64,000 nt of DNA from Fibrobacteria bacterium (GCA_043732185.1 JAYTHY010000023.1:40880-104879), one strand, 5' to 3'; shown: positions 1 through 64,000, counted from the first letter of the stretch. Program-made: numbers and translations. The notes: generated by a model not told the origin, from the sequence alone.

Positions 1-2
1 TT

Positions 3-452
3 TTTGGGTTTGATCGTGGGCCGGGATTTGGAGAGCTTTTTGCAGGCACCAATACCATGGACGAAGTGTGCCGTGCTGTCGAAGGAACAAACCTAAAAAT
101 AATGACGGCCGGCGCCTATATGCCCAATCCGGCCGAGCTTCTTGGATCCAAAAAAATGGACACCTTCCTGGTAGAACTTAAAAAACGCTTCCGTTATATT
201 TTGTTTGACACGCCTCCGGTCATTGCCGTAACGGATGCCGCTATCTTGGCTACGAAATTGGATGGAGTGGTGTTGGTCATCCGGGCTAATAAAACAAGCT
301 TAGGCGTTACAATGCGGACGTTGCAAACCTTACGAAACGTCAATGCCAAGATGTTGGGCTGCATTCTCAATGACGTTGACATCACCAAGGGCTCCTCGTC
401 TTATGGTTATTACAAACATTACTACCACTACTATTTAGCCAAAAAGGATTGA
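3..452 (+). CDS. Wzc/CpsD-type BY-kinase (polysaccharide co-polymerase), C-terminal part, 5' truncated by window
   Basis: Frame open from position 3; PNPAELL, ILFDTPP (Walker B), Tyr-rich tail SSYGYYKHYYHYY. Confidence 0.9.
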   Translation, partial: FGFDRGPGFGELFAGTNTMDEVCRAVEGTNLKIMTAGAYMPNPAELLGSKKMDTFLVELKKRFRYILFDTPPVIAVTDAAILATKLDGVVLVIRANKTSLGVTMRTLQTLRNVNAKMLGCILNDVDITKGSSSYGYYKHYYHYYLAKKD

Positions 453-468
453 GCCTAGCCCTCCGCCT

Positions 469-2091
469 ATGTCCGATCTACGCCGGGTTGCCAGGAACAT
501 CGTACATTTCCTTTTTTCCCATGTCGTATCATTTGTTTTGGGTATGGTGGCTTCAGTGGTTATGGCCCGCTCACTGGGACCTAACGATTTGGGTATTTTC
601 CACCAGGTACAGTGGTTTGCTGGTACAGCTTCCGTCATCATTTCGATGGGTTTTATTACCGGAATAACCAAATTTACAGCCCAGTACCGAGCCGAAGGCC
701 GCAACCGGGACATTGTAGCAATGGTAAGATTCATTTTCAATATCGAGCTAGCGATTGCAGGAATTACCACAGTTGGATTGATGCTGCTAGCACCCCAAAT
801 CGCGGATCATTACTTCTCACCTGCTCAAACCAAATTATTCATGCTGGCTTTCATTGCAATTACTCCCGGAATCCAAACAGCAATATTTTCCGCGACCCTG
901 GAAGGTGCCCAGATATTCCGATACCAAACAGTTCATTCCCTGACTGTTACGCCCATCGCCCTTGGTACTAAAGTGTGGTTAATGTTGAACGGCTATGGAC
1001 TGCTGTCCTTGTTCTGGATCAACCTTATTTTCGCTCTGGTCAATCTCGTCTTCTTTTATTGGGCCGCCAAGCGGGAAGGCTTGCTACTGGGTTGGATGCG
1101 GGGGTGGAAAGGCGGAATAATTTGGAAAACGGAATTACTGAAGTACAACAAATCCTCCATCGGCATCCATTTTGTAGACCTGGTGGTTTGGTCGCGATCG
1201 GAAAATTTTTTCTTAGGTCGATTCTGTCCAGCTCCACAGATCGCCTATTACAATCTCGCGCACAACTTAATCGCAAAATTTACCGGCACTCTACCCAACC
1301 TCATGTGGCGCATTCTACTTCCCCTTTCAGCCGAACAACAGGGAAAATCCGATGGTGATCGAATGAAACGTACCTACCGCCATGCGCTGCGCTATGTTGG
1401 CTTCATTGCCTTTCCTACAGTTACAGCCTGCTATGTAGCCGCCTACGAGTTGATTATCATTTTTTATGGACATGCCTATGCCGAGGCAAAAACCTGTTTT
1501 CAAATTTTTTGCTTCGGCGCCCTGCTTGCCAACTTGGCGCAGCCTGGTTCGGCAGCGATATACGCTACAGATCGACAGGGGTTTATTTTGAAATATGGCG
1601 CGATTCTGGCCGTTCTGAATATCTCCTTGGACCTTTGGCTCATTCCAAAATACGGGGCACCGGGCGCTGCTGCTTGTTACGGAATCACCACTTCACTAGG
1701 CGTTATCGGCGGCTTTGTGTTTACCACTCAAAAAATGAATCTCAGTATTCCTTGGACAGCCTGGATTAAGTCTGCCTCTGCGGCAACCCTGATGGGTATC
1801 CTTTTGGCCTACCTGCTAACCATTCAATCATCGGCTTTTGATTTGTTTAAGCCCATGCAAGCATTGATGATGGAATGGACCGGGCATGATTTTGATATTC
1901 TCTTAAGCCCAAGGGCAGTGCGATTGCAATTCGCATGCGTGTTATCAGGTCTGGTCTATCTATGCATAGCTTTAGCACTTTTTAAACCACAAGAAGACGA
2001 TCGAAAAATTTTGGCCGCCATGCACCGGTTTCTACCCCGGCCATTAACATGGATCATACAGCGTAAACTTTCCGCTGTGAAAATGATTTGA
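469..2091 (+). CDS. wzx: Wzx-family oligosaccharide flippase
   Basis: 540 aa polytopic membrane protein; ARSLGP..G and LIPKYGAPGAA motifs; polysaccharide operon context. Confidence 0.85.
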   Translation: MSDLRRVARNIVHFLFSHVVSFVLGMVASVVMARSLGPNDLGIFHQVQWFAGTASVIISMGFITGITKFTAQYRAEGRNRDIVAMVRFIFNIELAIAGITTVGLMLLAPQIADHYFSPAQTKLFMLAFIAITPGIQTAIFSATLEGAQIFRYQTVHSLTVTPIALGTKVWLMLNGYGLLSLFWINLIFALVNLVFFYWAAKREGLLLGWMRGWKGGIIWKTELLKYNKSSIGIHFVDLVVWSRSENFFLGRFCPAPQIAYYNLAHNLIAKFTGTLPNLMWRILLPLSAEQQGKSDGDRMKRTYRHALRYVGFIAFPTVTACYVAAYELIIIFYGHAYAEAKTCFQIFCFGALLANLAQPGSAAIYATDRQGFILKYGAILAVLNISLDLWLIPKYGAPGAAACYGITTSLGVIGGFVFTTQKMNLSIPWTAWIKSASAATLMGILLAYLLTIQSSAFDLFKPMQALMMEWTGHDFDILLSPRAVRLQFACVLSGLVYLCIALALFKPQEDDRKILAAMHRFLPRPLTWIIQRKLSAVKMI

Positions 2092-2092
2092 T

Positions 2093-3235
2093 ATGGAAGT
2101 CGTATTTATCGATTCGGAACCTCCAGGTCTTGCTGGCGGCGGCATCCGCACCTACTTATCCTTAACCATGCAGGCTTGCCGCGAGCGCGGTATAAACACC
2201 CGAATTTACACACATAATCCTCACGCATATCCAGGTGAAACCACTGTCTCCATTGGCCGCAAGGCCTTTTTTCCCAGGGTTATGCGTGGACTTGCGTACC
2301 GGTTACAGTATTCTGAAAATGTTTTATGGGAACATTCCTATTGGCTAGCACAAGAGCTTGAAAACTTCGACGGTCCAGAAAAGGTGTATGAGTTCGCGGA
2401 TTTCCTTGGATATGGATTTTTCACATTACGCAATCCAGCCATGCGTCAGAGGACGTTTTTGCGCATCCATACACCAAATTTTTTAGTCGCGAAATCGAAC
2501 CGGGGTCTCAAATCCATCTTGTCCAGTTGGCAATGTACATGGCGGGAAAAGGAATGCCTGCGAAAAGCCTACCGCATCACCGTGCCTTCTGCGGAATTTG
2601 TGAAAGAGAAGTTACCCTGGCTTAAGAATTGGAAGCATCTACCTAATCCCCTTCCTCTCAAAACGAGTGAATTGCGAGTACAAGACGCTCTTATACCCAC
2701 GCGAATGCTTTACCTAGGGAGAGTGGAGCCTCGAAAAGGTGTGCTGCAACTGGTGCGAGCTTTCCTCATTCTGGCCGCAACGCAAAAGGAATTGAGTTTG
2801 ACCTTGGTAGGGAGCCATGTCCCCGGCTCCTATTCACGCGAGGTGCAAGCGCTCATCGATTCGCAATCTCCGGAAATACGTAGTCGATTGACCTGGGAGC
2901 CACCTTGCCCTCCGGAGATGCGCCCTATGCTGTTTGCCCGCTTCCAAATATTGGTTGTCCCCTCACTTTGGGAAAACAGTCCTTATGTCTATTTCGAAGG
3001 TATGGCCGCTGGCCTGCTCTGCGTCGGCACCTCCACTGGTGAAATGAAAGCCGTGGTCCAGGTTACCGGAAATCCAACGGTGCAAATTGGTAGCTTGGAT
3101 GATTGGGTACGGACCTTGGAAGCCGTGACCACTCGATCCCATCCGGAAGTGGTGATTGCCCAAAATGAATACTTGTGTTCCCGACGTGAAGATACACTCA
3201 ATCGCCTCATCGATAATTATTTGGAAATGGGTTAG
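2093..3235 (+). CDS. GT4 glycosyltransferase
   Basis: GGGI N-terminal loop, YLGRVEPRKG, PSLWENSPYVYFEG (EX7E). Confidence 0.9.
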   Translation: MEVVFIDSEPPGLAGGGIRTYLSLTMQACRERGINTRIYTHNPHAYPGETTVSIGRKAFFPRVMRGLAYRLQYSENVLWEHSYWLAQELENFDGPEKVYEFADFLGYGFFTLRNPAMRQRTFLRIHTPNFLVAKSNRGLKSILSSWQCTWREKECLRKAYRITVPSAEFVKEKLPWLKNWKHLPNPLPLKTSELRVQDALIPTRMLYLGRVEPRKGVLQLVRAFLILAATQKELSLTLVGSHVPGSYSREVQALIDSQSPEIRSRLTWEPPCPPEMRPMLFARFQILVVPSLWENSPYVYFEGMAAGLLCVGTSTGEMKAVVQVTGNPTVQIGSLDDWVRTLEAVTTRSHPEVVIAQNEYLCSRREDTLNRLIDNYLEMG

Positions 3236-4467
3236 TGATGAAAATCGGGATACTTTCACGTGAATATCCTCCCCTAACTCATGTGGGTGGAATAGCCACC
3301 TTCTCAGCGGCAGCGGCCGCATTACTTGCCAAGCAGGGGCATGAAGTCCATGTGGTTTGCAATGGAACCGAAAACAGCATTCAATCCGATGCGGGAATCA
3401 CCGTGCACCGAGTTAAAATGCTTCCGCATCACTTTCCTATAGGCCGGTTTTACTACTGGTACCGCGCATTATATCGCAAACATCTTCCCAATTATTTGGA
3501 AGCTCTAACCTGGGCCAGAACGGCCGCGAACTATTTATCAATCGCAGCTGCTCTAAACGGATTGGATGTATGGGAATATCCAGAAACGGCAGGAGAAGGG
3601 GCTTTCTTTCCCCGGTCAGCCAAAGGAAACCAAACCCGCTTGGTTTGCCGGATCCATACGGGCTGGCTGAATGGATATACGGCAAATCCGTTGGAACGAA
3701 CCCTCCTGTTAAGGTTTCAAAAAAAATCCTGCATGCATGCCAATACGCTGGTTTCACCCAGCGCATACATGGCCAATAGTTACCTTCGAAATACCTTGGG
3801 TATATCCCATTCCGTCATCGTGAGTCGAAACCCTTTTTCACCTTGGAAAAACCCAATCGATTGGGAAAACAAGAGTCTCGATCACATGCTCTACGTGGGA
3901 AGGGTCGAATATCGAAAAGGACTGCAAACTTTACTTAAGGCGCTTGATCTATTGGGTGAGGATGCCAAGGGCATTACTTTGCGAGTAGTTGGACATCTGC
4001 ATCCTCCATCGAGAGAGCTGGACCGCCAATCCATAGAGTATTTTAAAGAACATCTGGCTAAACAGGCCGGAAAAGAAAACTATACAATCGAATATGCCGG
4101 TCCGTCCGTGCATGGAGAAATGCCAAGGCATTATGATTGGGCAGGAATACAAGTGATCCCATCCCTTATCGAAAACTACCCTTACGTGGCATTGGAGGGC
4201 CTTTCCAGGGGATGTTACTTAATTGGAAGCAATGTCGGGGGAATACCCGAAATAATCGATCATGTGGGGCGTGGAATGCTGTTTGAACCTGAAAATAGCA
4301 CACAGTTGGCTGAAAAAATAAGAGAATGTAGGCGTCGGAAGCGTGAAATTTCCGATGGTAGACGGGAGTCGGTGGAACAAATTCGCAACGAATTTGCGCC
4401 GGAAGCCTGTTACCAAAGGCTAATGGAAGTGTATGGCGCCGACCTTTCGCAGAGGACTCAAATTTAG
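3235..4467 (+). CDS. GT4 glycosyltransferase
   Basis: SREYPP..GGI, YVGRVEYRKG, PSLIENYPYVALEG. Confidence 0.9.
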   Translation: MMKIGILSREYPPLTHVGGIATFSAAAAALLAKQGHEVHVVCNGTENSIQSDAGITVHRVKMLPHHFPIGRFYYWYRALYRKHLPNYLEALTWARTAANYLSIAAALNGLDVWEYPETAGEGAFFPRSAKGNQTRLVCRIHTGWLNGYTANPLERTLLLRFQKKSCMHANTLVSPSAYMANSYLRNTLGISHSVIVSRNPFSPWKNPIDWENKSLDHMLYVGRVEYRKGLQTLLKALDLLGEDAKGITLRVVGHLHPPSRELDRQSIEYFKEHLAKQAGKENYTIEYAGPSVHGEMPRHYDWAGIQVIPSLIENYPYVALEGLSRGCYLIGSNVGGIPEIIDHVGRGMLFEPENSTQLAEKIRECRRRKREISDGRRESVEQIRNEFAPEACYQRLMEVYGADLSQRTQI

Positions 4468-5068
4468 GATTTATATAATCCTGAAACGCCTTATCGATAT
4501 CATCGGTTCACTAATAGGATTGATGGTCCTTTTCCTCGGCTTTTTTTTAATTGTTGTCTGTATCAAGCTGGACTCCCGTGGACCCATTTTCTTTCTACAA
4601 ACTCGCGTAGGTCAATATGGACATCGTTTCAAGTTCATAAAATTCCGAACTATGCGCGTGGGCGCGCATATTAAACAATGGGAAATCGACAGTCTTAATG
4701 AATCAGGTGGCCTAACTTTTAAGATGCAAAACGATCCAAGAGTGACGAGGGTTGGGCAACTGCTGAGACGCACAAGCATCGATGAAATGCCGCAATTTTG
4801 GAACGTACTGAGAGGACAAATGTCCCTGGTTGGACCGCGTCCTGCACTATTGGGTGAAGTCAACCGCTACAACGACATTCAAAAAGTACGCATGACCGTA
4901 CCCCAGGGCATGACAGGACTATGGCAAGTGAGGGGCCGGTCCAATCTCAAGTTCGATCAAATGGTTGATTTGGACGTTTACTATGCTCTTCATCCTAGTT
5001 TGCGAATGGATTTAAAAATTCTCATGGCCACCTTGCCGGCCGTCTTTTTGGGGAGAGGTGCCGTTTGA
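4433..5068 (+). CDS. Priming polyprenyl-phosphate sugar phosphotransferase (small monotopic PGT)
   Basis: KRLIDI, KFRTM, DPRVTRVG, SIDEMPQFWNVLRGQMSLVGPRP. Confidence 0.95.
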   Translation: MAPTFRRGLKFRIYIILKRLIDIIGSLIGLMVLFLGFFLIVVCIKLDSRGPIFFLQTRVGQYGHRFKFIKFRTMRVGAHIKQWEIDSLNESGGLTFKMQNDPRVTRVGQLLRRTSIDEMPQFWNVLRGQMSLVGPRPALLGEVNRYNDIQKVRMTVPQGMTGLWQVRGRSNLKFDQMVDLDVYYALHPSLRMDLKILMATLPAVFLGRGAV

Positions 5069-6015
5069 TCCTTTCCGATTCTCCCAGGAAGAAAATCAGT
5101 TTGGCCCTAGTCACTTATAATCAAGCAGACTTATTACAACTTTACCTGAATAAATATTTGCAAGACGGTTCCGATATAGTTGACCTCACTATTATTGATG
5201 ATGGTTCCGATGATGAAACGGAAACCATTCTGCGTACCTTAGCCCAGGATCTGCCGGTCCACATCCATCGCATTCCGCACGGCTCTATCGCTCAGGCCCG
5301 CAACCATGCGCTGCGTCACACCCCCACTCCATGGTTGGCGTTCTCGGATACCGATTGTCAATTGAATCGCCGCTATTTTGAAACGGTACTGACGATTCCG
5401 GATCGGTTTGATGGCTATGCAGGAGTGGAAGGGGCCGTTTTTCCTCCACCTGGACCGAAACCGCCTTTTACCCATTCCCTTTCCAATCCCACCGGAGGAA
5501 CTTTTGCAACCGCAAACATGGTTTTTCATGTTCCGAGCATTCTAGGCCTGGGAGGGTTCGATCCTGAATTCAAAAATTTCCGCGAGGACGCGGATCTTGC
5601 TCTTACGATTATCGAACGCTACGGCATCATTCCTTTTTGTCCTGAATTGTCCGTTGAACATCCTCACCTACCACGGAATTTCGGCCAATCGTTGTGTCGA
5701 GCTCTGACTTCACAATCCCAAATTATTCGCTCTGAAATTCGGCTTTTTGAAAAGCACCCACGAGAATATGGCAGACTGCGTCATCATGACCATCTCCATG
5801 GCACCTTGCGGGCATGGATATTGAATTACTCTATAGCCTGCCTGAAAGAGGGCGTTCAGTATCTATTTAAGAGTCCTAATTTGTCCGCTCTCCAACGCTT
5901 ACAAGGTACGATTCCGGCATGCTTAGCCTTAGTCGTGGCCATATGGGAACAGTTTTGTGTGAGTGCTTGCTGCATGGTGCAATTGCCTAAACTGGTGAAA
6001 GCAAAATCCTCGTGA
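5065..6015 (+). CDS. GT2 glycosyltransferase
   Basis: IIDDGSDD, ARN, FSDTD (DxD), GGFD...EDADL. Confidence 0.9.
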   Translation: MILSDSPRKKISLALVTYNQADLLQLYLNKYLQDGSDIVDLTIIDDGSDDETETILRTLAQDLPVHIHRIPHGSIAQARNHALRHTPTPWLAFSDTDCQLNRRYFETVLTIPDRFDGYAGVEGAVFPPPGPKPPFTHSLSNPTGGTFATANMVFHVPSILGLGGFDPEFKNFREDADLALTIIERYGIIPFCPELSVEHPHLPRNFGQSLCRALTSQSQIIRSEIRLFEKHPREYGRLRHHDHLHGTLRAWILNYSIACLKEGVQYLFKSPNLSALQRLQGTIPACLALVVAIWEQFCVSACCMVQLPKLVKAKSS

Positions 6016-7154
6016 AAACGCTCATTCTCTGGTCTGGTGCTGTGGTTCCCGCCTACAGAGAATTTTTTCAGGATCTGGCGAAGTACATGCATGTACGGGC
6101 CCTGGCGCCAAAACGATGGACCCATGGATCCATTGCATTCCAAAGGCCATCTAAAACGGATCCCGAAATTAAATCTCAAGACTCCGACTTCACCTCCAAT
6201 CCTAAATGTGAAATCGTACCAGCCACCTATTATCCGGAGGCCAGCGCCAGATATTTTGTTCCTTCACTTATTTTTCACCTATGGGGGTTTCGTCCCCGTT
6301 ACCTTTATATCATGGATGAAATGGACCGGATCAGCCTGACCTGGCATGCCTTGATCGCCAAGATTGCGTGGCCGAGAGTTAAAATCATTAGTTACTCGCT
6401 GCAAAACCTGGCAGAGCCCTCTTACTACCGTTGGCACCACCGACTCGCAATACACCTAAACCATAAACTAGTTTACCGGGGTATCGCCGCCTCCCGGGAA
6501 GCGCAAAAGGTTATGCGTGAACATGGATTCCAGGGGCCCACTTGTGTTATTCCCCTATGGGGCGCGGAATCCTTCTTTCATCCCTGTGAACGCTCGCTCG
6601 CACAAACATATCGAAAAAGTTTGGGCATTCCTGATGACGCCATTGTCCTCTTGTTTTGTGGTAGCCTCGTCCCAGCCAAAGGATTGCAATTGCTGCTGGA
6701 AACCTTGCCCCATCACCCGCATATTAAGTTGCTGACTGCAGGACTTGGTCCAATGGAGGACCTTCTACGAAAAGGTTTAGGCCAACAGTACGTGCCAATG
6801 GGCAGGTTGGAAGGAGAGGCGCTCAGGCGGTTTTACCAATCCGGCGATTACATCATCCTTCCCTCCCTTACCCTTCCCCATTGGAAGGAACAGGTGGGAC
6901 GATCCTTAATCGAAGGTATTCTCTGTAATTGCGTTGCGCTCGGCAGTGACTCCGGGCACATTCCTGAACTTACCTTATTTCCGGAAACCACGTTCGCTGA
7001 GGGCAATTCCCAATCCCTCGATAAGCTACTCGAAAGCCTCCCTCTATCAAATGCCCATTCCATACTGCTGGCCCAACTTCAAAATGTCAAAGAGCACTTC
7101 ACATCATCGGCCGTAGCATTGCTCACGCATAAATTCCTTGCGGACGTAACATGA
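6012..7154 (+). CDS. GT4 glycosyltransferase
   Basis: FCGSLVPAKG, PSLT..WKEQVGRSLIEG. Confidence 0.85.
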   Translation: MKTLILWSGAVVPAYREFFQDLAKYMHVRALAPKRWTHGSIAFQRPSKTDPEIKSQDSDFTSNPKCEIVPATYYPEASARYFVPSLIFHLWGFRPRYLYIMDEMDRISLTWHALIAKIAWPRVKIISYSLQNLAEPSYYRWHHRLAIHLNHKLVYRGIAASREAQKVMREHGFQGPTCVIPLWGAESFFHPCERSLAQTYRKSLGIPDDAIVLLFCGSLVPAKGLQLLLETLPHHPHIKLLTAGLGPMEDLLRKGLGQQYVPMGRLEGEALRRFYQSGDYIILPSLTLPHWKEQVGRSLIEGILCNCVALGSDSGHIPELTLFPETTFAEGNSQSLDKLLESLPLSNAHSILLAQLQNVKEHFTSSAVALLTHKFLADVT

Positions 7155-8233
7155 AATTGCTTTTTCTGCACCGCGATCTCCCCCCGGATAGTTTCACAGG
7201 TGTCGCCATACAGGTACACCGTCTGGCTAATGCTCTTACTGATTTGGGACATGATGTTTTCGTATATACGCACAGCCTGAAGACTCGAGAGGCGCGATAT
7301 AACGTACTTCCAATTGCACTACCGGGCCTTAAGGTGGCGGTCCAATTCCTACCTTTTCTAAAACGCCTCTGGTATCCCCTATGGTACCCTAAGCTATCAA
7401 TGCAGGGATATGATGCCATTCATATCCACGGCGACGGGGGATTTATCCAGTACCGCGGAAATCATCTGCGAACATTTTATGGTACAGCCGCACTGGAATA
7501 CCTGCATGCTCGAAATATAAAAGGGAAATTGGCGCAAGGGTTATCTTACTGGTTGGAGAAACGCGAGGCGCGTCGTTGCCGGCTGACAGTCGGAATTTCC
7601 CCACATGTGGCTGCCCACTTACCAGGTGTAGATCGAGTCATACCTTGCATGTTACCCTGTGAACCTGATGAAACGTCCTTTCCGAAAACACCCACTCCCA
7701 GCCTACTATACATTGGATCACTCAAGTCCAGGAAGCGTGGTGAAATGGCGCTTGAGTTATTTCGCAACCTGAAACCGAAATTCCCGCAATTGACACTGAC
7801 TTACGTTGGTCCATTGCAGGATAGGCATTTCATAAAAGACCAAGCGGAATATCAAGGTGTGGAATTTCGCTCCAGGTTGGATCAGGAGGAGCTGACTGCA
7901 TTGTACCGTCGAAGTTGGGTGTATTTGTGCCTCTCCAGTTATGAGGGTTTTGGAGTTGGAATCATAGAAGCCATGGCCTTTTCTTGTCCGGTAATTACAG
8001 TACCACATCCTGGCAGTGAATACCTGGTCAAGAATGGCGAAACTGGGATAATGTCTCCTTTGGAATCTCTGCCAGCAGTCCTGGAAGAAATTTTAACAAA
8101 CGAATCGGCACGAAATGAAATCAGTAAGCGAGCCCGTGATTTCTCTCGACGCTTTTCGCCTAAGACTGTTGCATCCACTTATGTCGAACTTTACCGTGTA
8201 GCTTGCGCGCGAACAGGAGGGGTGACAAGGTGA
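7151..8233 (+). CDS. GT4 glycosyltransferase
   Basis: YIGS..RKRG, SSYEGFGVGIIEAMA. Confidence 0.9.
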   Translation: MKLLFLHRDLPPDSFTGVAIQVHRLANALTDLGHDVFVYTHSLKTREARYNVLPIALPGLKVAVQFLPFLKRLWYPLWYPKLSMQGYDAIHIHGDGGFIQYRGNHLRTFYGTAALEYLHARNIKGKLAQGLSYWLEKREARRCRLTVGISPHVAAHLPGVDRVIPCMLPCEPDETSFPKTPTPSLLYIGSLKSRKRGEMALELFRNLKPKFPQLTLTYVGPLQDRHFIKDQAEYQGVEFRSRLDQEELTALYRRSWVYLCLSSYEGFGVGIIEAMAFSCPVITVPHPGSEYLVKNGETGIMSPLESLPAVLEEILTNESARNEISKRARDFSRRFSPKTVASTYVELYRVACARTGGVTR

Positions 8234-9744
8234 AAACAGTGTTGCTTCGCTACCTCATGTTTCCGCTTTTACTTTTAGCCGGCAGTTTATTTGCGTATCG
8301 GCTTATCAATATACCGTCGCGCGTCGAAACTGCGATTTTCTGCATTGGTTTTTTTCTGATCCCGACTTTGAAATATCCAAAGATTGGAATCTACTATCTA
8401 TTCTGCCTACCGCTCTTTATACCCATGTTCCGCCGCATGTACTACCTCGTATCCGAACGACCAACTGTGGATTACCTTCTTCTCATTTCAGATGGAGTGA
8501 TGGGCGGATTAATTATAGCGCTCATATTGCTTTGGTTGATCAATAAGGAAAGATCTAAGGACATTATGTCTATGCTCATCATTTCCTATGTTGCCCTGCT
8601 TTTCATCAAGGTATTTATCGGTAACCATGGCTCAACTATAGAGGGACTGTATGGATTCAAGTTCAATGGACTTTATGTTTTCTTTTTCTTTGGATCGAGC
8701 TACATCCTTACCACTTTTAAAGAGACCAAGGCTGTGTACCTGTACGCTTCCATTCTTTTGCTTATCACAGCCCTATATGGCCTCAAGCAAATTCTCTTTG
8801 GTTTCACCGGATTTGAACAAAAATGGCTCGACTCTATTCAATTTACCACACTACGCATTGAAGGGGTGGTGAGACCTTTTTCTACCTACCTATCCCCTGC
8901 CGCCATGTCAGACGGTATGACGCTTCTATTCATGTTGGGTATCTATTGGATTACTGAAAGTGGCCGTCGCAAAATGCTGTTGGGAATTACACTGGTATTG
9001 GCCAGCATACCACCACTCCTCATTGCCACCGTGAGAACCAATTGGATGGCGGTAATAGCCGGACTTTTTTTCTTTTTGTTTTTTTTAAGGCTCAAGAAAA
9101 CCTGGGTCAAAGTAGCCATCATGGTAGTCATGGCCTTGGGACTAGTTGGCTATTCCTTAAAAAGTAGTGGCACGCCACAGTATGCCGCTGTCGCACAACA
9201 AAGGAGCAGCGGAAAAAACCTGACCGACATCATGATCAAGAACCGCACGTCTGGCCTTTCCGACCCATTAGCGGAATACAGTGTGCAGAAACGTATTTCC
9301 ACCTGGACCAGTATTTACATCGAATCGAGGATCGTGCCTTTTGGAAAAGGTCAGGGCACTACTGGGTATGCACATAGTTACTATTTCCAGGTGCTCGGCG
9401 AAATCGGATATCCCGGAATTCTGTTATTTCTTTCCATCCTGATTGTTGGATTTTATCGTGGTTTTAAGATTCTGTCTCTTTCCCGTGATCCGGAGATGCA
9501 GGAACTCACTCGCCTTTTGCTGACACTAATATTTATGATTTCATTTCTAAACTTGACGGGGACACATTTGCACACACCACCTGGAGATATTTTCTTCTGG
9601 TTTACCCTGGGCACTATTTCGCGTTTCTATCGTCAAACGCTCACGAACTTGGAAAATTTGAATGGGACTGAAACCAAAGTTTCCGTTTCAACTGAAAAAC
9701 AGATTGCCACAACTAATGAAATCGCCGGTGAAGCTCTTGCGTAA
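8230..9744 (+). CDS. Wzy/O-antigen ligase-family polymerase
   Basis: Many TM segments; RPFST, R..TW, AHSYYFQVLGEIGYPG; GTG start after GGAGG, overlapping the previous stop. Confidence 0.8.
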   Translation: MKTVLLRYLMFPLLLLAGSLFAYRLINIPSRVETAIFCIGFFLIPTLKYPKIGIYYLFCLPLFIPMFRRMYYLVSERPTVDYLLLISDGVMGGLIIALILLWLINKERSKDIMSMLIISYVALLFIKVFIGNHGSTIEGLYGFKFNGLYVFFFFGSSYILTTFKETKAVYLYASILLLITALYGLKQILFGFTGFEQKWLDSIQFTTLRIEGVVRPFSTYLSPAAMSDGMTLLFMLGIYWITESGRRKMLLGITLVLASIPPLLIATVRTNWMAVIAGLFFFLFFLRLKKTWVKVAIMVVMALGLVGYSLKSSGTPQYAAVAQQRSSGKNLTDIMIKNRTSGLSDPLAEYSVQKRISTWTSIYIESRIVPFGKGQGTTGYAHSYYFQVLGEIGYPGILLFLSILIVGFYRGFKILSLSRDPEMQELTRLLLTLIFMISFLNLTGTHLHTPPGDIFFWFTLGTISRFYRQTLTNLENLNGTETKVSVSTEKQIATTNEIAGEALA

Positions 9745-10858
9745 ACGATTAGCCGTTGTTGGCCATCCCTTGGCCGCTGTGGAAAACCGTGCCGCCTTTG
9801 CAGAGTGGTCGACCTTTGACGTTAGCCTCATTGTACCAAAAGTCTGGAAAGCTCATTCACTAGGAGTCACCTATCAATGCTCGGATTCTGGAGCCGGGTC
9901 GCCGGCCGTGAACAATGCCGCCGGGCTTTATTCCCGACCCGTTCTAGGCAGTGGATACAATTCCTTTTTTTTATGGATTGGATTGGATCACCTGTTACGG
10001 AAATTAAAACCGGAAATCATCTACTGTTGGGAAGAACCTTGGTGCCTTTCCACATGGCAAGTTAGTCGCATAGCCCGTAACCTCGGCGTTCCCTTGGTAT
10101 TCTATTCGGCGGAAAACAGATCCAAGCACCTTCCCTGGCCCTTTACCTGGCTGCAACGCCAAGCCTTTCGATCGTATACGAGCTGTATTGTGCCTACCCA
10201 GGAGGTCTCCGCCCGCATTATGGAAGCCGGTTATACTGGTACAGTCCAGGTGATTCCTCTCTGGATAAGGCTACGCCGCCAATTGCATGTCGATTCCGAT
10301 ACTCGCCGCCTCGCCTATGTAGGTCGACTCATTCCCTTAAAGCGCGTCCACTTACTGGTGCAAAGCCTATGCTTACTCCAAGGATTCCAGCTTCGCATTA
10401 TCGGGGATGGACCGGAGCGTTCTAATTTAGAGTGGCTGGCACACAACCTTTGTGTAGCGGACCGAATCGAATTTTGCGGTTACATCCACAATAGTGACTT
10501 AGAAAAAAGTTTGGAAGGGGTGGCCCTCTTAGTCCTACCCACAGCAGAAAACGCCAGGCAAGCGGAGCAATTCGGCAAAGCAGCCTTAGAAGGGATCGCA
10601 TGCGGATTGCCGGTGTTGGCGAGTCGAACAGGAAATCTGGCAACCTTATCACAATCCCTACCGACGCTGGTGGCCGTGAACCTTGATTCCGCCGAACAAA
10701 TGGCCGAAGCTGTGAATGGCATTTGGAATAGTTTTCCAAGTCAGGAAAATTTGAATCAAGCTCGTGATCAAGTGCAAAAAAAATATAGTGCATCCGCAGT
10801 GGGCCATAGTCTGGAAGCCGCTTTCGCTACATTGTTGCCAGGAGCAAAGCTATCGTGA
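9716..10858 (+). CDS. GT4 glycosyltransferase (start uncertain, 9716 or 9728)
   Basis: YVGRLIPLKR, IIGDGPER, EQFGKAALEG. Confidence 0.85.
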   Translation: MKSPVKLLRKRLAVVGHPLAAVENRAAFAEWSTFDVSLIVPKVWKAHSLGVTYQCSDSGAGSPAVNNAAGLYSRPVLGSGYNSFFLWIGLDHLLRKLKPEIIYCWEEPWCLSTWQVSRIARNLGVPLVFYSAENRSKHLPWPFTWLQRQAFRSYTSCIVPTQEVSARIMEAGYTGTVQVIPLWIRLRRQLHVDSDTRRLAYVGRLIPLKRVHLLVQSLCLLQGFQLRIIGDGPERSNLEWLAHNLCVADRIEFCGYIHNSDLEKSLEGVALLVLPTAENARQAEQFGKAALEGIACGLPVLASRTGNLATLSQSLPTLVAVNLDSAEQMAEAVNGIWNSFPSQENLNQARDQVQKKYSASAVGHSLEAAFATLLPGAKLS

Positions 10859-12036
10859 TCCGAAGCAATAGTTTCAGCCGCGCATTAGAAAACATGGCCG
10901 TAAAAACATCCATGGCCATCCTTAAAATATTGGAGAAGGGTAAACCTAAGGCGCAAAAACCAACCGGCGAACACCGTGTGCTTATTTGCAAATGGTGTTG
11001 CATGGGAGATGCCATTCTCAGCCTATATGCCATTCGGGAATTCAAACGTCTCCACGGCAATATCCACATTGAAATGTTGGTCTCGTCGCGAATTGCGGAA
11101 GTGTACCGCACGTCTCCGGACATCGACAGGGTATATGTATTACCCGTTACCGGCAGACGCCTGTTGCTTGAACTCATCAACCCGCGCCTATGGTTCCGCT
11201 TCTCCTCCATGATTTTTCATTTACGAGGTCGTCGGTTCGCTCAATTCATCGATTTGGAGCTCTATCGCGGCACAGGCCCATTCCTAAAGCGGCTGTTTGG
11301 CATTCCGTACTCTCGTGGCTTCCAAGTTCAGGGTGCCCTACCCAAGCATCACGATTTCGAAGTCCCGCGAGCGCGCAATATGCTTGAATGGCAATGTTTT
11401 TATCTGATATTGGGCCTGGACATTCCTGTCCATAACCCCGCGCCATTGTATAGTCGAAACGAAACGAACACCGTAAAGGGAGAAAAACGCATCGGTATCG
11501 TTTACGGTTCCTCTTTCAATTGGCCCCAGAAAAAATGGCCCCGTGAATTTTTCGCTGAAACCATATTCATACTGGCTAAAGAGGGTTATACATTCCTGTT
11601 ATTCGGGGATACCCTAGAAAGAAAAGATAGCGCATGGATAATGGAAAAATGCCGCAGCATGAGTGTAGAACCCGGTAAGTTACTAGACTTAGACGCAGGT
11701 ACTCTAAGAGATACTACGGGAACCCTGGATTTTTTCGGACTCCAGCGCGAAGTGTCCACCTGTGATTTGATTTTTGGAAATGATACAGGAACGCTGCACT
11801 TGGCTGCGGCATGTGGAATTCCGACCATAACGCTATTTGGGCCGACCGACCCAGACAAATGGAACGGCTTAACCTCGACCCCACTATTTTTACCTGACTT
11901 GGCCTGCCGACCCTGCTATTACCTGGGAAGTATGCCACCTTGTAGTCATTTTTCCTGCCTGAGACAATTGGCTCCTGTAAGAGTAGTTGAACAAATTCGC
12001 AGCCTGCTCCCAGTGGCCCCGTTTTCCAATTCCTAA
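10855..12036 (+). CDS. GT9 (heptosyltransferase-like) glycosyltransferase
   Basis: MGDAIL, KKWP, GNDTGTLHLAAA, TLFGPT, C-terminal Cys cluster CRPC..C...C. Confidence 0.9.
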   Translation: MIRSNSFSRALENMAVKTSMAILKILEKGKPKAQKPTGEHRVLICKWCCMGDAILSLYAIREFKRLHGNIHIEMLVSSRIAEVYRTSPDIDRVYVLPVTGRRLLLELINPRLWFRFSSMIFHLRGRRFAQFIDLELYRGTGPFLKRLFGIPYSRGFQVQGALPKHHDFEVPRARNMLEWQCFYLILGLDIPVHNPAPLYSRNETNTVKGEKRIGIVYGSSFNWPQKKWPREFFAETIFILAKEGYTFLLFGDTLERKDSAWIMEKCRSMSVEPGKLLDLDAGTLRDTTGTLDFFGLQREVSTCDLIFGNDTGTLHLAAACGIPTITLFGPTDPDKWNGLTSTPLFLPDLACRPCYYLGSMPPCSHFSCLRQLAPVRVVEQIRSLLPVAPFSNS

Positions 12037-12089
12037 ATAAAGCAAAGTCTTGCAAAAACTGCCCGGCCCCTTTCGCATTTAAGGCTAAA

Positions 12090-12131
12090 TTTGAAAGGCT
12101 GGCAGAGCCATTTGAAGGGCTGGAAGGGCCA
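12090..12131. repeat. Imperfect 21-bp tandem repeat upstream of mltG
   Basis: TTTGAAAGGCTGGCAGAGCCA / TTTGAAGGGCTGGAAGGGCCA (18/21 identical). Confidence 0.6.
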
Positions 12132-12149
12132 AAAGGGTTTTAATTTACC

Positions 12150-13247
12150 ATGGTAAATCGAAAAAAAAAGGGCTTTTCAGTTTCAAAGAGTATGGTTCTT
12201 TTCATTATTCTCGCGGGAAGCATTCTGTACCTGACTTTCCTGCTCACGCAAAAATCAACACCTAAACCTACCCTGGAAACGGGACTGGAAATCGATCCAA
12301 AATCTGGATTCATTCTGTACCAAGTGGCAGCAAATGCCAATTTGACTAGCGTTGCGCAAGACATGGAATCCAAGGGGTTGATTGTAAGCGCCAGGGCTTT
12401 CAAATATTTCTTGATCGCCTCTCGCCAGGATAAAAAAATCAGAGCTGGTTATTTTTACATCAAGCCATCAAACTCGATAGTGGATTTGGTATGGAAACTG
12501 ACAAGTGGTAAAATGGCCACCCAAACCGTCACCATTCCAGAAGGAAAAACGTCCTGGGAAATATTCTCGATTCTCCATTCCCGCTTTTCCCTTGACAGCG
12601 TGAAGTTCGACTCCTTGGTGCATGCGCCCGATTTCGTCCATGGCTTAAAAATAGATGCCACATCATTGGAAGGTTACCTTTTTCCAGACACCTACGTGTT
12701 ACCCTGGAAGGTTACGGAGCGTGACGTCATAAAAGTAATGGTTGGCCGTTTCCATGAGGTGAGTCAAGAATTCGACCGTCAAGGTCCTGTTTATTCCAAG
12801 TACCATGAACTGGGTTGGCTAACTTTGGCATCGATAGTCGAAAAGGAGGCTGCCGTAGCCGCCGAACAAGGAATCATCGCTGGCGTATTCTATAATCGAC
12901 TGCGACTGGGATGGAGCCTGGGAGCCGACCCAACGGTGCGCTTCGCGGTTCGCAAACCCACCGGCCCCCTTTTCGTTTCGGATTTGGATAACAATTCGCC
13001 GTATAATACCAGGAAATATACAGGGTTACCCCCAGGGCCAATTTGCAATCCAGGGCGCGGAGCCTTGCGGGCCGCCTTGAATCCACTTGTGACGGACAAA
13101 ATGTTTTTTGTTGCCAAAGACAACGGATCCCGGGAACATTTTTTCTCTGTAGACAATCCCGAACACTTACGGTTTAAAGCGATGGCTGCGGCCAACCGAT
13201 TACAACGCAATGCGCCCAAGCCAAAAGCAGGACGCGACCACCGGTAA
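12150..13247 (+). CDS. mltG: Endolytic transglycosylase MltG
   Basis: N-terminal TM; VTIPEG, LEGYLFPDTY, LASIVEKE, SPYNT..GLPPGPICNPG. Confidence 0.95.
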   Translation: MVNRKKKGFSVSKSMVLFIILAGSILYLTFLLTQKSTPKPTLETGLEIDPKSGFILYQVAANANLTSVAQDMESKGLIVSARAFKYFLIASRQDKKIRAGYFYIKPSNSIVDLVWKLTSGKMATQTVTIPEGKTSWEIFSILHSRFSLDSVKFDSLVHAPDFVHGLKIDATSLEGYLFPDTYVLPWKVTERDVIKVMVGRFHEVSQEFDRQGPVYSKYHELGWLTLASIVEKEAAVAAEQGIIAGVFYNRLRLGWSLGADPTVRFAVRKPTGPLFVSDLDNNSPYNTRKYTGLPPGPICNPGRGALRAALNPLVTDKMFFVAKDNGSREHFFSVDNPEHLRFKAMAAANRLQRNAPKPKAGRDHR

Positions 13248-13269
13248 TCTAGTCTAATTAAAAATCGAG

Positions 13270-14280
13270 TCAGCCCGAGCGATCTGTCATCAGTCGACAG
13301 AGTTTTCGAAGGTGCTGGGACGAGGAATTGTCTGGCAGGCTATCCAAGAACGGCATACACGCACTAATCTTGGCAATGGCAATCTCTCTAGCCCTTTGAA
13401 AGGCCATATTCGCTTCGAGCATGGCATTGATGCTCAACTGACTGCTTTCCAATTCCGAAGAAGCCAGCAAGGTTAACATCCGTTTACGTTCATCCAAATC
13501 ACAGGACGAAAAAAACAGGATGAGCGGCAGGGTAAAATAACCATTTTTTAGATCCGAAAAAGTGCGCTTGTCCAGGTTTTCGGCGCCATATCCGAAGTCC
13601 AATAGGTCATCGATGATCTGGAAAGCCATGCCAAAGTTTCTGCCCACCTCGGCTCCGGCGCGAACCATGTCTTCATCAAATCCTGCCAAGATGGCACCAC
13701 ATTCCCCACAAGCTTGAAGCAGGGCCGCTGTTTTGCCTTCAATCACCGAAAAATACTGGGCCAGAGAAAGCTCTGCGTTATGTGCTTGGTCCACTTCTAA
13801 CACTTCGGCCACAATCAAACGGCTGGAAGCCTTGCTTAAACTTAAAGGTAGGCGATGGTCGCGGTCACTCCAAATCATTTCCATGGATTTGGCCAGCGTA
13901 TAATCACCAAGTAGGACAGCAGTGCGATTGCCCCATCGCTGATGAGCCGTCTTCTCATTGCGTCTTAAATCACTGTCATCGATAATATCATCATGCACAA
14001 GGGAGGCGAGATGGATGAATTCAATGGCGGCGGAAACACGCACGGTTCTATCAAACTGCCAGTCGCGGCCGGAAGAGGCCATGAGCAACAGAAAGGTGGA
14101 GCGAATTCGTTTACCGCGTCTGAGCAGTAAGGCATTCAACTGACCTGCAAGTTTGCCAGGAGCATTATCAGCCACTTGAAGCATCACCCGATGGACTTCG
14201 TCCAAGCCGGTGCCGACACAATTCCGAGCCTCCTTGAGCACTTGCTCGTAGGACAGTTCCTTGGTCAGTAAATTGCTCAC
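13270..14280 (-). CDS. Long-chain trans-polyprenyl diphosphate synthase (IspB/HepT-like)
   Basis: GKRIR, FARM HDDIID..RR with Ala at -5 (long-chain type), GKTA, SARM FQIIDDLLD. Confidence 0.9.
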   Translation of the reverse strand: MSNLLTKELSYEQVLKEARNCVGTGLDEVHRVMLQVADNAPGKLAGQLNALLLRRGKRIRSTFLLLMASSGRDWQFDRTVRVSAAIEFIHLASLVHDDIIDDSDLRRNEKTAHQRWGNRTAVLLGDYTLAKSMEMIWSDRDHRLPLSLSKASSRLIVAEVLEVDQAHNAELSLAQYFSVIEGKTAALLQACGECGAILAGFDEDMVRAGAEVGRNFGMAFQIIDDLLDFGYGAENLDKRTFSDLKNGYFTLPLILFFSSCDLDERKRMLTLLASSELESSQLSINAMLEANMAFQRAREIAIAKISACMPFLDSLPDNSSSQHLRKLCRLMTDRSG

Positions 14281-14421
14281 TCCGGCTCCCTTAATGCTGA
14301 AACGCGGCCCGTATGGCCGCGAACAGGAACGTAGTTTTAATATAATAACTGACCTTCAGGTCTGGGAAAATGTGCCTATATTTGCGGCTCATATTGGGCC
14401 GGAAAGAATGGAACGGTACGC

Positions 14422-15273
14422 TTGGGAACCTATTGGTGGATATACTTCGCAACACTTCCGGCTCAAATTGAGTTGGACCAGAGTCAGCTATTTGAATTAG
14501 GAGCGACTGGAGTCGAAGAACTTGAAGAAACTCAAACTCCCGTGTCGAGTAAAATTTTTCTCAAGGCTTTTTTTGCTAGCCAGGAATCCCAAACAGAAGC
14601 TCTGCGGTACTTTCGCGAGCGGCCCGGGCTTGAAGGCGGCCAAGGAAAAATTGAGGATTGGGACCGTAGTTGGCGGGAACGCCAGACACCAGTAGAGGTT
14701 ACCTCATCCTTGGTGGTCGTGCCTCCTTGGATTCTGGCACCGGAGGCCTTCAAGCATGTCATCCGTCTCGAAGCCAAAATGGCATTTGGTACCGGCTCGC
14801 ATGAAACCACCCGAATCGCTGCCCGGCTCATTGAAACTCTACCTGCCATCCCCAAAACCGTATTGGATATTGGCACGGGTACTGGACTTTTAGCGCTCTA
14901 TGCAGGAATTTTGGGTAGTTCCGAGATTTTGGCTTTGGATATCGACCCTGTGGTGGGTCCGTGTCTAAATGAAAATCTGGCACTCAATCCCTTGCCTGCT
15001 TCTTGTCGATTCCGAACTCTGATCAGCGAAACCGCCGCGCTCAAATCCAAAACCAAGTTCGACCTTGTCATCTGCAACATGATACGCACCGAACTTTGGC
15101 CGTTTAGGGAGGAACTTCGCTCGCGATTGTCACCAACCGGCCATTTCGTGGTCTCCGGGCAAAGACTGGAAGACAAACCCCATTTCGAAGCCTGGCGCGC
15201 TGAATCGCCATTTAAAATAGTATCTGAATTGGAAATGGATGGTTGGTGGGGTTTCTCCGCCATTTTGTGCTAA
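14422..15273 (+). CDS. prmA: Ribosomal protein L11 methyltransferase
   Basis: MAFGTGSHETT, VLDIGTGTG, DID; TTG start. Confidence 0.85.
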   Translation: MGTYWWIYFATLPAQIELDQSQLFELGATGVEELEETQTPVSSKIFLKAFFASQESQTEALRYFRERPGLEGGQGKIEDWDRSWRERQTPVEVTSSLVVVPPWILAPEAFKHVIRLEAKMAFGTGSHETTRIAARLIETLPAIPKTVLDIGTGTGLLALYAGILGSSEILALDIDPVVGPCLNENLALNPLPASCRFRTLISETAALKSKTKFDLVICNMIRTELWPFREELRSRLSPTGHFVVSGQRLEDKPHFEAWRAESPFKIVSELEMDGWWGFSAILC

Positions 15274-15283
15274 ATTTTTGATC

Positions 15284-16321
15284 ATGATAGCAACACTAAA
15301 AAATCGTTCCTTACTCGATGCCGCACTTGGTCTGGTCCCGGATCATAGTCCTGTTTGGATAATGCGCCAAGCTGGCAGGTATCTTGCGGATTACCGCAAA
15401 GTCCGTGCCTTGTTCCCGTCCTTTATGGATTTTTGCCGCTCACCGGAACATGTTGCAGAAGTCACCATTCAACCTGTTGATCAAATCGGCGTGGACGCGG
15501 CTATTTTATTTTCGGATATCTTGGTCCTTTTACCTCCCATGGGATTGGAGCTCGAGTTCAAGGAGAACAAAGGTCCCGTGATTGCAAATCCATTACGCAG
15601 TGATGCGATGATTGCAGCCTTGCCATCAGGAAATCTGAATACAGAACTGAATTATGTTTTTGAGGGTATCCGGCTTACCAAACGCGCCTTGGATGGACGC
15701 GTGCCCTTGATAGGTTTTGCGGGTGGACCGTTTACTGTTGCATCCTATATGGTGGAAGGCGGATCATCCAAAGAATTGGCGAAGCTGAAAGCCTTGCTAT
15801 TTACCCGGCCCGAGATGTTCAAGCTCCTAATGACCAAGCTATCAACGGTTACAGCTGCCTATTTATGCGAACAGATCCGAGCCGGTGTGGACGTGATAAC
15901 GATTATGGATTCGTGGGCCGGTTACCTCTCTCCAGAGGATTACCAGGAATATGTTTTTCCACATACCCGATCAATTGTCCTGGCCGTAAGAGAATCGTAT
16001 CCCAATATTCCAATTATTCATTATGCCAATGGCGCACCTACTTTGTTGCCGCACTTTGTTGCCTTAGACGTAAATGTGGTGGGCTTGGACTGGAGAGTGA
16101 ATTTGTCCGATGTGCTCAAGGCCTATCCCGGCCAAGTATTTCAAGGAAATATGGATCCCTGCATGCTGTATGCGGATCCAAAACGAATTGCCGACAAAGT
16201 CGCCTCTATGAAAACTGCAGTTGGTACTCGACCTCACATTTTCAATCTTGGCCATGGCATTCTTCCCGATATACCGGTTGAAAACGCCCGAGCCTTTGTA
16301 CAGGCCGTGCAAGGCAAGTGA
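15284..16321 (+). CDS. hemE: Uroporphyrinogen decarboxylase
   Basis: PVWIMRQAGRYL, AILFSDIL, QGNMDP, IFNLGHG. Confidence 0.97.
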   Translation: MIATLKNRSLLDAALGLVPDHSPVWIMRQAGRYLADYRKVRALFPSFMDFCRSPEHVAEVTIQPVDQIGVDAAILFSDILVLLPPMGLELEFKENKGPVIANPLRSDAMIAALPSGNLNTELNYVFEGIRLTKRALDGRVPLIGFAGGPFTVASYMVEGGSSKELAKLKALLFTRPEMFKLLMTKLSTVTAAYLCEQIRAGVDVITIMDSWAGYLSPEDYQEYVFPHTRSIVLAVRESYPNIPIIHYANGAPTLLPHFVALDVNVVGLDWRVNLSDVLKAYPGQVFQGNMDPCMLYADPKRIADKVASMKTAVGTRPHIFNLGHGILPDIPVENARAFVQAVQGK

Positions 16322-16332
16322 AGTCTCCGCTT

Positions 16333-17418
16333 TTAGCGGATGATCAGCATTGCGTCTCCGTAGCTGAATAGGCGATAGCCTATTTGAAAAGCTTCCGCGT
16401 ACAATTTTTTCGCCCGGTCCGTGCCAAGCAGACTGCAAACCAAAATGAAAAGTGTGGACTTGGGCCAATGAAAGTTGGTTAGCAGCCCATCCACTCCCTT
16501 CCAACTATACCCGGGATAAATAAAAATCTTTGTCTCTCCGCGACCCGGCACAAAAAGTGCTTCTACGGGGCCGAGTGCTTGGGATTCCAGGACTCGGGCG
16601 ACTGTGGTTCCTACAGCCCAGACTTTGCCTCCACCACTGCGAACAGCATTCAGTTTTGCTGCAGATTCTTGCGTAAACTCAAAATGCTCGGCGTGCATGG
16701 TATGGTCCTTTAACGATTCCCCTTTCACCGGCTGAAAAGTTCCAGCTCCAACATGCAGCGTTACTTTTACAATCGTGACGCCACGTGCTTCTATAGCGGA
16801 CAATATTGGTTCACTAAAATGGAGGCTGGCTGTAGGCGCGGCCACCGAACCTAGTTTGACTGCAAAGACGCTTTGGTACGAGACATCATCTATGGAATTC
16901 GTTTCCCGCTTAATATAGGGTGGCAGAGGAATTTCCCCAACCGTTTCCAGTTCGGACAAAAATGCAGTAGCATCCATTTCAAAATCCAAATGGCGCGTAC
17001 CGTCCTCGAGTACTTTTGAAACCGTTCCAACAAGCTGGGTTGAAAAGGTGATACGATCCCCTAGCTGAAATCGTTTGGCCGGTTTAACCATCGCCGACCA
17101 GCGGCTCAAGACATGTCCTGCACCACTTGTATCAGGAACGTTGTCCAAATCAGGACCACTGATCGATGCCAACAGCAGCACTTCCACTTTTGCACCAGAA
17201 GCCGTTTTACCTTTTAGTCTTGCCCGAAGCACGCGTGTGTCATTGAGAACTAATGCGTCTCCCTTTTGCATATAGTCCCCAAATTTGGCCGTTTGGGAAT
17301 GTACAGGTTCGGATGCCCCATTTTGGCTAACAACCATTAAGCGAGCCTCTCCCCTGGCAACAGGCGCATAGGCGATTAATTCTTTTGGGAACAGGAAATC
17401 GAAATCCGCAGTTCGCAT
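16333..17418 (-). CDS. queA: SAM:tRNA ribosyltransferase-isomerase
   Basis: PLPPYIKR, GSVAAPTASLHF, TLHVGAGTF, TNFH, YRLFSYGDAM. Confidence 0.97.
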   Translation of the reverse strand: MRTADFDFLFPKELIAYAPVARGEARLMVVSQNGASEPVHSQTAKFGDYMQKGDALVLNDTRVLRARLKGKTASGAKVEVLLLASISGPDLDNVPDTSGAGHVLSRWSAMVKPAKRFQLGDRITFSTQLVGTVSKVLEDGTRHLDFEMDATAFLSELETVGEIPLPPYIKRETNSIDDVSYQSVFAVKLGSVAAPTASLHFSEPILSAIEARGVTIVKVTLHVGAGTFQPVKGESLKDHTMHAEHFEFTQESAAKLNAVRSGGGKVWAVGTTVARVLESQALGPVEALFVPGRGETKIFIYPGYSWKGVDGLLTNFHWPKSTLFILVCSLLGTDRAKKLYAEAFQIGYRLFSYGDAMLIIR

Positions 17419-17523
17419 TATTTTCCAAAATAAAGTCGATTGAAGGTGGCCGGAGTCGGATAATATAGTCAAGATGGTGGGCTTTAGTCCAAAGCCCACC
17501 AACTCAGGAATAGGGATTGGTAT

Positions 17524-18279
17524 ATGCAAAGAACTCGAGCATTTTTCTCTGGATCCTTTTGTAACGGAAAGGGTATTGAAATAGGCGCCTTACACCACCC
17601 TTTTCCCCTCCCTCCAAATGCTCAAGTTCGCTATATGGATCGATTAGGAATCGAGGACCTTAGAAAACAGTATCCGGAATTGAACAATGAGGTTTTGGTG
17701 CCTGTCGATATCATCGACGATGGCGAAACCTTGAAATCACTTTCAGATGGACAAGAAGATTTTATCATCGCTTCACAATTTTTGGAACATTGTGAAAACC
17801 CTATTCGCGCCCTGATAAATATGCTACGGGTGGTGAAGGACAAGGGCATTGTACTACTGACCATTCCAGATATGCGCGCCACTTTTGACAGTAAGCGGCC
17901 GCTTACCAGCAACACGCACCTCATTGAAGAATGCTATTTCGGAACAGAAAAAACCAAACACGAACATTTCTTGGAGTTCACCAGGTTAGTCGTCGGTATC
18001 GATGATCCTTTCGAGGCGGAAAAATATGCCGTCGAATTGCAGGCACGCAAATACAGCATTCATTTTCATGTATGGGATCCGGACTCCTTCATTAAATTTT
18101 TGTTTTTCACCAAAGAAAGTTTTCACCTCCCCTTTGAAATTTATGCGACTTTCATGAACGCGGAAGAATTGATTGTGGTTTTGAAAAAGAGTGTGCCTAA
18201 GGCTTTACCGAACGACTCGGCTTTGACCGCTTCCGCATCGGCGCTGCCTTTGGAGCCGGCTTGGCAACCTCTCCCGTAA
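17524..18279 (+). CDS. SAM-dependent methyltransferase-like protein
   Basis: GIEIGA, DFIIASQFLEH..NPI, IPD..TFD..R, HFHVW. Confidence 0.75.
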   Translation: MQRTRAFFSGSFCNGKGIEIGALHHPFPLPPNAQVRYMDRLGIEDLRKQYPELNNEVLVPVDIIDDGETLKSLSDGQEDFIIASQFLEHCENPIRALINMLRVVKDKGIVLLTIPDMRATFDSKRPLTSNTHLIEECYFGTEKTKHEHFLEFTRLVVGIDDPFEAEKYAVELQARKYSIHFHVWDPDSFIKFLFFTKESFHLPFEIYATFMNAEELIVVLKKSVPKALPNDSALTASASALPLEPAWQPLP

Positions 18280-19711
18280 GTTGCCGGTATGCTTCGCCAG
18301 CCGCCATCGCAACGGTCTCATCGGGATCAGATAACAGACGTTTGGTATCCTCCAAGGCTAGCTTGTCGCTCAACTTAACCAAAGCGATCAATGCCTCACG
18401 GCGCATCTGAGGATCCGGGTCCGAGCACAAAGCCTTCAGCGGTTTTACGTAAACAGTGTCCTTGCTAAATGCCATTACCAAAACTGCTGGCACGCGCCGA
18501 TTGCCTGCAGCGGTGTCCCCGGCCGTTTGAATCACCACCTCAGCACCCACAGGTCCAAGCGCCAACAACTGCCGCATGGTTTCACGGCTTTCCTTGGGAT
18601 CCGATAGATCGGATTGCATTTTTTCTGCAATGGATTTGAGATAGGCCATGGCTTGGTTCTTGGAGGTTTTTAAGCCATCACTTCCTGCCCCATTACTGAT
18701 AGAGTCTTGCCCTAAGGAATCCATCTTACTTTGCGCATGTCCGAAATTTGAATGCCCGCCAGCTTGCAATTGCGCAACCATTTGCTTCAAATCTTCAAGA
18801 CTGGCAAGCTCCCGTTCCTGTTGAACATTTTTGACTTCCAGAATCGCAACCCGTTCAGGCAAGGTTAGTTTTTGGCGGTGCGGCACCCAGCCCAGTACCA
18901 GTAAGGATACGGTAATTCCGGGAGAATTGTAGCCGTCTTCGAGCGAGTGGGATGGGGTTAGAAAAAATCCCCAACGGCCTCCCTGTCGAATCCAAGATTG
19001 AAACTCAGTCATACCCAGCGATAGGGCTACCAAATTTCGATATTTCCATTGGAAAGAGAGCACCTGGTGGAAATCCGAAAACCTTTCGAAGACTTCATAA
19101 CCCAGATTTGCGCCCGCACCCAAATCCTGTTCTATTCCTGCATTTAAACTTCCAAACCCCTTAGTTGCATGGGTCAAAACGGACATCCCTAAATGCGCCC
19201 GAGTCATGCTAGCAAAGGATTTTGCAACGGTTACGTAACTTTCGCTTTGTAAGTTTTTTTGCGTATTGGTATTCGATACGCCGTAAAGACCAGCCTCTTG
19301 GCTTCCAAAAAGATTGCGCACTCCAAATACCAAATCCGGCCATAATAAGTCCTCGCGCAATAACAAAGCCTTGATGGACAAGCTAAACGCTTGCCCATAT
19401 TGAACGCCAATTTCAGCCCGGTTTTCGATGCCGAATAATATCTCAGAGCTGTAATTTAAACTTTGCACTTCCTTGGGTGTGGCCGAACTTGTCGTATCCA
19501 AAGCAGTAGGGTCAGGGCTACCGATTGCAGAGCTCGTGAAATATTGGAACCGTCCGGAAAGTCGATACTGGCCGTGGACCAACACATTTGCAGAAGGAAT
19601 TGCAAGCAGTACGGGAGAGTGTTGTGCAAATGGAATGGGTATGGCAGCAGAAAAAACCAGGCCCGGGATGGCCCAAAGAACTAAGAGCGCTTTATATTGT
19701 TTTTTCTCCAT
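18197..19711 (-). CDS. Exported protein: probable beta-rich N-terminal domain, coiled coil and C-terminal HEAT repeats
   Basis: Signal peptide; alternating beta-strand pattern; LCSDPDPQMRREA and LLSDPDETVAMAA repeats. Confidence 0.6.
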   Translation of the reverse strand: MEKKQYKALLVLWAIPGLVFSAAIPIPFAQHSPVLLAIPSANVLVHGQYRLSGRFQYFTSSAIGSPDPTALDTTSSATPKEVQSLNYSSEILFGIENRAEIGVQYGQAFSLSIKALLLREDLLWPDLVFGVRNLFGSQEAGLYGVSNTNTQKNLQSESYVTVAKSFASMTRAHLGMSVLTHATKGFGSLNAGIEQDLGAGANLGYEVFERFSDFHQVLSFQWKYRNLVALSLGMTEFQSWIRQGGRWGFFLTPSHSLEDGYNSPGITVSLLVLGWVPHRQKLTLPERVAILEVKNVQQERELASLEDLKQMVAQLQAGGHSNFGHAQSKMDSLGQDSISNGAGSDGLKTSKNQAMAYLKSIAEKMQSDLSDPKESRETMRQLLALGPVGAEVVIQTAGDTAAGNRRVPAVLVMAFSKDTVYVKPLKALCSDPDPQMRREALIALVKLSDKLALEDTKRLLSDPDETVAMAAGEAYRQLTGEVAKPAPKAAPMRKRSKPSRSVKP

Positions 19712-20408
19712 GCAACCGGGCGGCTTCGGCGTCGTCAAGTCTCCGGTAACCGGATTCGGGCACATCGCCCAGACTCAAACCTCCGAAACGTATCCGCTGC
19801 AAGTCTACCACTTTATGGCCTAGGACTTCCAGCATTCGCCTGATTTCGCGATTTTTTCCCTCACGAAGGACCATTTCAAAGTGATCGTCCACGGCTTTCA
19901 CCGAAACAGGCACAGCCAAATCACCCGGTCCAATATCCATGCCTGAGCGCAATTTTTCCATTTCAATCGGATCCAATGGCTTGCGTGTCCAAACCTTGTA
20001 CGTACGCGGCACTTCCCGACTCGGGTGCAAAAGATCGTGTGTCAAACCGCCATCATTGGTGAGAACGATTAAACCCCTACTGTTGAAATCCAAACGTCCT
20101 ACATAATGGAGTTTTCGGAATTCCAGGGGAAGAATGTCATATATGGTAGGTCTACCGAAGGGATCGGTGGCCGAACAGAGGTAACCGGCAGGTTTATGGA
20201 AAAGAATGTATTCATGTTCTTGCGGGGGCTTGGCCGGCCTGGAATGGACTTCGACTTTTTGGCCCTCTTCAATACGACAGGAAAGATTCGTAACGGTTTC
20301 GCCATCGACTTTCACCGCACCTTCACGAATTAATGCCTCGACATTACGCCTGCTGCCTAGGCCGCACAGGGCCAAATACCGATTTATACGCATGGAACCA
20401 TCGCTCAT
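19692..20408 (-). CDS. rRNA pseudouridine synthase (RsuA/RluB family)
   Basis: S4 domain RINRYLA..SRR; VGRLD; LREGKNREIRRM. Confidence 0.92.
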   Translation of the reverse strand: MSDGSMRINRYLALCGLGSRRNVEALIREGAVKVDGETVTNLSCRIEEGQKVEVHSRPAKPPQEHEYILFHKPAGYLCSATDPFGRPTIYDILPLEFRKLHYVGRLDFNSRGLIVLTNDGGLTHDLLHPSREVPRTYKVWTRKPLDPIEMEKLRSGMDIGPGDLAVPVSVKAVDDHFEMVLREGKNREIRRMLEVLGHKVVDLQRIRFGGLSLGDVPESGYRRLDDAEAARLHGEKTI

Positions 20409-21310
20409 TGTAGTACCGGCCGATTCTGGGAGGTGTGTTGCCCAAGCCATTCAAGTATAACCCCATAACGGACGCCTCGGTCGGAAACGGTAAACTGTGA
20501 ACAAGCCGCTTTCTTAAGAAAACTTTCCAGAAGGCAAAGCCCTGGTATTAATATATCCATGCGACCAAGATCCATACCGGGTAGGGCGGCATATTGGGTG
20601 GCAGACAATTTTCTGAGCAAGTCTATTTTGGCCGTAACTTGGTTCAAACTCAACGGCAGACCTTCCAAGGCAATCGAATCAAATACCGGCAACTTGAGCT
20701 CCAACATGGCCAAAGCCGCAGCTGTGCCTCCCACTACAACCAGCTCCATGGGAACGGGCCTGTTGCCCAATTCGGAATCAAAGGCGTGCAAGGATCGCTG
20801 CCTGCATTCCTCAGGATTCTTTCCAACTGCCTCCATTAAACTCACGGCGCCAAGGGGCAAAGACCAACTTTTCCCGCCATGTTGCAATTCTATGCTCCCG
20901 CCACCAATATCGAGCACAGCCAAATTTGAATGTGCATATCGATTCGCAACGGCCGCGTAGCTCAATTCCGATTCTTGCTGGCCGGACAAAATGCGCACCT
21001 GTAAACCTAGCAGCGTGGATATTTTTTCCAGAAGTGCCGTGACATTTCCAGCCGCACGAAATGCCTGCGTGGCAACAGCGCCCACCAAAGTCGCATCGAA
21101 TTTTTCCATCTCCAGCTGAAAGCCAATCAAGGCTTGCAGCAAGGATTGAAAGGACTCTTCCGAAATAAGACCCGTATTCTGCAAGTTACGACCCAGGCGC
21201 GGTACGGCAATTTTTTGCTGGACGGGAACCAATAGGGATCCATTGTATTCGGCAATCAGCAGTATCGCCGAATTGGACCCAATATCAATGGATGCATATC
21301 TTTCCATCAC
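20405..21310 (-). CDS. ppx: Ppx/GppA phosphatase family (short form)
   Basis: IDIGSNS, VATQAFR, LDIGGGS, GVRYG. Confidence 0.88.
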   Translation of the reverse strand: MMERYASIDIGSNSAILLIAEYNGSLLVPVQQKIAVPRLGRNLQNTGLISEESFQSLLQALIGFQLEMEKFDATLVGAVATQAFRAAGNVTALLEKISTLLGLQVRILSGQQESELSYAAVANRYAHSNLAVLDIGGGSIELQHGGKSWSLPLGAVSLMEAVGKNPEECRQRSLHAFDSELGNRPVPMELVVVGGTAAALAMLELKLPVFDSIALEGLPLSLNQVTAKIDLLRKLSATQYAALPGMDLGRMDILIPGLCLLESFLKKAACSQFTVSDRGVRYGVILEWLGQHTSQNRPVLQ

Positions 21311-21657
21311 TCCGCATCTCCTAATCCTAATCGACGCCCCAATGTCTTACGCATTTCTTCGGGTTTAATCAGAAACTGCCGGGCAATGAGCATGGCGGCA
21401 TCCACGGAATCCTTACCGTAGGTGAGCAGCCATCCTGCGACAAGATCAGCTGTATCCGAACCTAACGGCAGGCCCCGCTTTAATTCCATCGCCATTCCCA
21501 ATGCAAGCCGGATGCCCATACCCGCGCGAATTTTTTCTTCATCTTGGGTGGCCGCTAGCAAGGCGTCCAAGCGCTCCAGGCTTTCAGGAATATTTTCAGG
21601 GGGAGTGGGATCGATTCCCGAATCCATATTCTCATCCGATTCCCACGCATCACTCAT
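21307..21657 (-). CDS. Hypothetical protein
   Basis: 116 aa; 4-nt overlaps with both neighbours. Confidence 0.7.
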   Translation of the reverse strand: MSDAWESDENMDSGIDPTPPENIPESLERLDALLAATQDEEKIRAGMGIRLALGMAMELKRGLPLGSDTADLVAGWLLTYGKDSVDAAMLIARQFLIKPEEMRKTLGRRLGLGDAE

Positions 21658-24248
21658 GCTACTGCAACCTTTTCTTCCAGGGTAAAATCATGCTTATAAA
21701 TGGGCATACTTCTCAACATTTCGGCATCCGATTCCAACAGCCCTGCGAATGCCAGATAAGGACTGATACTGGAGCCACTGGGGCGCGTTCTAATGCGGAC
21801 ACACAACTCTCCAGCCTCCATCCAAACCGCTTCGATTTCCTCGGAAATATCGATATCCTTTTCTCGATTTTTATGGATCCGGCGGTACGTATCCTCCGTG
21901 TACCTTTCCAGTCCTGCCTCTAGGACGGGCAGCCCACCGGGAAAATCCCCGGACCGGTATTCGACGGCAGCCGTATACGGCATTTTTGATTTGGAAACTT
22001 CCCTGATGCTGAGCACATCCATGCCATCGGGTAGCATAGCAGAAAGCCGCTCGCATTGCTGACGCAAATCGCCCGCCAATCGTTCGCGCATTTCCAGTAC
22101 CAACAGTTCCTTTCGGGATTCCAATCCCAGAGGCAATGCGCCGGTATTCTTGATAATGGGTCGACGGTTAAAGCCTTCGGAATAATTCAATTTCATTTTC
22201 TGGCGTCGGAAAGCCCTCTCAAAAATATCCATGGTATTCTGATGCGCAATATAGCGGGACAGTCCCGTTTTGCGATAGGTCAGGTGATAGGCGAACACCC
22301 CGGAGCGACGGTCTTTGCGGGCATTTGCCAAGGCGCGGATTTCTTCCGGCGTTCGACTCTTGGCCTGATACACTTCGGGCGGTGGCGAAAGCTTGGTGTC
22401 CAGACCATTTCCGGGAATTCCGCATTTCTGACAATCGCCCCACTTGCAATCTGGAACCGGTGCGCTATCCTCCTTGAGCATTTTCTTGTATTCATTTTTA
22501 AGAAAGCCCTTGTTGGCGCCCGCATGAATGAAATCCCAGGGAAAAACTTCGTCCAAACCTCGTTCCTGAAAAATCCGATCCTGATCATAGCCATGCTCGG
22601 CCCAAATGTCCTTCCAACCCGCGTAGTTGAAATGCTCGGTAAAGGACTCGAAAATCATATCCTTCTTATACGCCGCATAAATAAGCGGAGCGAGTTTGCG
22701 ATCGCCACGGGAGTAGAAACTTTCCACATGGGCCAATCCATAATCCGACCAGCTGATGCGGACGCTCTTTACATATTTGAAGGCTTCTCTCACAAAACGG
22801 ATATGGCGCATGACTTCCTCTTCCGCATGGAAGGGAACCCATTGCATGGGCGTAAAGGGTTTGGGCACCAGTATGCCTATGCTGGCGTGGATGGTATTGC
22901 GACGATTGTATTTCTGAGCGATGGTATTGAGCTTGTCGATGAGACCACAAAAGGCCCGCATATCGTCCAGATTTTCAGTTGGCAGACCAACCATGGTATA
23001 CAGTTTCACGTTGGAAAAGCCGTTGGCGAATACGCTTTCGGCGGCTTCGTACATATCCTTATCGCTAATAGTTTTATTGATCATTTTGCGCAAACGTTCG
23101 GAACCGGTTTCCGGTGCAAAGGTGGCGCTTTTTCCATTGCTCAAAGCTGCGGCCTTACGTGCCAACCCCTGGCCAAAACTATTGGCGCGCAAGGAAGGAA
23201 GCGACACACTGATATCTTCAAAGTCATCCTGATCAATCAAGGCATCGAGCACTTTTTCAACCGGTCCATAATCGGCTGTAGATAGAGAAAGCAAACCCAG
23301 CTCCGTCTCACCAGTCGCAGCCAAACCCGCTCTGGAAATTTCCACTACCGCATCCGCATTGAGTTCTCGATTGGGGCGATACCAATAGCCGGCCTGACAG
23401 AATCGGCAACCTTGCGTACAGCCGCGCATGACTTCCACTGAAAAACGCTCGTGCACGAGCTTCATGTGAGGCACCAGATTGCGAACCGGATAGTCCTCTT
23501 TATTGAGCACTTCCACCCAAGCGCGTTGTACCGATTTAGCACGCAAGTATGGCCCTTGGGAACCCTCTATGACGGGAACAATTTCACCTTTGGGGCTTTC
23601 CACCACGTTCAATAAAGTCGGAACATAAACGCCTTTGAAGGCGGACAGGTTTTTAAGAATGTCTTGTTTGGAAAGCCCATCCCGACGTCCGTTGCCAATA
23701 CAGCGCAAAACATCCACAGCCAGGATTTCCCCATCGCCGATGACAAAGAGATCAAAAAAATCCGCCACGGGTTCGGGATTAGCCATACACGGCCCGCCCC
23801 CAATGACAAACGGGTCCGCCTCTGAACGCAGGTTAGCGAACGCATTCAGCCCACCTAATTCCAACAGGTAGGGCACATTGGTGTAATTCAATTCCGTTTG
23901 CAGGGAAATGCCTATCGCGGAAAAATCGGAAATGGGGCGATAGGACTCCAGCGAATAAAGCGGCACTTGATGGGAACGCATTTTCTCCGCCATATCCGGC
24001 ATAGGAGCAAAAGCGCGCTCTACTGCCAGGTCCGGCTCGCGATTGATAATATGATAGAGGACTTTGGTCCCATTGTGGGACATGCCTAGTTCGTAGGAAT
24101 CCGGAAACACCAAAATCATGGATGCCAGGATCTGTTCCGGATCCTTAACCACTTGGTTGTTTTCACCGCCGATGTAGCGTCCGGGGTTTTTAACGAAAGG
24201 GAGAATCTTCTCCAGTTCACTCAAGATCAAAGTTTTTGACATTGGCAT
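21654..24248 (-). CDS. B12-binding radical SAM protein (TIGR03960-like) fused to a radical-SAM-linked (TIGR03936/DUF2344-like) domain
   Basis: PGRYIGGE, FPDSYELGMSH, RGCTQGCRFC, FAPETGSERLR; C-terminal YIAH..FERAFRR..YSEGFN..ALPLG. Confidence 0.9.
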   Translation of the reverse strand: MPMSKTLILSELEKILPFVKNPGRYIGGENNQVVKDPEQILASMILVFPDSYELGMSHNGTKVLYHIINREPDLAVERAFAPMPDMAEKMRSHQVPLYSLESYRPISDFSAIGISLQTELNYTNVPYLLELGGLNAFANLRSEADPFVIGGGPCMANPEPVADFFDLFVIGDGEILAVDVLRCIGNGRRDGLSKQDILKNLSAFKGVYVPTLLNVVESPKGEIVPVIEGSQGPYLRAKSVQRAWVEVLNKEDYPVRNLVPHMKLVHERFSVEVMRGCTQGCRFCQAGYWYRPNRELNADAVVEISRAGLAATGETELGLLSLSTADYGPVEKVLDALIDQDDFEDISVSLPSLRANSFGQGLARKAAALSNGKSATFAPETGSERLRKMINKTISDKDMYEAAESVFANGFSNVKLYTMVGLPTENLDDMRAFCGLIDKLNTIAQKYNRRNTIHASIGILVPKPFTPMQWVPFHAEEEVMRHIRFVREAFKYVKSVRISWSDYGLAHVESFYSRGDRKLAPLIYAAYKKDMIFESFTEHFNYAGWKDIWAEHGYDQDRIFQERGLDEVFPWDFIHAGANKGFLKNEYKKMLKEDSAPVPDCKWGDCQKCGIPGNGLDTKLSPPPEVYQAKSRTPEEIRALANARKDRRSGVFAYHLTYRKTGLSRYIAHQNTMDIFERAFRRQKMKLNYSEGFNRRPIIKNTGALPLGLESRKELLVLEMRERLAGDLRQQCERLSAMLPDGMDVLSIREVSKSKMPYTAAVEYRSGDFPGGLPVLEAGLERYTEDTYRRIHKNREKDIDISEEIEAVWMEAGELCVRIRTRPSGSSISPYLAFAGLLESDAEMLRSMPIYKHDFTLEEKVAVA

Positions 24249-24446
24249 TTTATCGAAGATGGCGGGCTTCCCCGCTTTGCCCACCGGGCACGGGACTCGA
24301 CGGTGCCAAACCGCCAAATCGAAATATAGCATAACCGGCACTTTCCGGTAGGTGCTACAAAGGCCATAACCGGTGTGAATGCGGTAAAATTTGTATTATT
24401 TTAGCTCCTTTTGAATCCAAAAATTCGACCCCCAACTGGAATCTGA

Positions 24447-24659
24447 ATGCCCCCGACTGCTCAGAAGCTGAATAAAACACTCATTCTGGATAGAGTCCAG
24501 TGCATTTCCTGCGCGGGCTGCGTGGGAACCTGTCCGGATTTGGCCCTGGATATGTTCGGCGTGGACTTGCAGGTATTCCAGGATAAATGCACCTATTGCA
24601 CCATCTGTGTGCGATTTTGTCCCGTAGGAGCACTTTCAATTGAAAGATCGAAAGTATGA
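24447..24659 (+). CDS. 2x[4Fe-4S] ferredoxin
   Basis: CISCAGCVGTCP and CTYCTICVRFCP. Confidence 0.92.
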   Translation: MPPTAQKLNKTLILDRVQCISCAGCVGTCPDLALDMFGVDLQVFQDKCTYCTICVRFCPVGALSIERSKV

Positions 24660-25836
24660 TGTCGTTGTAATCGGTGCGGGCCCCTCCGGGAGCCTTTGCG
24701 CGAGAAATTTGGCTGCCCGTGGCTATAATGTCTTATTAGCGGAAAAGCGTCCCGTAGTCGGTGTTCCAGTCCGCTGCGGCGAAGCGACAGGGCGACGACA
24801 GCGCCTCTCCCATTTCATGGACATCAATGAAGCGTATATCGAAACCGAGCTCAATGGCGTGATCTTGAACGGTCCAGGCGGAGTTTCGGTGCGCTATGAC
24901 AAACCCGATATCGGTCTCATGATCGATCGGCGGCTTTTTGATCAAGACCTTGCCAAACAGGCGGAAAGAGCCGGTGCGGAACTCTCCGTCAACACGCGCA
25001 TCGCCGGAATTTCCCCAGTGAAAGATGGCGTTCGCGAGCTGACGGTACACGACGATGTCGCAGGCACGGCCACCACCCTCACAGCAAAGCTTGTAGTAGG
25101 TGCGGATGGCGCAGAATCCCTAAGTGGCCGCTGGGTGGGTCTCAAAACCCGGCAACTTCCCCCTTACGTATGTTCTGCCATTGAACTTCGCATCGATGCC
25201 ATGGATGCCAATCCCAATCATTTAACCTTTTGGCAGGGACATGACACTATCAATAAAGGTTACGTGTGGGTATTTCCAAAAGTGAAATCCAAAGTGGTCA
25301 ACTTAGGATCCGGCGTGCTGACCCCTAAAATGGGCGCGCAGAACATGTATGACCTTAGCATGGAATTTAAAAAACGCCTTTTTCCCGATGCAAAGCTACT
25401 GGACGTACATGGTGGCGCAGTACCTGTCAGCGGAAACTTGGAAGAATATTGCGAGGATCGATTCCTGCTTTGCGGGGATGCGGCGCATCATACCAATCCC
25501 TTGACAGGCGGTGGTATCATCAGCGGAATTTTAGGTGGTGAGCTCGCGGCAAAATGGATCGATTCGGCGTTTAAGCAAGGCGACCTTTCCAAAAACTTTT
25601 TACAGCAATACCAACAGGATTGTTGGGAACAGTTTGGACGGGGACATCGACGTCAAATGCGGGTGCGGGAATTCGTGGTCAATCTTCCTCTGCCGGCTCA
25701 AATCGCTTTTTATCGCATCTTTAGAGATATGGTCAAGGCGGACCTATCGCCCACCTCTAAGGTTTTCGGCTATGGCCGTTTGCTGGCATTGGGCGCTTTG
25801 AATTGGCAGGCCGCCAAAAAGGCAATTAGGACCTGA
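24640..25836 (+). CDS. Geranylgeranyl reductase-family FAD oxidoreductase (archaeal DGGGPL-reductase-like)
   Basis: GAGPSG, EKR..VGVPVRCGE, GADG, GYVWVFPK, GDAA...NPLTGGGI; AGGAG before TTG start. Confidence 0.88.
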   Translation: MKDRKYDVVVIGAGPSGSLCARNLAARGYNVLLAEKRPVVGVPVRCGEATGRRQRLSHFMDINEAYIETELNGVILNGPGGVSVRYDKPDIGLMIDRRLFDQDLAKQAERAGAELSVNTRIAGISPVKDGVRELTVHDDVAGTATTLTAKLVVGADGAESLSGRWVGLKTRQLPPYVCSAIELRIDAMDANPNHLTFWQGHDTINKGYVWVFPKVKSKVVNLGSGVLTPKMGAQNMYDLSMEFKKRLFPDAKLLDVHGGAVPVSGNLEEYCEDRFLLCGDAAHHTNPLTGGGIISGILGGELAAKWIDSAFKQGDLSKNFLQQYQQDCWEQFGRGHRRQMRVREFVVNLPLPAQIAFYRIFRDMVKADLSPTSKVFGYGRLLALGALNWQAAKKAIRT

Positions 25837-25838
25837 AT

Positions 25839-26879
25839 CTAAGCTACGGGCAAACTCAGGCGAACATACTCGCTTCCAAGCCTTGGCCGCAATCCTTTTG
25901 CCCAGGTTGGAAAATCTGGACTGGTAGTCGTCAATTCACACACACCGCTTTTGCGATGGGCAATCACTTCGCAGCCGCATAATAGGGCTTCCATAACGGA
26001 TCGACCAAAAGGTTCCGGCTCATGCGTACAATGAATCAGCAAGTCCGTTTGTTCCAAAAGGGTCTGCACTTCTTCCCCATTTCCAACCTTACCTAAAAAC
26101 CGAACGTGGTCAGTAAGACCCAGCCCAACAACCTTGGTGAAAAGGCTCTCGCGATAATGCGCGTACTCCTCTGCGGGGTAAATCACATCCCCGATTATCC
26201 AAAACTCCGCATCCACACCTGCAGCCAAGAGGTCCCGGGCACAGTCCAAAAAAAGATCCTGACCCTTATACGGGGCAAAGAATGCCAAGTGAGTGATGAT
26301 GCGCTTGCCGCCTTTTTTTCGGCGGTCTACGGGTGGACGTAGGCATTTCACAATAGGGTAAGCCACCTCGGCGCTTGGATAATCCGCCCCAACAATTTTG
26401 CTGTTCACCCGAACCCGACAATGAAAAACCCCGGCCAGGCTGGAAATCAATACGCGTATGAACTTGGGCCGCAGAAAATCTCGAATATCAAATACCAATG
26501 TTTGCCTAATCCAGGGAGCCAAAAAGCCGCAGGTAAAATGGCTTTTGAATCCACTGGACCAAACGGTTTCCGCACCTTGAATCGCTCGGTAAAGCAGAAA
26601 TAAATAGCGAATTAGCCCCGGAAAGACAACCGGTAATGCAAACCAGCGTCTTTGCGTGAGACCAGCCAATCCAGGGGGCCAGGCCAAAACCAAAAAATTC
26701 CACCCTCGATTGGCCAGGGCAATGGTTAAGGCCCCTTCTGATGGAACCAGGAAAAGTGGTTTTATGCCCAGAGCATCAATAGCCTGCAAGAGACTATACT
26801 CGGCTCCGCCGATATGTGCAGTGGAAGTATGTACGATAAATCTGGACGCCGGCTCGGAAACCCGGGCGTAATGGATCAC
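25839..26879 (-). CDS. GT4 glycosyltransferase
   Basis: GGAEYSL, PYKGQD, EPFGRSVMEA. Confidence 0.85.
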   Translation of the reverse strand: MIHYARVSEPASRFIVHTSTAHIGGAEYSLLQAIDALGIKPLFLVPSEGALTIALANRGWNFLVLAWPPGLAGLTQRRWFALPVVFPGLIRYLFLLYRAIQGAETVWSSGFKSHFTCGFLAPWIRQTLVFDIRDFLRPKFIRVLISSLAGVFHCRVRVNSKIVGADYPSAEVAYPIVKCLRPPVDRRKKGGKRIITHLAFFAPYKGQDLFLDCARDLLAAGVDAEFWIIGDVIYPAEEYAHYRESLFTKVVGLGLTDHVRFLGKVGNGEEVQTLLEQTDLLIHCTHEPEPFGRSVMEALLCGCEVIAHRKSGVCELTTTSPDFPTWAKGLRPRLGSEYVRLSLPVA

Positions 26880-28057
26880 ACAATTTCCCTGGGGCTACCG
26901 GATCCAATGCCCGCTTTCCATATATGGTTGATACGCATCAACCATTCCTGCTCTTCTTCAGAAATTTCTTCATAGCTGGCATTCAAATAAAGCAGCTCCA
27001 CACTTTTCATAATGTCCCGCCCCTTGCTGGTTCGACTGAGCAGCATATTCAGGACGATACAGAAAAAATACGTTTTCACCAATACCCGTCGAGGAGTGTC
27101 CTTGTGCTTCAATTGGTTTTCAAAACTCACCAATGCTTCCCGATATTTTTCGATGGAAGACTGTAAAGCACCAATCATGGTTGTATACATTCCCGCCTGG
27201 CAGTAGGCTCCAACTTTTCCGCCTAGAATCAATCCATTGCAACATTTTTCAGCCAGGATCAAGGAGACCGTTACCGTCTCGGAATTGCGATGGGCATCAT
27301 CAAAGCGCGGATCAATGTCCATGGCCTCAGGAACCAGGCGTTTCCGGAAGGAAATGGACCTCGCCAGAATTTTCTTGGACTCCTCGTTGTAGGGATAGAT
27401 AGCATCTGATCTATCCGCGAAATCGGTTGGATCTGCTGAAGCGAAAAGGCAATAGGGGCAAACCGCAACCATGGTTTTGAGGCCGTCCCAATTCTCGTAT
27501 CCATTCAATGGCGAGTAAACCGGGTAAGCGCCATGGCTCCAATCCTCGTGAATTCCATTGTTAATCAGTAAATAAACATTCACTTTATCATATCCACATA
27601 TGTAGCAGGATTTTTTGGCGATGCGGAAAGGGTATTTTTTCCCCGTGGCTTTATTATCTGCGACATCTTCAATACGCGCGGAATTCTGGGAATGCACTTG
27701 CTTCAATAAATCGATGAGAATGCCATAATCCAGAGGTTTGGCCAACATGAACTCAACACCCAGCTCTTTAGCCTCATGCTCGAATGTCGCCCTGGGTTTG
27801 GCAGTTACAATAATTACGGGGACCTTGAGGCCTTGATTGCGTAGGGTGCGCAGCACTTCCATTCCGTCTAGTTTTGGCAATACCAAATCCAATACCACTG
27901 CCACAAAATCATTTTCTGCCAGGACCTGGCGAACGGCGTCTTCCCCATCATAAGCCATCTCAATCCTATAAAATGGGGACAACCGCTGTTCCGTTACTTT
28001 GGAAAGCACACGCGACGCTTCCACCACCAAAATCGAAGGCTTTTCTGAATATCCCAT
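26876..28057 (-). CDS. Response regulator with DUF2225-like (CxxC..CxxC) output domain
   Basis: REC motifs LDLVLPKLDG, IVT, KP; then CYICG...VCPYC. Confidence 0.75.
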   Translation of the reverse strand: MGYSEKPSILVVEASRVLSKVTEQRLSPFYRIEMAYDGEDAVRQVLAENDFVAVVLDLVLPKLDGMEVLRTLRNQGLKVPVIIVTAKPRATFEHEAKELGVEFMLAKPLDYGILIDLLKQVHSQNSARIEDVADNKATGKKYPFRIAKKSCYICGYDKVNVYLLINNGIHEDWSHGAYPVYSPLNGYENWDGLKTMVAVCPYCLFASADPTDFADRSDAIYPYNEESKKILARSISFRKRLVPEAMDIDPRFDDAHRNSETVTVSLILAEKCCNGLILGGKVGAYCQAGMYTTMIGALQSSIEKYREALVSFENQLKHKDTPRRVLVKTYFFCIVLNMLLSRTSKGRDIMKSVELLYLNASYEEISEEEQEWLMRINHIWKAGIGSGSPREIV

Positions 28058-28299
28058 AGACCTCGCGTCGTACCTTAAATCAAAAGCCCAAATTGCAACA
28101 ACATCGCTTTACCTACGGTGCTATTCTATGATAGAGTGGTCGGTAAGATCAAAGCCCAATGGCGATATTTACTAACTTTTTAGACCAAACAGCCCTTTAA
28201 AGGGATAGCCCAGCGCCAGCCTAAAATTCGGAAAACCGCTTTCTTTTCTTGAATTCAATGGAATGGTAAGGCTAGAATGGACCCATCATCGCAGGAAAC

Positions 28300-28572
28300 A
28301 TGCCCTTTTTGATATGCAACAATTCCAGGTATCCGCTTAAAGTCGGGATGAATCTGGTTGGCCGAGATCAAGGTTGCGATGTTTTTATTCCTGATCCGCA
28401 TATTTCACGGAAGCATTTATCCATTGACGTGGTCGGGGATGGGACCATAACCGTCATCGATTTGGGATCGACCAATGGCATGGTGGTTGCCGGGGAACGG
28501 GTTCCCAGCGCCATCCTTCATCCCGGTGACAGCTTTACTGTGGGACAAACCACATTTCTAGTGGAAGATTGA
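28300..28572 (+). CDS. Stand-alone FHA domain protein
   Basis: GR, SRKH, DLGSTNG. Confidence 0.92.
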   Translation: MPFLICNNSRYPLKVGMNLVGRDQGCDVFIPDPHISRKHLSIDVVGDGTITVIDLGSTNGMVVAGERVPSAILHPGDSFTVGQTTFLVED

Positions 28573-28573
28573 A

Positions 28574-29755
28574 CTAGACATAAATCCGCCGGGTCCAAAA
28601 CACGGTTTTTCGATCCATCACCTTTGTAAAAACCAAAGTCCCCTCATTGGGCCCAGCGAGCCGTAGGGTAGCGCGGAATTCCTCCGGAATAAGATTGACG
28701 CCTCTCTTCTTGACTTCCAATCGACCGACTTCTTCTTTGCGCAAGAACTCACGCAGCACTTTGAAATCATAAGGCAGTTCTTTTAGGACTTGGTACGACT
28801 TTAATAATGGACTTTCCACGGGTTCATTTCCAGACAAGTATGCAATACGTGGATCGATCTGCCATAAGCCATGGCGTGCCGCCAGCACACCAAAAAGATG
28901 GGACCGTACCACAGATTTTACGGGCTCAAATAAATAAGTTCCAGGTGCTTCGGTACGGCCAAAAGTATCGGCTAAATCGGTTCGCGGGGCTTCCAAAGTG
29001 GCGCCACTGGGAAGTTCCACTGCTTTAACCCAGCCAGGTCGTCCCAATTGCCCTGTCCATACCAGGGCTTCAAGGCATTCATCTCGCAGGCCTAGGTATT
29101 CAATTTCATGATCTTCCAGAAAAGCCGGCAGCGTGAGCCCCGGACCCAGCTTAATCGCCATGTTGCCATGGCGGTTGATCAGCTTCTCCATAACTTCCCA
29201 TCCCGGTGACAGATCGTCCCCCTGCCATCGGTCGGATTTGCCTGTTGGACGTCTCGACGGGTCAAGTAGCGCGGCATCACAACGAATGGGATTGGCGGCG
29301 ACATCCGCCTGAACCGCAAATGCATGTCTATGCAGAGATACATTATGCCGGTAAGCCAATAAAGTAGTGCTCGACAGGTCCACACCGATTACCCGGATTC
29401 GCCCTGGAAGGTAAAAGGAATCACCACCCAGACCACAGCATAAATCGGCTATGGAATGAATATCCTGAGGCAATCGCGAAACTTTGTACTGGGCCAATTC
29501 AAAATGCGTGAGTTGCTCAAGACCGGTAGCCGTAAAAATCATCTCCGACGCGAGCGGGCATTTCCGCATGGCCTTGATTCGGAGTTTTCTCTGTTCCAAT
29601 AATGTGTGCCGCAAAGGCACGGAAAGCAAACGCAAATCAGGGGATCCGGAGAGTGCTAAATCCTCTCTGGAATCAGCGCACAATTGCCGCAAAAGGCTTT
29701 GGGAAGCGGGTTCCAGCAAAAAGGCCAACTTGCCTTCGACATTGAGTTCAGCCAA
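28574..29755 (-). CDS. Class I SAM methyltransferase with C-terminal THUMP-like domain
   Basis: GLEQ, DLCCGLGGD, DPSRR, IKLGPG, LEVKKRG. Confidence 0.8.
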   Translation of the reverse strand: MAELNVEGKLAFLLEPASQSLLRQLCADSREDLALSGSPDLRLLSVPLRHTLLEQRKLRIKAMRKCPLASEMIFTATGLEQLTHFELAQYKVSRLPQDIHSIADLCCGLGGDSFYLPGRIRVIGVDLSSTTLLAYRHNVSLHRHAFAVQADVAANPIRCDAALLDPSRRPTGKSDRWQGDDLSPGWEVMEKLINRHGNMAIKLGPGLTLPAFLEDHEIEYLGLRDECLEALVWTGQLGRPGWVKAVELPSGATLEAPRTDLADTFGRTEAPGTYLFEPVKSVVRSHLFGVLAARHGLWQIDPRIAYLSGNEPVESPLLKSYQVLKELPYDFKVLREFLRKEEVGRLEVKKRGVNLIPEEFRATLRLAGPNEGTLVFTKVMDRKTVFWTRRIYV

Positions 29756-29814
29756 GTGAAACCCAAAAGTCTATATTGAAATAGGCGTTAAATTTAGCGG
29801 CATTTTGGAATATC

Positions 29815-29843
29815 TTGCGATTAAATAGCTCGCGAAGTAAAAT
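29815..29843 (+). promoter_or_regulatory. Sigma70-type promoter for acpS
   Basis: TTGCGA-N17-TAAAAT. Confidence 0.55.
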
Positions 29844-29897
29844 CACGGTCGGCCCAATGGTCGCGTGGCAAGGAAAAGATGCGATCCAGGTGATAAT

Positions 29898-30260
29898 ATG
29901 GTTATAGGAATCGGCACAGACATAACGCATCTCGAAAGGATAAAAAAATTAAGCCCCGAGACCGTAGATCGCATTCTGACAAAGCCGGAAGCCGAATACT
30001 GCAATCGCTTCACGCAGCCACATGAACGTGTAGCGGGTCGATTTGCAGCCAAAGAGGCAGTGCTTAAGGCTCTAGGTACGGGATGGAGCCAGGGAATCGG
30101 CTGGCACCAAATCGAAATTCTTCCAGACACATCTGGCGCGCCCATCGTAACTCTTTTTGGAAAAGCACTTGAGAAATTCCTTACCCTGGGCGCAACTCGT
30201 TGTCATGTATCGATATCGCATCAAGGCGAGTATGCCGTTGCCTTCGCCATCATTGAATAA
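29898..30260 (+). CDS. acpS: Holo-ACP synthase
   Basis: GIGTDI, GRFAAKEAVLKALGTG, SISH. Confidence 0.95.
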   Translation: MVIGIGTDITHLERIKKLSPETVDRILTKPEAEYCNRFTQPHERVAGRFAAKEAVLKALGTGWSQGIGWHQIEILPDTSGAPIVTLFGKALEKFLTLGATRCHVSISHQGEYAVAFAIIE

Positions 30261-30337
30261 ATGCTTTACGGAGCCTTTTCCTGTTTTCTAAACCATAGTC
30301 CAACCTTTGAAAGCAGCACCTATCCAAGTATTTTCAC

Positions 30338-30366
30338 TTGACACGTAACAGGCTAAGCAATAGACT
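30338..30366 (+). promoter_or_regulatory. Sigma70-type promoter
   Basis: TTGACA-N17-TAGACT. Confidence 0.65.
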
Positions 30367-30423
30367 TATCTATAGTACCGCTAGGAAAGTTTGTATTTTC
30401 CTGGTATAACCGCAGGAGTGACT

Positions 30424-30816
30424 ATGAAGCCCCTTTATGTAAAGTGCCCACACTGCAAAGAGGTCAGTGAACTCTTCTTGGGTTCGGAAGCCTATATGAT
30501 CGTGTTGAATTGCCCCTCCTGCAATTCCGCCCTGATGTACTATTACGGCAAGACTTTTGAAATCGATGAAAACGAAATCGAAAAGATTCAAGGAAATCTG
30601 CAAATGACTTCCGTGCAGGGTATTCTTAAGAATATCAATGCCCGTGAGACGTCCAAGAGCCACACCTCCCTGATTGTAAAACCCGCCGAACCGAGGGCAT
30701 CGCATAAAGCCGGCGCACCTGTGCGTGACGTTCATCTAAGAGGAGATGACATTACCAACCTCAAAATCGACCTCGCCTTGGTAAAGGACGTGAACGACTT
30801 CATCAATAATATGTAG
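30424..30816 (+). CDS. Hypothetical zinc-ribbon protein
   Basis: CPHC...CPSC; AGGAG RBS; own promoter and terminator. Confidence 0.75.
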   Translation: MKPLYVKCPHCKEVSELFLGSEAYMIVLNCPSCNSALMYYYGKTFEIDENEIEKIQGNLQMTSVQGILKNINARETSKSHTSLIVKPAEPRASHKAGAPVRDVHLRGDDITNLKIDLALVKDVNDFINNM

Positions 30817-30862
30817 ACCGAGAAAGGATTCTTACTCCTTTCAAATCCAACTTGTCTGTATC

Positions 30863-30891
30863 GCCCTCCAGCCTATGCCGGAGGGTTTTTT
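30863..30891 (+). terminator. Rho-independent terminator
   Basis: CCCTCC...GGAGGG followed by a T run. Confidence 0.7.
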
Positions 30892-30922
30892 AATTCAAGG
30901 GAAAATTAATTCAAGGGAAAAT
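30891..30922. repeat. Perfect 16-bp tandem duplication
   Basis: TAATTCAAGGGAAAAT x2, spanning the ABC ATPase stop codon. Confidence 0.9.
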
Positions 30923-33179
30923 GGCAAGCCACTCGGGCACCGCCAGCTAAAGTTACCAAGGGCGGCATAGCCGTCTCGCAAATCTTGGAGGCTTGAGACA
31001 GATATATCGGGCAGCGGTTACGGAATGGACATCCCCCAGTCAATCGTACGGGTTCCACATCCGGGTATGCTGCCAGCACATGCTTTCTATCGACATCTCC
31101 CAAGCTTGGTGTTGAAGCCAGGAGCAATCGAGTATAAGGATGAAGTACGCCATTCACGGTAAAGTGTTCTACCCGTGCCTCCTCAACCAAATATCCCATA
31201 TACATAACGCCAATTCTATCCGCCAAAATTTTTACCAAAGTGAGATTGTGCGAGATGAAAAGATAAGAGAGGCCAAGGTGGCGCTGGAATTCCTTGAGCA
31301 AGGACATGACTTGACTTTGAATCGCCAAATCCAAACTGGCCACAGGCTCGTCGCAGACCAGGAACGCAGGTTTGGTGATCAGAGCGCGCGCAATGGTGCT
31401 GCGTTGTTTCTCGCCGGAACTTAAGTTGCTCGGATACCGCGAGCCATGGCTGGGATCCAGGCGCACTTGTTCCAAGGCATCGGAAACACGTTTGAGCTTT
31501 TCCTCTTTCGACAATTTGCCTTCGCGTTCCAGCCCTTCTGAAAGTATGGCCTCGATAGTCATACCGCTATTCAGTACGCTTTCCGGATGTTGGAAAAGCA
31601 TGCGGACTTCTTTTCGCAAATGCATCATTTGGGACTTGGAAAGTTTTAGAACGTCTTGGCCCTTATACAGGATTTCCCCGCCATCCACAGCTTGCAAAGC
31701 CATAATGGACAGGCCCAAGGTCGATTTTCCCGATCCACTCTCCCCCACTAGTCCATAGGTTTTGCCTTTAGCAATCGAAAGCGAAATATCGTTCAAGGCT
31801 AGGAAGGATCGATTCCCCTGAAAAAAAGTCTTGCGCAGGCCACGAATCTCAATAATGTTCTCAACCTCTAACGATTGGTCGGATAGTCGATTCAAATGAG
31901 CTTGGGAGGATGTCCCGGGGCTGTGCGCCTTGTTGTGGGTGGGAAATAAACATTTGGACCAGGAGTGGGCGACGAGAATATTGGCACCCTTTTCAGCACC
32001 CTTTTCAGCAAAATTTAGGGGATTATTTACGGCAAAATTTACGGAGTCCGCATGTGGTACTTGCGAACCCGCTTCCAGTGCACTGGCTTGGAGTTGACCG
32101 GAAGGCTTGTGCAGCTCACATTGGACTCTTTCCTCTGGCGTCAACCGTCCCCGATACGCGGCACAAATGCTTCGATAAGCACAGCCAGTGCCCGCATCCG
32201 GATCGGTTGGCGGAATGGGAATTTTTTCTCCAAACCGGGAAAAAGAGTCCAACAAGGAAGCCGTATAAGGATGCTTGGGGGCATCGAGTACGGAAGTTGA
32301 AGTTCCCGTTTCCACTACCGAACCACGATGCATAACATAGATGCGGCTGCTGATTTCCTGAATGACGCCGATGTCGTGCGAGATGATCAAAATACTGAGG
32401 CCGTGTTTTTCCTTGAGCTGCACAAAAAGCTGCAGGAGCTTTGCCTGAGTCGTGACATCCAAGGATGTCGATGGCTCATCGGCAATCAGTAATTTAGGTT
32501 TGGCGCAGAGAGCCATGGAAATCATTACCCGCTGTGCCATGCCACCGCTGATCTCATGAGGATGAAGGCCCCATAAGTTTTCGGCATCGACCAGTCCAAC
32601 ATCTTTAAGCAATTCCACCGCGATCGCCTTGGCCGCCGCCGTACCTTTACCCTGCAGATCGAATCGCTCGCGATTACGATCCAAAGCCTCGAGCATATGG
32701 TCCCCGACCGTGTAAAAAGGATCAAGCGAAGCCTTGGGCTCTTGAAAAATAGTTGCCACATCCCGTCCAAGAATGTCAAACAACACTTTGCGGTGGGCCC
32801 GCTGAAAGGGAATGTATTTTTTGCCGACAATGCCGTTTTCCATCGACGAGAAGCTGTCCATGGCCGGCAAAAGCGATTTGCCATCCAATCTGGCTTCGCC
32901 TTTCCAAACGCCCGGAAAACCTTTTACCAGCCCCAACAGACCCATGGCTAAAGTGGTTTTGCCGCTACCAGATTGACCGATAAGGCCGACAATCTCACCC
33001 CGACCAATTTCCATATTAACCTGATCCACGGCTTTTAAATATTTCGGACCTTGACCGAACCAGATGCACAGCCCTTTCACCGAAAGCAAAACCGGTGAGG
33101 GAGGATTGAATGTTGGAACGCCAGTAGTCAAGTTGGTATCAGCGTCCTTCACGATAGGCCAATCTTGCATTGAGCCCAT
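30906..33179 (-). CDS. Fused DppD-DppF type ABC ATPase
   Basis: Two Walker A (GQSGSGKT, GESGSGKS), two DEP Walker B, two HPYT plus Cys-rich tails. Confidence 0.93.
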   Translation of the reverse strand: MGSMQDWPIVKDADTNLTTGVPTFNPPSPVLLSVKGLCIWFGQGPKYLKAVDQVNMEIGRGEIVGLIGQSGSGKTTLAMGLLGLVKGFPGVWKGEARLDGKSLLPAMDSFSSMENGIVGKKYIPFQRAHRKVLFDILGRDVATIFQEPKASLDPFYTVGDHMLEALDRNRERFDLQGKGTAAAKAIAVELLKDVGLVDAENLWGLHPHEISGGMAQRVMISMALCAKPKLLIADEPSTSLDVTTQAKLLQLFVQLKEKHGLSILIISHDIGVIQEISSRIYVMHRGSVVETGTSTSVLDAPKHPYTASLLDSFSRFGEKIPIPPTDPDAGTGCAYRSICAAYRGRLTPEERVQCELHKPSGQLQASALEAGSQVPHADSVNFAVNNPLNFAEKGAEKGANILVAHSWSKCLFPTHNKAHSPGTSSQAHLNRLSDQSLEVENIIEIRGLRKTFFQGNRSFLALNDISLSIAKGKTYGLVGESGSGKSTLGLSIMALQAVDGGEILYKGQDVLKLSKSQMMHLRKEVRMLFQHPESVLNSGMTIEAILSEGLEREGKLSKEEKLKRVSDALEQVRLDPSHGSRYPSNLSSGEKQRSTIARALITKPAFLVCDEPVASLDLAIQSQVMSLLKEFQRHLGLSYLFISHNLTLVKILADRIGVMYMGYLVEEARVEHFTVNGVLHPYTRLLLASTPSLGDVDRKHVLAAYPDVEPVRLTGGCPFRNRCPIYLSQASKICETAMPPLVTLAGGARVACHFPLN

Positions 33180-34203
33180 CGCCTAAATAGAAGAAACCCA
33201 GAATGGCCAGTATGATTGCCATGGCAGGGAAAAAAGTGATCCAATAGAAGCCACTAAAAAAGGACATTTGACTGCCTTCTATAATGTTGCCCCAGGAAAC
33301 TTCAGGTGGCTTGGTTCCAAACTGGAGATAACTCAAAGTGGTTTCAACCAAAATGGATTCAGCCATGATCAACGAGAACTGGATAAAAAATACAGCCCGG
33401 TTTTGGTACCAGAAAAGATGGCGCCAAAGTATTTTCGTATCACTTAGTGCGGCCTCTTTAGCAGCGAGTATAAAACCCATTTTTGAAAGAATGCGTACTC
33501 GGGTCGCGATAAGTTCGGAAACTCGAGGAATAAGTGTCGCCCCCAAAACCGCCATGGTGTAATACACATTGGGCTCCAATGCGCATATGACTACTAGAAT
33601 CAGGACCAGGCGCGGCATGGACAAAATAGTGCTGTTGAAAGTTTGTACCAATTTCCGAATCCAACCTCCGTAGTAGCCGGCCCAGAGACCGAGTGGAATT
33701 CCAAAACCCAAGGCAACAATACAGGTTACCAAACCCGGCAGAAAACAGTTTCGTGCCCCGGCGATTAGCAAGGCAAACATATCCCGTCCATTTCGATCGG
33801 TACCTAAGAAATGTGACTTGGCATGTTGGACCTTGTCCTCCATGGTCGGAGCTTCAGTGGGTACTTTTTCCCCTACCCCGATTCCGTTACCGGCTCCATC
33901 GCCTTTCAGAAAATCCAGATCTTCCTCATCACTACTTTTTGGCGCCTGATGCAATTCCGATCGACCGCCGGCTTGATTGCGTTTTTGCATTCGCAAGCCT
34001 TCTTCAGTGGCGAGCAGGTGCTTAAGCCAGCCGACCGTGGGCGGCGTAAGTTGGCTTTCCAAATCCATTTCATCCGCTCTATAGGGCGTCCAAATCGGTC
34101 CGGTCAAACTTGCCAAAACCAATAATGCCACGATAATGCTTCCTGCCGTAATCCGGTAGCTGCCTGGCTTTTTTAGCAGGAGAAGAATTTTGCCTTTTTT
34201 CAT
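33139..34203 (-). CDS. Opp/Dpp permease (OppC-like)
   Basis: HFLGTDRNGRD, AGYYGG, ETTLSYL, WGNII. Confidence 0.92.
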   Translation of the reverse strand: MKKGKILLLLKKPGSYRITAGSIIVALLVLASLTGPIWTPYRADEMDLESQLTPPTVGWLKHLLATEEGLRMQKRNQAGGRSELHQAPKSSDEEDLDFLKGDGAGNGIGVGEKVPTEAPTMEDKVQHAKSHFLGTDRNGRDMFALLIAGARNCFLPGLVTCIVALGFGIPLGLWAGYYGGWIRKLVQTFNSTILSMPRLVLILVVICALEPNVYYTMAVLGATLIPRVSELIATRVRILSKMGFILAAKEAALSDTKILWRHLFWYQNRAVFFIQFSLIMAESILVETTLSYLQFGTKPPEVSWGNIIEGSQMSFFSGFYWITFFPAMAIILAILGFFYLGDGLNARLAYREGR

Positions 34204-35108
34204 TCCCGCATCCTGGGATCCAGCCACACGGCGAGCAAATCATTTATGAGCATAAGCACACGAATCAGAAAAGCCATCACCAAGGTGATTCCCATAATGA
34301 CAGAAAAATCCCGCTTAAGCGTCGCCTCCCAACTCAGCCAGCCAAGGCCATGGAAATTGAAAATACGCTCAACGACAACCAGTCCACCAAGGAGCACAGC
34401 CATGTTGGTTACAATGATATTGAATATGGGCAAAACCATGGATTTAAAGAAATGGCGCCACAAGTCGCTTCCACGGGCCCGGGCCGCTTTGATGAACATA
34501 GCTCCGTTGACGTTCTGTACTTCCAAAGAAATAAAACGAACGAACTCACCAATAGTCCCATTGCCCACGGAGAGAACCAGGATAGGTAGTGAATAATAAC
34601 TGACATATGGCCAGAACTGAAAAGGTCCGTCCGGTGGCGTAGTAACGAAAAATTTGAATACCCCAAAAACAATGGCCAGAACAATATACCCATGCACAAA
34701 AACCGGCACCGAGGACAAAGTATATACCGCCAAGCCAACGGTTTTGCCTAAGGGTGAAACGGGCCGCAGACCCCGCCAAATGCCAAATGGGATGGAAATA
34801 AGCAAAGATAAGAACAGGGAGCCGAAGGTCAAAAGCAAAGTGGAAGGCGCATATTCCAGTATTAACGAAGTTACCTTCGTTCCATTAACCATGGAAATGC
34901 CAAAATCCATCCGCAGACAATCCCTGAGCCAAAGCAAATACTGTAAAGGCAAAGAACGGTCCAAATACAATTGATGGGCCGTGGCTGAAGATAAATTGTG
35001 GATTTGAGCGATATCACCCGGAGTCAAATGAACTATGGAAAAAATCAACAAGGAAACCAGGAGCAGTGAACCCGCAAAAAAACCTAGAATCTTGGCGATA
35101 GCAGACAT
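34200..35108 (-). CDS. Opp/Dpp permease (OppB-like)
   Basis: TPGD, DFGIS, ARARG, VVERIF..GLG, RD, LDPR. Confidence 0.92.
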   Translation of the reverse strand: MSAIAKILGFFAGSLLLVSLLIFSIVHLTPGDIAQIHNLSSATAHQLYLDRSLPLQYLLWLRDCLRMDFGISMVNGTKVTSLILEYAPSTLLLTFGSLFLSLLISIPFGIWRGLRPVSPLGKTVGLAVYTLSSVPVFVHGYIVLAIVFGVFKFFVTTPPDGPFQFWPYVSYYSLPILVLSVGNGTIGEFVRFISLEVQNVNGAMFIKAARARGSDLWRHFFKSMVLPIFNIIVTNMAVLLGGLVVVERIFNFHGLGWLSWEATLKRDFSVIMGITLVMAFLIRVLMLINDLLAVWLDPRMRE

Positions 35109-35158
35109 GCTCTTCTCGGTGGGCCAACCCCGGTTTCGACTAGGTACGGGCCCTGGGA

Positions 35159-35584
35159 TCAAGGACTAGATTTGAGGATTTTTTCGCCCAGTCCAGTGGT
35201 ATTGCCTTCCGTTGCTCCGCCTTCGAGTACAGCATCTTTGCCATCGATTTCTCGGGACAGCCGGAGAATGATGTTCTTATTGGCACCTTTTTTAGGCTTA
35301 AAGGAGCGGACATAACCCATATTACCGTCTTTGTCTTCGGCAATCAAGGTGTACTCGTTTTCTTCCACTACATTTGCGCCGATCTTAAAATTTCCATTGC
35401 GATCCACTCGCACAGATTCAGTGCGCGGACTGGTATAGACCACAACATCAGGCTCCGTCAAATGGGATCCATCCGGTTTGACAACAAGACCACTCATAGT
35501 TGTACCGCAACCGGTAAGCATCAGGGGAAGAACGAGTATTCCCCATGCGATAAAATTAACAGACTTGGTAGCCATTGCTATCAA
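35159..35584 (-). CDS. Hypothetical lipoprotein (prealbumin/carboxypeptidase-regulatory-like fold)
   Basis: Lipobox LTGC; SGLV..DG and DRNGNF patterns. Confidence 0.65.
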   Translation of the reverse strand: MIAMATKSVNFIAWGILVLPLMLTGCGTTMSGLVVKPDGSHLTEPDVVVYTSPRTESVRVDRNGNFKIGANVVEENEYTLIAEDKDGNMGYVRSFKPKKGANKNIILRLSREIDGKDAVLEGGATEGNTTGLGEKILKSSP

Positions 35585-37248
35585 TCCCTTTCGTCTTCTG
35601 GTATGAACCAGTCATTAATAAAAGTGAAAAACCGGTAAGGATGGACAACAGCCTTTTTGACCTTGTTCTCAATGGCAGCATTCTTTTCTAGGGTCCAAAG
35701 GAAGGTGTATGGGCAGTCCGCGGCCAGAATTTCGTGTAACTCATAATTGATGCGACGGCGAACCTCATGATTGATGGTCGTTGAAAATTTGCCTAACAGG
35801 CTATCGACGACCGGGTTTTTGTACGAAATGAAATTATCACCGCTGGGGGGCTGATTCTTGGAAGAATAAAACAATGAGGAAATGTCGGACGAATTGTCGA
35901 ATAACCATTCTGCAAAGACAATATCGAAATCGTGTTTGCCCTTGACCTCTTCTTTCCATTTCTCGTATTCACGATGCTGGATCTCAACCTTAACACCCAA
36001 TGTCTTCAGGTAATTCTGAAAACGAAGACAAACGGAAAGGCCGCCTTCATTGCCGCTATAAATGGGAATTTTAAGATTGAACTTAAGCGGCATGCCTTTA
36101 TATTCACGGATGCCATCTCGATCGGTATCAATAATTCCGGCTTTATCCAGCAACGCTTTTGCCTTGGCAACATCAAACGGCCAGGGAGCAACATCAGGAT
36201 TGTAACCCCAGGATGCGGGAGAAAACGGTCCGGAAACCACCTCGCCTTTTCCAAAATAAATATCCTCTAACATTTTATTGCGATCCATCCCCATTGTAAA
36301 GGCTTGGCGCACTTCCTTGATTTTGAGAATGGGATTATTCATGTTGTAGCCGAAAAATGCGAAAGCCAACGAGTTATACGGAATGATCATGAACTTGCCT
36401 GTGTTGGCAATTTCCGCAATTTTACCAGGAGGAACTTCCACTACCAAATCGATAGCATTGAGCAAAAGGCTCTGCACAAGCAGGGACATTTCCGGTTGAT
36501 ACACCATTTTTATTTCACCAATATTCGGAGGTCCACCGTAGTGGTCCGCAAATGCAGTCAGTACCACATCATGATTCTTGGTTTCCCGATCGAATTTGTA
36601 ATACCCGGTCCCAACCGGCGCTTTGGAAAACTTCGAGAATTTGGAAAGAACAGCTTTTCCGCCGAACATATGTTCAGGTACGATTTTAAAGAGAAAGCGG
36701 CGTTCGGGTTCGGCCACGCTGGTGTTGAAATCAAACTTGACAACATAGTCCCCGAGTACGGAAACGCTTTTGATCACTTCCAAGGCTTGGCGTGCCTCCG
36801 GTCGCACATCTGAAAGTGGATTCATAATGGCATCAAAAGTGAACTTTACATCGTTGGCAGTAAAGGGAACGCCATCGTGCCATTTCACATCTTTTCGCAA
36901 ATAAAAGGTAATCCGCTGATTTCCATTAAAGACGTTCCATTTTTCGGCCAACCGTCCTTTGACTTCGCCACGATAGTCAATAAATACCAAAGATTCGAAT
37001 AACAACTCGGAAAGACGAAGGGACGTCTCATTGTCCGAAGTAGTAATTGGATCGTAGGTATCCGGTAAAATCGGTTCCGCATAAACCAATCTGCCACCCT
37101 TCAATCCATCTCCCCCGCCATTTTTAGGGGCACTGGGAGCAGCTTGGCACAAGCCGACCATTAACGCGCAACTCAAAACAGTTATGCGCCCTATTGGATG
37201 CATCTTGATCATCAACTTTTTGCCTGTATACCCCATAGTTCCTTTCAC
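35581..37248 (-). CDS. Family-5 (peptide/nickel) ABC substrate-binding protein
   Basis: LRKDVKWHDGVPFTANDVKFTF, PVGTG, VRQA; AGGAG before GTG start. Confidence 0.93.
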   Translation of the reverse strand: MKGTMGYTGKKLMIKMHPIGRITVLSCALMVGLCQAAPSAPKNGGGDGLKGGRLVYAEPILPDTYDPITTSDNETSLRLSELLFESLVFIDYRGEVKGRLAEKWNVFNGNQRITFYLRKDVKWHDGVPFTANDVKFTFDAIMNPLSDVRPEARQALEVIKSVSVLGDYVVKFDFNTSVAEPERRFLFKIVPEHMFGGKAVLSKFSKFSKAPVGTGYYKFDRETKNHDVVLTAFADHYGGPPNIGEIKMVYQPEMSLLVQSLLLNAIDLVVEVPPGKIAEIANTGKFMIIPYNSLAFAFFGYNMNNPILKIKEVRQAFTMGMDRNKMLEDIYFGKGEVVSGPFSPASWGYNPDVAPWPFDVAKAKALLDKAGIIDTDRDGIREYKGMPLKFNLKIPIYSGNEGGLSVCLRFQNYLKTLGVKVEIQHREYEKWKEEVKGKHDFDIVFAEWLFDNSSDISSLFYSSKNQPPSGDNFISYKNPVVDSLLGKFSTTINHEVRRRINYELHEILAADCPYTFLWTLEKNAAIENKVKKAVVHPYRFFTFINDWFIPEDERD

Positions 37249-37283
37249 GTCTTCACTCCTATCATCAGACGAGCCTGGCCAGA

Positions 37284-38732
37284 CTAGCCGCCCTTCCGGA
37301 AGATTCGCTGAGACTCATAACTTCGCGCCAAACCAGCAGAAATACCTTGCATACAATAATGCATTTGACGACATGCTGGGAATTCCTTCTGCAAATGATA
37401 CAGTGTCTCCACAATTTCCTCGTATCTAAGCTTATTGGTCTTAAAAATAGCGAGAGAATAGTCGCACATATATTCCGGGTCAATCTGGTCGATTCGGTTG
37501 CGATATTCAATTTTATAACCTTTAGCGTATTGTTGCATGGCTGCCTCAGTTTGCCCATTCACAAACAACAGATTTGCAAAACTACGATAATAATTCGCAC
37601 TATTTCTCTCACGGACAGCCTGGCCTGCGAGCTTCAGTCCCTTGTCCAGATCCAGGTGTAAAAGATAGTAACAGTCGGCAATGTCCTTCTGGTCAGCCGG
37701 ACTTTTACTGGAAATGGATAAGCTTTGCAGAATGGATCTGGCTTCTGGGACACGGCTTTGATTTGCAAAAATCTGAGCTTTCAAGATCTGGGTTTCCAAG
37801 TCCGTGGACTGACCCAGGCAATTTAATGCTTCTTTCCATTGCCCAAGGCGCGCATAGGATTCGGCCAAAGCTGTTTGGGTATTAAATTTTGCAGCCAAAT
37901 CAGGAAACTTCCCTTCTTCCTCTTTAATTCGCAAATTCGTCAACTTACTAAGTGTGTAATATGCGTCGGAAATGGTTTCCATCAGAAACGGATCGTAGAA
38001 ATTAATTTGTGTGTTCTTACCTTGGTCCAGATAGGCCTCAGGCTGTTGCGCATCGTTAAGGACGGCCTGCAGGGAATTGTCGACGGACTCAAGAGTTGCC
38101 GATGCAGAATGCAACATAATTTTAAGCCTACACCGACGGCTGCGCTGCGTCTCTGCTTTCAAGGATGCAGGTACTTCGGTTGTGCTTTGATTTTGAAGCT
38201 CCAGTGCTTCCCATTGCGCGGAAACGTCCTTTATCCCTTGCGTCAATTCCAAGTTGGATTCACCCAGCCGCTTTCGCGTAAAATGCAAAAACACTTCCGT
38301 CATGTCCGAAGTTGACGTTCCAGTGTTTCCCAGCTTCTTTGATTTTTCAAACGCGCTTTTTGCTTCGGCAAACAATCCAGCCTGGAACTGGATTTGACCA
38401 AGATAGAGATAATTAAGGGCATTGCCGCTTTCCCCAGTTTGTTCTGAGTAATAGCTGGCCATGATAGGGCTGGACAAACTTGAAAAACCATTGAACAAGC
38501 TGCCAAGTCGAAAATAGGCAAGAGACTTGCCTTTTAATGCGCGTAGCCCTTTTTCATCCAATTTTCCGGATGATATATCCTTGTCCCAAACGCTCACGGC
38601 CTCTTCATAACGGTGACGTCTAATAAGTTCTATAGGATCTTCGCGGCATTCCCCGTTCAGGTAGAGGAAAGCGCCAAGAAATAGAAGCGCTGACCTAAGG
38701 AACCTGGGGCCATCAGTTCTTGAACAAATCAT
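37284..38732 (-). CDS. Exported TPR protein
   Basis: Signal-like N terminus; YLGQIQFQAG..EAKSAF and LAESYARLGQWKEA helices. Confidence 0.75.
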   Translation of the reverse strand: MICSRTDGPRFLRSALLFLGAFLYLNGECREDPIELIRRHRYEEAVSVWDKDISSGKLDEKGLRALKGKSLAYFRLGSLFNGFSSLSSPIMASYYSEQTGESGNALNYLYLGQIQFQAGLFAEAKSAFEKSKKLGNTGTSTSDMTEVFLHFTRKRLGESNLELTQGIKDVSAQWEALELQNQSTTEVPASLKAETQRSRRCRLKIMLHSASATLESVDNSLQAVLNDAQQPEAYLDQGKNTQINFYDPFLMETISDAYYTLSKLTNLRIKEEEGKFPDLAAKFNTQTALAESYARLGQWKEALNCLGQSTDLETQILKAQIFANQSRVPEARSILQSLSISSKSPADQKDIADCYYLLHLDLDKGLKLAGQAVRERNSANYYRSFANLLFVNGQTEAAMQQYAKGYKIEYRNRIDQIDPEYMCDYSLAIFKTNKLRYEEIVETLYHLQKEFPACRQMHYCMQGISAGLARSYESQRIFRKGG

Positions 38733-40020
38733 ATTTTGCCGGATCCACCTTCTCAGAGCGCAGTCTTAAATCGGAACCAATGAGTACAGAGGCAAATATT
38801 TTGAATTCCAATCCCGCTTCGCCTGCAAACACGATAATGGGATGATTGGGTAAGCAATCTACGTCTCTATGAATGCTTGATTCCGTGGTAATGGTCGCAC
38901 GTTTGTAATTTTGATCGTAAAGCCACTTTTCCAAGTTCACAACTTCAAGTGGATTAAGTCGACTGGATTCTCTTTTGGCATAAACAATGGCTCTTGAACC
39001 GGGTAGCCAAGTTGGACCATTATAAGAACTAGGGTATACATTTTCGGCAATTTTTGGTGTTTTGCCATGTAGATCAGCAACTTCAACCAAATGCCCCTGG
39101 GGATCCACTTTTAACTGCATTACCCCGATATCCACTACGCGATCATTCAGATCGTTGGATATTTGGTAGGCGACAAAATGCCCATCAAACGACCAGGATG
39201 GATGGCTTTTGTTATTGGTGATCTGATTATTGAATATTTTGATTTTTTTGGCGTCCATGAAATCCATCAAGGCAATTGTATACAGACCACGTTTTTTGTT
39301 TCCACTTGTCCGCGTTGTATAAGCCAAAAAACGCCCATCCGGAGAATAGGCCGGGAACATTTCTTCTCCTGGATTTGTAGTGAGTCTTTCGAACGAGTTT
39401 TTCGACTCACGTTTAATTTCCTTTCCTAGGTATTTTGACATATCAGTAACCAGGTAAAGATCTCCATCTCCTGTTCGTGCTGAAACAAAAACCAAACTCT
39501 TACCATCCGGCGACCAGCGAGGGCAGCCATCCACTTCTGGATCAAATGTTAGTCGCGTATGAACCTTGGATCCAATTGCTCCGATATAGATATCATGATT
39601 ATTGACGCCGCCCGCACTCACATACGCATAGTATTGAATTCCATCATGAAGAACTGGGCACCAGACCAGCTCGTCTTCGTAACCCTTGAAAATGCTTTGG
39701 TCAGTATCTTCGTCAATATTTACATCTTCAATTTTACCAGCAGTAGCCTTAGGAGTAATCTGAGTGAGATCTTTTGTTTTGGAATCGTATAACCAAATCT
39801 GACGATTGTCACGAATCTGCCGCACAAATGCGATATAATTGATCAAATTGGGGCAAATTTTTGGATGGAAAAGTTGACCTGAAATTTTAGGGTTGTCGCT
39901 CGAGACAACCACCACCGTTTTGCTGGCATCGGTTGCCTCTTTATCATCCGCAGTTTGGGCCATGGAAATGGCAATTCCAGCAACCAGAAAAGCACTTAAA
40001 AAATTTCTACTGCACTTCAT
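38713..40020 (-). CDS. TolB-like beta-propeller (PD40 repeats)
   Basis: Signal peptide; PRWSPDGKSLVFVS, PAYSPDGRFLAY, PSWSFDG. Confidence 0.85.
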   Translation of the reverse strand: MKCSRNFLSAFLVAGIAISMAQTADDKEATDASKTVVVVSSDNPKISGQLFHPKICPNLINYIAFVRQIRDNRQIWLYDSKTKDLTQITPKATAGKIEDVNIDEDTDQSIFKGYEDELVWCPVLHDGIQYYAYVSAGGVNNHDIYIGAIGSKVHTRLTFDPEVDGCPRWSPDGKSLVFVSARTGDGDLYLVTDMSKYLGKEIKRESKNSFERLTTNPGEEMFPAYSPDGRFLAYTTRTSGNKKRGLYTIALMDFMDAKKIKIFNNQITNNKSHPSWSFDGHFVAYQISNDLNDRVVDIGVMQLKVDPQGHLVEVADLHGKTPKIAENVYPSSYNGPTWLPGSRAIVYAKRESSRLNPLEVVNLEKWLYDQNYKRATITTESSIHRDVDCLPNHPIIVFAGEAGLEFKIFASVLIGSDLRLRSEKVDPAKYDLFKN

Positions 40021-40043
40021 GGTGAACCTTTTCTCCGATGCCC

Positions 40044-41387
40044 TCATAGGTTACTCAGGCTTTTGAGGTAGTTTTCAGCTTTCAGATTTTCATTCTTGTA
40101 CTTTTCATTCTTCGAAAACCATACTTCGTAATCCTTCCATTTAAGAATGGCTTGTTGACGATAATACACTTGCTTGTCCGGATTGGTAGCATGCTTATAC
40201 AAGCGGGTCCAAGCTAAGGCCCAAAAATATTTTGTCCTTTGCATTACATCATCGAATACCGCCGGCTCGATGAAACTCTGATCCCGAATTACGGCCTCAA
40301 ACGCTTGGTGGGCCTTGGCGTATTGCTTCATTTCGACGTAACAGATGCCAATATTCATATTGGCGAGTGGATAATATTTTTCAAATTCGAGGACGTTTAA
40401 AAATGCTGAGACAGCCTCGCTCATGTGACCGACTTTCAACATGGAGAGGCCTTTCAAAAAGTTGGCCTGCACATATTCGTCTCTCTCAATTCCACCCCTC
40501 TTCTTGGAAGTAGGCTTTCCGAGCGCGGAAAATGAACGGATGGCATTGACATAATCCTGTTGACGATATGCGGCTACGCCTTCTTTAAAACTGGCTGATC
40601 CGCCTGTTGGTGTTTCCGAATTTACTTTATCCACATCTGGTAAAGCCTGCCCAACCGGCGCCGTAACCATTGCCAATCGAACAGCTTCACTTGGGCTGGT
40701 CTTGCTTGTGACTGGGAGGTCTTCAGGGGCAAACGCCTTGGCGGCCGCAGGTGGTTGCGGAGGCTCCACGGGCTTTGGGGTTGGAACAGGAGGCACTACA
40801 GCTACGGGAGGCTCTTCCTTTACAACTTTATGGACTTCGGGGGCTGGTTTGTCAACAGGTAATGGTTTGACTGCAACTGGGCTTGATTTTTCCGGTTTTG
40901 GAAGAGCCGGTTTTTGTATTTCTGGTTTTGGTTCTTCAGGTATGGACACCTGTTTTGCTACCGGTATTGGCTTCACATGGTTTTTGGGATGTGTTTGGAC
41001 ATGTGTCTTGGGAGGGGCTTTGGAAAGAGCTGGCTTTGTGGGTGCAGGTTCAGGAAGCGGTTCTGGCATAGCAACAGGTTTGGGTTCCGGTTCCTTTACT
41101 TCAAGTGATTTTACCGGCTCGGTAACAACCGTGTCCTGTACTTTTGGGTTTGTCGAGTCGGTAACAGTTTGCGCAACCTCACCAACAGGCTCCTTGAAGC
41201 CAGGTTCTACCTGGCTGTTTAGTGCATTTTTTATCCGTTCAGCATTACGGTTTTTCTGGAGCTCCATCCAGCCCCAGACAATTAGACCGAGCAGAACAAT
41301 GGCCACTATGATTAGAACCGAAATAAATTGGTTCCGTTTTTTCCGTTGAGCGGAAACTTCCATGTACCTGAAATTTGTATCACTCAT
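40044..41387 (-). CDS. Membrane-anchored protein with Pro/Lys/Glu-rich linker and C-terminal TPRs
   Basis: N-terminal TM, long PEPKP-rich stretch, TPR motifs (ANMNIGICY..KQYAKA). Confidence 0.8.
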   Translation of the reverse strand: MSDTNFRYMEVSAQRKKRNQFISVLIIVAIVLLGLIVWGWMELQKNRNAERIKNALNSQVEPGFKEPVGEVAQTVTDSTNPKVQDTVVTEPVKSLEVKEPEPKPVAMPEPLPEPAPTKPALSKAPPKTHVQTHPKNHVKPIPVAKQVSIPEEPKPEIQKPALPKPEKSSPVAVKPLPVDKPAPEVHKVVKEEPPVAVVPPVPTPKPVEPPQPPAAAKAFAPEDLPVTSKTSPSEAVRLAMVTAPVGQALPDVDKVNSETPTGGSASFKEGVAAYRQQDYVNAIRSFSALGKPTSKKRGGIERDEYVQANFLKGLSMLKVGHMSEAVSAFLNVLEFEKYYPLANMNIGICYVEMKQYAKAHQAFEAVIRDQSFIEPAVFDDVMQRTKYFWALAWTRLYKHATNPDKQVYYRQQAILKWKDYEVWFSKNEKYKNENLKAENYLKSLSNL

Positions 41388-41431
41388 TTTCAATCCCTAG
41401 AAATATATTGATTTTGGTCGGTTCTGTAAGG

Positions 41432-42544
41432 TTACTTATTTGGGTCAGAAGGTGGATCCATCGGCAGAGGAAATTGGGTCGCATTCGTCTTTCCCGAACC
41501 CCTGGATTTGCCCAAATTTTCTACCCAATATGCAGCGATGCCTCCACCTACGCCTAAGACGCCCAAAGAAATCCAAAGCGCCTTGTTGGATTTTCCTTCT
41601 GAAACAGTTGAAGCTGGATTCACACCTGTTTTTTCCTTGTTAGATAGAGTATTAAAAAAAACTTTTTCGTAGTCCAGTAATTTGACCAAATCCTCGGAGG
41701 GCTGGGGAGGAAGTTCCAGCACCAAGGTTTTGTTAATGATGTCATACATAGCCAGTCGATAAATAAGGCTACTCCCGTCGCGGTATAGCCGCGAATATAG
41801 CAAGTTGGAAACGCCGAGTTTTTGACCTAATCCGATCATATTTTCCAAAGACGGAACAACCGAATACCTATTAATTTCCAGTGCGGCCAATAATTCGGTC
41901 AATTCCGTTGGACTCATAAGATCAAAACGCGGATTACCGTAAATCCTAGTGCATACGCGTTCAAAAAACGCCCTAGATTGAAGTGAATTCTCGCTCAGAT
42001 CTATTATGGCGAGCGAGCTTCCATGTTTATTTTTATCCAAATCGGGACTCAATTTGGAGAGTTCAGCAATGGCCGAAACGAAACGTTTGTCCATATTTCG
42101 AATTTGCTCATTATCTGAAGAGCCTTCAGTGGCCAAAACTTTAGTCCACACAATCTTGGCTGTTGGGATATGCAGTAGCTTCAAACTTACGGCGCGAATA
42201 GACCCCAATGGAGACGCTGTGCCAAACATGACATATTCTGCTTGGACGATGCTGCCAATATCAAAACTGCATTGTGGGTTATTGCATGGCTGACGAGGAT
42301 TGATATTGAATTCGGTGAGATGTTTGGCAACGGTATCCCTATTGAGAACCGCCCACTTCCCCATGGCCGACAAATCCTTGCGAAGCATTTCCGAAATTTC
42401 TGGACGTTGTTGGTTGTCGGTTAGGTCAACAAGGTCAAGTACGACAATCCGACCAGCAGCCCGAATGCTATCGGGTTTTGGAGGTATCGCATGGCCTAAG
42501 CCCAGAAGAGAAATTAAAAATAGGAGCGTTGACGAAGCATGCAT
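41432..42544 (-). CDS. Exported protein with two CsgG/TolB_N-like alpha/beta domains and a C-terminal TM/Pro tail
   Basis: Signal peptide; internal duplication (IVVLDL../LAIIDL..; IG..AEYVMFG/LG..SNLLYS); WISLGVLGVGGGIAAYW; PLPMDPP. Confidence 0.65.
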   Translation of the reverse strand: MHASSTLLFLISLLGLGHAIPPKPDSIRAAGRIVVLDLVDLTDNQQRPEISEMLRKDLSAMGKWAVLNRDTVAKHLTEFNINPRQPCNNPQCSFDIGSIVQAEYVMFGTASPLGSIRAVSLKLLHIPTAKIVWTKVLATEGSSDNEQIRNMDKRFVSAIAELSKLSPDLDKNKHGSSLAIIDLSENSLQSRAFFERVCTRIYGNPRFDLMSPTELTELLAALEINRYSVVPSLENMIGLGQKLGVSNLLYSRLYRDGSSLIYRLAMYDIINKTLVLELPPQPSEDLVKLLDYEKVFFNTLSNKEKTGVNPASTVSEGKSNKALWISLGVLGVGGGIAAYWVENLGKSRGSGKTNATQFPLPMDPPSDPNK

Positions 42545-42707
42545 ATGGTTAAAATAGCCAAAGACCGGAAAAATAAATCCCGTATATCAAGAAAGTGAAA
42601 TGAATTCTTTGCATGTCAACACGTTTGTCGCCTCCGGCGACCGATTCTGGGTCAGTGGTGTGTAATGGATTGAAAATCCCAGTTCTTTTTTTAACTTCAG
42701 CCATGTT

Positions 42708-42782
42708 GGCGACATACCCAAGTGGTAAGGGAGAGCTCTGCAAAAGCTTTATTCAGCGGTTCGAATCCGCTTGTCGCCTCCA
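42708..42782 (+). tRNA. tRNA-Cys(GCA)
   Basis: GGCGACA/TGTCGCC acceptor stem, CTGCAAA anticodon loop, GGTTCGAATCC, encoded CCA; TTGAAA..TAACTT promoter-like sequence upstream. Confidence 0.97.
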
Positions 42783-42827
42783 TTTTTCCCCCGTCCCCGC
42801 CTCGTACTGGCCCATTCGGATTTATAC

Positions 42828-43391
42828 TTATTTTGATTTGAAATCAACTTTCACATCAACGGACTCTTCCGGCAACACGTTTACGGACATTTCTTTAGTC
42901 CGTTTACCATTTGAAACCTTGATAACCCGGGTCCCAGCTTCCAGGCGATTGATAGTCAAGACTCCACCGCGCGTCGAGCCCACATCCTCGCCATCTACCG
43001 TAACTTTGCAATTGCAATTCATGGGTACGGTCGTTAAAACAATTGAACCATAGGGCATCAAAAGTTTCTTCTCTATGATGGTTTTCTGTCCCCCGCAGAC
43101 ATTCACTCTTTCATTTACCAATTCCTCACCATTGAGCATAATTGTGAGAGTATGTCTGCCACTAGGAAAAACCATATCCACGGGAGCGGGCCCCAGTTTC
43201 TGGCCGCCCAAATAAACGATGGCCTTCTCGGGCGTGGTTGTAATGCTAACCGAACCAGATTGGCCTCGGGCTGGAGGGCTATCCGGATTTTGGGAACAGT
43301 CTCCGGAAATGCCTGCTCTGGAAATTCCAGGTAGCATAACAGTCAGGGCTAGAACAACTGCATAAACATGAACCTTCGCGACAATGGCCAT
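42828..43391 (-). CDS. Exported PEGA-domain protein
   Basis: GGAGG RBS; GSVSITTTPEKAIVYLGG..G.AP...GRH, plus a second PEGA-like repeat. Confidence 0.85.
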   Translation of the reverse strand: MAIVAKVHVYAVVLALTVMLPGISRAGISGDCSQNPDSPPARGQSGSVSITTTPEKAIVYLGGQKLGPAPVDMVFPSGRHTLTIMLNGEELVNERVNVCGGQKTIIEKKLLMPYGSIVLTTVPMNCNCKVTVDGEDVGSTRGGVLTINRLEAGTRVIKVSNGKRTKEMSVNVLPEESVDVKVDFKSK

Positions 43392-43467
43392 GAATCCTCC
43401 TGGAAAAAAGTCTCTAGAAATATACAGTAAATGTACAAAAAAGCACTTAAGGCTAGAATGATGTCGA

Positions 43468-45417
43468 TTAAAAAGCTTGGGCCAAGTCCAATACCCACTG
43501 GTCATGCTTGCGTTCCGGCCCATCCATCGAGTAATCCAATCGGACATTAAAAATCGACAGTAGCGAGTATCTTAGGCCAAGTCCATAGGCACGGCCCTGT
43601 CCCGAAGCAGTTAGCGGCTTACCCACCTCCCAAATATTTCCGTAGTCCATGAAGGGGACAACCTGTAATCCGAGTAAATAACGCAATCGGCCATCCCGAT
43701 TGATAAATGCCGGCGAAAAAGGGTTGGTTCGAAATTCTAAAGAGGCTAGAAAATAGGCTGGCTCTAAATTTTCTTGTAAACAAACCCCCGTTGCCGCATC
43801 CTTGTTTGGACAAATCTGTCGCCAACCATAACTGCGGACACTTCGCGGCCCGCCAAGGAAAAAACGTTCCGAATTGAGTCCACCAACCCCGAAAAAGCGC
43901 CCCCCATCAAAACGAAATGCCAATTTCAGCCTTTCGGCAATCGGGTAATACAATCCTGTTTCTACCTCCAGCCAGTTATGCCTTCGGCCAACTGGCGCCG
44001 TTATTTGTCCCGTACTGATCAATTGTCCATCCTTGAGAAAGGCACCCCCATTGCCCCAGGTCAAGGACAATCGTACGCCCTTGGTGGTACTGACCACATC
44101 ATCCAGAAAGCTGAAGAAAAGAGAGTTGATGAAGTTAAGATTGAAGGCCCGATCAAGTGCGACTGTATCGATTTTTACGCTTTTACCGGTGAGCTCTGCG
44201 GTTTCCACATCGCGCAGCCAGTAGGTAAAAGATTTTGACAGTTTGCTGGAATTGGTAATGTCAAAATCCCCAGCAAATGGGCCCACTCCTTGTTGTACAC
44301 GACTATCTTGATACCAATCGGCAATCAGATCATTATCGAATCTAAAACTGGTTCTAAAAAATAACGGGGAAGAATACCCTAGGTATGTGCTTTGCTTTCG
44401 CTGGGCAAAGGAGCCGCCGATGCGTGCTTCGTGCAATTGACCCCAAATATTACCGTGCGCCCAATCCGCTGAAACACCTACACCATACTGCGTTTCATAA
44501 AATAGGGAAGCGTTCATTTCGCCTGGAATGCGCTCCTCGGTGGATAAGATTAGCGCGCTTAGATTCCCCTTTTCCTGAATCAAACTATCGCGCAATCGAA
44601 CATAATTGAAAACTCGAGTTGATTTGAGCTTTTTTTCGAATTGGGACAACGTGCCCAATCTCACGGTATCGCCACGACTTAAGCTCAACAAGGATTTAAG
44701 CAACTGGTCTCCAGTGGTGCCATTCCGGCCCGTGCTGTCCCCTTCTCTGGTATTCCTCACTATAAGCGAATCGAATCGAACCGCTGGGCCGGTTTTTACC
44801 AAAAAGTCCACATTGACAAGCTTTCCCAGGGTATCCAACAGTATTTTTTCAGTGGACTCACAGTGCAAAAATCCTGCATCACCAAAAGCACTTAGAATTT
44901 CACGATGGTCACGAAATACCAAATCTTTTTCGTAGGACCGGCCTGGACGACTCCGTAGTGATTGAACGGGAAGGACTGCCTGAGTTTGGTCCGTCGTTTT
45001 CAGGACGACAGCGCCAAACCGATATCGCTCTCCTTCCAAAATCTGCAATCGAATACGGAAATCCGCATCCGTTTTTCCCTTGTGTTCCGCTTTGTGACCA
45101 TTAGATTCCGATTCTAGAATAGGACTCACTCGAAATGCCGCATCCAGGTAACCGATTTCAGAGTAGAGATCCGAAAGTGAAGCAGCAACCTCATCTGACC
45201 ATTCCGCCCAGGACGACTCGGATAGTTCTCGGGGATTTTCAGGAAGCGCGATAGCCGCTTCTATTTTTCTTCTGGAAAGATTCAAATTGCCTTCGACAAC
45301 TAGAATTGTTGCCCCTGAAACAGACTGGACAACCGTGAGAGCTCCACCCCATAAGACAATGGCCCAAAGGAGGGAGGAACCGAATCCCCATTTTAAAATT
45401 GTCGGTAGTTTGCTCAA
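43468..45417 (-). CDS. Omp85 (BamA/TamA-like) outer-membrane protein
   Basis: POTRA-like GYLDA/GFL segments; RFFLGGPRSVRSYG; G.GLRY; terminal Phe. Confidence 0.88.
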   Translation of the reverse strand: MSKLPTILKWGFGSSLLWAIVLWGGALTVVQSVSGATILVVEGNLNLSRRKIEAAIALPENPRELSESSWAEWSDEVAASLSDLYSEIGYLDAAFRVSPILESESNGHKAEHKGKTDADFRIRLQILEGERYRFGAVVLKTTDQTQAVLPVQSLRSRPGRSYEKDLVFRDHREILSAFGDAGFLHCESTEKILLDTLGKLVNVDFLVKTGPAVRFDSLIVRNTREGDSTGRNGTTGDQLLKSLLSLSRGDTVRLGTLSQFEKKLKSTRVFNYVRLRDSLIQEKGNLSALILSTEERIPGEMNASLFYETQYGVGVSADWAHGNIWGQLHEARIGGSFAQRKQSTYLGYSSPLFFRTSFRFDNDLIADWYQDSRVQQGVGPFAGDFDITNSSKLSKSFTYWLRDVETAELTGKSVKIDTVALDRAFNLNFINSLFFSFLDDVVSTTKGVRLSLTWGNGGAFLKDGQLISTGQITAPVGRRHNWLEVETGLYYPIAERLKLAFRFDGGRFFGVGGLNSERFFLGGPRSVRSYGWRQICPNKDAATGVCLQENLEPAYFLASLEFRTNPFSPAFINRDGRLRYLLGLQVVPFMDYGNIWEVGKPLTASGQGRAYGLGLRYSLLSIFNVRLDYSMDGPERKHDQWVLDLAQAF

Positions 45418-45422
45418 GAATT

Positions 45423-48400
45423 TTACCAGAGATCCCAGAATTTGTAGTGATAACTAATGCCAACCTGCTTGCGGACTTGATTTTTTTCGGTTTCGCCAAT
45501 ATGTTCCTCCGGCCGATTTTCGGCAGAAGCTTCCAACATGACTCTATCACGAACACGACGTTTCCATTCCGAACTGTGGGCCACTCTCTCCAAGGGTGGG
45601 CGCCATTCTAAAGCGACCCGGCTCTCCCAAGGATTAGCCAGCTTTTTTTCAGGATGATAGCCGGCCTTGGCCTTGAAACTCATCCCCCATTTTTCCTTGC
45701 TTTCAATGCCGATGGCGATGGGTTCTGATCCGGTGCTGTCTGCGGACATAACGGTGCCAATGCCGGAAACTTGGGTGGATTTGATCCATCCTAAGGAATA
45801 CCTATTCCCGACGCTGGAAAGTTTTTCATTTATAGCCGGTTCCAAAAAGTTCACTACCGCCTCTCCGTAATTTCCGCCACCTGCACCCGCCACATACTGA
45901 TCTGAATAGCACCCGCGGCTTACCGAATTGATCAATGCGGCTGGTTCGATGACATTGCCTGAATTCCCGCCACAATCACTATCATAGGTAAAAGCCATTT
46001 CATCCAAACGGCCATCCAATTTAATGTAAACATTGCAAGTGCGCTTAGTATCCGGCTTGCAATCGTAACGTAAACGTTTCCCACCTTCAACCGACACACG
46101 GCCTTCTTCCACGGTGGCATTCTGCCATTTTAAGTCGAAATCCGTTATGTCATATGATTGGCTGCTCTGTCCCAATTCGCCGGAAAGAGCTGAAAATTGT
46201 CCTGTTAGCAAGGTGTACGGATAGATGCCATGCACTTCAAGGTCACCCTTAAAAAACATGCGTAGAATATCCGTTTCAATCCGATTGGTAGAGCCAGCTG
46301 TTTCCACCGAAATTTGGAGATCGATGGGGTTGTGATGTTGATTGCGCTTGTCGACTTTTACATTGCGAAAAAAGCGCTGGACGTCCCGAAACCCCAGCTT
46401 ATGCTGGAACAGAAAGCCACGCAAGGCAGTCTTTACCTTCAATTGCGCAATGGGTGGTGGAGCTGCTGCGCCTTTACGGCTGGGAGGGGGTAGATGGTAA
46501 GCCAGGGAGAGATTTTCTAGAGTGCCTTGAATATTGATGGGCGCGTGTTGGGATTGGAATTCTGCTTTTCCAATGGTGGCATTAGCGGACAAACCAAGGC
46601 TGTCGATGTGCAAGGACACTTCCGAATTTTGGAGGACCAACTTTTGCAAGTCCGGCCATTTTATTTTGAGATTTTCACCACGTAGATGCGCGCTTAATTT
46701 AAACGGCCCCTGAAAATCACATTCTGCTTGTCCTGTCAGGGCAACACTTCGCGCATTTCTGGCTTCCAGATCTGGTATTATCAGGTGGCCAGAATTTATG
46801 GATAAAGATCCCGCAATAGACTGCGTGTCCAAGCCCGGTACGGCATAGCGCCCCTGTATGAAACCCGAATCCACTTCCAATTTTTGCAGCAACTCATGGC
46901 TAAATGGAAATGCCACGTGCCCCTCCAACCGAAGCGCCTGGATAGTACCGCCTTGTCCAGGCAGGATGCTTTGGCCAGACACTTTTAGGTTTCCATCCAA
47001 ATCACGGAATTCCTGAGCTCGACCGTCAAACTTTACGTGTAATCCATTTTCTGAAATCGCCTTTAAGGAAATATTTTGGACTCTGCCTAAGCATCCATCA
47101 ACTTTGATTGAAAGACTATCATTGAACCAGGGAACCTCAGGTGCGGCGGCGGTACGCATGGAAAGCAGAATGTTATCCCCATCTCCAACTAGGGTCATTT
47201 TTTTGATATGGAGTAATTTTTTAATCGGCTTTATTTCGAGGTCATTCGCCGTGTAGGAGCCAAGAAATCCAGTGCTATCCGTATAAGACAATCGCCCATT
47301 TAGCATGCCACCGTCCACTGGGTAACCAGGACCGAGAAATACTGCGAGTCGGGCGGCATCAAATCTGTCTGTTTCCAGCGCCAAACCTTCCACATCGTGA
47401 ATCTTTAAATGTTGCATTTGGTAGAACTGCCGTCCATGCAACCGAACATCGCCGGAAACTTTAATTTTTGACCCAGCAAATTGTATTTCCGCTTGCTTAA
47501 GCGAGAACCTATTCCAATTCCATGCGCCTTCCATTTTCAAATTTAAATTTTCACCGTTATACCTGACGGCGGAATTAATTACAGCTGTACCGCTCCTGGC
47601 GGCCCAATCCCAAGCAAATGATCCGGAGAGAACGGGCTTTAAGGCCATGATCTTCCCAATTTTTGGGTAGGGTAATTTGTCAATCACAACATCACTGGCG
47701 TTTACTTCCATGCGATGCCTCGCAGGCATGGAATAGGTCAGTGTACCAAATTGTTTATGCTGCGTTCGGAAGTGCAAGGAAACCTGGCGGGAGCTGCCTC
47801 GACGATTTTTCAACTTTCCCCAGTCTACTTGACCCGTCACAGGCCATACGGCATCTTTCCAATACAAACGCGAATCAAGCAAACGGTAACCGTCTCGACC
47901 AATTGTCTGTTTTGTGTATAGGGAGTCGGCTACTGCACCGTATGCACGAGCTTGATTAATCCATGCTTCCCCAACCCATTCGCCATTTTGGAATACGCCG
48001 TTTAGTTTAGCGGTATGATAGGAAATATTAGTATCCGTCCAGGCATGTACCCAGGTTTCACTCGGACTCGCTTGTCCGTCAAATTTGAGTGTCCACGGTT
48101 CGAACTTTTTAAACTTTGCGACACGCCAGGCTGGCGATGAGGTGTCCGATAAAATCGAACCTGGATTAAACTTTATCGACACTGCCGAACCGTCCTTGCT
48201 GCGAATATCCGCGTCCGCGTGCAGGCCCGAATGAAAATTTAGCCGTTGTATTTCCACATCGCCGGGAAGCACTTTGCCGCCTAATTGAATACGCACGCCA
48301 TGGGTAAACCCGGTGAAGGAACCGGAAAATCTCTGTATCCACGCTCTGAAATCTTTTTGTGATGCTACTTGTGATGCTACTTGCGATGGTGCGCTACTCT

Positions 48401-49400
48401 GGATAGGGAATGCAAACCGGCCGTGCAAGGTCACGCTTTCCCCAGAATCTCCGTGTGCCTCAATACCTAGGCTGCCAGAAGAATCCAGTATGTCCAAATT
48501 CGCCTTTACATGCTCCTGTCCAAGGATGGCCTTAGATGGCGTAGTCATTTTAAAATGGGACCGTACTGCAAATTGACTGTCTCTTACAATCCCAGCTTGG
48601 ACATTGATCCCAGTTAGACTGGGAAGAAATGGTTTGGAGAAAAGGCGGTTATAAGGGCTTAAATCTCCAATTGCCAAGTCGATGGAATCCATGCCGCGCT
48701 CTAAATCCAACTTCCGATGGCTGCCCTCCATTCGAAGATAATCGCCGATTAAATTTTGCATCCGAACCTGATACTTTAGCGATTTTCCAAACCATCGGGC
48801 TGAAATCCTATACGATCCACCCATGGCGAATACCGATTTGATTTGACCAGAATCTGCGGGAATCGCCAGAACCAAGCTATCGCATTCAACGGCTGCACCT
48901 TTGGGTCCCTGGGTAAATGCACGTGCGCCTATGACCTTGGCAAACAAGGAGCTATCCCTCCATACTTCCACCTGACCCACACGAGCTTGCAATGAAATGG
49001 GAATTCGAACTCCTGAAAAGGTTCTGGTTCTGTGGCGCTTCCCTTTTATCCCCATTTCCACATCAGAACTGGTATCTGTCGCCAAAAACACCTGGATGCA
49101 TTGCGCACCGAAATCCATAGTCGGACTAAGGCTCACTATACCCTGCCAAACCCTGGTGTCGATATGGAAAGTCCCTGCCTTAATGTTGAATTTTGGCGTG
49201 CGCACCTCTAAGCTATCAGCAGTGAAATTCAATCGCCAGCCTAAGTGGGGATGGGTCATCTGGATATGGGTTTCACCCCAAACCATTTCCCGGTTTAAGT
49301 GCTTATTCAGCCAAATTTTTGCAAAAAGGACACCGCCGGACAAAATAGCCACTGGAGCCAGAAGGACTCCCCAAAGCAACCACTTTCGGAAACTACCCAT
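45423..49400 (-). CDS. TamB/AsmA-like protein
   Basis: 1325 aa, N-terminal TM, beta-rich, amphipathic C-terminal strands, directly upstream of the Omp85 gene. Confidence 0.7.
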   Translation of the reverse strand: MGSFRKWLLWGVLLAPVAILSGGVLFAKIWLNKHLNREMVWGETHIQMTHPHLGWRLNFTADSLEVRTPKFNIKAGTFHIDTRVWQGIVSLSPTMDFGAQCIQVFLATDTSSDVEMGIKGKRHRTRTFSGVRIPISLQARVGQVEVWRDSSLFAKVIGARAFTQGPKGAAVECDSLVLAIPADSGQIKSVFAMGGSYRISARWFGKSLKYQVRMQNLIGDYLRMEGSHRKLDLERGMDSIDLAIGDLSPYNRLFSKPFLPSLTGINVQAGIVRDSQFAVRSHFKMTTPSKAILGQEHVKANLDILDSSGSLGIEAHGDSGESVTLHGRFAFPIQSSAPSQVASQVASQKDFRAWIQRFSGSFTGFTHGVRIQLGGKVLPGDVEIQRLNFHSGLHADADIRSKDGSAVSIKFNPGSILSDTSSPAWRVAKFKKFEPWTLKFDGQASPSETWVHAWTDTNISYHTAKLNGVFQNGEWVGEAWINQARAYGAVADSLYTKQTIGRDGYRLLDSRLYWKDAVWPVTGQVDWGKLKNRRGSSRQVSLHFRTQHKQFGTLTYSMPARHRMEVNASDVVIDKLPYPKIGKIMALKPVLSGSFAWDWAARSGTAVINSAVRYNGENLNLKMEGAWNWNRFSLKQAEIQFAGSKIKVSGDVRLHGRQFYQMQHLKIHDVEGLALETDRFDAARLAVFLGPGYPVDGGMLNGRLSYTDSTGFLGSYTANDLEIKPIKKLLHIKKMTLVGDGDNILLSMRTAAAPEVPWFNDSLSIKVDGCLGRVQNISLKAISENGLHVKFDGRAQEFRDLDGNLKVSGQSILPGQGGTIQALRLEGHVAFPFSHELLQKLEVDSGFIQGRYAVPGLDTQSIAGSLSINSGHLIIPDLEARNARSVALTGQAECDFQGPFKLSAHLRGENLKIKWPDLQKLVLQNSEVSLHIDSLGLSANATIGKAEFQSQHAPINIQGTLENLSLAYHLPPPSRKGAAAPPPIAQLKVKTALRGFLFQHKLGFRDVQRFFRNVKVDKRNQHHNPIDLQISVETAGSTNRIETDILRMFFKGDLEVHGIYPYTLLTGQFSALSGELGQSSQSYDITDFDLKWQNATVEEGRVSVEGGKRLRYDCKPDTKRTCNVYIKLDGRLDEMAFTYDSDCGGNSGNVIEPAALINSVSRGCYSDQYVAGAGGGNYGEAVVNFLEPAINEKLSSVGNRYSLGWIKSTQVSGIGTVMSADSTGSEPIAIGIESKEKWGMSFKAKAGYHPEKKLANPWESRVALEWRPPLERVAHSSEWKRRVRDRVMLEASAENRPEEHIGETEKNQVRKQVGISYHYKFWDLW

Positions 49401-49571
49401 GTGGTCTCTCCAACCATTGGCACAACCATAAGAATTGCCAAGGCTTACACATACCCATGACTATGTTAGCCTAATTTTGGTTTAGGCTCAAATTACTAAT
49501 TCTGTTTGATGCTGTTCTTGGATGCAGCCCCGACAAACCTGTACAAGTGAGAGCATTTTTACTGATTCCGA

Positions 49572-49580
49572 TGATATAAT
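49572..49580 (+). promoter_or_regulatory. Extended -10 promoter element
   Basis: TGATATAAT (TGn-TATAAT) 27 nt before the start codon. Confidence 0.5.
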
Positions 49581-49607
49581 CAAGATCATTTCCAGAACGG
49601 TGCATGG

Positions 49608-49889
49608 ATGGAATTTCACCACAAGCTAAAACTAGCCGTCGCCCTAAAATACCGGTTGAATGAGGATGTTGCCCCCTTGGTGGTCGCTTCAGGACGGGGC
49701 GTCTTAGCCCAGGCCCTGGTAAAAAAGGCGTTGGACATGGATATACCCATTCATCCAGATGGCGATTTGGCTGAGCTACTGGGGGATGTCAATGTTGGCC
49801 AATCCATTCCTGAAGAACTTTATGAAGTCGTTGCGCAAATAATGGCAATGGTTTATAGAATGGACACGGCACTTGAGCGTAAACTATAG
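49608..49889 (+). CDS. Stand-alone FlhB C-terminal (EscU/YscU substrate-switch) fragment protein
   Basis: AVALKY, APLVVASGRG, IPEELYEVVAQIM. Confidence 0.9.
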   Translation: MEFHHKLKLAVALKYRLNEDVAPLVVASGRGVLAQALVKKALDMDIPIHPDGDLAELLGDVNVGQSIPEELYEVVAQIMAMVYRMDTALERKL

Positions 49890-49996
49890 GAATGAAGCTG
49901 GAACGGACGAATGTTGAATCGGAATAGGCAGCATGCTTGCAAAAGCTATTTTGCAAAAAACGAGAGTGGTGTTAGTTTGTACTACTCAGGAATTCA

Positions 49997-50500
49997 GTGG
50001 GGAAGAATTTGAACAGCGAGATTAAAAAAGAAGCAGGCTATGCCGTTCAGCTTCCCAGCGATTTGGAATATATTCCGCCCTTACGTCAATTTATTGCGGA
50101 AATAGCTCGAGTGGAGGGATTCTCCAAAAAGTTCTGCTTTCGAACCGAAATTATCGTAGACGAACTGGTTACCAATGGCATCTTGCACGGATCCCAGGAT
50201 GTACATGCTCCAATTACCATAAATGCCAAGTTTGAAGCCGACCAGCTGAACTTATCCGTTCAGGACCAGGGCGGTACCCGCCAAAACCTTGAAAATTTGA
50301 AACACGCTATTTACAGTCCCAAGCCGCCATCCACGGAAAAAAAGCGTGGTCGAGGATTAGTCATTGTGCAAATGCTGACCAATGAACTAAAAATCGATTT
50401 GGGTGAGAATGGCAATACCCAGGTTAGGGTAGTCAAAACCAGGGATGCCGAGGATGGCAAAGTCCATCGCGAAAAACTCCTCTATGAAAGTGATATATGA
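49997..50500 (+). CDS. RsbW/SpoIIAB-like anti-sigma Ser kinase
   Basis: ELVTNGILHG (N box), DQG (G1), GRGL (G2). Confidence 0.88.
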   Translation: MGKNLNSEIKKEAGYAVQLPSDLEYIPPLRQFIAEIARVEGFSKKFCFRTEIIVDELVTNGILHGSQDVHAPITINAKFEADQLNLSVQDQGGTRQNLENLKHAIYSPKPPSTEKKRGRGLVIVQMLTNELKIDLGENGNTQVRVVKTRDAEDGKVHREKLLYESDI

Positions 50501-51276
50501 GGATATCGCAACAGATCAGCACCCAGGATGAACGCATAGTTCTCTTGCATTTCGATGGGGATTTAAACGCTACCGATTGCGAAGCCACCAGTCGAATCTT
50601 TCAGGAAATCATCGATTCCAAGAAGTACTTCATTATTGCCTTAATGGAAAACGCCACCTTCATGTCTTCCCCTTTCCTGGGCGAATTGATGGGCTGCAAA
50701 CTTCGCCTTGTAGAAAAGGGCGGCAACATGGTAGTGGTCGGCCTCCAATACGACTTACGGGAACGCCTCATTCATATGGGCGCGAATAAGATTTTCCAGT
50801 TTTATCCGGATGTCCATGCTGCCTACAATCACTACAACTGGGAATACACCCAGTCCACGCAAGTAGTCCAGATTTCCTTGCCACCAAAACTCCATGCAGT
50901 GCCCGCGGTACGCCGATTCATTTCCGGTATTGCCAAACAAAAGGGCTATACTTCGCGGGACGCCTTCCGTATTGAGACCATTGTCGATGAAATCACCAAT
51001 AATGCCATTGAGCATGGCGATGCCACGCAACCACAGATTTCCGTGGAGCTGCGCATCGATCGCAAAAAATTTGAATTAAGCGTACGCAACAAGACTTTGA
51101 TGGATAAAGCCAATCAACTTAAATACTTTATTGAAGCGAACAAGGAGCCGAACCAGAGCCATGAAACGCGGGGTCGCGGGATGGCGCTGGTGAAGCTGAT
51201 CAGTAATTCGATCAATGTTACCATCGATCAAAGCGGTACAGAAGTGACGATCACAAAAATGCGAGAGGACAGCTAG
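50497..51276 (+). CDS. STAS plus RsbW-like HATPase fusion
   Basis: GDLNA..FMSSPFLG STAS; EITNNAIEHG; GRGM. Confidence 0.8.
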   Translation: MRISQQISTQDERIVLLHFDGDLNATDCEATSRIFQEIIDSKKYFIIALMENATFMSSPFLGELMGCKLRLVEKGGNMVVVGLQYDLRERLIHMGANKIFQFYPDVHAAYNHYNWEYTQSTQVVQISLPPKLHAVPAVRRFISGIAKQKGYTSRDAFRIETIVDEITNNAIEHGDATQPQISVELRIDRKKFELSVRNKTLMDKANQLKYFIEANKEPNQSHETRGRGMALVKLISNSINVTIDQSGTEVTITKMREDS

Positions 51277-51279
51277 AAC

Positions 51280-51645
51280 ATGGACACCCAAATCGAACTT
51301 CAGGTATCCGACCTGGAAAATGTTCCCCATGGAAAGCTTATCAAGTTCACGGGAGACTTGGATGCAACCAACGTAGAATCGACCCTGGATCAAGTCACCA
51401 AATTGATCAAGGATGGCTTTGTGACCATTGTGGCGGATTTTCATACGCTGCGCTATGTAAACAGCACGGGTCTGGGCATCCTGCTGCATTTCAGCAAGTC
51501 CGCAAAGGAAAAAAATGGCTGTTTCAAAATTGCCAACGTAAACGACAACGTTTATGAAATTATCGAGATCATTGGCGCGAATACCTTGCTAGACATTTAC
51601 GACAATGTGGCTGAGGCCATTGCCTCCTTGCAATCCAGAAAATAG
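51280..51645 (+). CDS. STAS anti-anti-sigma factor (RsbV/SpoIIAA-like)
   Basis: GDLDA, YVNSTGLGIL. Confidence 0.92.
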   Translation: MDTQIELQVSDLENVPHGKLIKFTGDLDATNVESTLDQVTKLIKDGFVTIVADFHTLRYVNSTGLGILLHFSKSAKEKNGCFKIANVNDNVYEIIEIIGANTLLDIYDNVAEAIASLQSRK

Positions 51646-51794
51646 GGTCGTTTCCCCAGCCTCCGTCGCCACTGATTCCCCTTTCCCTGCCCTATCCCAA
51701 GCCCTCCCCTCGGTAGGTGGGCTTTTTGCCTCCACTTTTACTAATTTGATCACCCTTTAGAGATGCTTTCTTTTTGAAGTAGCAAAGGATATGT

Positions 51795-54350
51795 ATGAAG
51801 CGCATTTTATATTTCCTACCCCTGTTAACGCTCCTTGCCTGTGAGGGCAAACGTGCCGACCATAGCCGGGTTTTGGCGAAAATAGGTGGCACCAGCTATA
51901 CTCAAAGCGACTTTGAGTTCATGCTAAATACCATGTCCGTTGAGCGGCAAAATGAAATTCTGAAGGACCCGGAGGCCCGACGGAAGCAATTTAATTTGAT
52001 GCTGAAACAAAAGCTGCAATCCATGGCTGCACAAAAATCCAAGCTCGGAAAAAACCCGAACTTGACCGGAAGGCAAGACCTTATCGATAAGCGCCTTGTG
52101 ACACAATATTATTTTCAGACGCACTTGGGTGAAAACGACGCAATGAAATTGGAGGATTTACGGGCATACTATACTGCGAATACTGCAAAATTCGCTGGCG
52201 ATTCTGGCAAGGTAAAGCCATTTGAAGAAGTCCGCCCTCGCGTTGCCGATTCCCTTGTCCTATCCAAAGCCCCACTGGATTCATTCTACCGAGTCAACTC
52301 ACGGCGTTATCAACAAAAAGCCTTTTGCGATCTTTCTTTCATCCAGGCCGCTAACATAAAATCCGCTGAGGCCGCCTCAAAAGAGATAGCCAAAGGAGTA
52401 AGCTTTGCGGAAGTCGCTAAAAAATATTCCACCCACGAAGCCAGCAAAACCAATAATGGTAAAGTTGGTCGGTTGACTAAAGGCGAAACTCTGTGGGAAA
52501 TCGGTTCTAGTCTGAATGTGGACAGCCTCTTCTTTAATGAAACTACCAAACTAAAAATCGGCGAGACTTCTAAACCCATCAAGCGGGATAGTGCATTCTT
52601 ACTTGTCAAGGCAGATTCCTGCAAGGAGCAAACCACACCCCCCCTGGCCGAGATTCACAGCCAGGTTGCAGCTGATTATTTGAGTCAGTACAAAGCCAAA
52701 CTCACTGAAAACGCATTAGCCAACCTAAAAGTGAAATACGGAGTCAAGCTCGCTGGTGCAGACATCGTGGTTTCCCAAAGCGAACTTCAAAAATATTTCG
52801 ACGGACACAAAGATGCTTACATGACTTCGGAAACCTATGACTTATATGCAATCGAGTCGAAGAATAAAGATTTACTCACCAAACGCATAAAAGATATTAA
52901 GGACCTGGAAGGCTTCAAAAAACTTGCGGGCCAAATCACAGAGAATACATGGACCAAAGCAGTCATGGGGCACCTAGGGACCGTAAAACGCGATCATAGC
53001 TTGCCCTACGGCATCGGCATGCTTCCAGCCCTTTTCAGTGCCATGGATAATCTGACCACAGGCATGGTTCCTGGACCAATTCAAAATCCAGATACCAAAA
53101 AATGGCACAGTTTCTGGCTTGTCCAAAAATTTCCTCGGCAGCAAAAAGAGTTTGAACGCGTGCAGGCATTGGTGAAACAAGATTACAAATCCGAAAAGGT
53201 TACTACGGTCAAAATGGAAGATACCCTGGCTACCTATTCCAAGAATAAGGTCGTCAGGGAAAAGGATGTCGATTTCTTGCGCCAAGAAATTCCGCCTAAT
53301 ATGCAAGAGCGCTACACTCGAGAGAGCCTGGTCGATTTCATTCTCACTTGGGAATTGGCAACCTTGGAGGCCAAGACTCTGGCCCTCAATGACGACATTA
53401 AACTCCAAGCCCAGCGCGAAGAAAGCAATATGAATTATTGGGCCCAAATTTACCAGGACTCGATAATTTCCAAAAACGCTGGTCTGGACACGGTTACTCT
53501 TAAGAAGACCTTCGAAGCCAATCGCGCCTTCTTTACTCGTGATACTTTAGATAAGGATTACCAAAAATTTGTGCGTGACATTTCGGCATATCTAGCCGTG
53601 GACCCAAAGGAATTGGATATCGAGTACAGAACCAATCCGGAACGCTATCGCCGCGATACAGTGACACTGTCATTTGAGGACTCCCGATATGATGTATTCG
53701 CAAATGTAAAAGGCGCAGCCTACGCAAAAGCGGAAGACCGCCTAATGGAAAGACTCGAGAGGGAGTTTCAAGTAGTGGTTCTGGATCCTACTCTCCTACC
53801 GGCAAAAATCAAGGCTCCGCAGGAGTCTTACAAACAAGCCCAAAATCTACATTACGATCGCAAGCTGGATCCAGCTTTGGAACTCTATCAACGTCTGCGT
53901 GATGAATTTCCAAAAGATGAGTCGTTGCAAGACTCTGTCTGCTTTGGGATGGCCCAGATTTATATCGAGCAAGAAAAATATCAGCAAGCTTTGTCGGAAT
54001 ATCGAAGATTGTCTTACCTGTTTCCAAAAAGTCCTAATAATTATAAAGCTATGTTCATGGTGGGTTTCATCCATGCAGAACACCTAAAAAATGATTCAGC
54101 GGCGGTTCGCGCCTTTGAAAAAATGTTAGCGCAATATCCATCCAGCGATTTATCTGATGACGCCGATTGGATGATTCGCAATATTCGAAGTGGTGGTAAA
54201 TTAATGCCGGTTTTGGAAGGCGATTCTACTTTCGTAGCAAAAGATTCCAGTTCATCCTCGGCTCCTGCGAATGAAAAAACAAAATCAAATACCCAAGGTA
54301 AGGTAAAGGGAAAAGCAGAGAGCGGCAAATCAGCAGCGAAAAGTGAGTAA
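51795..54350 (+). CDS. Lipoprotein with parvulin PPIase domain(s) and C-terminal TPRs
   Basis: Lipobox LLAC; FAEVAKKYS..S..GKVG; TPRs with FPKS/YPSS motifs. Confidence 0.8.
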   Translation: MKRILYFLPLLTLLACEGKRADHSRVLAKIGGTSYTQSDFEFMLNTMSVERQNEILKDPEARRKQFNLMLKQKLQSMAAQKSKLGKNPNLTGRQDLIDKRLVTQYYFQTHLGENDAMKLEDLRAYYTANTAKFAGDSGKVKPFEEVRPRVADSLVLSKAPLDSFYRVNSRRYQQKAFCDLSFIQAANIKSAEAASKEIAKGVSFAEVAKKYSTHEASKTNNGKVGRLTKGETLWEIGSSLNVDSLFFNETTKLKIGETSKPIKRDSAFLLVKADSCKEQTTPPLAEIHSQVAADYLSQYKAKLTENALANLKVKYGVKLAGADIVVSQSELQKYFDGHKDAYMTSETYDLYAIESKNKDLLTKRIKDIKDLEGFKKLAGQITENTWTKAVMGHLGTVKRDHSLPYGIGMLPALFSAMDNLTTGMVPGPIQNPDTKKWHSFWLVQKFPRQQKEFERVQALVKQDYKSEKVTTVKMEDTLATYSKNKVVREKDVDFLRQEIPPNMQERYTRESLVDFILTWELATLEAKTLALNDDIKLQAQREESNMNYWAQIYQDSIISKNAGLDTVTLKKTFEANRAFFTRDTLDKDYQKFVRDISAYLAVDPKELDIEYRTNPERYRRDTVTLSFEDSRYDVFANVKGAAYAKAEDRLMERLEREFQVVVLDPTLLPAKIKAPQESYKQAQNLHYDRKLDPALELYQRLRDEFPKDESLQDSVCFGMAQIYIEQEKYQQALSEYRRLSYLFPKSPNNYKAMFMVGFIHAEHLKNDSAAVRAFEKMLAQYPSSDLSDDADWMIRNIRSGGKLMPVLEGDSTFVAKDSSSSSAPANEKTKSNTQGKVKGKAESGKSAAKSE

Positions 54351-54403
54351 TTTCGGCCCTTTTAGAACGAATAACTAAAAAAACCCTGTTGTAAGATTTT
54401 GTC

Positions 54404-54430
54404 ACGGCCGCTTATTTAGCGGCCGTTTTT
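54404..54430 (+). terminator. Rho-independent terminator
   Basis: ACGGCCGCT-TATTT-AGCGGCCGT-TTTT. Confidence 0.85.
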
Positions 54431-54489
54431 CAATTGCCCAGTGCTAAGATCTAGGTGTCGCCTCTCCGATTGCAAGGCATACTGGGGTC

Positions 54490-55512
54490 ATGATCATGCA
54501 CACACTTACTCTCTCAATTCTCACGAAACCTTTACGAGCCATTTATAAATGGTTGGATAATGATGCACCGCAGGGAGTAACCTTCGGTCCCGAGGACCGA
54601 AAAGTGAGTCACCTCCGGCTTGCCCCTTTTTGGGCACTCCATCTTATATGTTTCGGCGTATTTTTTGTGGGATACAGTCCTGTAGCCATAACCGTTGCCG
54701 TGTTCCTGTACTTTGTGCGCATGCATGCCATCACAGGTTGGTACCACCGCTATTTCGCACACCGCACCTTCAAAACGGGTCGGGTGATGCAATTCATTTT
54801 CGCCTTCATTGGCAATACCTCCGCCCAGCGCGGGGCTTTGCATTGGGCATCCCATCATCGGGACCATCACCGTTATTCGGATCAACCGCAGGATCCCCAT
54901 TCCCCCAAACAACATGGATTTTGGATCAGCCACACACTCTGGTTTTCCAAACGTGAAAACTCCACTGCCCAAAGTAGAAAGCTGAAAGACTTCGCTGCAT
55001 TTCCAGAGCTGATGTTCATTGACCGCTTTGACTTTGTGGCACCCTTCTGCCTCGGCCTGACATTATTCTTTTTCGGTAAAACTTTGCATCGATTCGCCCC
55101 CGGTCTGCACACTAGTGGCGCACAAATGGTTATTTGGGGATTTTTTATTTCCACCATACTCCTTTACCACGGCACGTTTTCGATCAATTCGTTTGGGCAT
55201 ATTATTGGGCGTAAACGTTTCGAAACAGGTGATGACAGCAAGAACAGCTTGATACTCGCGCTCATTACTTTGGGGGAAGGATGGCATAACAACCATCACC
55301 ATTATGCCAACTCGGTTCGACAGGGTTTCCGCTGGTATGAAATCGACATCTCCTATTATATCCTACTGGGATTTTCAAAAATCGGGCTAGTATGGAATTT
55401 GAAACCGGTTCCCAAACAATACCTCAGTAACCTTGAAACACCCCTGCCTAATTCAATTTCGATCAGTCAACAGGTGCCATTAAAGGAGGTGCCCTTCAAG
55501 AAAGCAGCATAG
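54490..55512 (+). CDS. Delta-9 type acyl-CoA/acyl-lipid desaturase
   Basis: His boxes HRYFAH, HRDHH, GEGWHNNHH. Confidence 0.93.
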   Translation: MIMHTLTLSILTKPLRAIYKWLDNDAPQGVTFGPEDRKVSHLRLAPFWALHLICFGVFFVGYSPVAITVAVFLYFVRMHAITGWYHRYFAHRTFKTGRVMQFIFAFIGNTSAQRGALHWASHHRDHHRYSDQPQDPHSPKQHGFWISHTLWFSKRENSTAQSRKLKDFAAFPELMFIDRFDFVAPFCLGLTLFFFGKTLHRFAPGLHTSGAQMVIWGFFISTILLYHGTFSINSFGHIIGRKRFETGDDSKNSLILALITLGEGWHNNHHHYANSVRQGFRWYEIDISYYILLGFSKIGLVWNLKPVPKQYLSNLETPLPNSISISQQVPLKEVPFKKAA

Positions 55513-55559
55513 GTTACTTTCAAAAAGCCATTCAGGATCTTACGGCTGGACCTTTAAAA

Positions 55560-56549
55560 TCATTTTGGCATTTTCATTATTTCGCCAAATACTTCACCTA
55601 AAATATCGGCAATATTTTTAGCCAGGCTACTAACATACCCAAACGGATCACGACGAATTCCTTTTTCTTCTTCTCCCACAAGATAAAATAGCCCAGTTAA
55701 GGCCCGATCCGTCGTCCACGTCCCAAGGCTAACGGTTTCGATAGGTTTATAACCGATGGGTTTCAACGCGTTGATTTGCAAAGCCGAGACACTAGCCACC
55801 ACCACATTCTTGTTCCATGAAGTCTGAAATGCGACCATGCTGTTGTATCGAGTTAGGCTGGAATTATACAAAGACCGGAAATCCGTCCAATACTTGGTTA
55901 AAGGCACCAGGGTCAAAGTAGAATCGACCAAGGGTGTGTACGCGAGTATCAAGGGATGAAAAGTTTTCCCATTCAAGTACGTGGTAGCGGCCGAACTGTC
56001 TGCACTATTCAAAAGAGTCAAACCATCGGATATGGTCATGCCAAAAATGACGTCCTTGAAAATTGGGACGGATCTCGGCGCGGCGTATTCGGCAGCTCGG
56101 TTCATATAAAGGACCACTGAATCACCGATACCTTTAAGCCCGGTGATGTCCTTTAGTAGGCTGTTCGAGGCAGTCAAATTGCTGGTAAAAGAACTGTTGT
56201 CCAGGCCCGCCGAGAGGTCAACAATGCTCTGCATCGCTTGCAGCTCAGAGGCAAAAGGAGCGACCATGGCTGCCAACTTTTCAACAGCCTTCAAAGCAGA
56301 ATCTGCCTCAACGGGCAGTACTATTTTGATGACCTTATGTGTGAGATACCCATTTAACTTGGATGCTGCGGCTGCGCTGGAATCGATACCTACTTCCAAA
56401 GCCGTTTTCAAGCCAAGCACGACCTTGTCTTCGAGGGTAAGCCCATTGGTTCCATGATTGGGATCTCCGATAAGGTCGTCAAGGGTACAAGAGCCAAACA
56501 ACATCGCTGTAAAAAGGAAGGCCGTATATTTGATTTTTGAAAAATGCAT
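55560..56549 (-). CDS. DUF4197-family lipoprotein
   Basis: Lipobox FGSC; GLKTAL, MNRAAE.A, ALTGLF..GEEEKGIRRDP. Confidence 0.8.
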   Translation of the reverse strand: MHFSKIKYTAFLFTAMLFGSCTLDDLIGDPNHGTNGLTLEDKVVLGLKTALEVGIDSSAAAASKLNGYLTHKVIKIVLPVEADSALKAVEKLAAMVAPFASELQAMQSIVDLSAGLDNSSFTSNLTASNSLLKDITGLKGIGDSVVLYMNRAAEYAAPRSVPIFKDVIFGMTISDGLTLLNSADSSAATTYLNGKTFHPLILAYTPLVDSTLTLVPLTKYWTDFRSLYNSSLTRYNSMVAFQTSWNKNVVVASVSALQINALKPIGYKPIETVSLGTWTTDRALTGLFYLVGEEEKGIRRDPFGYVSSLAKNIADILGEVFGEIMKMPK

Positions 56550-56613
56550 GCTACTCCGATGGTTACCTAAAGAGTAAAAAACCAGACTGTTGATTGAAAA
56601 AAAATACCTACTT

Positions 56614-57702
56614 CTATGGTAAATCTGTGGGTCGCTGGAAATCGGGATTCATTGCGATTGTACTGTCGGTCAAAGTAAGCAAAAAGGCTAGTACAAACTG
56701 GATTTCCTGTTCACTCAATGGGTATTTAGTTCTCCCTGGAACCAATGAGTCCACTGTCCGCGAAGGCTTCCCCCCAGCGCTATAATGCTCCAAGGTCTCC
56801 TCAAGTGAAAAAAATCGCCCATCGTGCATAAACGGTCGGGTCAACATTAAGTTGCGCAGTGTTGGAGTGCGGAATTTTCCATCATCTTCCGGATTGCCCG
56901 TAATAGCACCCCTGCCTGTGCCATCAATGTTTTCTTCAATCCCGTTGTTATGAAATTGGAGGTCCGTGAAAAGAATACCGGAATGGCAGTGAAAACAACC
57001 GGTCTTCTCTTGGTTGAAAAGGGCGTAACCGGTAGACTCCGCTTCCGTGAGGACCACTTCACCTCGTAAGAATCGATCAAATTTTGAGTTGAAAGAAATC
57101 AGCGTGCGCTCAAATTGGGCTAACGCCTGGACTACTTTTTCCTGGGTGATGGGGCCCTCGTTAAACGCCGCGGCAAACAAGTCAGGATAGTGCTTATCTT
57201 TCGACAATTTGAGAATCGCCTGATCCCATGGTAAATTCATTTCCATGGGATGCGGCACTGGAGCTCTTGCCTGATCTTCAAGTGTGGCCGCCCGGCCATC
57301 CCAAAAAAAATTGGGAAACCAAATTGAATTCATTAATGTAGGCGTGTTACGAAGTCCAGGAAGCCCTTTGGCGCCGAAACTGAAATTGAATGTGTCGGAA
57401 AAAGCACGCGAAGCCAAATGGCAATCGGAACAGGATTGTATGTTCTGATCCGATAGGATTTTATCAAAAAACAAACGTCTACCAAGTGCGATTCCTGGCT
57501 TGGTTAGAGGGTTATCATCGGGCATAGCCGGCAACCCAGTGACGCCAAGATCCACTGGCTCAGGGTGAGCGCGAACAGGTTGTAAAGACTGGTTTTCCAG
57601 ACAACCCGATACCGATAGCAGCAGGGTAGCGGACAGGAAAACGCCTCGCCCCCAGTTACCATAAAACTGGCTAAACGGCAAAAATCTTAGTCTTTTTCCC
57701 AC
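56614..57702 (-). CDS. Diheme cytochrome c peroxidase/MauG/MbnH-superfamily lipoprotein (start uncertain)
   Basis: CSDCH and CFHCH; FWDGRA; FRTPTLRN..PFMHDG; VSGC lipobox. Confidence 0.88.
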   Translation of the reverse strand: MGKRLRFLPFSQFYGNWGRGVFLSATLLLSVSGCLENQSLQPVRAHPEPVDLGVTGLPAMPDDNPLTKPGIALGRRLFFDKILSDQNIQSCSDCHLASRAFSDTFNFSFGAKGLPGLRNTPTLMNSIWFPNFFWDGRAATLEDQARAPVPHPMEMNLPWDQAILKLSKDKHYPDLFAAAFNEGPITQEKVVQALAQFERTLISFNSKFDRFLRGEVVLTEAESTGYALFNQEKTGCFHCHSGILFTDLQFHNNGIEENIDGTGRGAITGNPEDDGKFRTPTLRNLMLTRPFMHDGRFFSLEETLEHYSAGGKPSRTVDSLVPGRTKYPLSEQEIQFVLAFLLTLTDSTIAMNPDFQRPTDLP

Positions 57703-57795
57703 GCTTACTTCATACCTATTAATGCCGAAATTGTACCGACTTGAAAAGCGCTTTTGCCTTATTTTAGGCAGCAGCCCCATTGACTAGGAGAATAT

Positions 57796-59532
57796 ATGCG
57801 CACAGGCCGACTTTCGCTTTGGTCTTTTTTTGGATTAGGTCTGGCCCCCATTTGTATTCTTGGGCAGGCCATGCTCACCGCACCACATCCAAGCTGGGAT
57901 CTGCACAATATGCGCCCTCCCAATTTCCTTCTCCGTAATGGAGGTTTGGATTTCTTATCAGATGGCCGACTCGTCGCCAGTGATTGGGGCAGCGATATGA
58001 CTGTTACCGGAAAGGTGTACATCATCTCCGGAATGGGTGGCAAAGACAGTTCCGGCGTCACATACAAAGTGTTCGCACAAGGCCTAAAAGAGCCACTTGG
58101 TCTAAAAGTTGTAAACGATACGATTTACGTCATGTGTAAAGATGGATTGTACATGCTACCCGATGCCGACAAGAATGGGCTAGCAGATGAAAATCGAAAG
58201 ATTGTTAGCGGCTGGAGCTATCCGCCACGACTAGATTCAGCCAAAACTGAACGTTGGCATCTATTTGCGTTTGGTCTGCTGTACAAAGATGGCTTTTTCT
58301 ACGGAACCCTAGCCTCTGAGTATCCGCCAAGTGGGACTCAGGGCAGAGACCGTGGAAGTTTGCTTAAAATGGATCCCAAAAAGAATACTTACGAAATTAT
58401 TGTTGGCGGATTAAGAACCCCAAATGGAATTGCCTTTGGACCAGAGGGGGAAATATTTGGAACCGACAATCAGGGGCATTGGCTACCCGCCAATAAGTTG
58501 AATCATTTTGTTAAGGGTCGGAATTACGGAATGCACAATGACACAACCAATCCATATGACATTTACAAAGTGCCACAGTCGCCACCTGTAGTGTGGTTGG
58601 AGGAAAGTCAAATAGGCCTTTCCCCCAGCCAGCCCATCTATATCACCAAGGGACCTTACATGGGCCAGTTCTTTGTTGGGGATGTCAGTTTTGGCGGACT
58701 ACAGCGAATTTTTGTGGAAAAAATTGGTGGGGAGTACCAAGGTGTGGTTTTCAAATTTGCTGGCGGCTTTGAAGCTGGAACCATTAGGTTGGTATGGGGA
58801 CCGGATGGCGCCCTTTATGTGGGCCAAATCGGCAACGGTGACACCAACTGGGGATGGCAAAATAGAAAGTATGGTCTAAGTAAATTGATTGACAATGGAA
58901 CTTCAACCTTTGAAATGTTGGCTGTACGTTCGCGTAAAAATGGAATGGAAGTGGAGTTCACTGAACCTGTATCATCTGCCAGTGCCGTCGCAGCAAATTT
59001 CACTGTTGAGACCTGGACCCAGACACCTCAAGAGGGATATGGTGCCGGGAACCTACAGAATAGGCACAACCTTACAGTGGCTTCTGTCTCTCTCTCGACG
59101 GATAAGAAAAGTGTTTTCCTACAAATCAACGGCTTGACCCCAAATTATGTAGTTCATCTTAACGCACCAAATATTCGTTCCGCAACTGCCAAAGTGCCTT
59201 GGGCCTCGGAAGCCTGGTATACGCTTAATAAAATTTCACCTTCCTCCGCCTTCGATCCCACCGTATTCATTGATCCCAAATTACGCAGCATGGACGCGTT
59301 GTCCACTGACTTTAAAGTTTACCGGGACCAAACGGGTATACTTGCTGAAATTCCTTTCCATGGGAACTCGACCATCGCTGTGCAGGATCTGCAAGGCCGG
59401 ACCTTGGCCACGGGCAGAACAATGCATCCCGGTAGCATTCGGTTTTCAACGGAAGGCTTTTCAAGAGGAACTTATTTTGTCCGAGTGTTAGTCGATGGCC
59501 ATCGGTACAGCCATTCTATCAATTTGATGTAA
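57796..59532 (+). CDS. Secreted beta-propeller (sorbosone-dehydrogenase-like) protein with Ig-like domain and T9SS-like C-terminal domain
   Basis: GLKEPLGL, GGLRTPNG, TDNQGHW; C-terminal DLQGR...GTYFVRV. Confidence 0.65.
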   Translation: MRTGRLSLWSFFGLGLAPICILGQAMLTAPHPSWDLHNMRPPNFLLRNGGLDFLSDGRLVASDWGSDMTVTGKVYIISGMGGKDSSGVTYKVFAQGLKEPLGLKVVNDTIYVMCKDGLYMLPDADKNGLADENRKIVSGWSYPPRLDSAKTERWHLFAFGLLYKDGFFYGTLASEYPPSGTQGRDRGSLLKMDPKKNTYEIIVGGLRTPNGIAFGPEGEIFGTDNQGHWLPANKLNHFVKGRNYGMHNDTTNPYDIYKVPQSPPVVWLEESQIGLSPSQPIYITKGPYMGQFFVGDVSFGGLQRIFVEKIGGEYQGVVFKFAGGFEAGTIRLVWGPDGALYVGQIGNGDTNWGWQNRKYGLSKLIDNGTSTFEMLAVRSRKNGMEVEFTEPVSSASAVAANFTVETWTQTPQEGYGAGNLQNRHNLTVASVSLSTDKKSVFLQINGLTPNYVVHLNAPNIRSATAKVPWASEAWYTLNKISPSSAFDPTVFIDPKLRSMDALSTDFKVYRDQTGILAEIPFHGNSTIAVQDLQGRTLATGRTMHPGSIRFSTEGFSRGTYFVRVLVDGHRYSHSINLM

Positions 59533-59555
59533 TTTCATTCGGCATTTAAGGAATT

Positions 59556-59585
59556 AAAAAAGGGCCCCCCGGAAAGGGAGCCCTT
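59556..59585 (-). terminator. Terminator of the original tRNA-Gly gene
   Basis: Minus strand GGGCTCCC-TTTCCG-GGGGGCCC-TTTTTT directly after CCA; the stem is perfect (G-U) only on the minus strand. Confidence 0.8.
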
Positions 59586-59629
59586 GGAGCGGATTATCGG
59601 ATTCGAACCGACGACCATTTGCTTGGGAA
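59585..59629 (-). pseudogene. Displaced 3' part of tRNA-Gly(CCC), i.e. an att junction
   Basis: TTCCCAA-GCAAA-TGGTC-GTCGG-TTCGAAT-CCGAT-AATCCGC-T-CCA; D arm and 5' anticodon strand missing. Confidence 0.88.
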
Positions 59630-59669
59630 TAGCTTGGTCCGCCATAAGATTTGCCTTTTTCCACGAAAA

Positions 59670-60749
59670 TCAACCTTTTTCGGTCATTTTCTCCGTGTGG
59701 GTGTCCACAGTGTGTCCACTCCCCGACCTAAATCTAATTAACTCCAGAGATTTTTTTCCAGATCGATGATAATAGGTGCGCAGCATATTAGTCTTCCAGC
59801 CTGCCACTGCTAATACCACTTGTTCGGGTGTTCCTCCATCTAAAAGGTCAGTGGCCGACATGTGCCGAGTATCATGGAAATGAAGATCCGGAACTCCCGC
59901 AAGTTGCTTGCACCTTTTCCAAGATTTTTTGAAATCCCCCAGTGGTCTGTATGTGCCCCTTACGAGCTTGTAGAACAGGTATGGGCATTCAGGTGGGAGG
60001 GTACGAAAATACTCTACCATATCCGGAGGTATAGGCTTCCAGATTCCTTCATCGTTTTTGGTCGTTCCGTTCCGAACCCGTATGCTATTGTGAAACAAGT
60101 CCAACTGATCCTTGCACATTCCAATCAATTCGGATTTCCGGCAAGGAACCTGTAAGGCATAATTTGTGATGGCCTCCAGATGAGGTGCCTCCTGCCTAAT
60201 TACGTTGAACAAAATGAGCCTCTGCTGTTCAGTTAGAACCTGATCTCGGGAGACCTCCTTCAGCTTTGGAAAACGGGATTTCGTGATGGGATTTTTAACT
60301 ATCAAATCCAAATCCACGGCAATATTAAAAACCGTTCTGATTAGAGTAATGTACCGATTAAACGATGCATTCGCGGGGATTTTCCCGGTTTTGCGTCTAG
60401 GCGTAAGCCTGTACAATCTCATGTATTTATCAAGCTTTTCGGCGAAAAGGGGGATTGGGACGCTCCCAAGGTCAGCCATTAGAGTGCCGCATTTACTGGC
60501 TTGGCCGCCGGAAATTTGATAGCGCCTGTCCTGGTACAGCTTCAATAAATCACCAAAAGTGCTCAGGTTTTCGGGTACACTCAATCCATCCTCTGACTTG
60601 AGAGATTTTCTCAATTCAAAGTAACGATCGTGGGCTTGGATACGGGTACCTAAAAAGGTTTCTCGTTTCCGAATTTCCTTGCCGGACTTTCTGACCCGAA
60701 CGTCAAGCAGCCATTTATTTGGACCTAATTTGTCGATATTGACACCCAT
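59670..60749 (-). CDS. int: Tyrosine recombinase/integrase
   Basis: Catalytic set R (CRKSE), K (TKN), HxxR (FHDTRH), W (AGW), Y (RTYYH). Confidence 0.92.
   Translation of the reverse strand: MGVNIDKLGPNKWLLDVRVRKSGKEIRKRETFLGTRIQAHDRYFELRKSLKSEDGLSVPENLSTFGDLLKLYQDRRYQISGGQASKCGTLMADLGSVPIPLFAEKLDKYMRLYRLTPRRKTGKIPANASFNRYITLIRTVFNIAVDLDLIVKNPITKSRFPKLKEVSRDQVLTEQQRLILFNVIRQEAPHLEAITNYALQVPCRKSELIGMCKDQLDLFHNSIRVRNGTTKNDEGIWKPIPPDMVEYFRTLPPECPYLFYKLVRGTYRPLGDFKKSWKRCKQLAGVPDLHFHDTRHMSATDLLDGGTPEQVVLAVAGWKTNMLRTYYHRSGKKSLELIRFRSGSGHTVDTHTEKMTEKG
59701..59719. repeat. Direct repeat, candidate integrase arm-type sites
   Basis: GTGTCCAC x2 with 11-bp period, about 70 bp from the att core. Confidence 0.6.
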
Positions 60750-60814
60750 TGCGAATTCCTTTCGTCAATGGATATCCCTGGCGGATAAGAGAAAATATAG
60801 TTTAAGTGCAGGTC

Positions 60815-61063
60815 TCAATGGCCAGCTCCCCTCTTCGGTTTTTCGAGGAGAATTTCGCCAGTAATAATTCGTTTTTGAATCTCCACCCATTCATACCTCC
60901 ACACCCTACCAACTTTTACCTGTCCAGGGATCCTTCGTTCCTGAGTATGTTTTTCCACCCACTTAAGGGAGATACCCAATCTCTCCGCCAGTTGTTTGGG
61001 GGTAATAAGCGATCCCAGGTCCATCCCATCCATTCCCGGCGAGGCATTTTGATATTGATCCAT
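60815..61063 (-). CDS. Excisionase-like HTH protein
   Basis: LITPKQLAERLGIS..W....IPG.VKVGRVWRY; directly upstream of int. Confidence 0.85.
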   Translation of the reverse strand: MDQYQNASPGMDGMDLGSLITPKQLAERLGISLKWVEKHTQERRIPGQVKVGRVWRYEWVEIQKRIITGEILLEKPKRGAGH

Positions 61064-61067
61064 TGGA

Positions 61068-62012
61068 TTACCTAACCCCTAACAGATCTTCAAAAGCTGC
61101 CGTGGTTCTAAGTTCCCCGGCCCGCTTCCTCGACAAGTCATAAATCAAAGTTCCCATATGGGCCCAGACCACTTCCATCTCCAGCTTTTTCACAGTCAAC
61201 TCATCCAGAGTATTTTCAACACCCTTCAAGTCCGACAATGTTTTCCCCAATTCCTGCGCGTTTACATTCTTCGCGTCCTTCAGGGCTTCGAGCGTCTCAC
61301 GATAACGAATCATTCTTTCCTGTTGCACCCGTCTTAGCGCGGCAATTTGCGCCTGAGCCCTGGATCCGGCCAGAATGGTGGCATCGCGCACCTTGCCCTC
61401 GCCGGTAACTTGCATATAAGCATAAGCATCACGCAGGCGCGAACGCTCCAGGTCTCCATGGATTTCATTTTCTTCTTTGCTGCCGCCAAGAACTGGGGCA
61501 ACCCAATTTGGATCGGACCGATAAAGTCCAGAGTTAAATTTATAGAACTCGGATACCGAGGGATGATTTAAGGGTAGATACGGGGCCAGGTGCCCGCCGA
61601 TTCGCTCGGCATAACGCTCCTGCCGATACATCAAATCATCAAAGGCACGACTTTCATCCCATAGCAGGTAATCGGTCTTATCGAAAATCGCTTCCAGATC
61701 CTGGAGCTTCTGATCCCAGCGTCCCGGTTCGGATACCAGCTTTACGACCCTCTTCCCCACCAAGTCCCAACTTTTCAGATTCCGACGCACCCAGGCTTTT
61801 TGATCGTCCAGAGTCTGCACCATGGCCCGCGTGTATTGAATCGACATATAGGCATCGCGCACGGTATTTCGGACCTTGACATAGGTCAAGGCCAAGGTAG
61901 TGACGATGCCGTTCTCTTCCTTAGTACCAGGTTGGCTGGTGGTTGGCTGTAACATGTCCTCGGCCTGAGCCAGGCCGAAACAAAGGAAGGTTCCAAATAT
62001 TAGGGTTCTCAT
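61068..62012 (-). CDS. Exported, largely helical hypothetical protein
   Basis: Signal peptide ending AQA; GGAGG RBS; coiled-coil character. Confidence 0.75.
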   Translation of the reverse strand: MRTLIFGTFLCFGLAQAEDMLQPTTSQPGTKEENGIVTTLALTYVKVRNTVRDAYMSIQYTRAMVQTLDDQKAWVRRNLKSWDLVGKRVVKLVSEPGRWDQKLQDLEAIFDKTDYLLWDESRAFDDLMYRQERYAERIGGHLAPYLPLNHPSVSEFYKFNSGLYRSDPNWVAPVLGGSKEENEIHGDLERSRLRDAYAYMQVTGEGKVRDATILAGSRAQAQIAALRRVQQERMIRYRETLEALKDAKNVNAQELGKTLSDLKGVENTLDELTVKKLEMEVVWAHMGTLIYDLSRKRAGELRTTAAFEDLLGVR

Positions 62013-62015
62013 GGC

Positions 62016-63683
62016 CTACATCCTCCTCAAGAGAATATCCACGGGTGTTTCCGGGCAGGTCATGCCAGGTGGCCTTTCCTTGCCCTTGGTCCGTTCAAAT
62101 TGAAACTCGGCTTCGAGCGCGCGTTGCTCCGCCATGGCTTTTTCTTGCGCATCTTCCGGACGATTAAACCGTAGTTCGAGCCGCCGGTAAAAACCGGCCG
62201 CCTTAGCGAGATTGACAAGATTGCACGTTGGTACACTTTGACTGAGAATCCGCAGGGCCTGAGAGCGCGTCAGCTTGAAAAACGAGTCCTCCAGGTCCGG
62301 GCAGCCCTTCCAGAAATAGTCGCCATAGGGAAAGTCCACACTGCGCACTATGGCCATCTGCCCGGGAAGGATCCGGTCCTCTTCCACTACGGTGCGAACC
62401 TCCCATCCTCCATCCACGGCCACGCGTTCCTGCCTCACCTGCTTCCATCTGGGATCCGTCGGCTCCAGGGGAAGCACATCGGGTAGCGTAACGTCCAATC
62501 CTTCCTTTACGGAAAATGCCAGCTTGCCGATAATACGATCCTGAAAAGCCAAGCCCGGACACCGAGTCTCCAAGTTTTCCAGAAAATCTTTCTCGGCATC
62601 ATCACGGGCAAAAGGCAAAAGCAAGGCTTTCTGTAATCCTGTCCAATCATCGAAAGAGGCAATGCGGAAAGCCATGGGTGGATCATGGGCAAAACCAGAC
62701 CCACCCTCCCCTTCCGCCTGTATCTCCAAGTTCACGGACCAGACCGGGTCTGGGATGGAAGCCGGCCAAAGGAATTGGCCGGAAAAATAAACCGAAGCAG
62801 AATCATCCAGCACGGGATTCAGGTAAGGCTTTAAATCCACATTGCCGGGATTATCAATAGCACGCTGCCTAAAAGTTACCGCCTCAGTTTCAGAGAGACT
62901 GATTTCCTTCATTACCCTTCCAGTGGCAGGGTGCCGGGGATGCACCACGATTTTCGGAAAGAGGTGTAGATTCCAGAATGATTTTGTGGAGGGCTTAAAC
63001 TGCATGGCTGCTTCATTCACCACGATATGGCATTCGGTATAGGTGTCATTGCAGGATTCCGGATAGGGTTCATCGGGCGGTGGATTGGGATCCACACACC
63101 AATGGTTTTCGCAAAGATCCTTTTCCTCCTTATCCTGCAGCCCAGCGGGCCTGGATGCATAGCATTCAGGCAGATCAAAAAACCATTGATAGGCGGAAGG
63201 AGTCCGGGTTGGGAGCACAGCGGATCCGTTTATGACATAGTGGTTATACCGCAGGGTGCCGGATAGTCGCGCCAGCTCGGCATCGCAGCTATAGGCTGTA
63301 TCGGGAAAAAGCTGTTTGGTTGCTGAAAAGAGTCGGCTTCCCCTAATCACATTTTTTCGAAGCTCAATACCAATCGTATCCAAAGCTTCGGTCGTGGAAA
63401 GACAAAAGCGCCCGGCGAGGTTGGCATAGCGCATATCCGCCGTCCCATCCTGGTTGAACTTCGCAACGATGACGGACGAAGCCCCAAAATCCGAGATGGA
63501 ACGGACGATATGACTTTCTTCCGTAGGCCCATTCACAAAGACCCAGGTCTGCCCCACCATCGGCAGGTCCTGGGCATTCATCAGGGATGGGAAAAGTATT
63601 CTCAGTCCCACCAGGACAAAAAAAAGACCGAGGCCCATCACCGAGTTTGATTTTAAAAAGTTGAACCGGTATGCTGTATCCAT
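62016..63683 (-). CDS. Exported Cys-rich hypothetical protein
   Basis: 555 aa; hydrophobic N terminus ending MNA; 11 Cys. Confidence 0.75.
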   Translation of the reverse strand: MDTAYRFNFLKSNSVMGLGLFFVLVGLRILFPSLMNAQDLPMVGQTWVFVNGPTEESHIVRSISDFGASSVIVAKFNQDGTADMRYANLAGRFCLSTTEALDTIGIELRKNVIRGSRLFSATKQLFPDTAYSCDAELARLSGTLRYNHYVINGSAVLPTRTPSAYQWFFDLPECYASRPAGLQDKEEKDLCENHWCVDPNPPPDEPYPESCNDTYTECHIVVNEAAMQFKPSTKSFWNLHLFPKIVVHPRHPATGRVMKEISLSETEAVTFRQRAIDNPGNVDLKPYLNPVLDDSASVYFSGQFLWPASIPDPVWSVNLEIQAEGEGGSGFAHDPPMAFRIASFDDWTGLQKALLLPFARDDAEKDFLENLETRCPGLAFQDRIIGKLAFSVKEGLDVTLPDVLPLEPTDPRWKQVRQERVAVDGGWEVRTVVEEDRILPGQMAIVRSVDFPYGDYFWKGCPDLEDSFFKLTRSQALRILSQSVPTCNLVNLAKAAGFYRRLELRFNRPEDAQEKAMAEQRALEAEFQFERTKGKERPPGMTCPETPVDILLRRM

Positions 63684-63691
63684 AAACTACC

Positions 63692-64000
63692 CTATAGGCT
63701 GAAATTAAGACCTAATCCATAGCCCTGATTGGAGGCGAGGAAGGTCAAACACAGAACTTGGACTTTGAAGGAGTAATAAAGACCAATATTTGAGGTGGTC
63801 CCAGATCCAAATGCCGTTTTATTTATCCGGACCTGTTGCCAGAGTGAACCCATTTCAATTCCGGGACGGATGATGCCACTTCCAAGCAGAAAAAGATGCC
63901 CGCCATAGACACCGACAAAACTTGCAACCTTCTTTGAGTTCAAGGTACCCGAATCCCCTACACCCCAGGCAGGCATGGCCACCATCCCCCATTCGGAAAA
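63692..64000 (-). CDS. Partial hypothetical protein, possibly a small outer-membrane beta-barrel
   Basis: Frame open to window end; amphipathic strands ending GYGLGLNFSL. Confidence 0.55.
   Translation of the reverse strand, partial: FSEWGMVAMPAWGVGDSGTLNSKKVASFVGVYGGHLFLLGSGIIRPGIEMGSLWQQVRINKTAFGSGTTSNIGLYYSFKVQVLCLTFLASNQGYGLGLNFSL

Follow-up and report, generated by a model that had tools for sequence, protein, structure and literature searches.

An operon tail encoding undescribed, predicted exported proteins beside xis and int in a tRNA-Gly element of Fibrobacteria: candidate parts of a divergent type IV secretion system

ICEclc of Pseudomonas integrates into tRNA-Gly genes and can exist in two copies. 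Among the proteins of described transfer systems, VirB5 proteins are about 220-260 aa long, and F-type TraN is an outer-membrane protein of ~600 aa with about 22 conserved Cys that serves mating-pair stabilisation; in F-like plasmids the exclusion genes lie among the late genes of the tra operon. Most Fibrobacterota, a phylum of important polymer degraders, are uncultured, and genetic tools for them are lacking; a full-text literature search found no paper on conjugative elements of this phylum. In PMC12857230, VirB5 is described as docking on VirB6 and ending up at the pilus tip, and systems with subunits of unknown ancestry are termed 'expanded T4SS', a notion that fits the Fibrobacteria system described here.

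The element end and its insertion site

The window, that is, the whole 64,000-nt stretch of DNA analysed here, comes from an uncultured Fibrobacteria bacterium (genome G000). ORF listing placed int, xis, p314, p555 and a truncated 'barrel' ORF at its end, all on the minus strand (Table 1), with intergenic gaps of 8 nt (barrel-p555), 3 nt (p555-p314), 4 nt (p314-xis) and 65 nt (xis-int), which bears out the gene order, strand and spacing given in an earlier note made from the sequence alone. The window ends with contig C23 at position 64000, where the barrel ORF runs off; the assembly of this genome breaks within the element. Because dN/dS between the copy on C23 and a second copy on contig C81 was 0.14 for p555 and 0.07 for p314, both genes are real and not chance ORFs.

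Table 1. Features at the integrase-proximal end of the element (window coordinates)
Feature	Coordinates	Strand	Remarks
Intrinsic-terminator-like hairpin and T-run of the native tRNA-Gly(CCC) gene	59560..59585	-	11-pair stem, then TTTTTT
attR, native 45-nt 3' part of tRNA-Gly(CCC), anticodon loop to CCA	59585..59629	-	identical to intact tRNA in G002:C13
Crossover core TTCCCAAGCAAA, 12 nt	59618-59629		common to attR and attL; three-way alignment
int, integrase, tyrosine recombinase, 359 aa	59670..60749	-	Phage_integrase (Pfam), PHROG 1
xis, excisionase-type HTH protein, 82 aa	60815..61063	-	HTH_17; starts 4 nt past p314 stop
p314, predicted exported all-helical protein, 314 aa	61068..62012	-	undescribed family; very probably last gene of T4SS operon
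p555, N-terminal membrane/signal segment, 10 conserved Cys, 555 aa	62016..63683	-	undescribed family
'barrel' gene, C-terminal 102 codons of ~160-aa strand-rich protein, exported (predicted)	63692..64000	-	5' end lost at contig end

The integrase matched Pfam Phage_integrase (4.1e-14, 53.2 bits, cut-off 27.1) and the integrase family PHROG 1 (1.4e-37). Xis matched Pfam HTH_17 at 29.9 bits (cut-off 27) and reached 23 bits against NCBIfam TIGR01764 'excise', under its cut-off of 28.8; its start codon is conserved in 5 homologues.

The earlier note had placed these genes inside a tRNA-Gly element. Insertion in tRNA-Gly(CCC) was confirmed, but the window holds only the 45-nt 3' part and no tRNA gene; neither ARAGORN nor Rfam detected an intact tRNA-Gly at this place. 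Three-way alignment showed that C23 retains the native 3' part together with its terminator, and that on contig C46 the native tRNA 5' part is followed by a 3' part of another sequence, with T-stem changes that compensate each other. One informative relative, the congener G002, supplies the empty site (contig C13): the orthologue of the left-flank gene (p578, 90% identical), an intact tRNA-Gly(CCC), NDK (97%) and a hexapeptide transferase (92%) follow one another without interruption there. Because of this empty site, the 45-nt remnant can be assigned as attR and the rebuilt tRNA on C46 as attL. The terminator-like hairpin, of which the empty site has an identical copy, is by its position chromosomal flank just beyond the element. 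We read the gene block as very probably the attR-side end, next to int, of an ICE in the tRNA-Gly(CCC) gene of this bacterium. No further att copy was found in the assembly of the window genome. A copper-resistance island is carried within the same insertion.

The sequence GTGGACACnnnGTGGACAC, present near both element ends, was first taken for an arm-type site of the integrase. The genome has 6 occurrences, some of them beside tRNA-Ile and tRNA-Thr genes, and the one in the window falls within the end of the int coding sequence; the motif was not used as evidence.

The two element copies of the window genome occupy two different tRNA-Gly genes. Their DNA is 89% identical over a stretch that starts within the p314 gene, 20 nt short of its 3' end, and reaches the contig ends, both copies stopping within the barrel gene, whereas their Xis proteins share 31-32% and their integrases 53% of amino acids. 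As similarity extends up to the 3' end of p314 and xis and int differ, p314 is part of the transfer module rather than of the recombination module. The two copies also differ on the int side, since the C23 integrase adjoins the remnant attR, whereas in the subtype represented by C81, G016 and G002 the integrase adjoins the intact tRNA. Comparison of contig-end k-mers, made to chain C23, C34 and C46, revealed a shared end for C23 and C81 only. A pilin and a VirB4 (88% identical) are encoded on C34, for which there is no assembled link to C23; VirB6, VirB9, VirB10 and a coupling protein were not found in the assembly of this genome, which breaks inside the element. Since both copies end at contig ends, we infer the linkage to T4SS genes in the window genome from orthologous loci, mainly from G002:C100, the orthologue of the C81 copy.

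Type IV secretion genes upstream in relatives

In seven of the eight loci with at least 3 kb of upstream DNA, barrel, p555 and p314 directly follow homologues of VirB6, VirB9 and VirB10 and a gene assigned to VirB8 by its position. The order VirB6 - p218 - VirB9 - VirB10 - (p149 or two other genes) - barrel - p555 - p314 was found in G016, G002, G007, G010, G014, G008 and G132, G014 being counted although no barrel ORF was called there; the barrel gene of relatives sits between VirB10, with or without p149, and p555. The G132 locus is only 22-30% identical, yet it keeps the trio after VirB10. The exception, G097, has a truncated p555-like gene and no VirB9 or VirB10 within ~5 kb upstream. In G008 a topoisomerase and ParA, and not xis-int, come after the p555/p314 pair. 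More distant elements have a separate gene for a 333-392-aa protein upstream of barrel, whose G097 member, grouped with 333-347-aa proteins by gene position, matches Peptidase_C39_2 (1.2e-5). Elements of this kind are patchily spread, being present in 13 of 296 genomes of the phylum.

The upstream operon of relatives contains homologues of VirB2, VirB4, VirB6, VirB9 and VirB10, and thus resembles a VirB/VirD4-like T4SS. Further upstream genes in G016 encode a TraG/VirD4 coupling protein (TraG-D_C 1e-11, T4SS-DNA_transf 7.9e-9), ArdC, SSB, RadC, a TrbC/VirB2 pilin and VirB4. The TrbC pilin match scored 40.6 bits (cut-off 27.9) and TrbI/VirB10 49.3 bits (cut-off 35). VirB4 matched P-loop_TraG at 81 bits, and its best NCBIfam match was F-type TraC at 202 bits, far under the cut-off of 567. 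G016 has three TrbL/VirB6 paralogues, one at 37.4 bits and the others at 25.8 and 20.9 (cut-off 25.9). The CagX/VirB9 match was weak (20.1-24.6 bits, cut-off 34.2; TIGR02781 E 4.5e-4).

The earlier note had read the block as possibly the last part of a conjugation operon, highly divergent and closed by xis-int, in a lineage whose transfer systems are little described, a proposal that the synteny with VirB6, VirB9 and VirB10 in relatives supports. It had also held that absence of a T4SS or presence of phage genes would tell against this reading; the related loci contain T4SS genes, and no phage structural family was detected in any locus scanned, so that a phage element was rejected as an explanation.

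Identities between G002 and G016 are 76% for p314, 66% for p555, 77% for VirB9 and 59% for VirB10; those between G132 and G016 are 30%, 22%, 25% and 26%, respectively. Divergence of barrel, p555 and p314 keeps pace with that of the core T4SS genes, and purifying selection acts on all three.

At the other border of the trio, the gap between p314 and xis measures 4, 0, 0, 4, 6 and 40 nt across six loci. A terminator scan, whose model may not suit this phylum, predicted no minus-strand terminator-like site between p314 and xis; the same caution applies to the sigma-70 scan. The suggestion that xis expression is tied to the transfer operon thus found support in the tight spacing (0-6 nt in 5 of 6 loci) and the lack of a predicted terminator, the co-expression itself being presumed. 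As only 0-6 nt separate xis from p314 in most elements, p314 and xis are probably co-transcribed: transcription of the transfer operon would read through into xis and then int, and so switch on excision.

The three proteins, their predicted roles and competing explanations

Searches of Pfam, NCBIfam, PADLOC and PDB sequences returned no match for barrel, p555 or p314, in line with the earlier note, which had recognised no motif in them. PHROGs likewise had none for p555 and barrel, and gave one for p314 (E 0.0075), with a PHROG of unknown function; PHROGs and PADLOC had nothing for p149. PDB sequence searches with three profiles (A1, A2, A3) gave nothing meaningful, the best hit being a designed ice-binding protein at E 0.1. 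As far as these databases reach, p555, p314 and barrel are members of families described by nobody so far.

Full-length barrel homologues are 150-179 aa long, start with a signal-like sequence, contain strand-like blocks rich in Gly and aromatic residues, and end in ...GLNFSL. The protein is predicted to be exported and strand-rich, and its barrel fold is putative. Both p555 and p314 start with a hydrophobic segment in Kyte-Doolittle plots, and p555 contains 11 Cys, as the earlier note had counted, 10 of which vary little or not at all across 27 homologues. Their export is predicted from the N-terminal segment and the conserved Cys. The model of p555 is fairly confident (pLDDT 79.8); Foldseek and VIA-align found no fold match for it to a solved PDB chain, and the ESM Atlas held no usable match.

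A 314-aa exported helical protein had been described in the earlier note, and p314 indeed has a hydrophobic N-terminus and was modelled as all-helical, although with low confidence (pLDDT 62.5). Its N-terminal ~95 aa are related to p312 (hhalign probability 88%, E 2.8e-6), which is encoded two genes upstream of the VirB6 genes, near the usual virB5 place. For p314, the ESM Atlas returned unnamed clusters only, together with a weak lead to PF07996, a family found on 14% of the members of a feature-based look-alike cluster (score 0.87) and treated as a lead only. PF07996 did not match p314 itself in Pfam (E<=1), 30 distant p314 relatives (E<=0.1) or any protein in the whole genomes G000, G002, G008 and G016 (E<=0.1), and VirB5 structures were absent from the best 50 VIA-align rows for the low-confidence p314 model. 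The proposed likeness of p314 to VirB5/TrbJ, and that of p555 to TraN, therefore drew no support from any sequence or fold test. A complex prediction for p555 (residues 38-555) with p314 (residues 20-314) scored 0.10, with a mark of 0.32, and weighs neither way.

As a whole, these results are best explained if the three proteins are envelope subunits peculiar to this lineage, belonging to a conjugative, VirB-like T4SS of the 'expanded' kind whose operon has xis coupled to its end, a reading to which we give a probability of about 0.7. The block is very probably the tail of an ICE's T4SS operon, and barrel, p555 and p314 are probably T4SS components. Their three genes would close the mating-pair-formation (type IV secretion) operon, and the proteins would be Sec-exported envelope proteins specific to the T4SS lineage of Fibrobacterota, serving as extra subunits of the expanded machine. 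Most likely they would form its outer-membrane or surface part, where the small strand-rich barrel protein could be a membrane anchor and p555 a disulfide-stabilised periplasmic or surface protein; p314, a long-helix protein, and its paralogue p312 may jointly supply the VirB5-like function that the system otherwise lacks. We infer their export, localisation, physical assembly with the T4SS and any specific role, and regard a specific outer-membrane or pilus-tip function for the three as doubtful. It is possible, at somewhat less than even odds, that the locus represents an undescribed T4SS/conjugation class confined to Fibrobacterota and marked by barrel, p555, p314, p312, p359, p149 and the 1016-aa protein. 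Such a class would have its own outer-membrane or surface complex around a new-fold p555, a duplicated helical protein in place of VirB5 and a relaxase of an unrecognised family, and would drive ICEs that spread copper resistance.

The three proteins might instead belong to the transfer module and act outside the machine, in surface or entry exclusion like TraT/TraS, or as adhesins for recipient recognition or mating-pair stabilisation like TraN. Their distal place in the operon and predicted export would suit such functions, as would the Cys-richness of p555 and the several variable stretches that separate conserved blocks in its consensus. This is unlikely, since their divergence equals that of VirB9 and VirB10 and is not faster, dN/dS is 0.07-0.14 between co-resident copies, where diversification would be expected, and the trio persists even where systems share no more than 22-30% identity. 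Moreover, no Pfam TraN or TraT match was obtained at E<=1, nor an NCBIfam TraN match to p555 at E<=0.01. A T4SS used for protein secretion, DNA release or uptake, or adhesion, in an element that moves otherwise, would fit the result that none of the relaxase families PF03432, PF07514 and PF08751 turned up in the 4 element-bearing genomes searched, as well as the presence, within the gene set or next to it, of giant surface proteins of Ig-like or lectin-like type (2733 aa in G016, 3864 aa on C34). We consider it quite unlikely, because G016 has a TraG/VirD4-type coupling protein, directly preceded by a 391-aa protein that matches nothing in Pfam, NCBIfam or PDB and could be a relaxase of an unrecognised family. 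ArdC anti-restriction, SSB and RadC in the same locus are typical of conjugative DNA transfer. Mobility is further indicated by an att-bounded insertion that is missing from the congener, by the patchy distribution and by the two copies at two tRNA-Gly genes.

Many invariant His, Asp, Glu, Ser and Tyr residues in p555 (e.g. H240, H333-D334, D294-S295, E260), and a locus in which no VirB1-like gene was recognised, would be compatible with p555 being a periplasmic enzyme, such as a cell-wall remodelling hydrolase that replaces VirB1, rather than a structural protein. That is very unlikely: p555 matched no hydrolase family in Pfam or NCBIfam and no solved chain in Foldseek or VIA-align, and the product of the separate gene upstream of barrel in distant elements, with its Peptidase_C39_2 match in G097, is a better candidate. 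Finally, the trio could be ordinary cargo, surface proteins that merely lie beside xis-int, as the lack of a recognisable transfer motif would allow and as elements of this sort do carry cargo, the copper-resistance island of the same insertion being an example. This reading is hardly tenable in view of the conserved place right after VirB10 in 7 of 8 informative loci, one of them at 22-30% identity, of the pair kept by G008 in the absence of xis-int, and of the homology break between the two copies, which falls at the p314/xis border.

Significance and comparison with known systems

The locus supplies a delimited, probable ICE, with attL, attR and an empty site, together with the gene set of a transfer machine. 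It adds at least three conserved, predicted exported protein families without known relatives, and for one of these a confident model resembles no solved structure; the role of expanded T4SS subunits of unknown ancestry becomes testable in a new lineage. As a natural vehicle with a tRNA-Gly integrase, the element could be adapted for genetics in the phylum. In the window genome, the copper-resistance island sits within a mobile insertion.

Like ICEs at tRNA genes, for example ICEclc, the element has a tyrosine integrase and xis at one end and is inserted in the 3' part of a tRNA-Gly gene. As in the ICEclc type, the element brings the 3' part with which a functional tRNA is rebuilt, its other end is marked by a remnant direct repeat, and one genome has copies at two tRNA-Gly genes; a probable T4SS and cargo, here the copper-resistance island, add to the likeness. 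It differs in that the C23 integrase lies beside the remnant attR and not beside the rebuilt tRNA, in that no relaxase was recognised, and in that none of the 22 proteins scanned matched NCBIfam families of the ICEclc/PFL_4xxx type (MPF-G) at E<=0.01. Among individual proteins, p555 resembles F-type TraN in size, Cys-richness, predicted export and late place in the transfer operon. Proteins of the VirB5/TrbJ/TraC family (PF07996) and p314 are both long-helical and exported, in the case of p314 by prediction; p314 is longer than VirB5, at about 310-340 aa. With the 'minimized' VirB/VirD4-type systems (MPF-T; Agrobacterium VirB, R388 Trw, RP4 Trb) the locus shares a colinear series of pilin (TrbC/VirB2), VirB4, ..., VirB6, a VirB8-position gene, VirB9, VirB10 and a VirD4-type coupling protein. 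Unlike those systems, it has no recognised VirB1, VirB5, VirB7 or VirB11, and it has instead three VirB6 paralogues, the 1016-aa and 2733-aa proteins, and the added p312, p359, p149, barrel, p555 and p314.

Gene order and protein families at the right end of the window

The earlier note had described a run of tightly spaced genes inside a tRNA-Gly element, and the ORF listing bore out the run: int (tyrosine integrase), xis (excisionase), p314, p555 and the putative barrel gene are co-oriented on the minus strand with gaps of 65, 4, 3 and 8 nt. The window covers positions 40880-104879 of contig C23 in genome G000, and since C23 stops at the window end, the barrel gene is incomplete. A hydrophobic segment opens both p555 and p314, and neither these two nor the barrel gave a match in Pfam, NCBIfam, PHROGs or PADLOC. 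The count of 11 Cys in p555 was also correct; across 27 homologues, 10 of these are fully or almost fully conserved. The fold predicted by AlphaFold2 for p555, fairly confident (pLDDT 79.8, pTM 0.67), opens with an N-terminal helix and closes with a C-terminal helical hairpin; in between are mixed alpha/beta domains, a Cys-rich stretch and a long beta-meander.

Coordinates of the features discussed
Feature	Position	Strand	Details
int	window 59670-60749	minus	359 aa; Pfam Phage_integrase 4.1e-14
xis	window 60815-61063	minus	82 aa; Pfam HTH_17 29.9 bits (cut-off 27)
p314	window 61068-62012	minus	314 aa; no Pfam match
p555	window 62016-63683	minus	555 aa; no Pfam match
barrel ORF (putative)	window 63692-64000	minus	leaves window; no Pfam match
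tRNA-Gly(CCC) remnant	window 59585-59629	minus	last 45 nt, anticodon loop to CCA
578-aa flank gene	window 57796-59532	plus	
tRNA-Gly(CCC), attL	C46, c[24576-24651]		
Copper-resistance island	C46:1-24575		
Second copy	C81:25360-29844		int 361, xis 71, 320, 555, barrel
Pilin-VirB4 part	C34:5571-37764		
GTGGACACnnnGTGGACAC sites	window 59700-59722; C46:24448; C46:24061; C47:7640; C86:26139; C107:1079		window site within int 3' end
VirB6 paralogues	L014 (G016:C28) 11944-15784		three consecutive; 288, 337, 654 aa, last with long extension
Distant-operon gene pairs	L044 (G097:C71) 9205-13895; L018 5309-7056; L043 5049-6795

In a collection of 5.8 billion proteins, the p555 family comprised 28 proteins (E<=1e-3), none of them named or with a Pfam match, and the p314 family 38; the barrel family has 4. 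For p314, 1.84 billion cluster representatives were also searched exhaustively with a profile, which retrieved 41; none of the 30 of these that were scanned carried a real Pfam family. At the level of whole genomes, p555 relatives were present in 8 of 61 relatives and, across the phylum, in 13 of 296 genomes; the largest family sampled, with 151 genomes, had none. Related loci are recorded as Fibrobacteria/Fibrobacterota MAGs.

Linkage of the three genes to type IV secretion genes

The earlier proposal that these genes form the tail of a divergent conjugation operon found support in the relatives. On one contig of the related genome G016, a 391-aa unknown protein, a TraG/VirD4 coupling protein, RadC, ArdC and SSB are followed by TrbC pilin, a 383-aa protein and VirB4, by proteins of 1016, 410, 227, 275, 2733 (Big_13), 150, 242, 312 and 359 aa, by three TrbL/VirB6 paralogues, by a 218-aa protein, CagX/VirB9 and TrbI/VirB10, and then by a 149-aa protein (p149), barrel, p555, p314, xis, int and tRNA-Gly(GCC). 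The VirB6 set is reminiscent of type IV secretion systems (T4SSs) in which VirB6 is multiplied or extended. VirB9/VirB10, of which the VirB9 assignment is weak (that of VirB8 is positional), precede the trio of barrel, p555 and p314 in seven of the eight loci where the p555 homologue has 3 kb or more of upstream sequence (G016, G002, G007:C90, G010, G014, G008 and G132), which supports the proposal; loci cut at or near p555 (the window, C81, G001:C57, G007:C641, G088, G071 and G122) were left out of this count. In the eighth, G097, the p555-like gene is truncated (371 aa) and VirB9/VirB10 are not nearby; in G014 no barrel ORF was called.

Even in G132, from another family of the phylum and 22-30% identical, the order p410-p312-p359-VirB6-p218-VirB9-VirB10-(two genes)-barrel-p555-p314 is kept (TrbI, 35.2 bits; genes named by length). 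The divergence of the trio follows that of the core T4SS genes: identities to G016 for p314, p555, barrel, VirB9 and VirB10 were 76, 66, 65, 77 and 59% in G002, 45, 40, 36, 43 and 34% in G008, and 30, 22, 24, 25 and 26% in G132. By comparison, xis-int follows p314 in only 6 of 10 loci with downstream DNA (window, C81, G002, G016, G014 and G001), its place being taken by topoisomerase and ParA in G008 and by other genes in G132, G122 and G088. The trio thus goes with the T4SS genes, and with xis-int only in one subclade.

In more distant operons, two other genes (~236-249 aa and 333-392 aa) replace p149 between VirB10 and barrel. The 392-aa protein of G097 has a Peptidase_C39_2 match (1.2e-5); if the 333-347-aa proteins are homologous to it, it could act as the system's cell-wall hydrolase.

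Within the genome under study (G000), linkage to the T4SS is by orthology, not assembly. Its contig C34 carries TrbC/VirB2 pilin, a VirB4 that shares 88% identity with its G016 counterpart, and 1020-aa and 408-aa proteins; VirB6, VirB9, VirB10 and the coupling protein were not found in the assembly, and contig ends gave no link for C34. Most likely, the near-identical part of two copies was collapsed or left unbinned. On one side of the pilin-VirB4 part of C34 is a 3864-aa Ig/lectin-like surface protein, and on the other a 3586-aa polyketide synthase together with a SnoaL-like protein; these neighbours may be additional cargo, or an adhesin, of the element. A search of four genomes with three Pfam families (PF03432, PF07514 and PF08751) revealed no relaxase.

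Insertion site, second copy and probable cargo

The earlier placement at tRNA-Gly stood in part. ARAGORN detected in the window a tRNA-Cys alone and no tRNA-Gly, and Rfam gave no match in 55000-64000; instead of a whole gene, reading 59480-59800 revealed a 45-nt 3' remnant of tRNA-Gly(CCC), followed by a terminator-like hairpin (the scan model may not fit this phylum). The insertion itself was shown by an empty site in one relative, the congeneric genome G002, in which the orthologue of the 578-aa left-flank gene (90% identity), an intact tRNA-Gly(CCC), NDK (97%) and a hexapeptide transferase (92%) are contiguous. In G000, NDK lies to the right of the tRNA on C46. That tRNA is the sole complete tRNA-Gly(CCC) in the assembly; it and the remnant disagree at 7 of 45 positions, and changes in the T-stem are compensatory. 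In a three-way alignment, the remnant and hairpin of C23 were identical to native G002 sequence, with two mismatches in the flank past the terminator, and the C46 tRNA had a native upstream flank and 5' part and a foreign 3' part and downstream DNA. Both junctions also share TTCCCAAGCAAA; the window site is thus attR and that of C46 attL, the ends of one inserted region. No further att copy was found in the G000 assembly. At another related locus, L026, a fragment of tRNA-Gly(CCC) in the same orientation comes after int. Paralogues of the 578-aa flank gene are very numerous: it has 13 matches in G000 and up to 23 in one congener (E<=1e-50).

C46 also carries RND efflux genes (OEP, HlyD and AcrB-type), two multicopper oxidases, propeller proteins and several unknown proteins. 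Because this copper-resistance island shares the tRNA-Gly(CCC) insertion with the int-xis-T4SS tail, it is probably cargo of the mobile element or of a tandem of elements. The motif GTGGACACnnnGTGGACAC occurs six times in G000; outside the window its copies are non-coding and have conserved surroundings, AAAAAGTGGACACAAAGTGGACACCCC. Their distance downstream of the tRNA is ~100-130 nt for tRNA-Gly(CCC) and tRNA-Ile and ~800 nt for tRNA-Thr. Related integrases may bind the motif, or it may mark other tRNA-borne islands.

A paralogous second copy lies on C81 beside an intact tRNA-Gly(GCC), with a different xis-int pair whose integrase is convergent with the tRNA. Homology with C23 (89% DNA identity over 2913 nt) begins within the p314 gene, 20 nt short of its 3' end, and continues to both contig ends; the last 77 nt are identical and both contigs break at the same base within the barrel gene. 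In G002, the C81 copy has its orthologue on contig C100 (flanks 92-98%, element genes 87-100% identical), and this contig continues past barrel into p149, VirB10, VirB9, p218 and two VirB6 genes. As homology stops near the p314 end and the xis and int proteins share just 31-32% and 53% identity, the recombination module must have been swapped at the p314/xis border, which groups p314 with the transfer genes. dN/dS between the co-resident copies was 0.14 for p555 and 0.07 for p314.

Proposed role and comparison with known systems

Gaps between p314 and xis in the six loci were 4, 0, 0, 4, 6 and 40 nt, despite xis identity as low as 31-32%, and no terminator-like site was detected between them on the coding strand, by a scan whose model may be ill-suited to this phylum. 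The arrangement would allow read-through of the transfer operon to raise excisionase, and perhaps integrase, and could in this way make excision depend on when the mating apparatus is expressed.

Gene order in the system is colinear with that of VirB-type machines, without recognisable VirB1, VirB5, VirB7 or VirB11, and there are many added genes, matching the "expanded" T4SSs with subunits of unknown ancestry described in a recent review (PMC12857230). Colinearity and the added genes argue for reading barrel, p555 and p314 as putatively exported envelope subunits, most likely the outer-membrane or surface part of the machine. According to the same review, VirB5 docks on VirB6 and finishes on the pilus tip, and is missing from several Gram-negative systems (PMC12857230). 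The first ~95 residues of the p314 family are related to p312 (profile-profile probability 88%, E 2.8e-6; 73% against a single sequence), and no relation to p359 was detected; the p312 gene lies two places upstream of the VirB6 genes. We infer that p314 and p312 are the best candidates for a VirB5-like role. The sole hint of VirB5 from any tool was a feature-based look-alike cluster of p314 with PF07996 on 14% of its members; PF07996 is absent from four element-bearing genomes.

A limited search of open-access text found no paper on conjugative elements or T4SSs of Fibrobacterota, and PMC3548315 mentions Fibrobacter only within a cited title. All in all, an integrative and conjugative element at a tRNA gene with terminal xis-int is of a known kind; what is new are at least three conserved, putatively exported families without relatives in any library searched, the lineage, and the divergent and expanded T4SS gene set.
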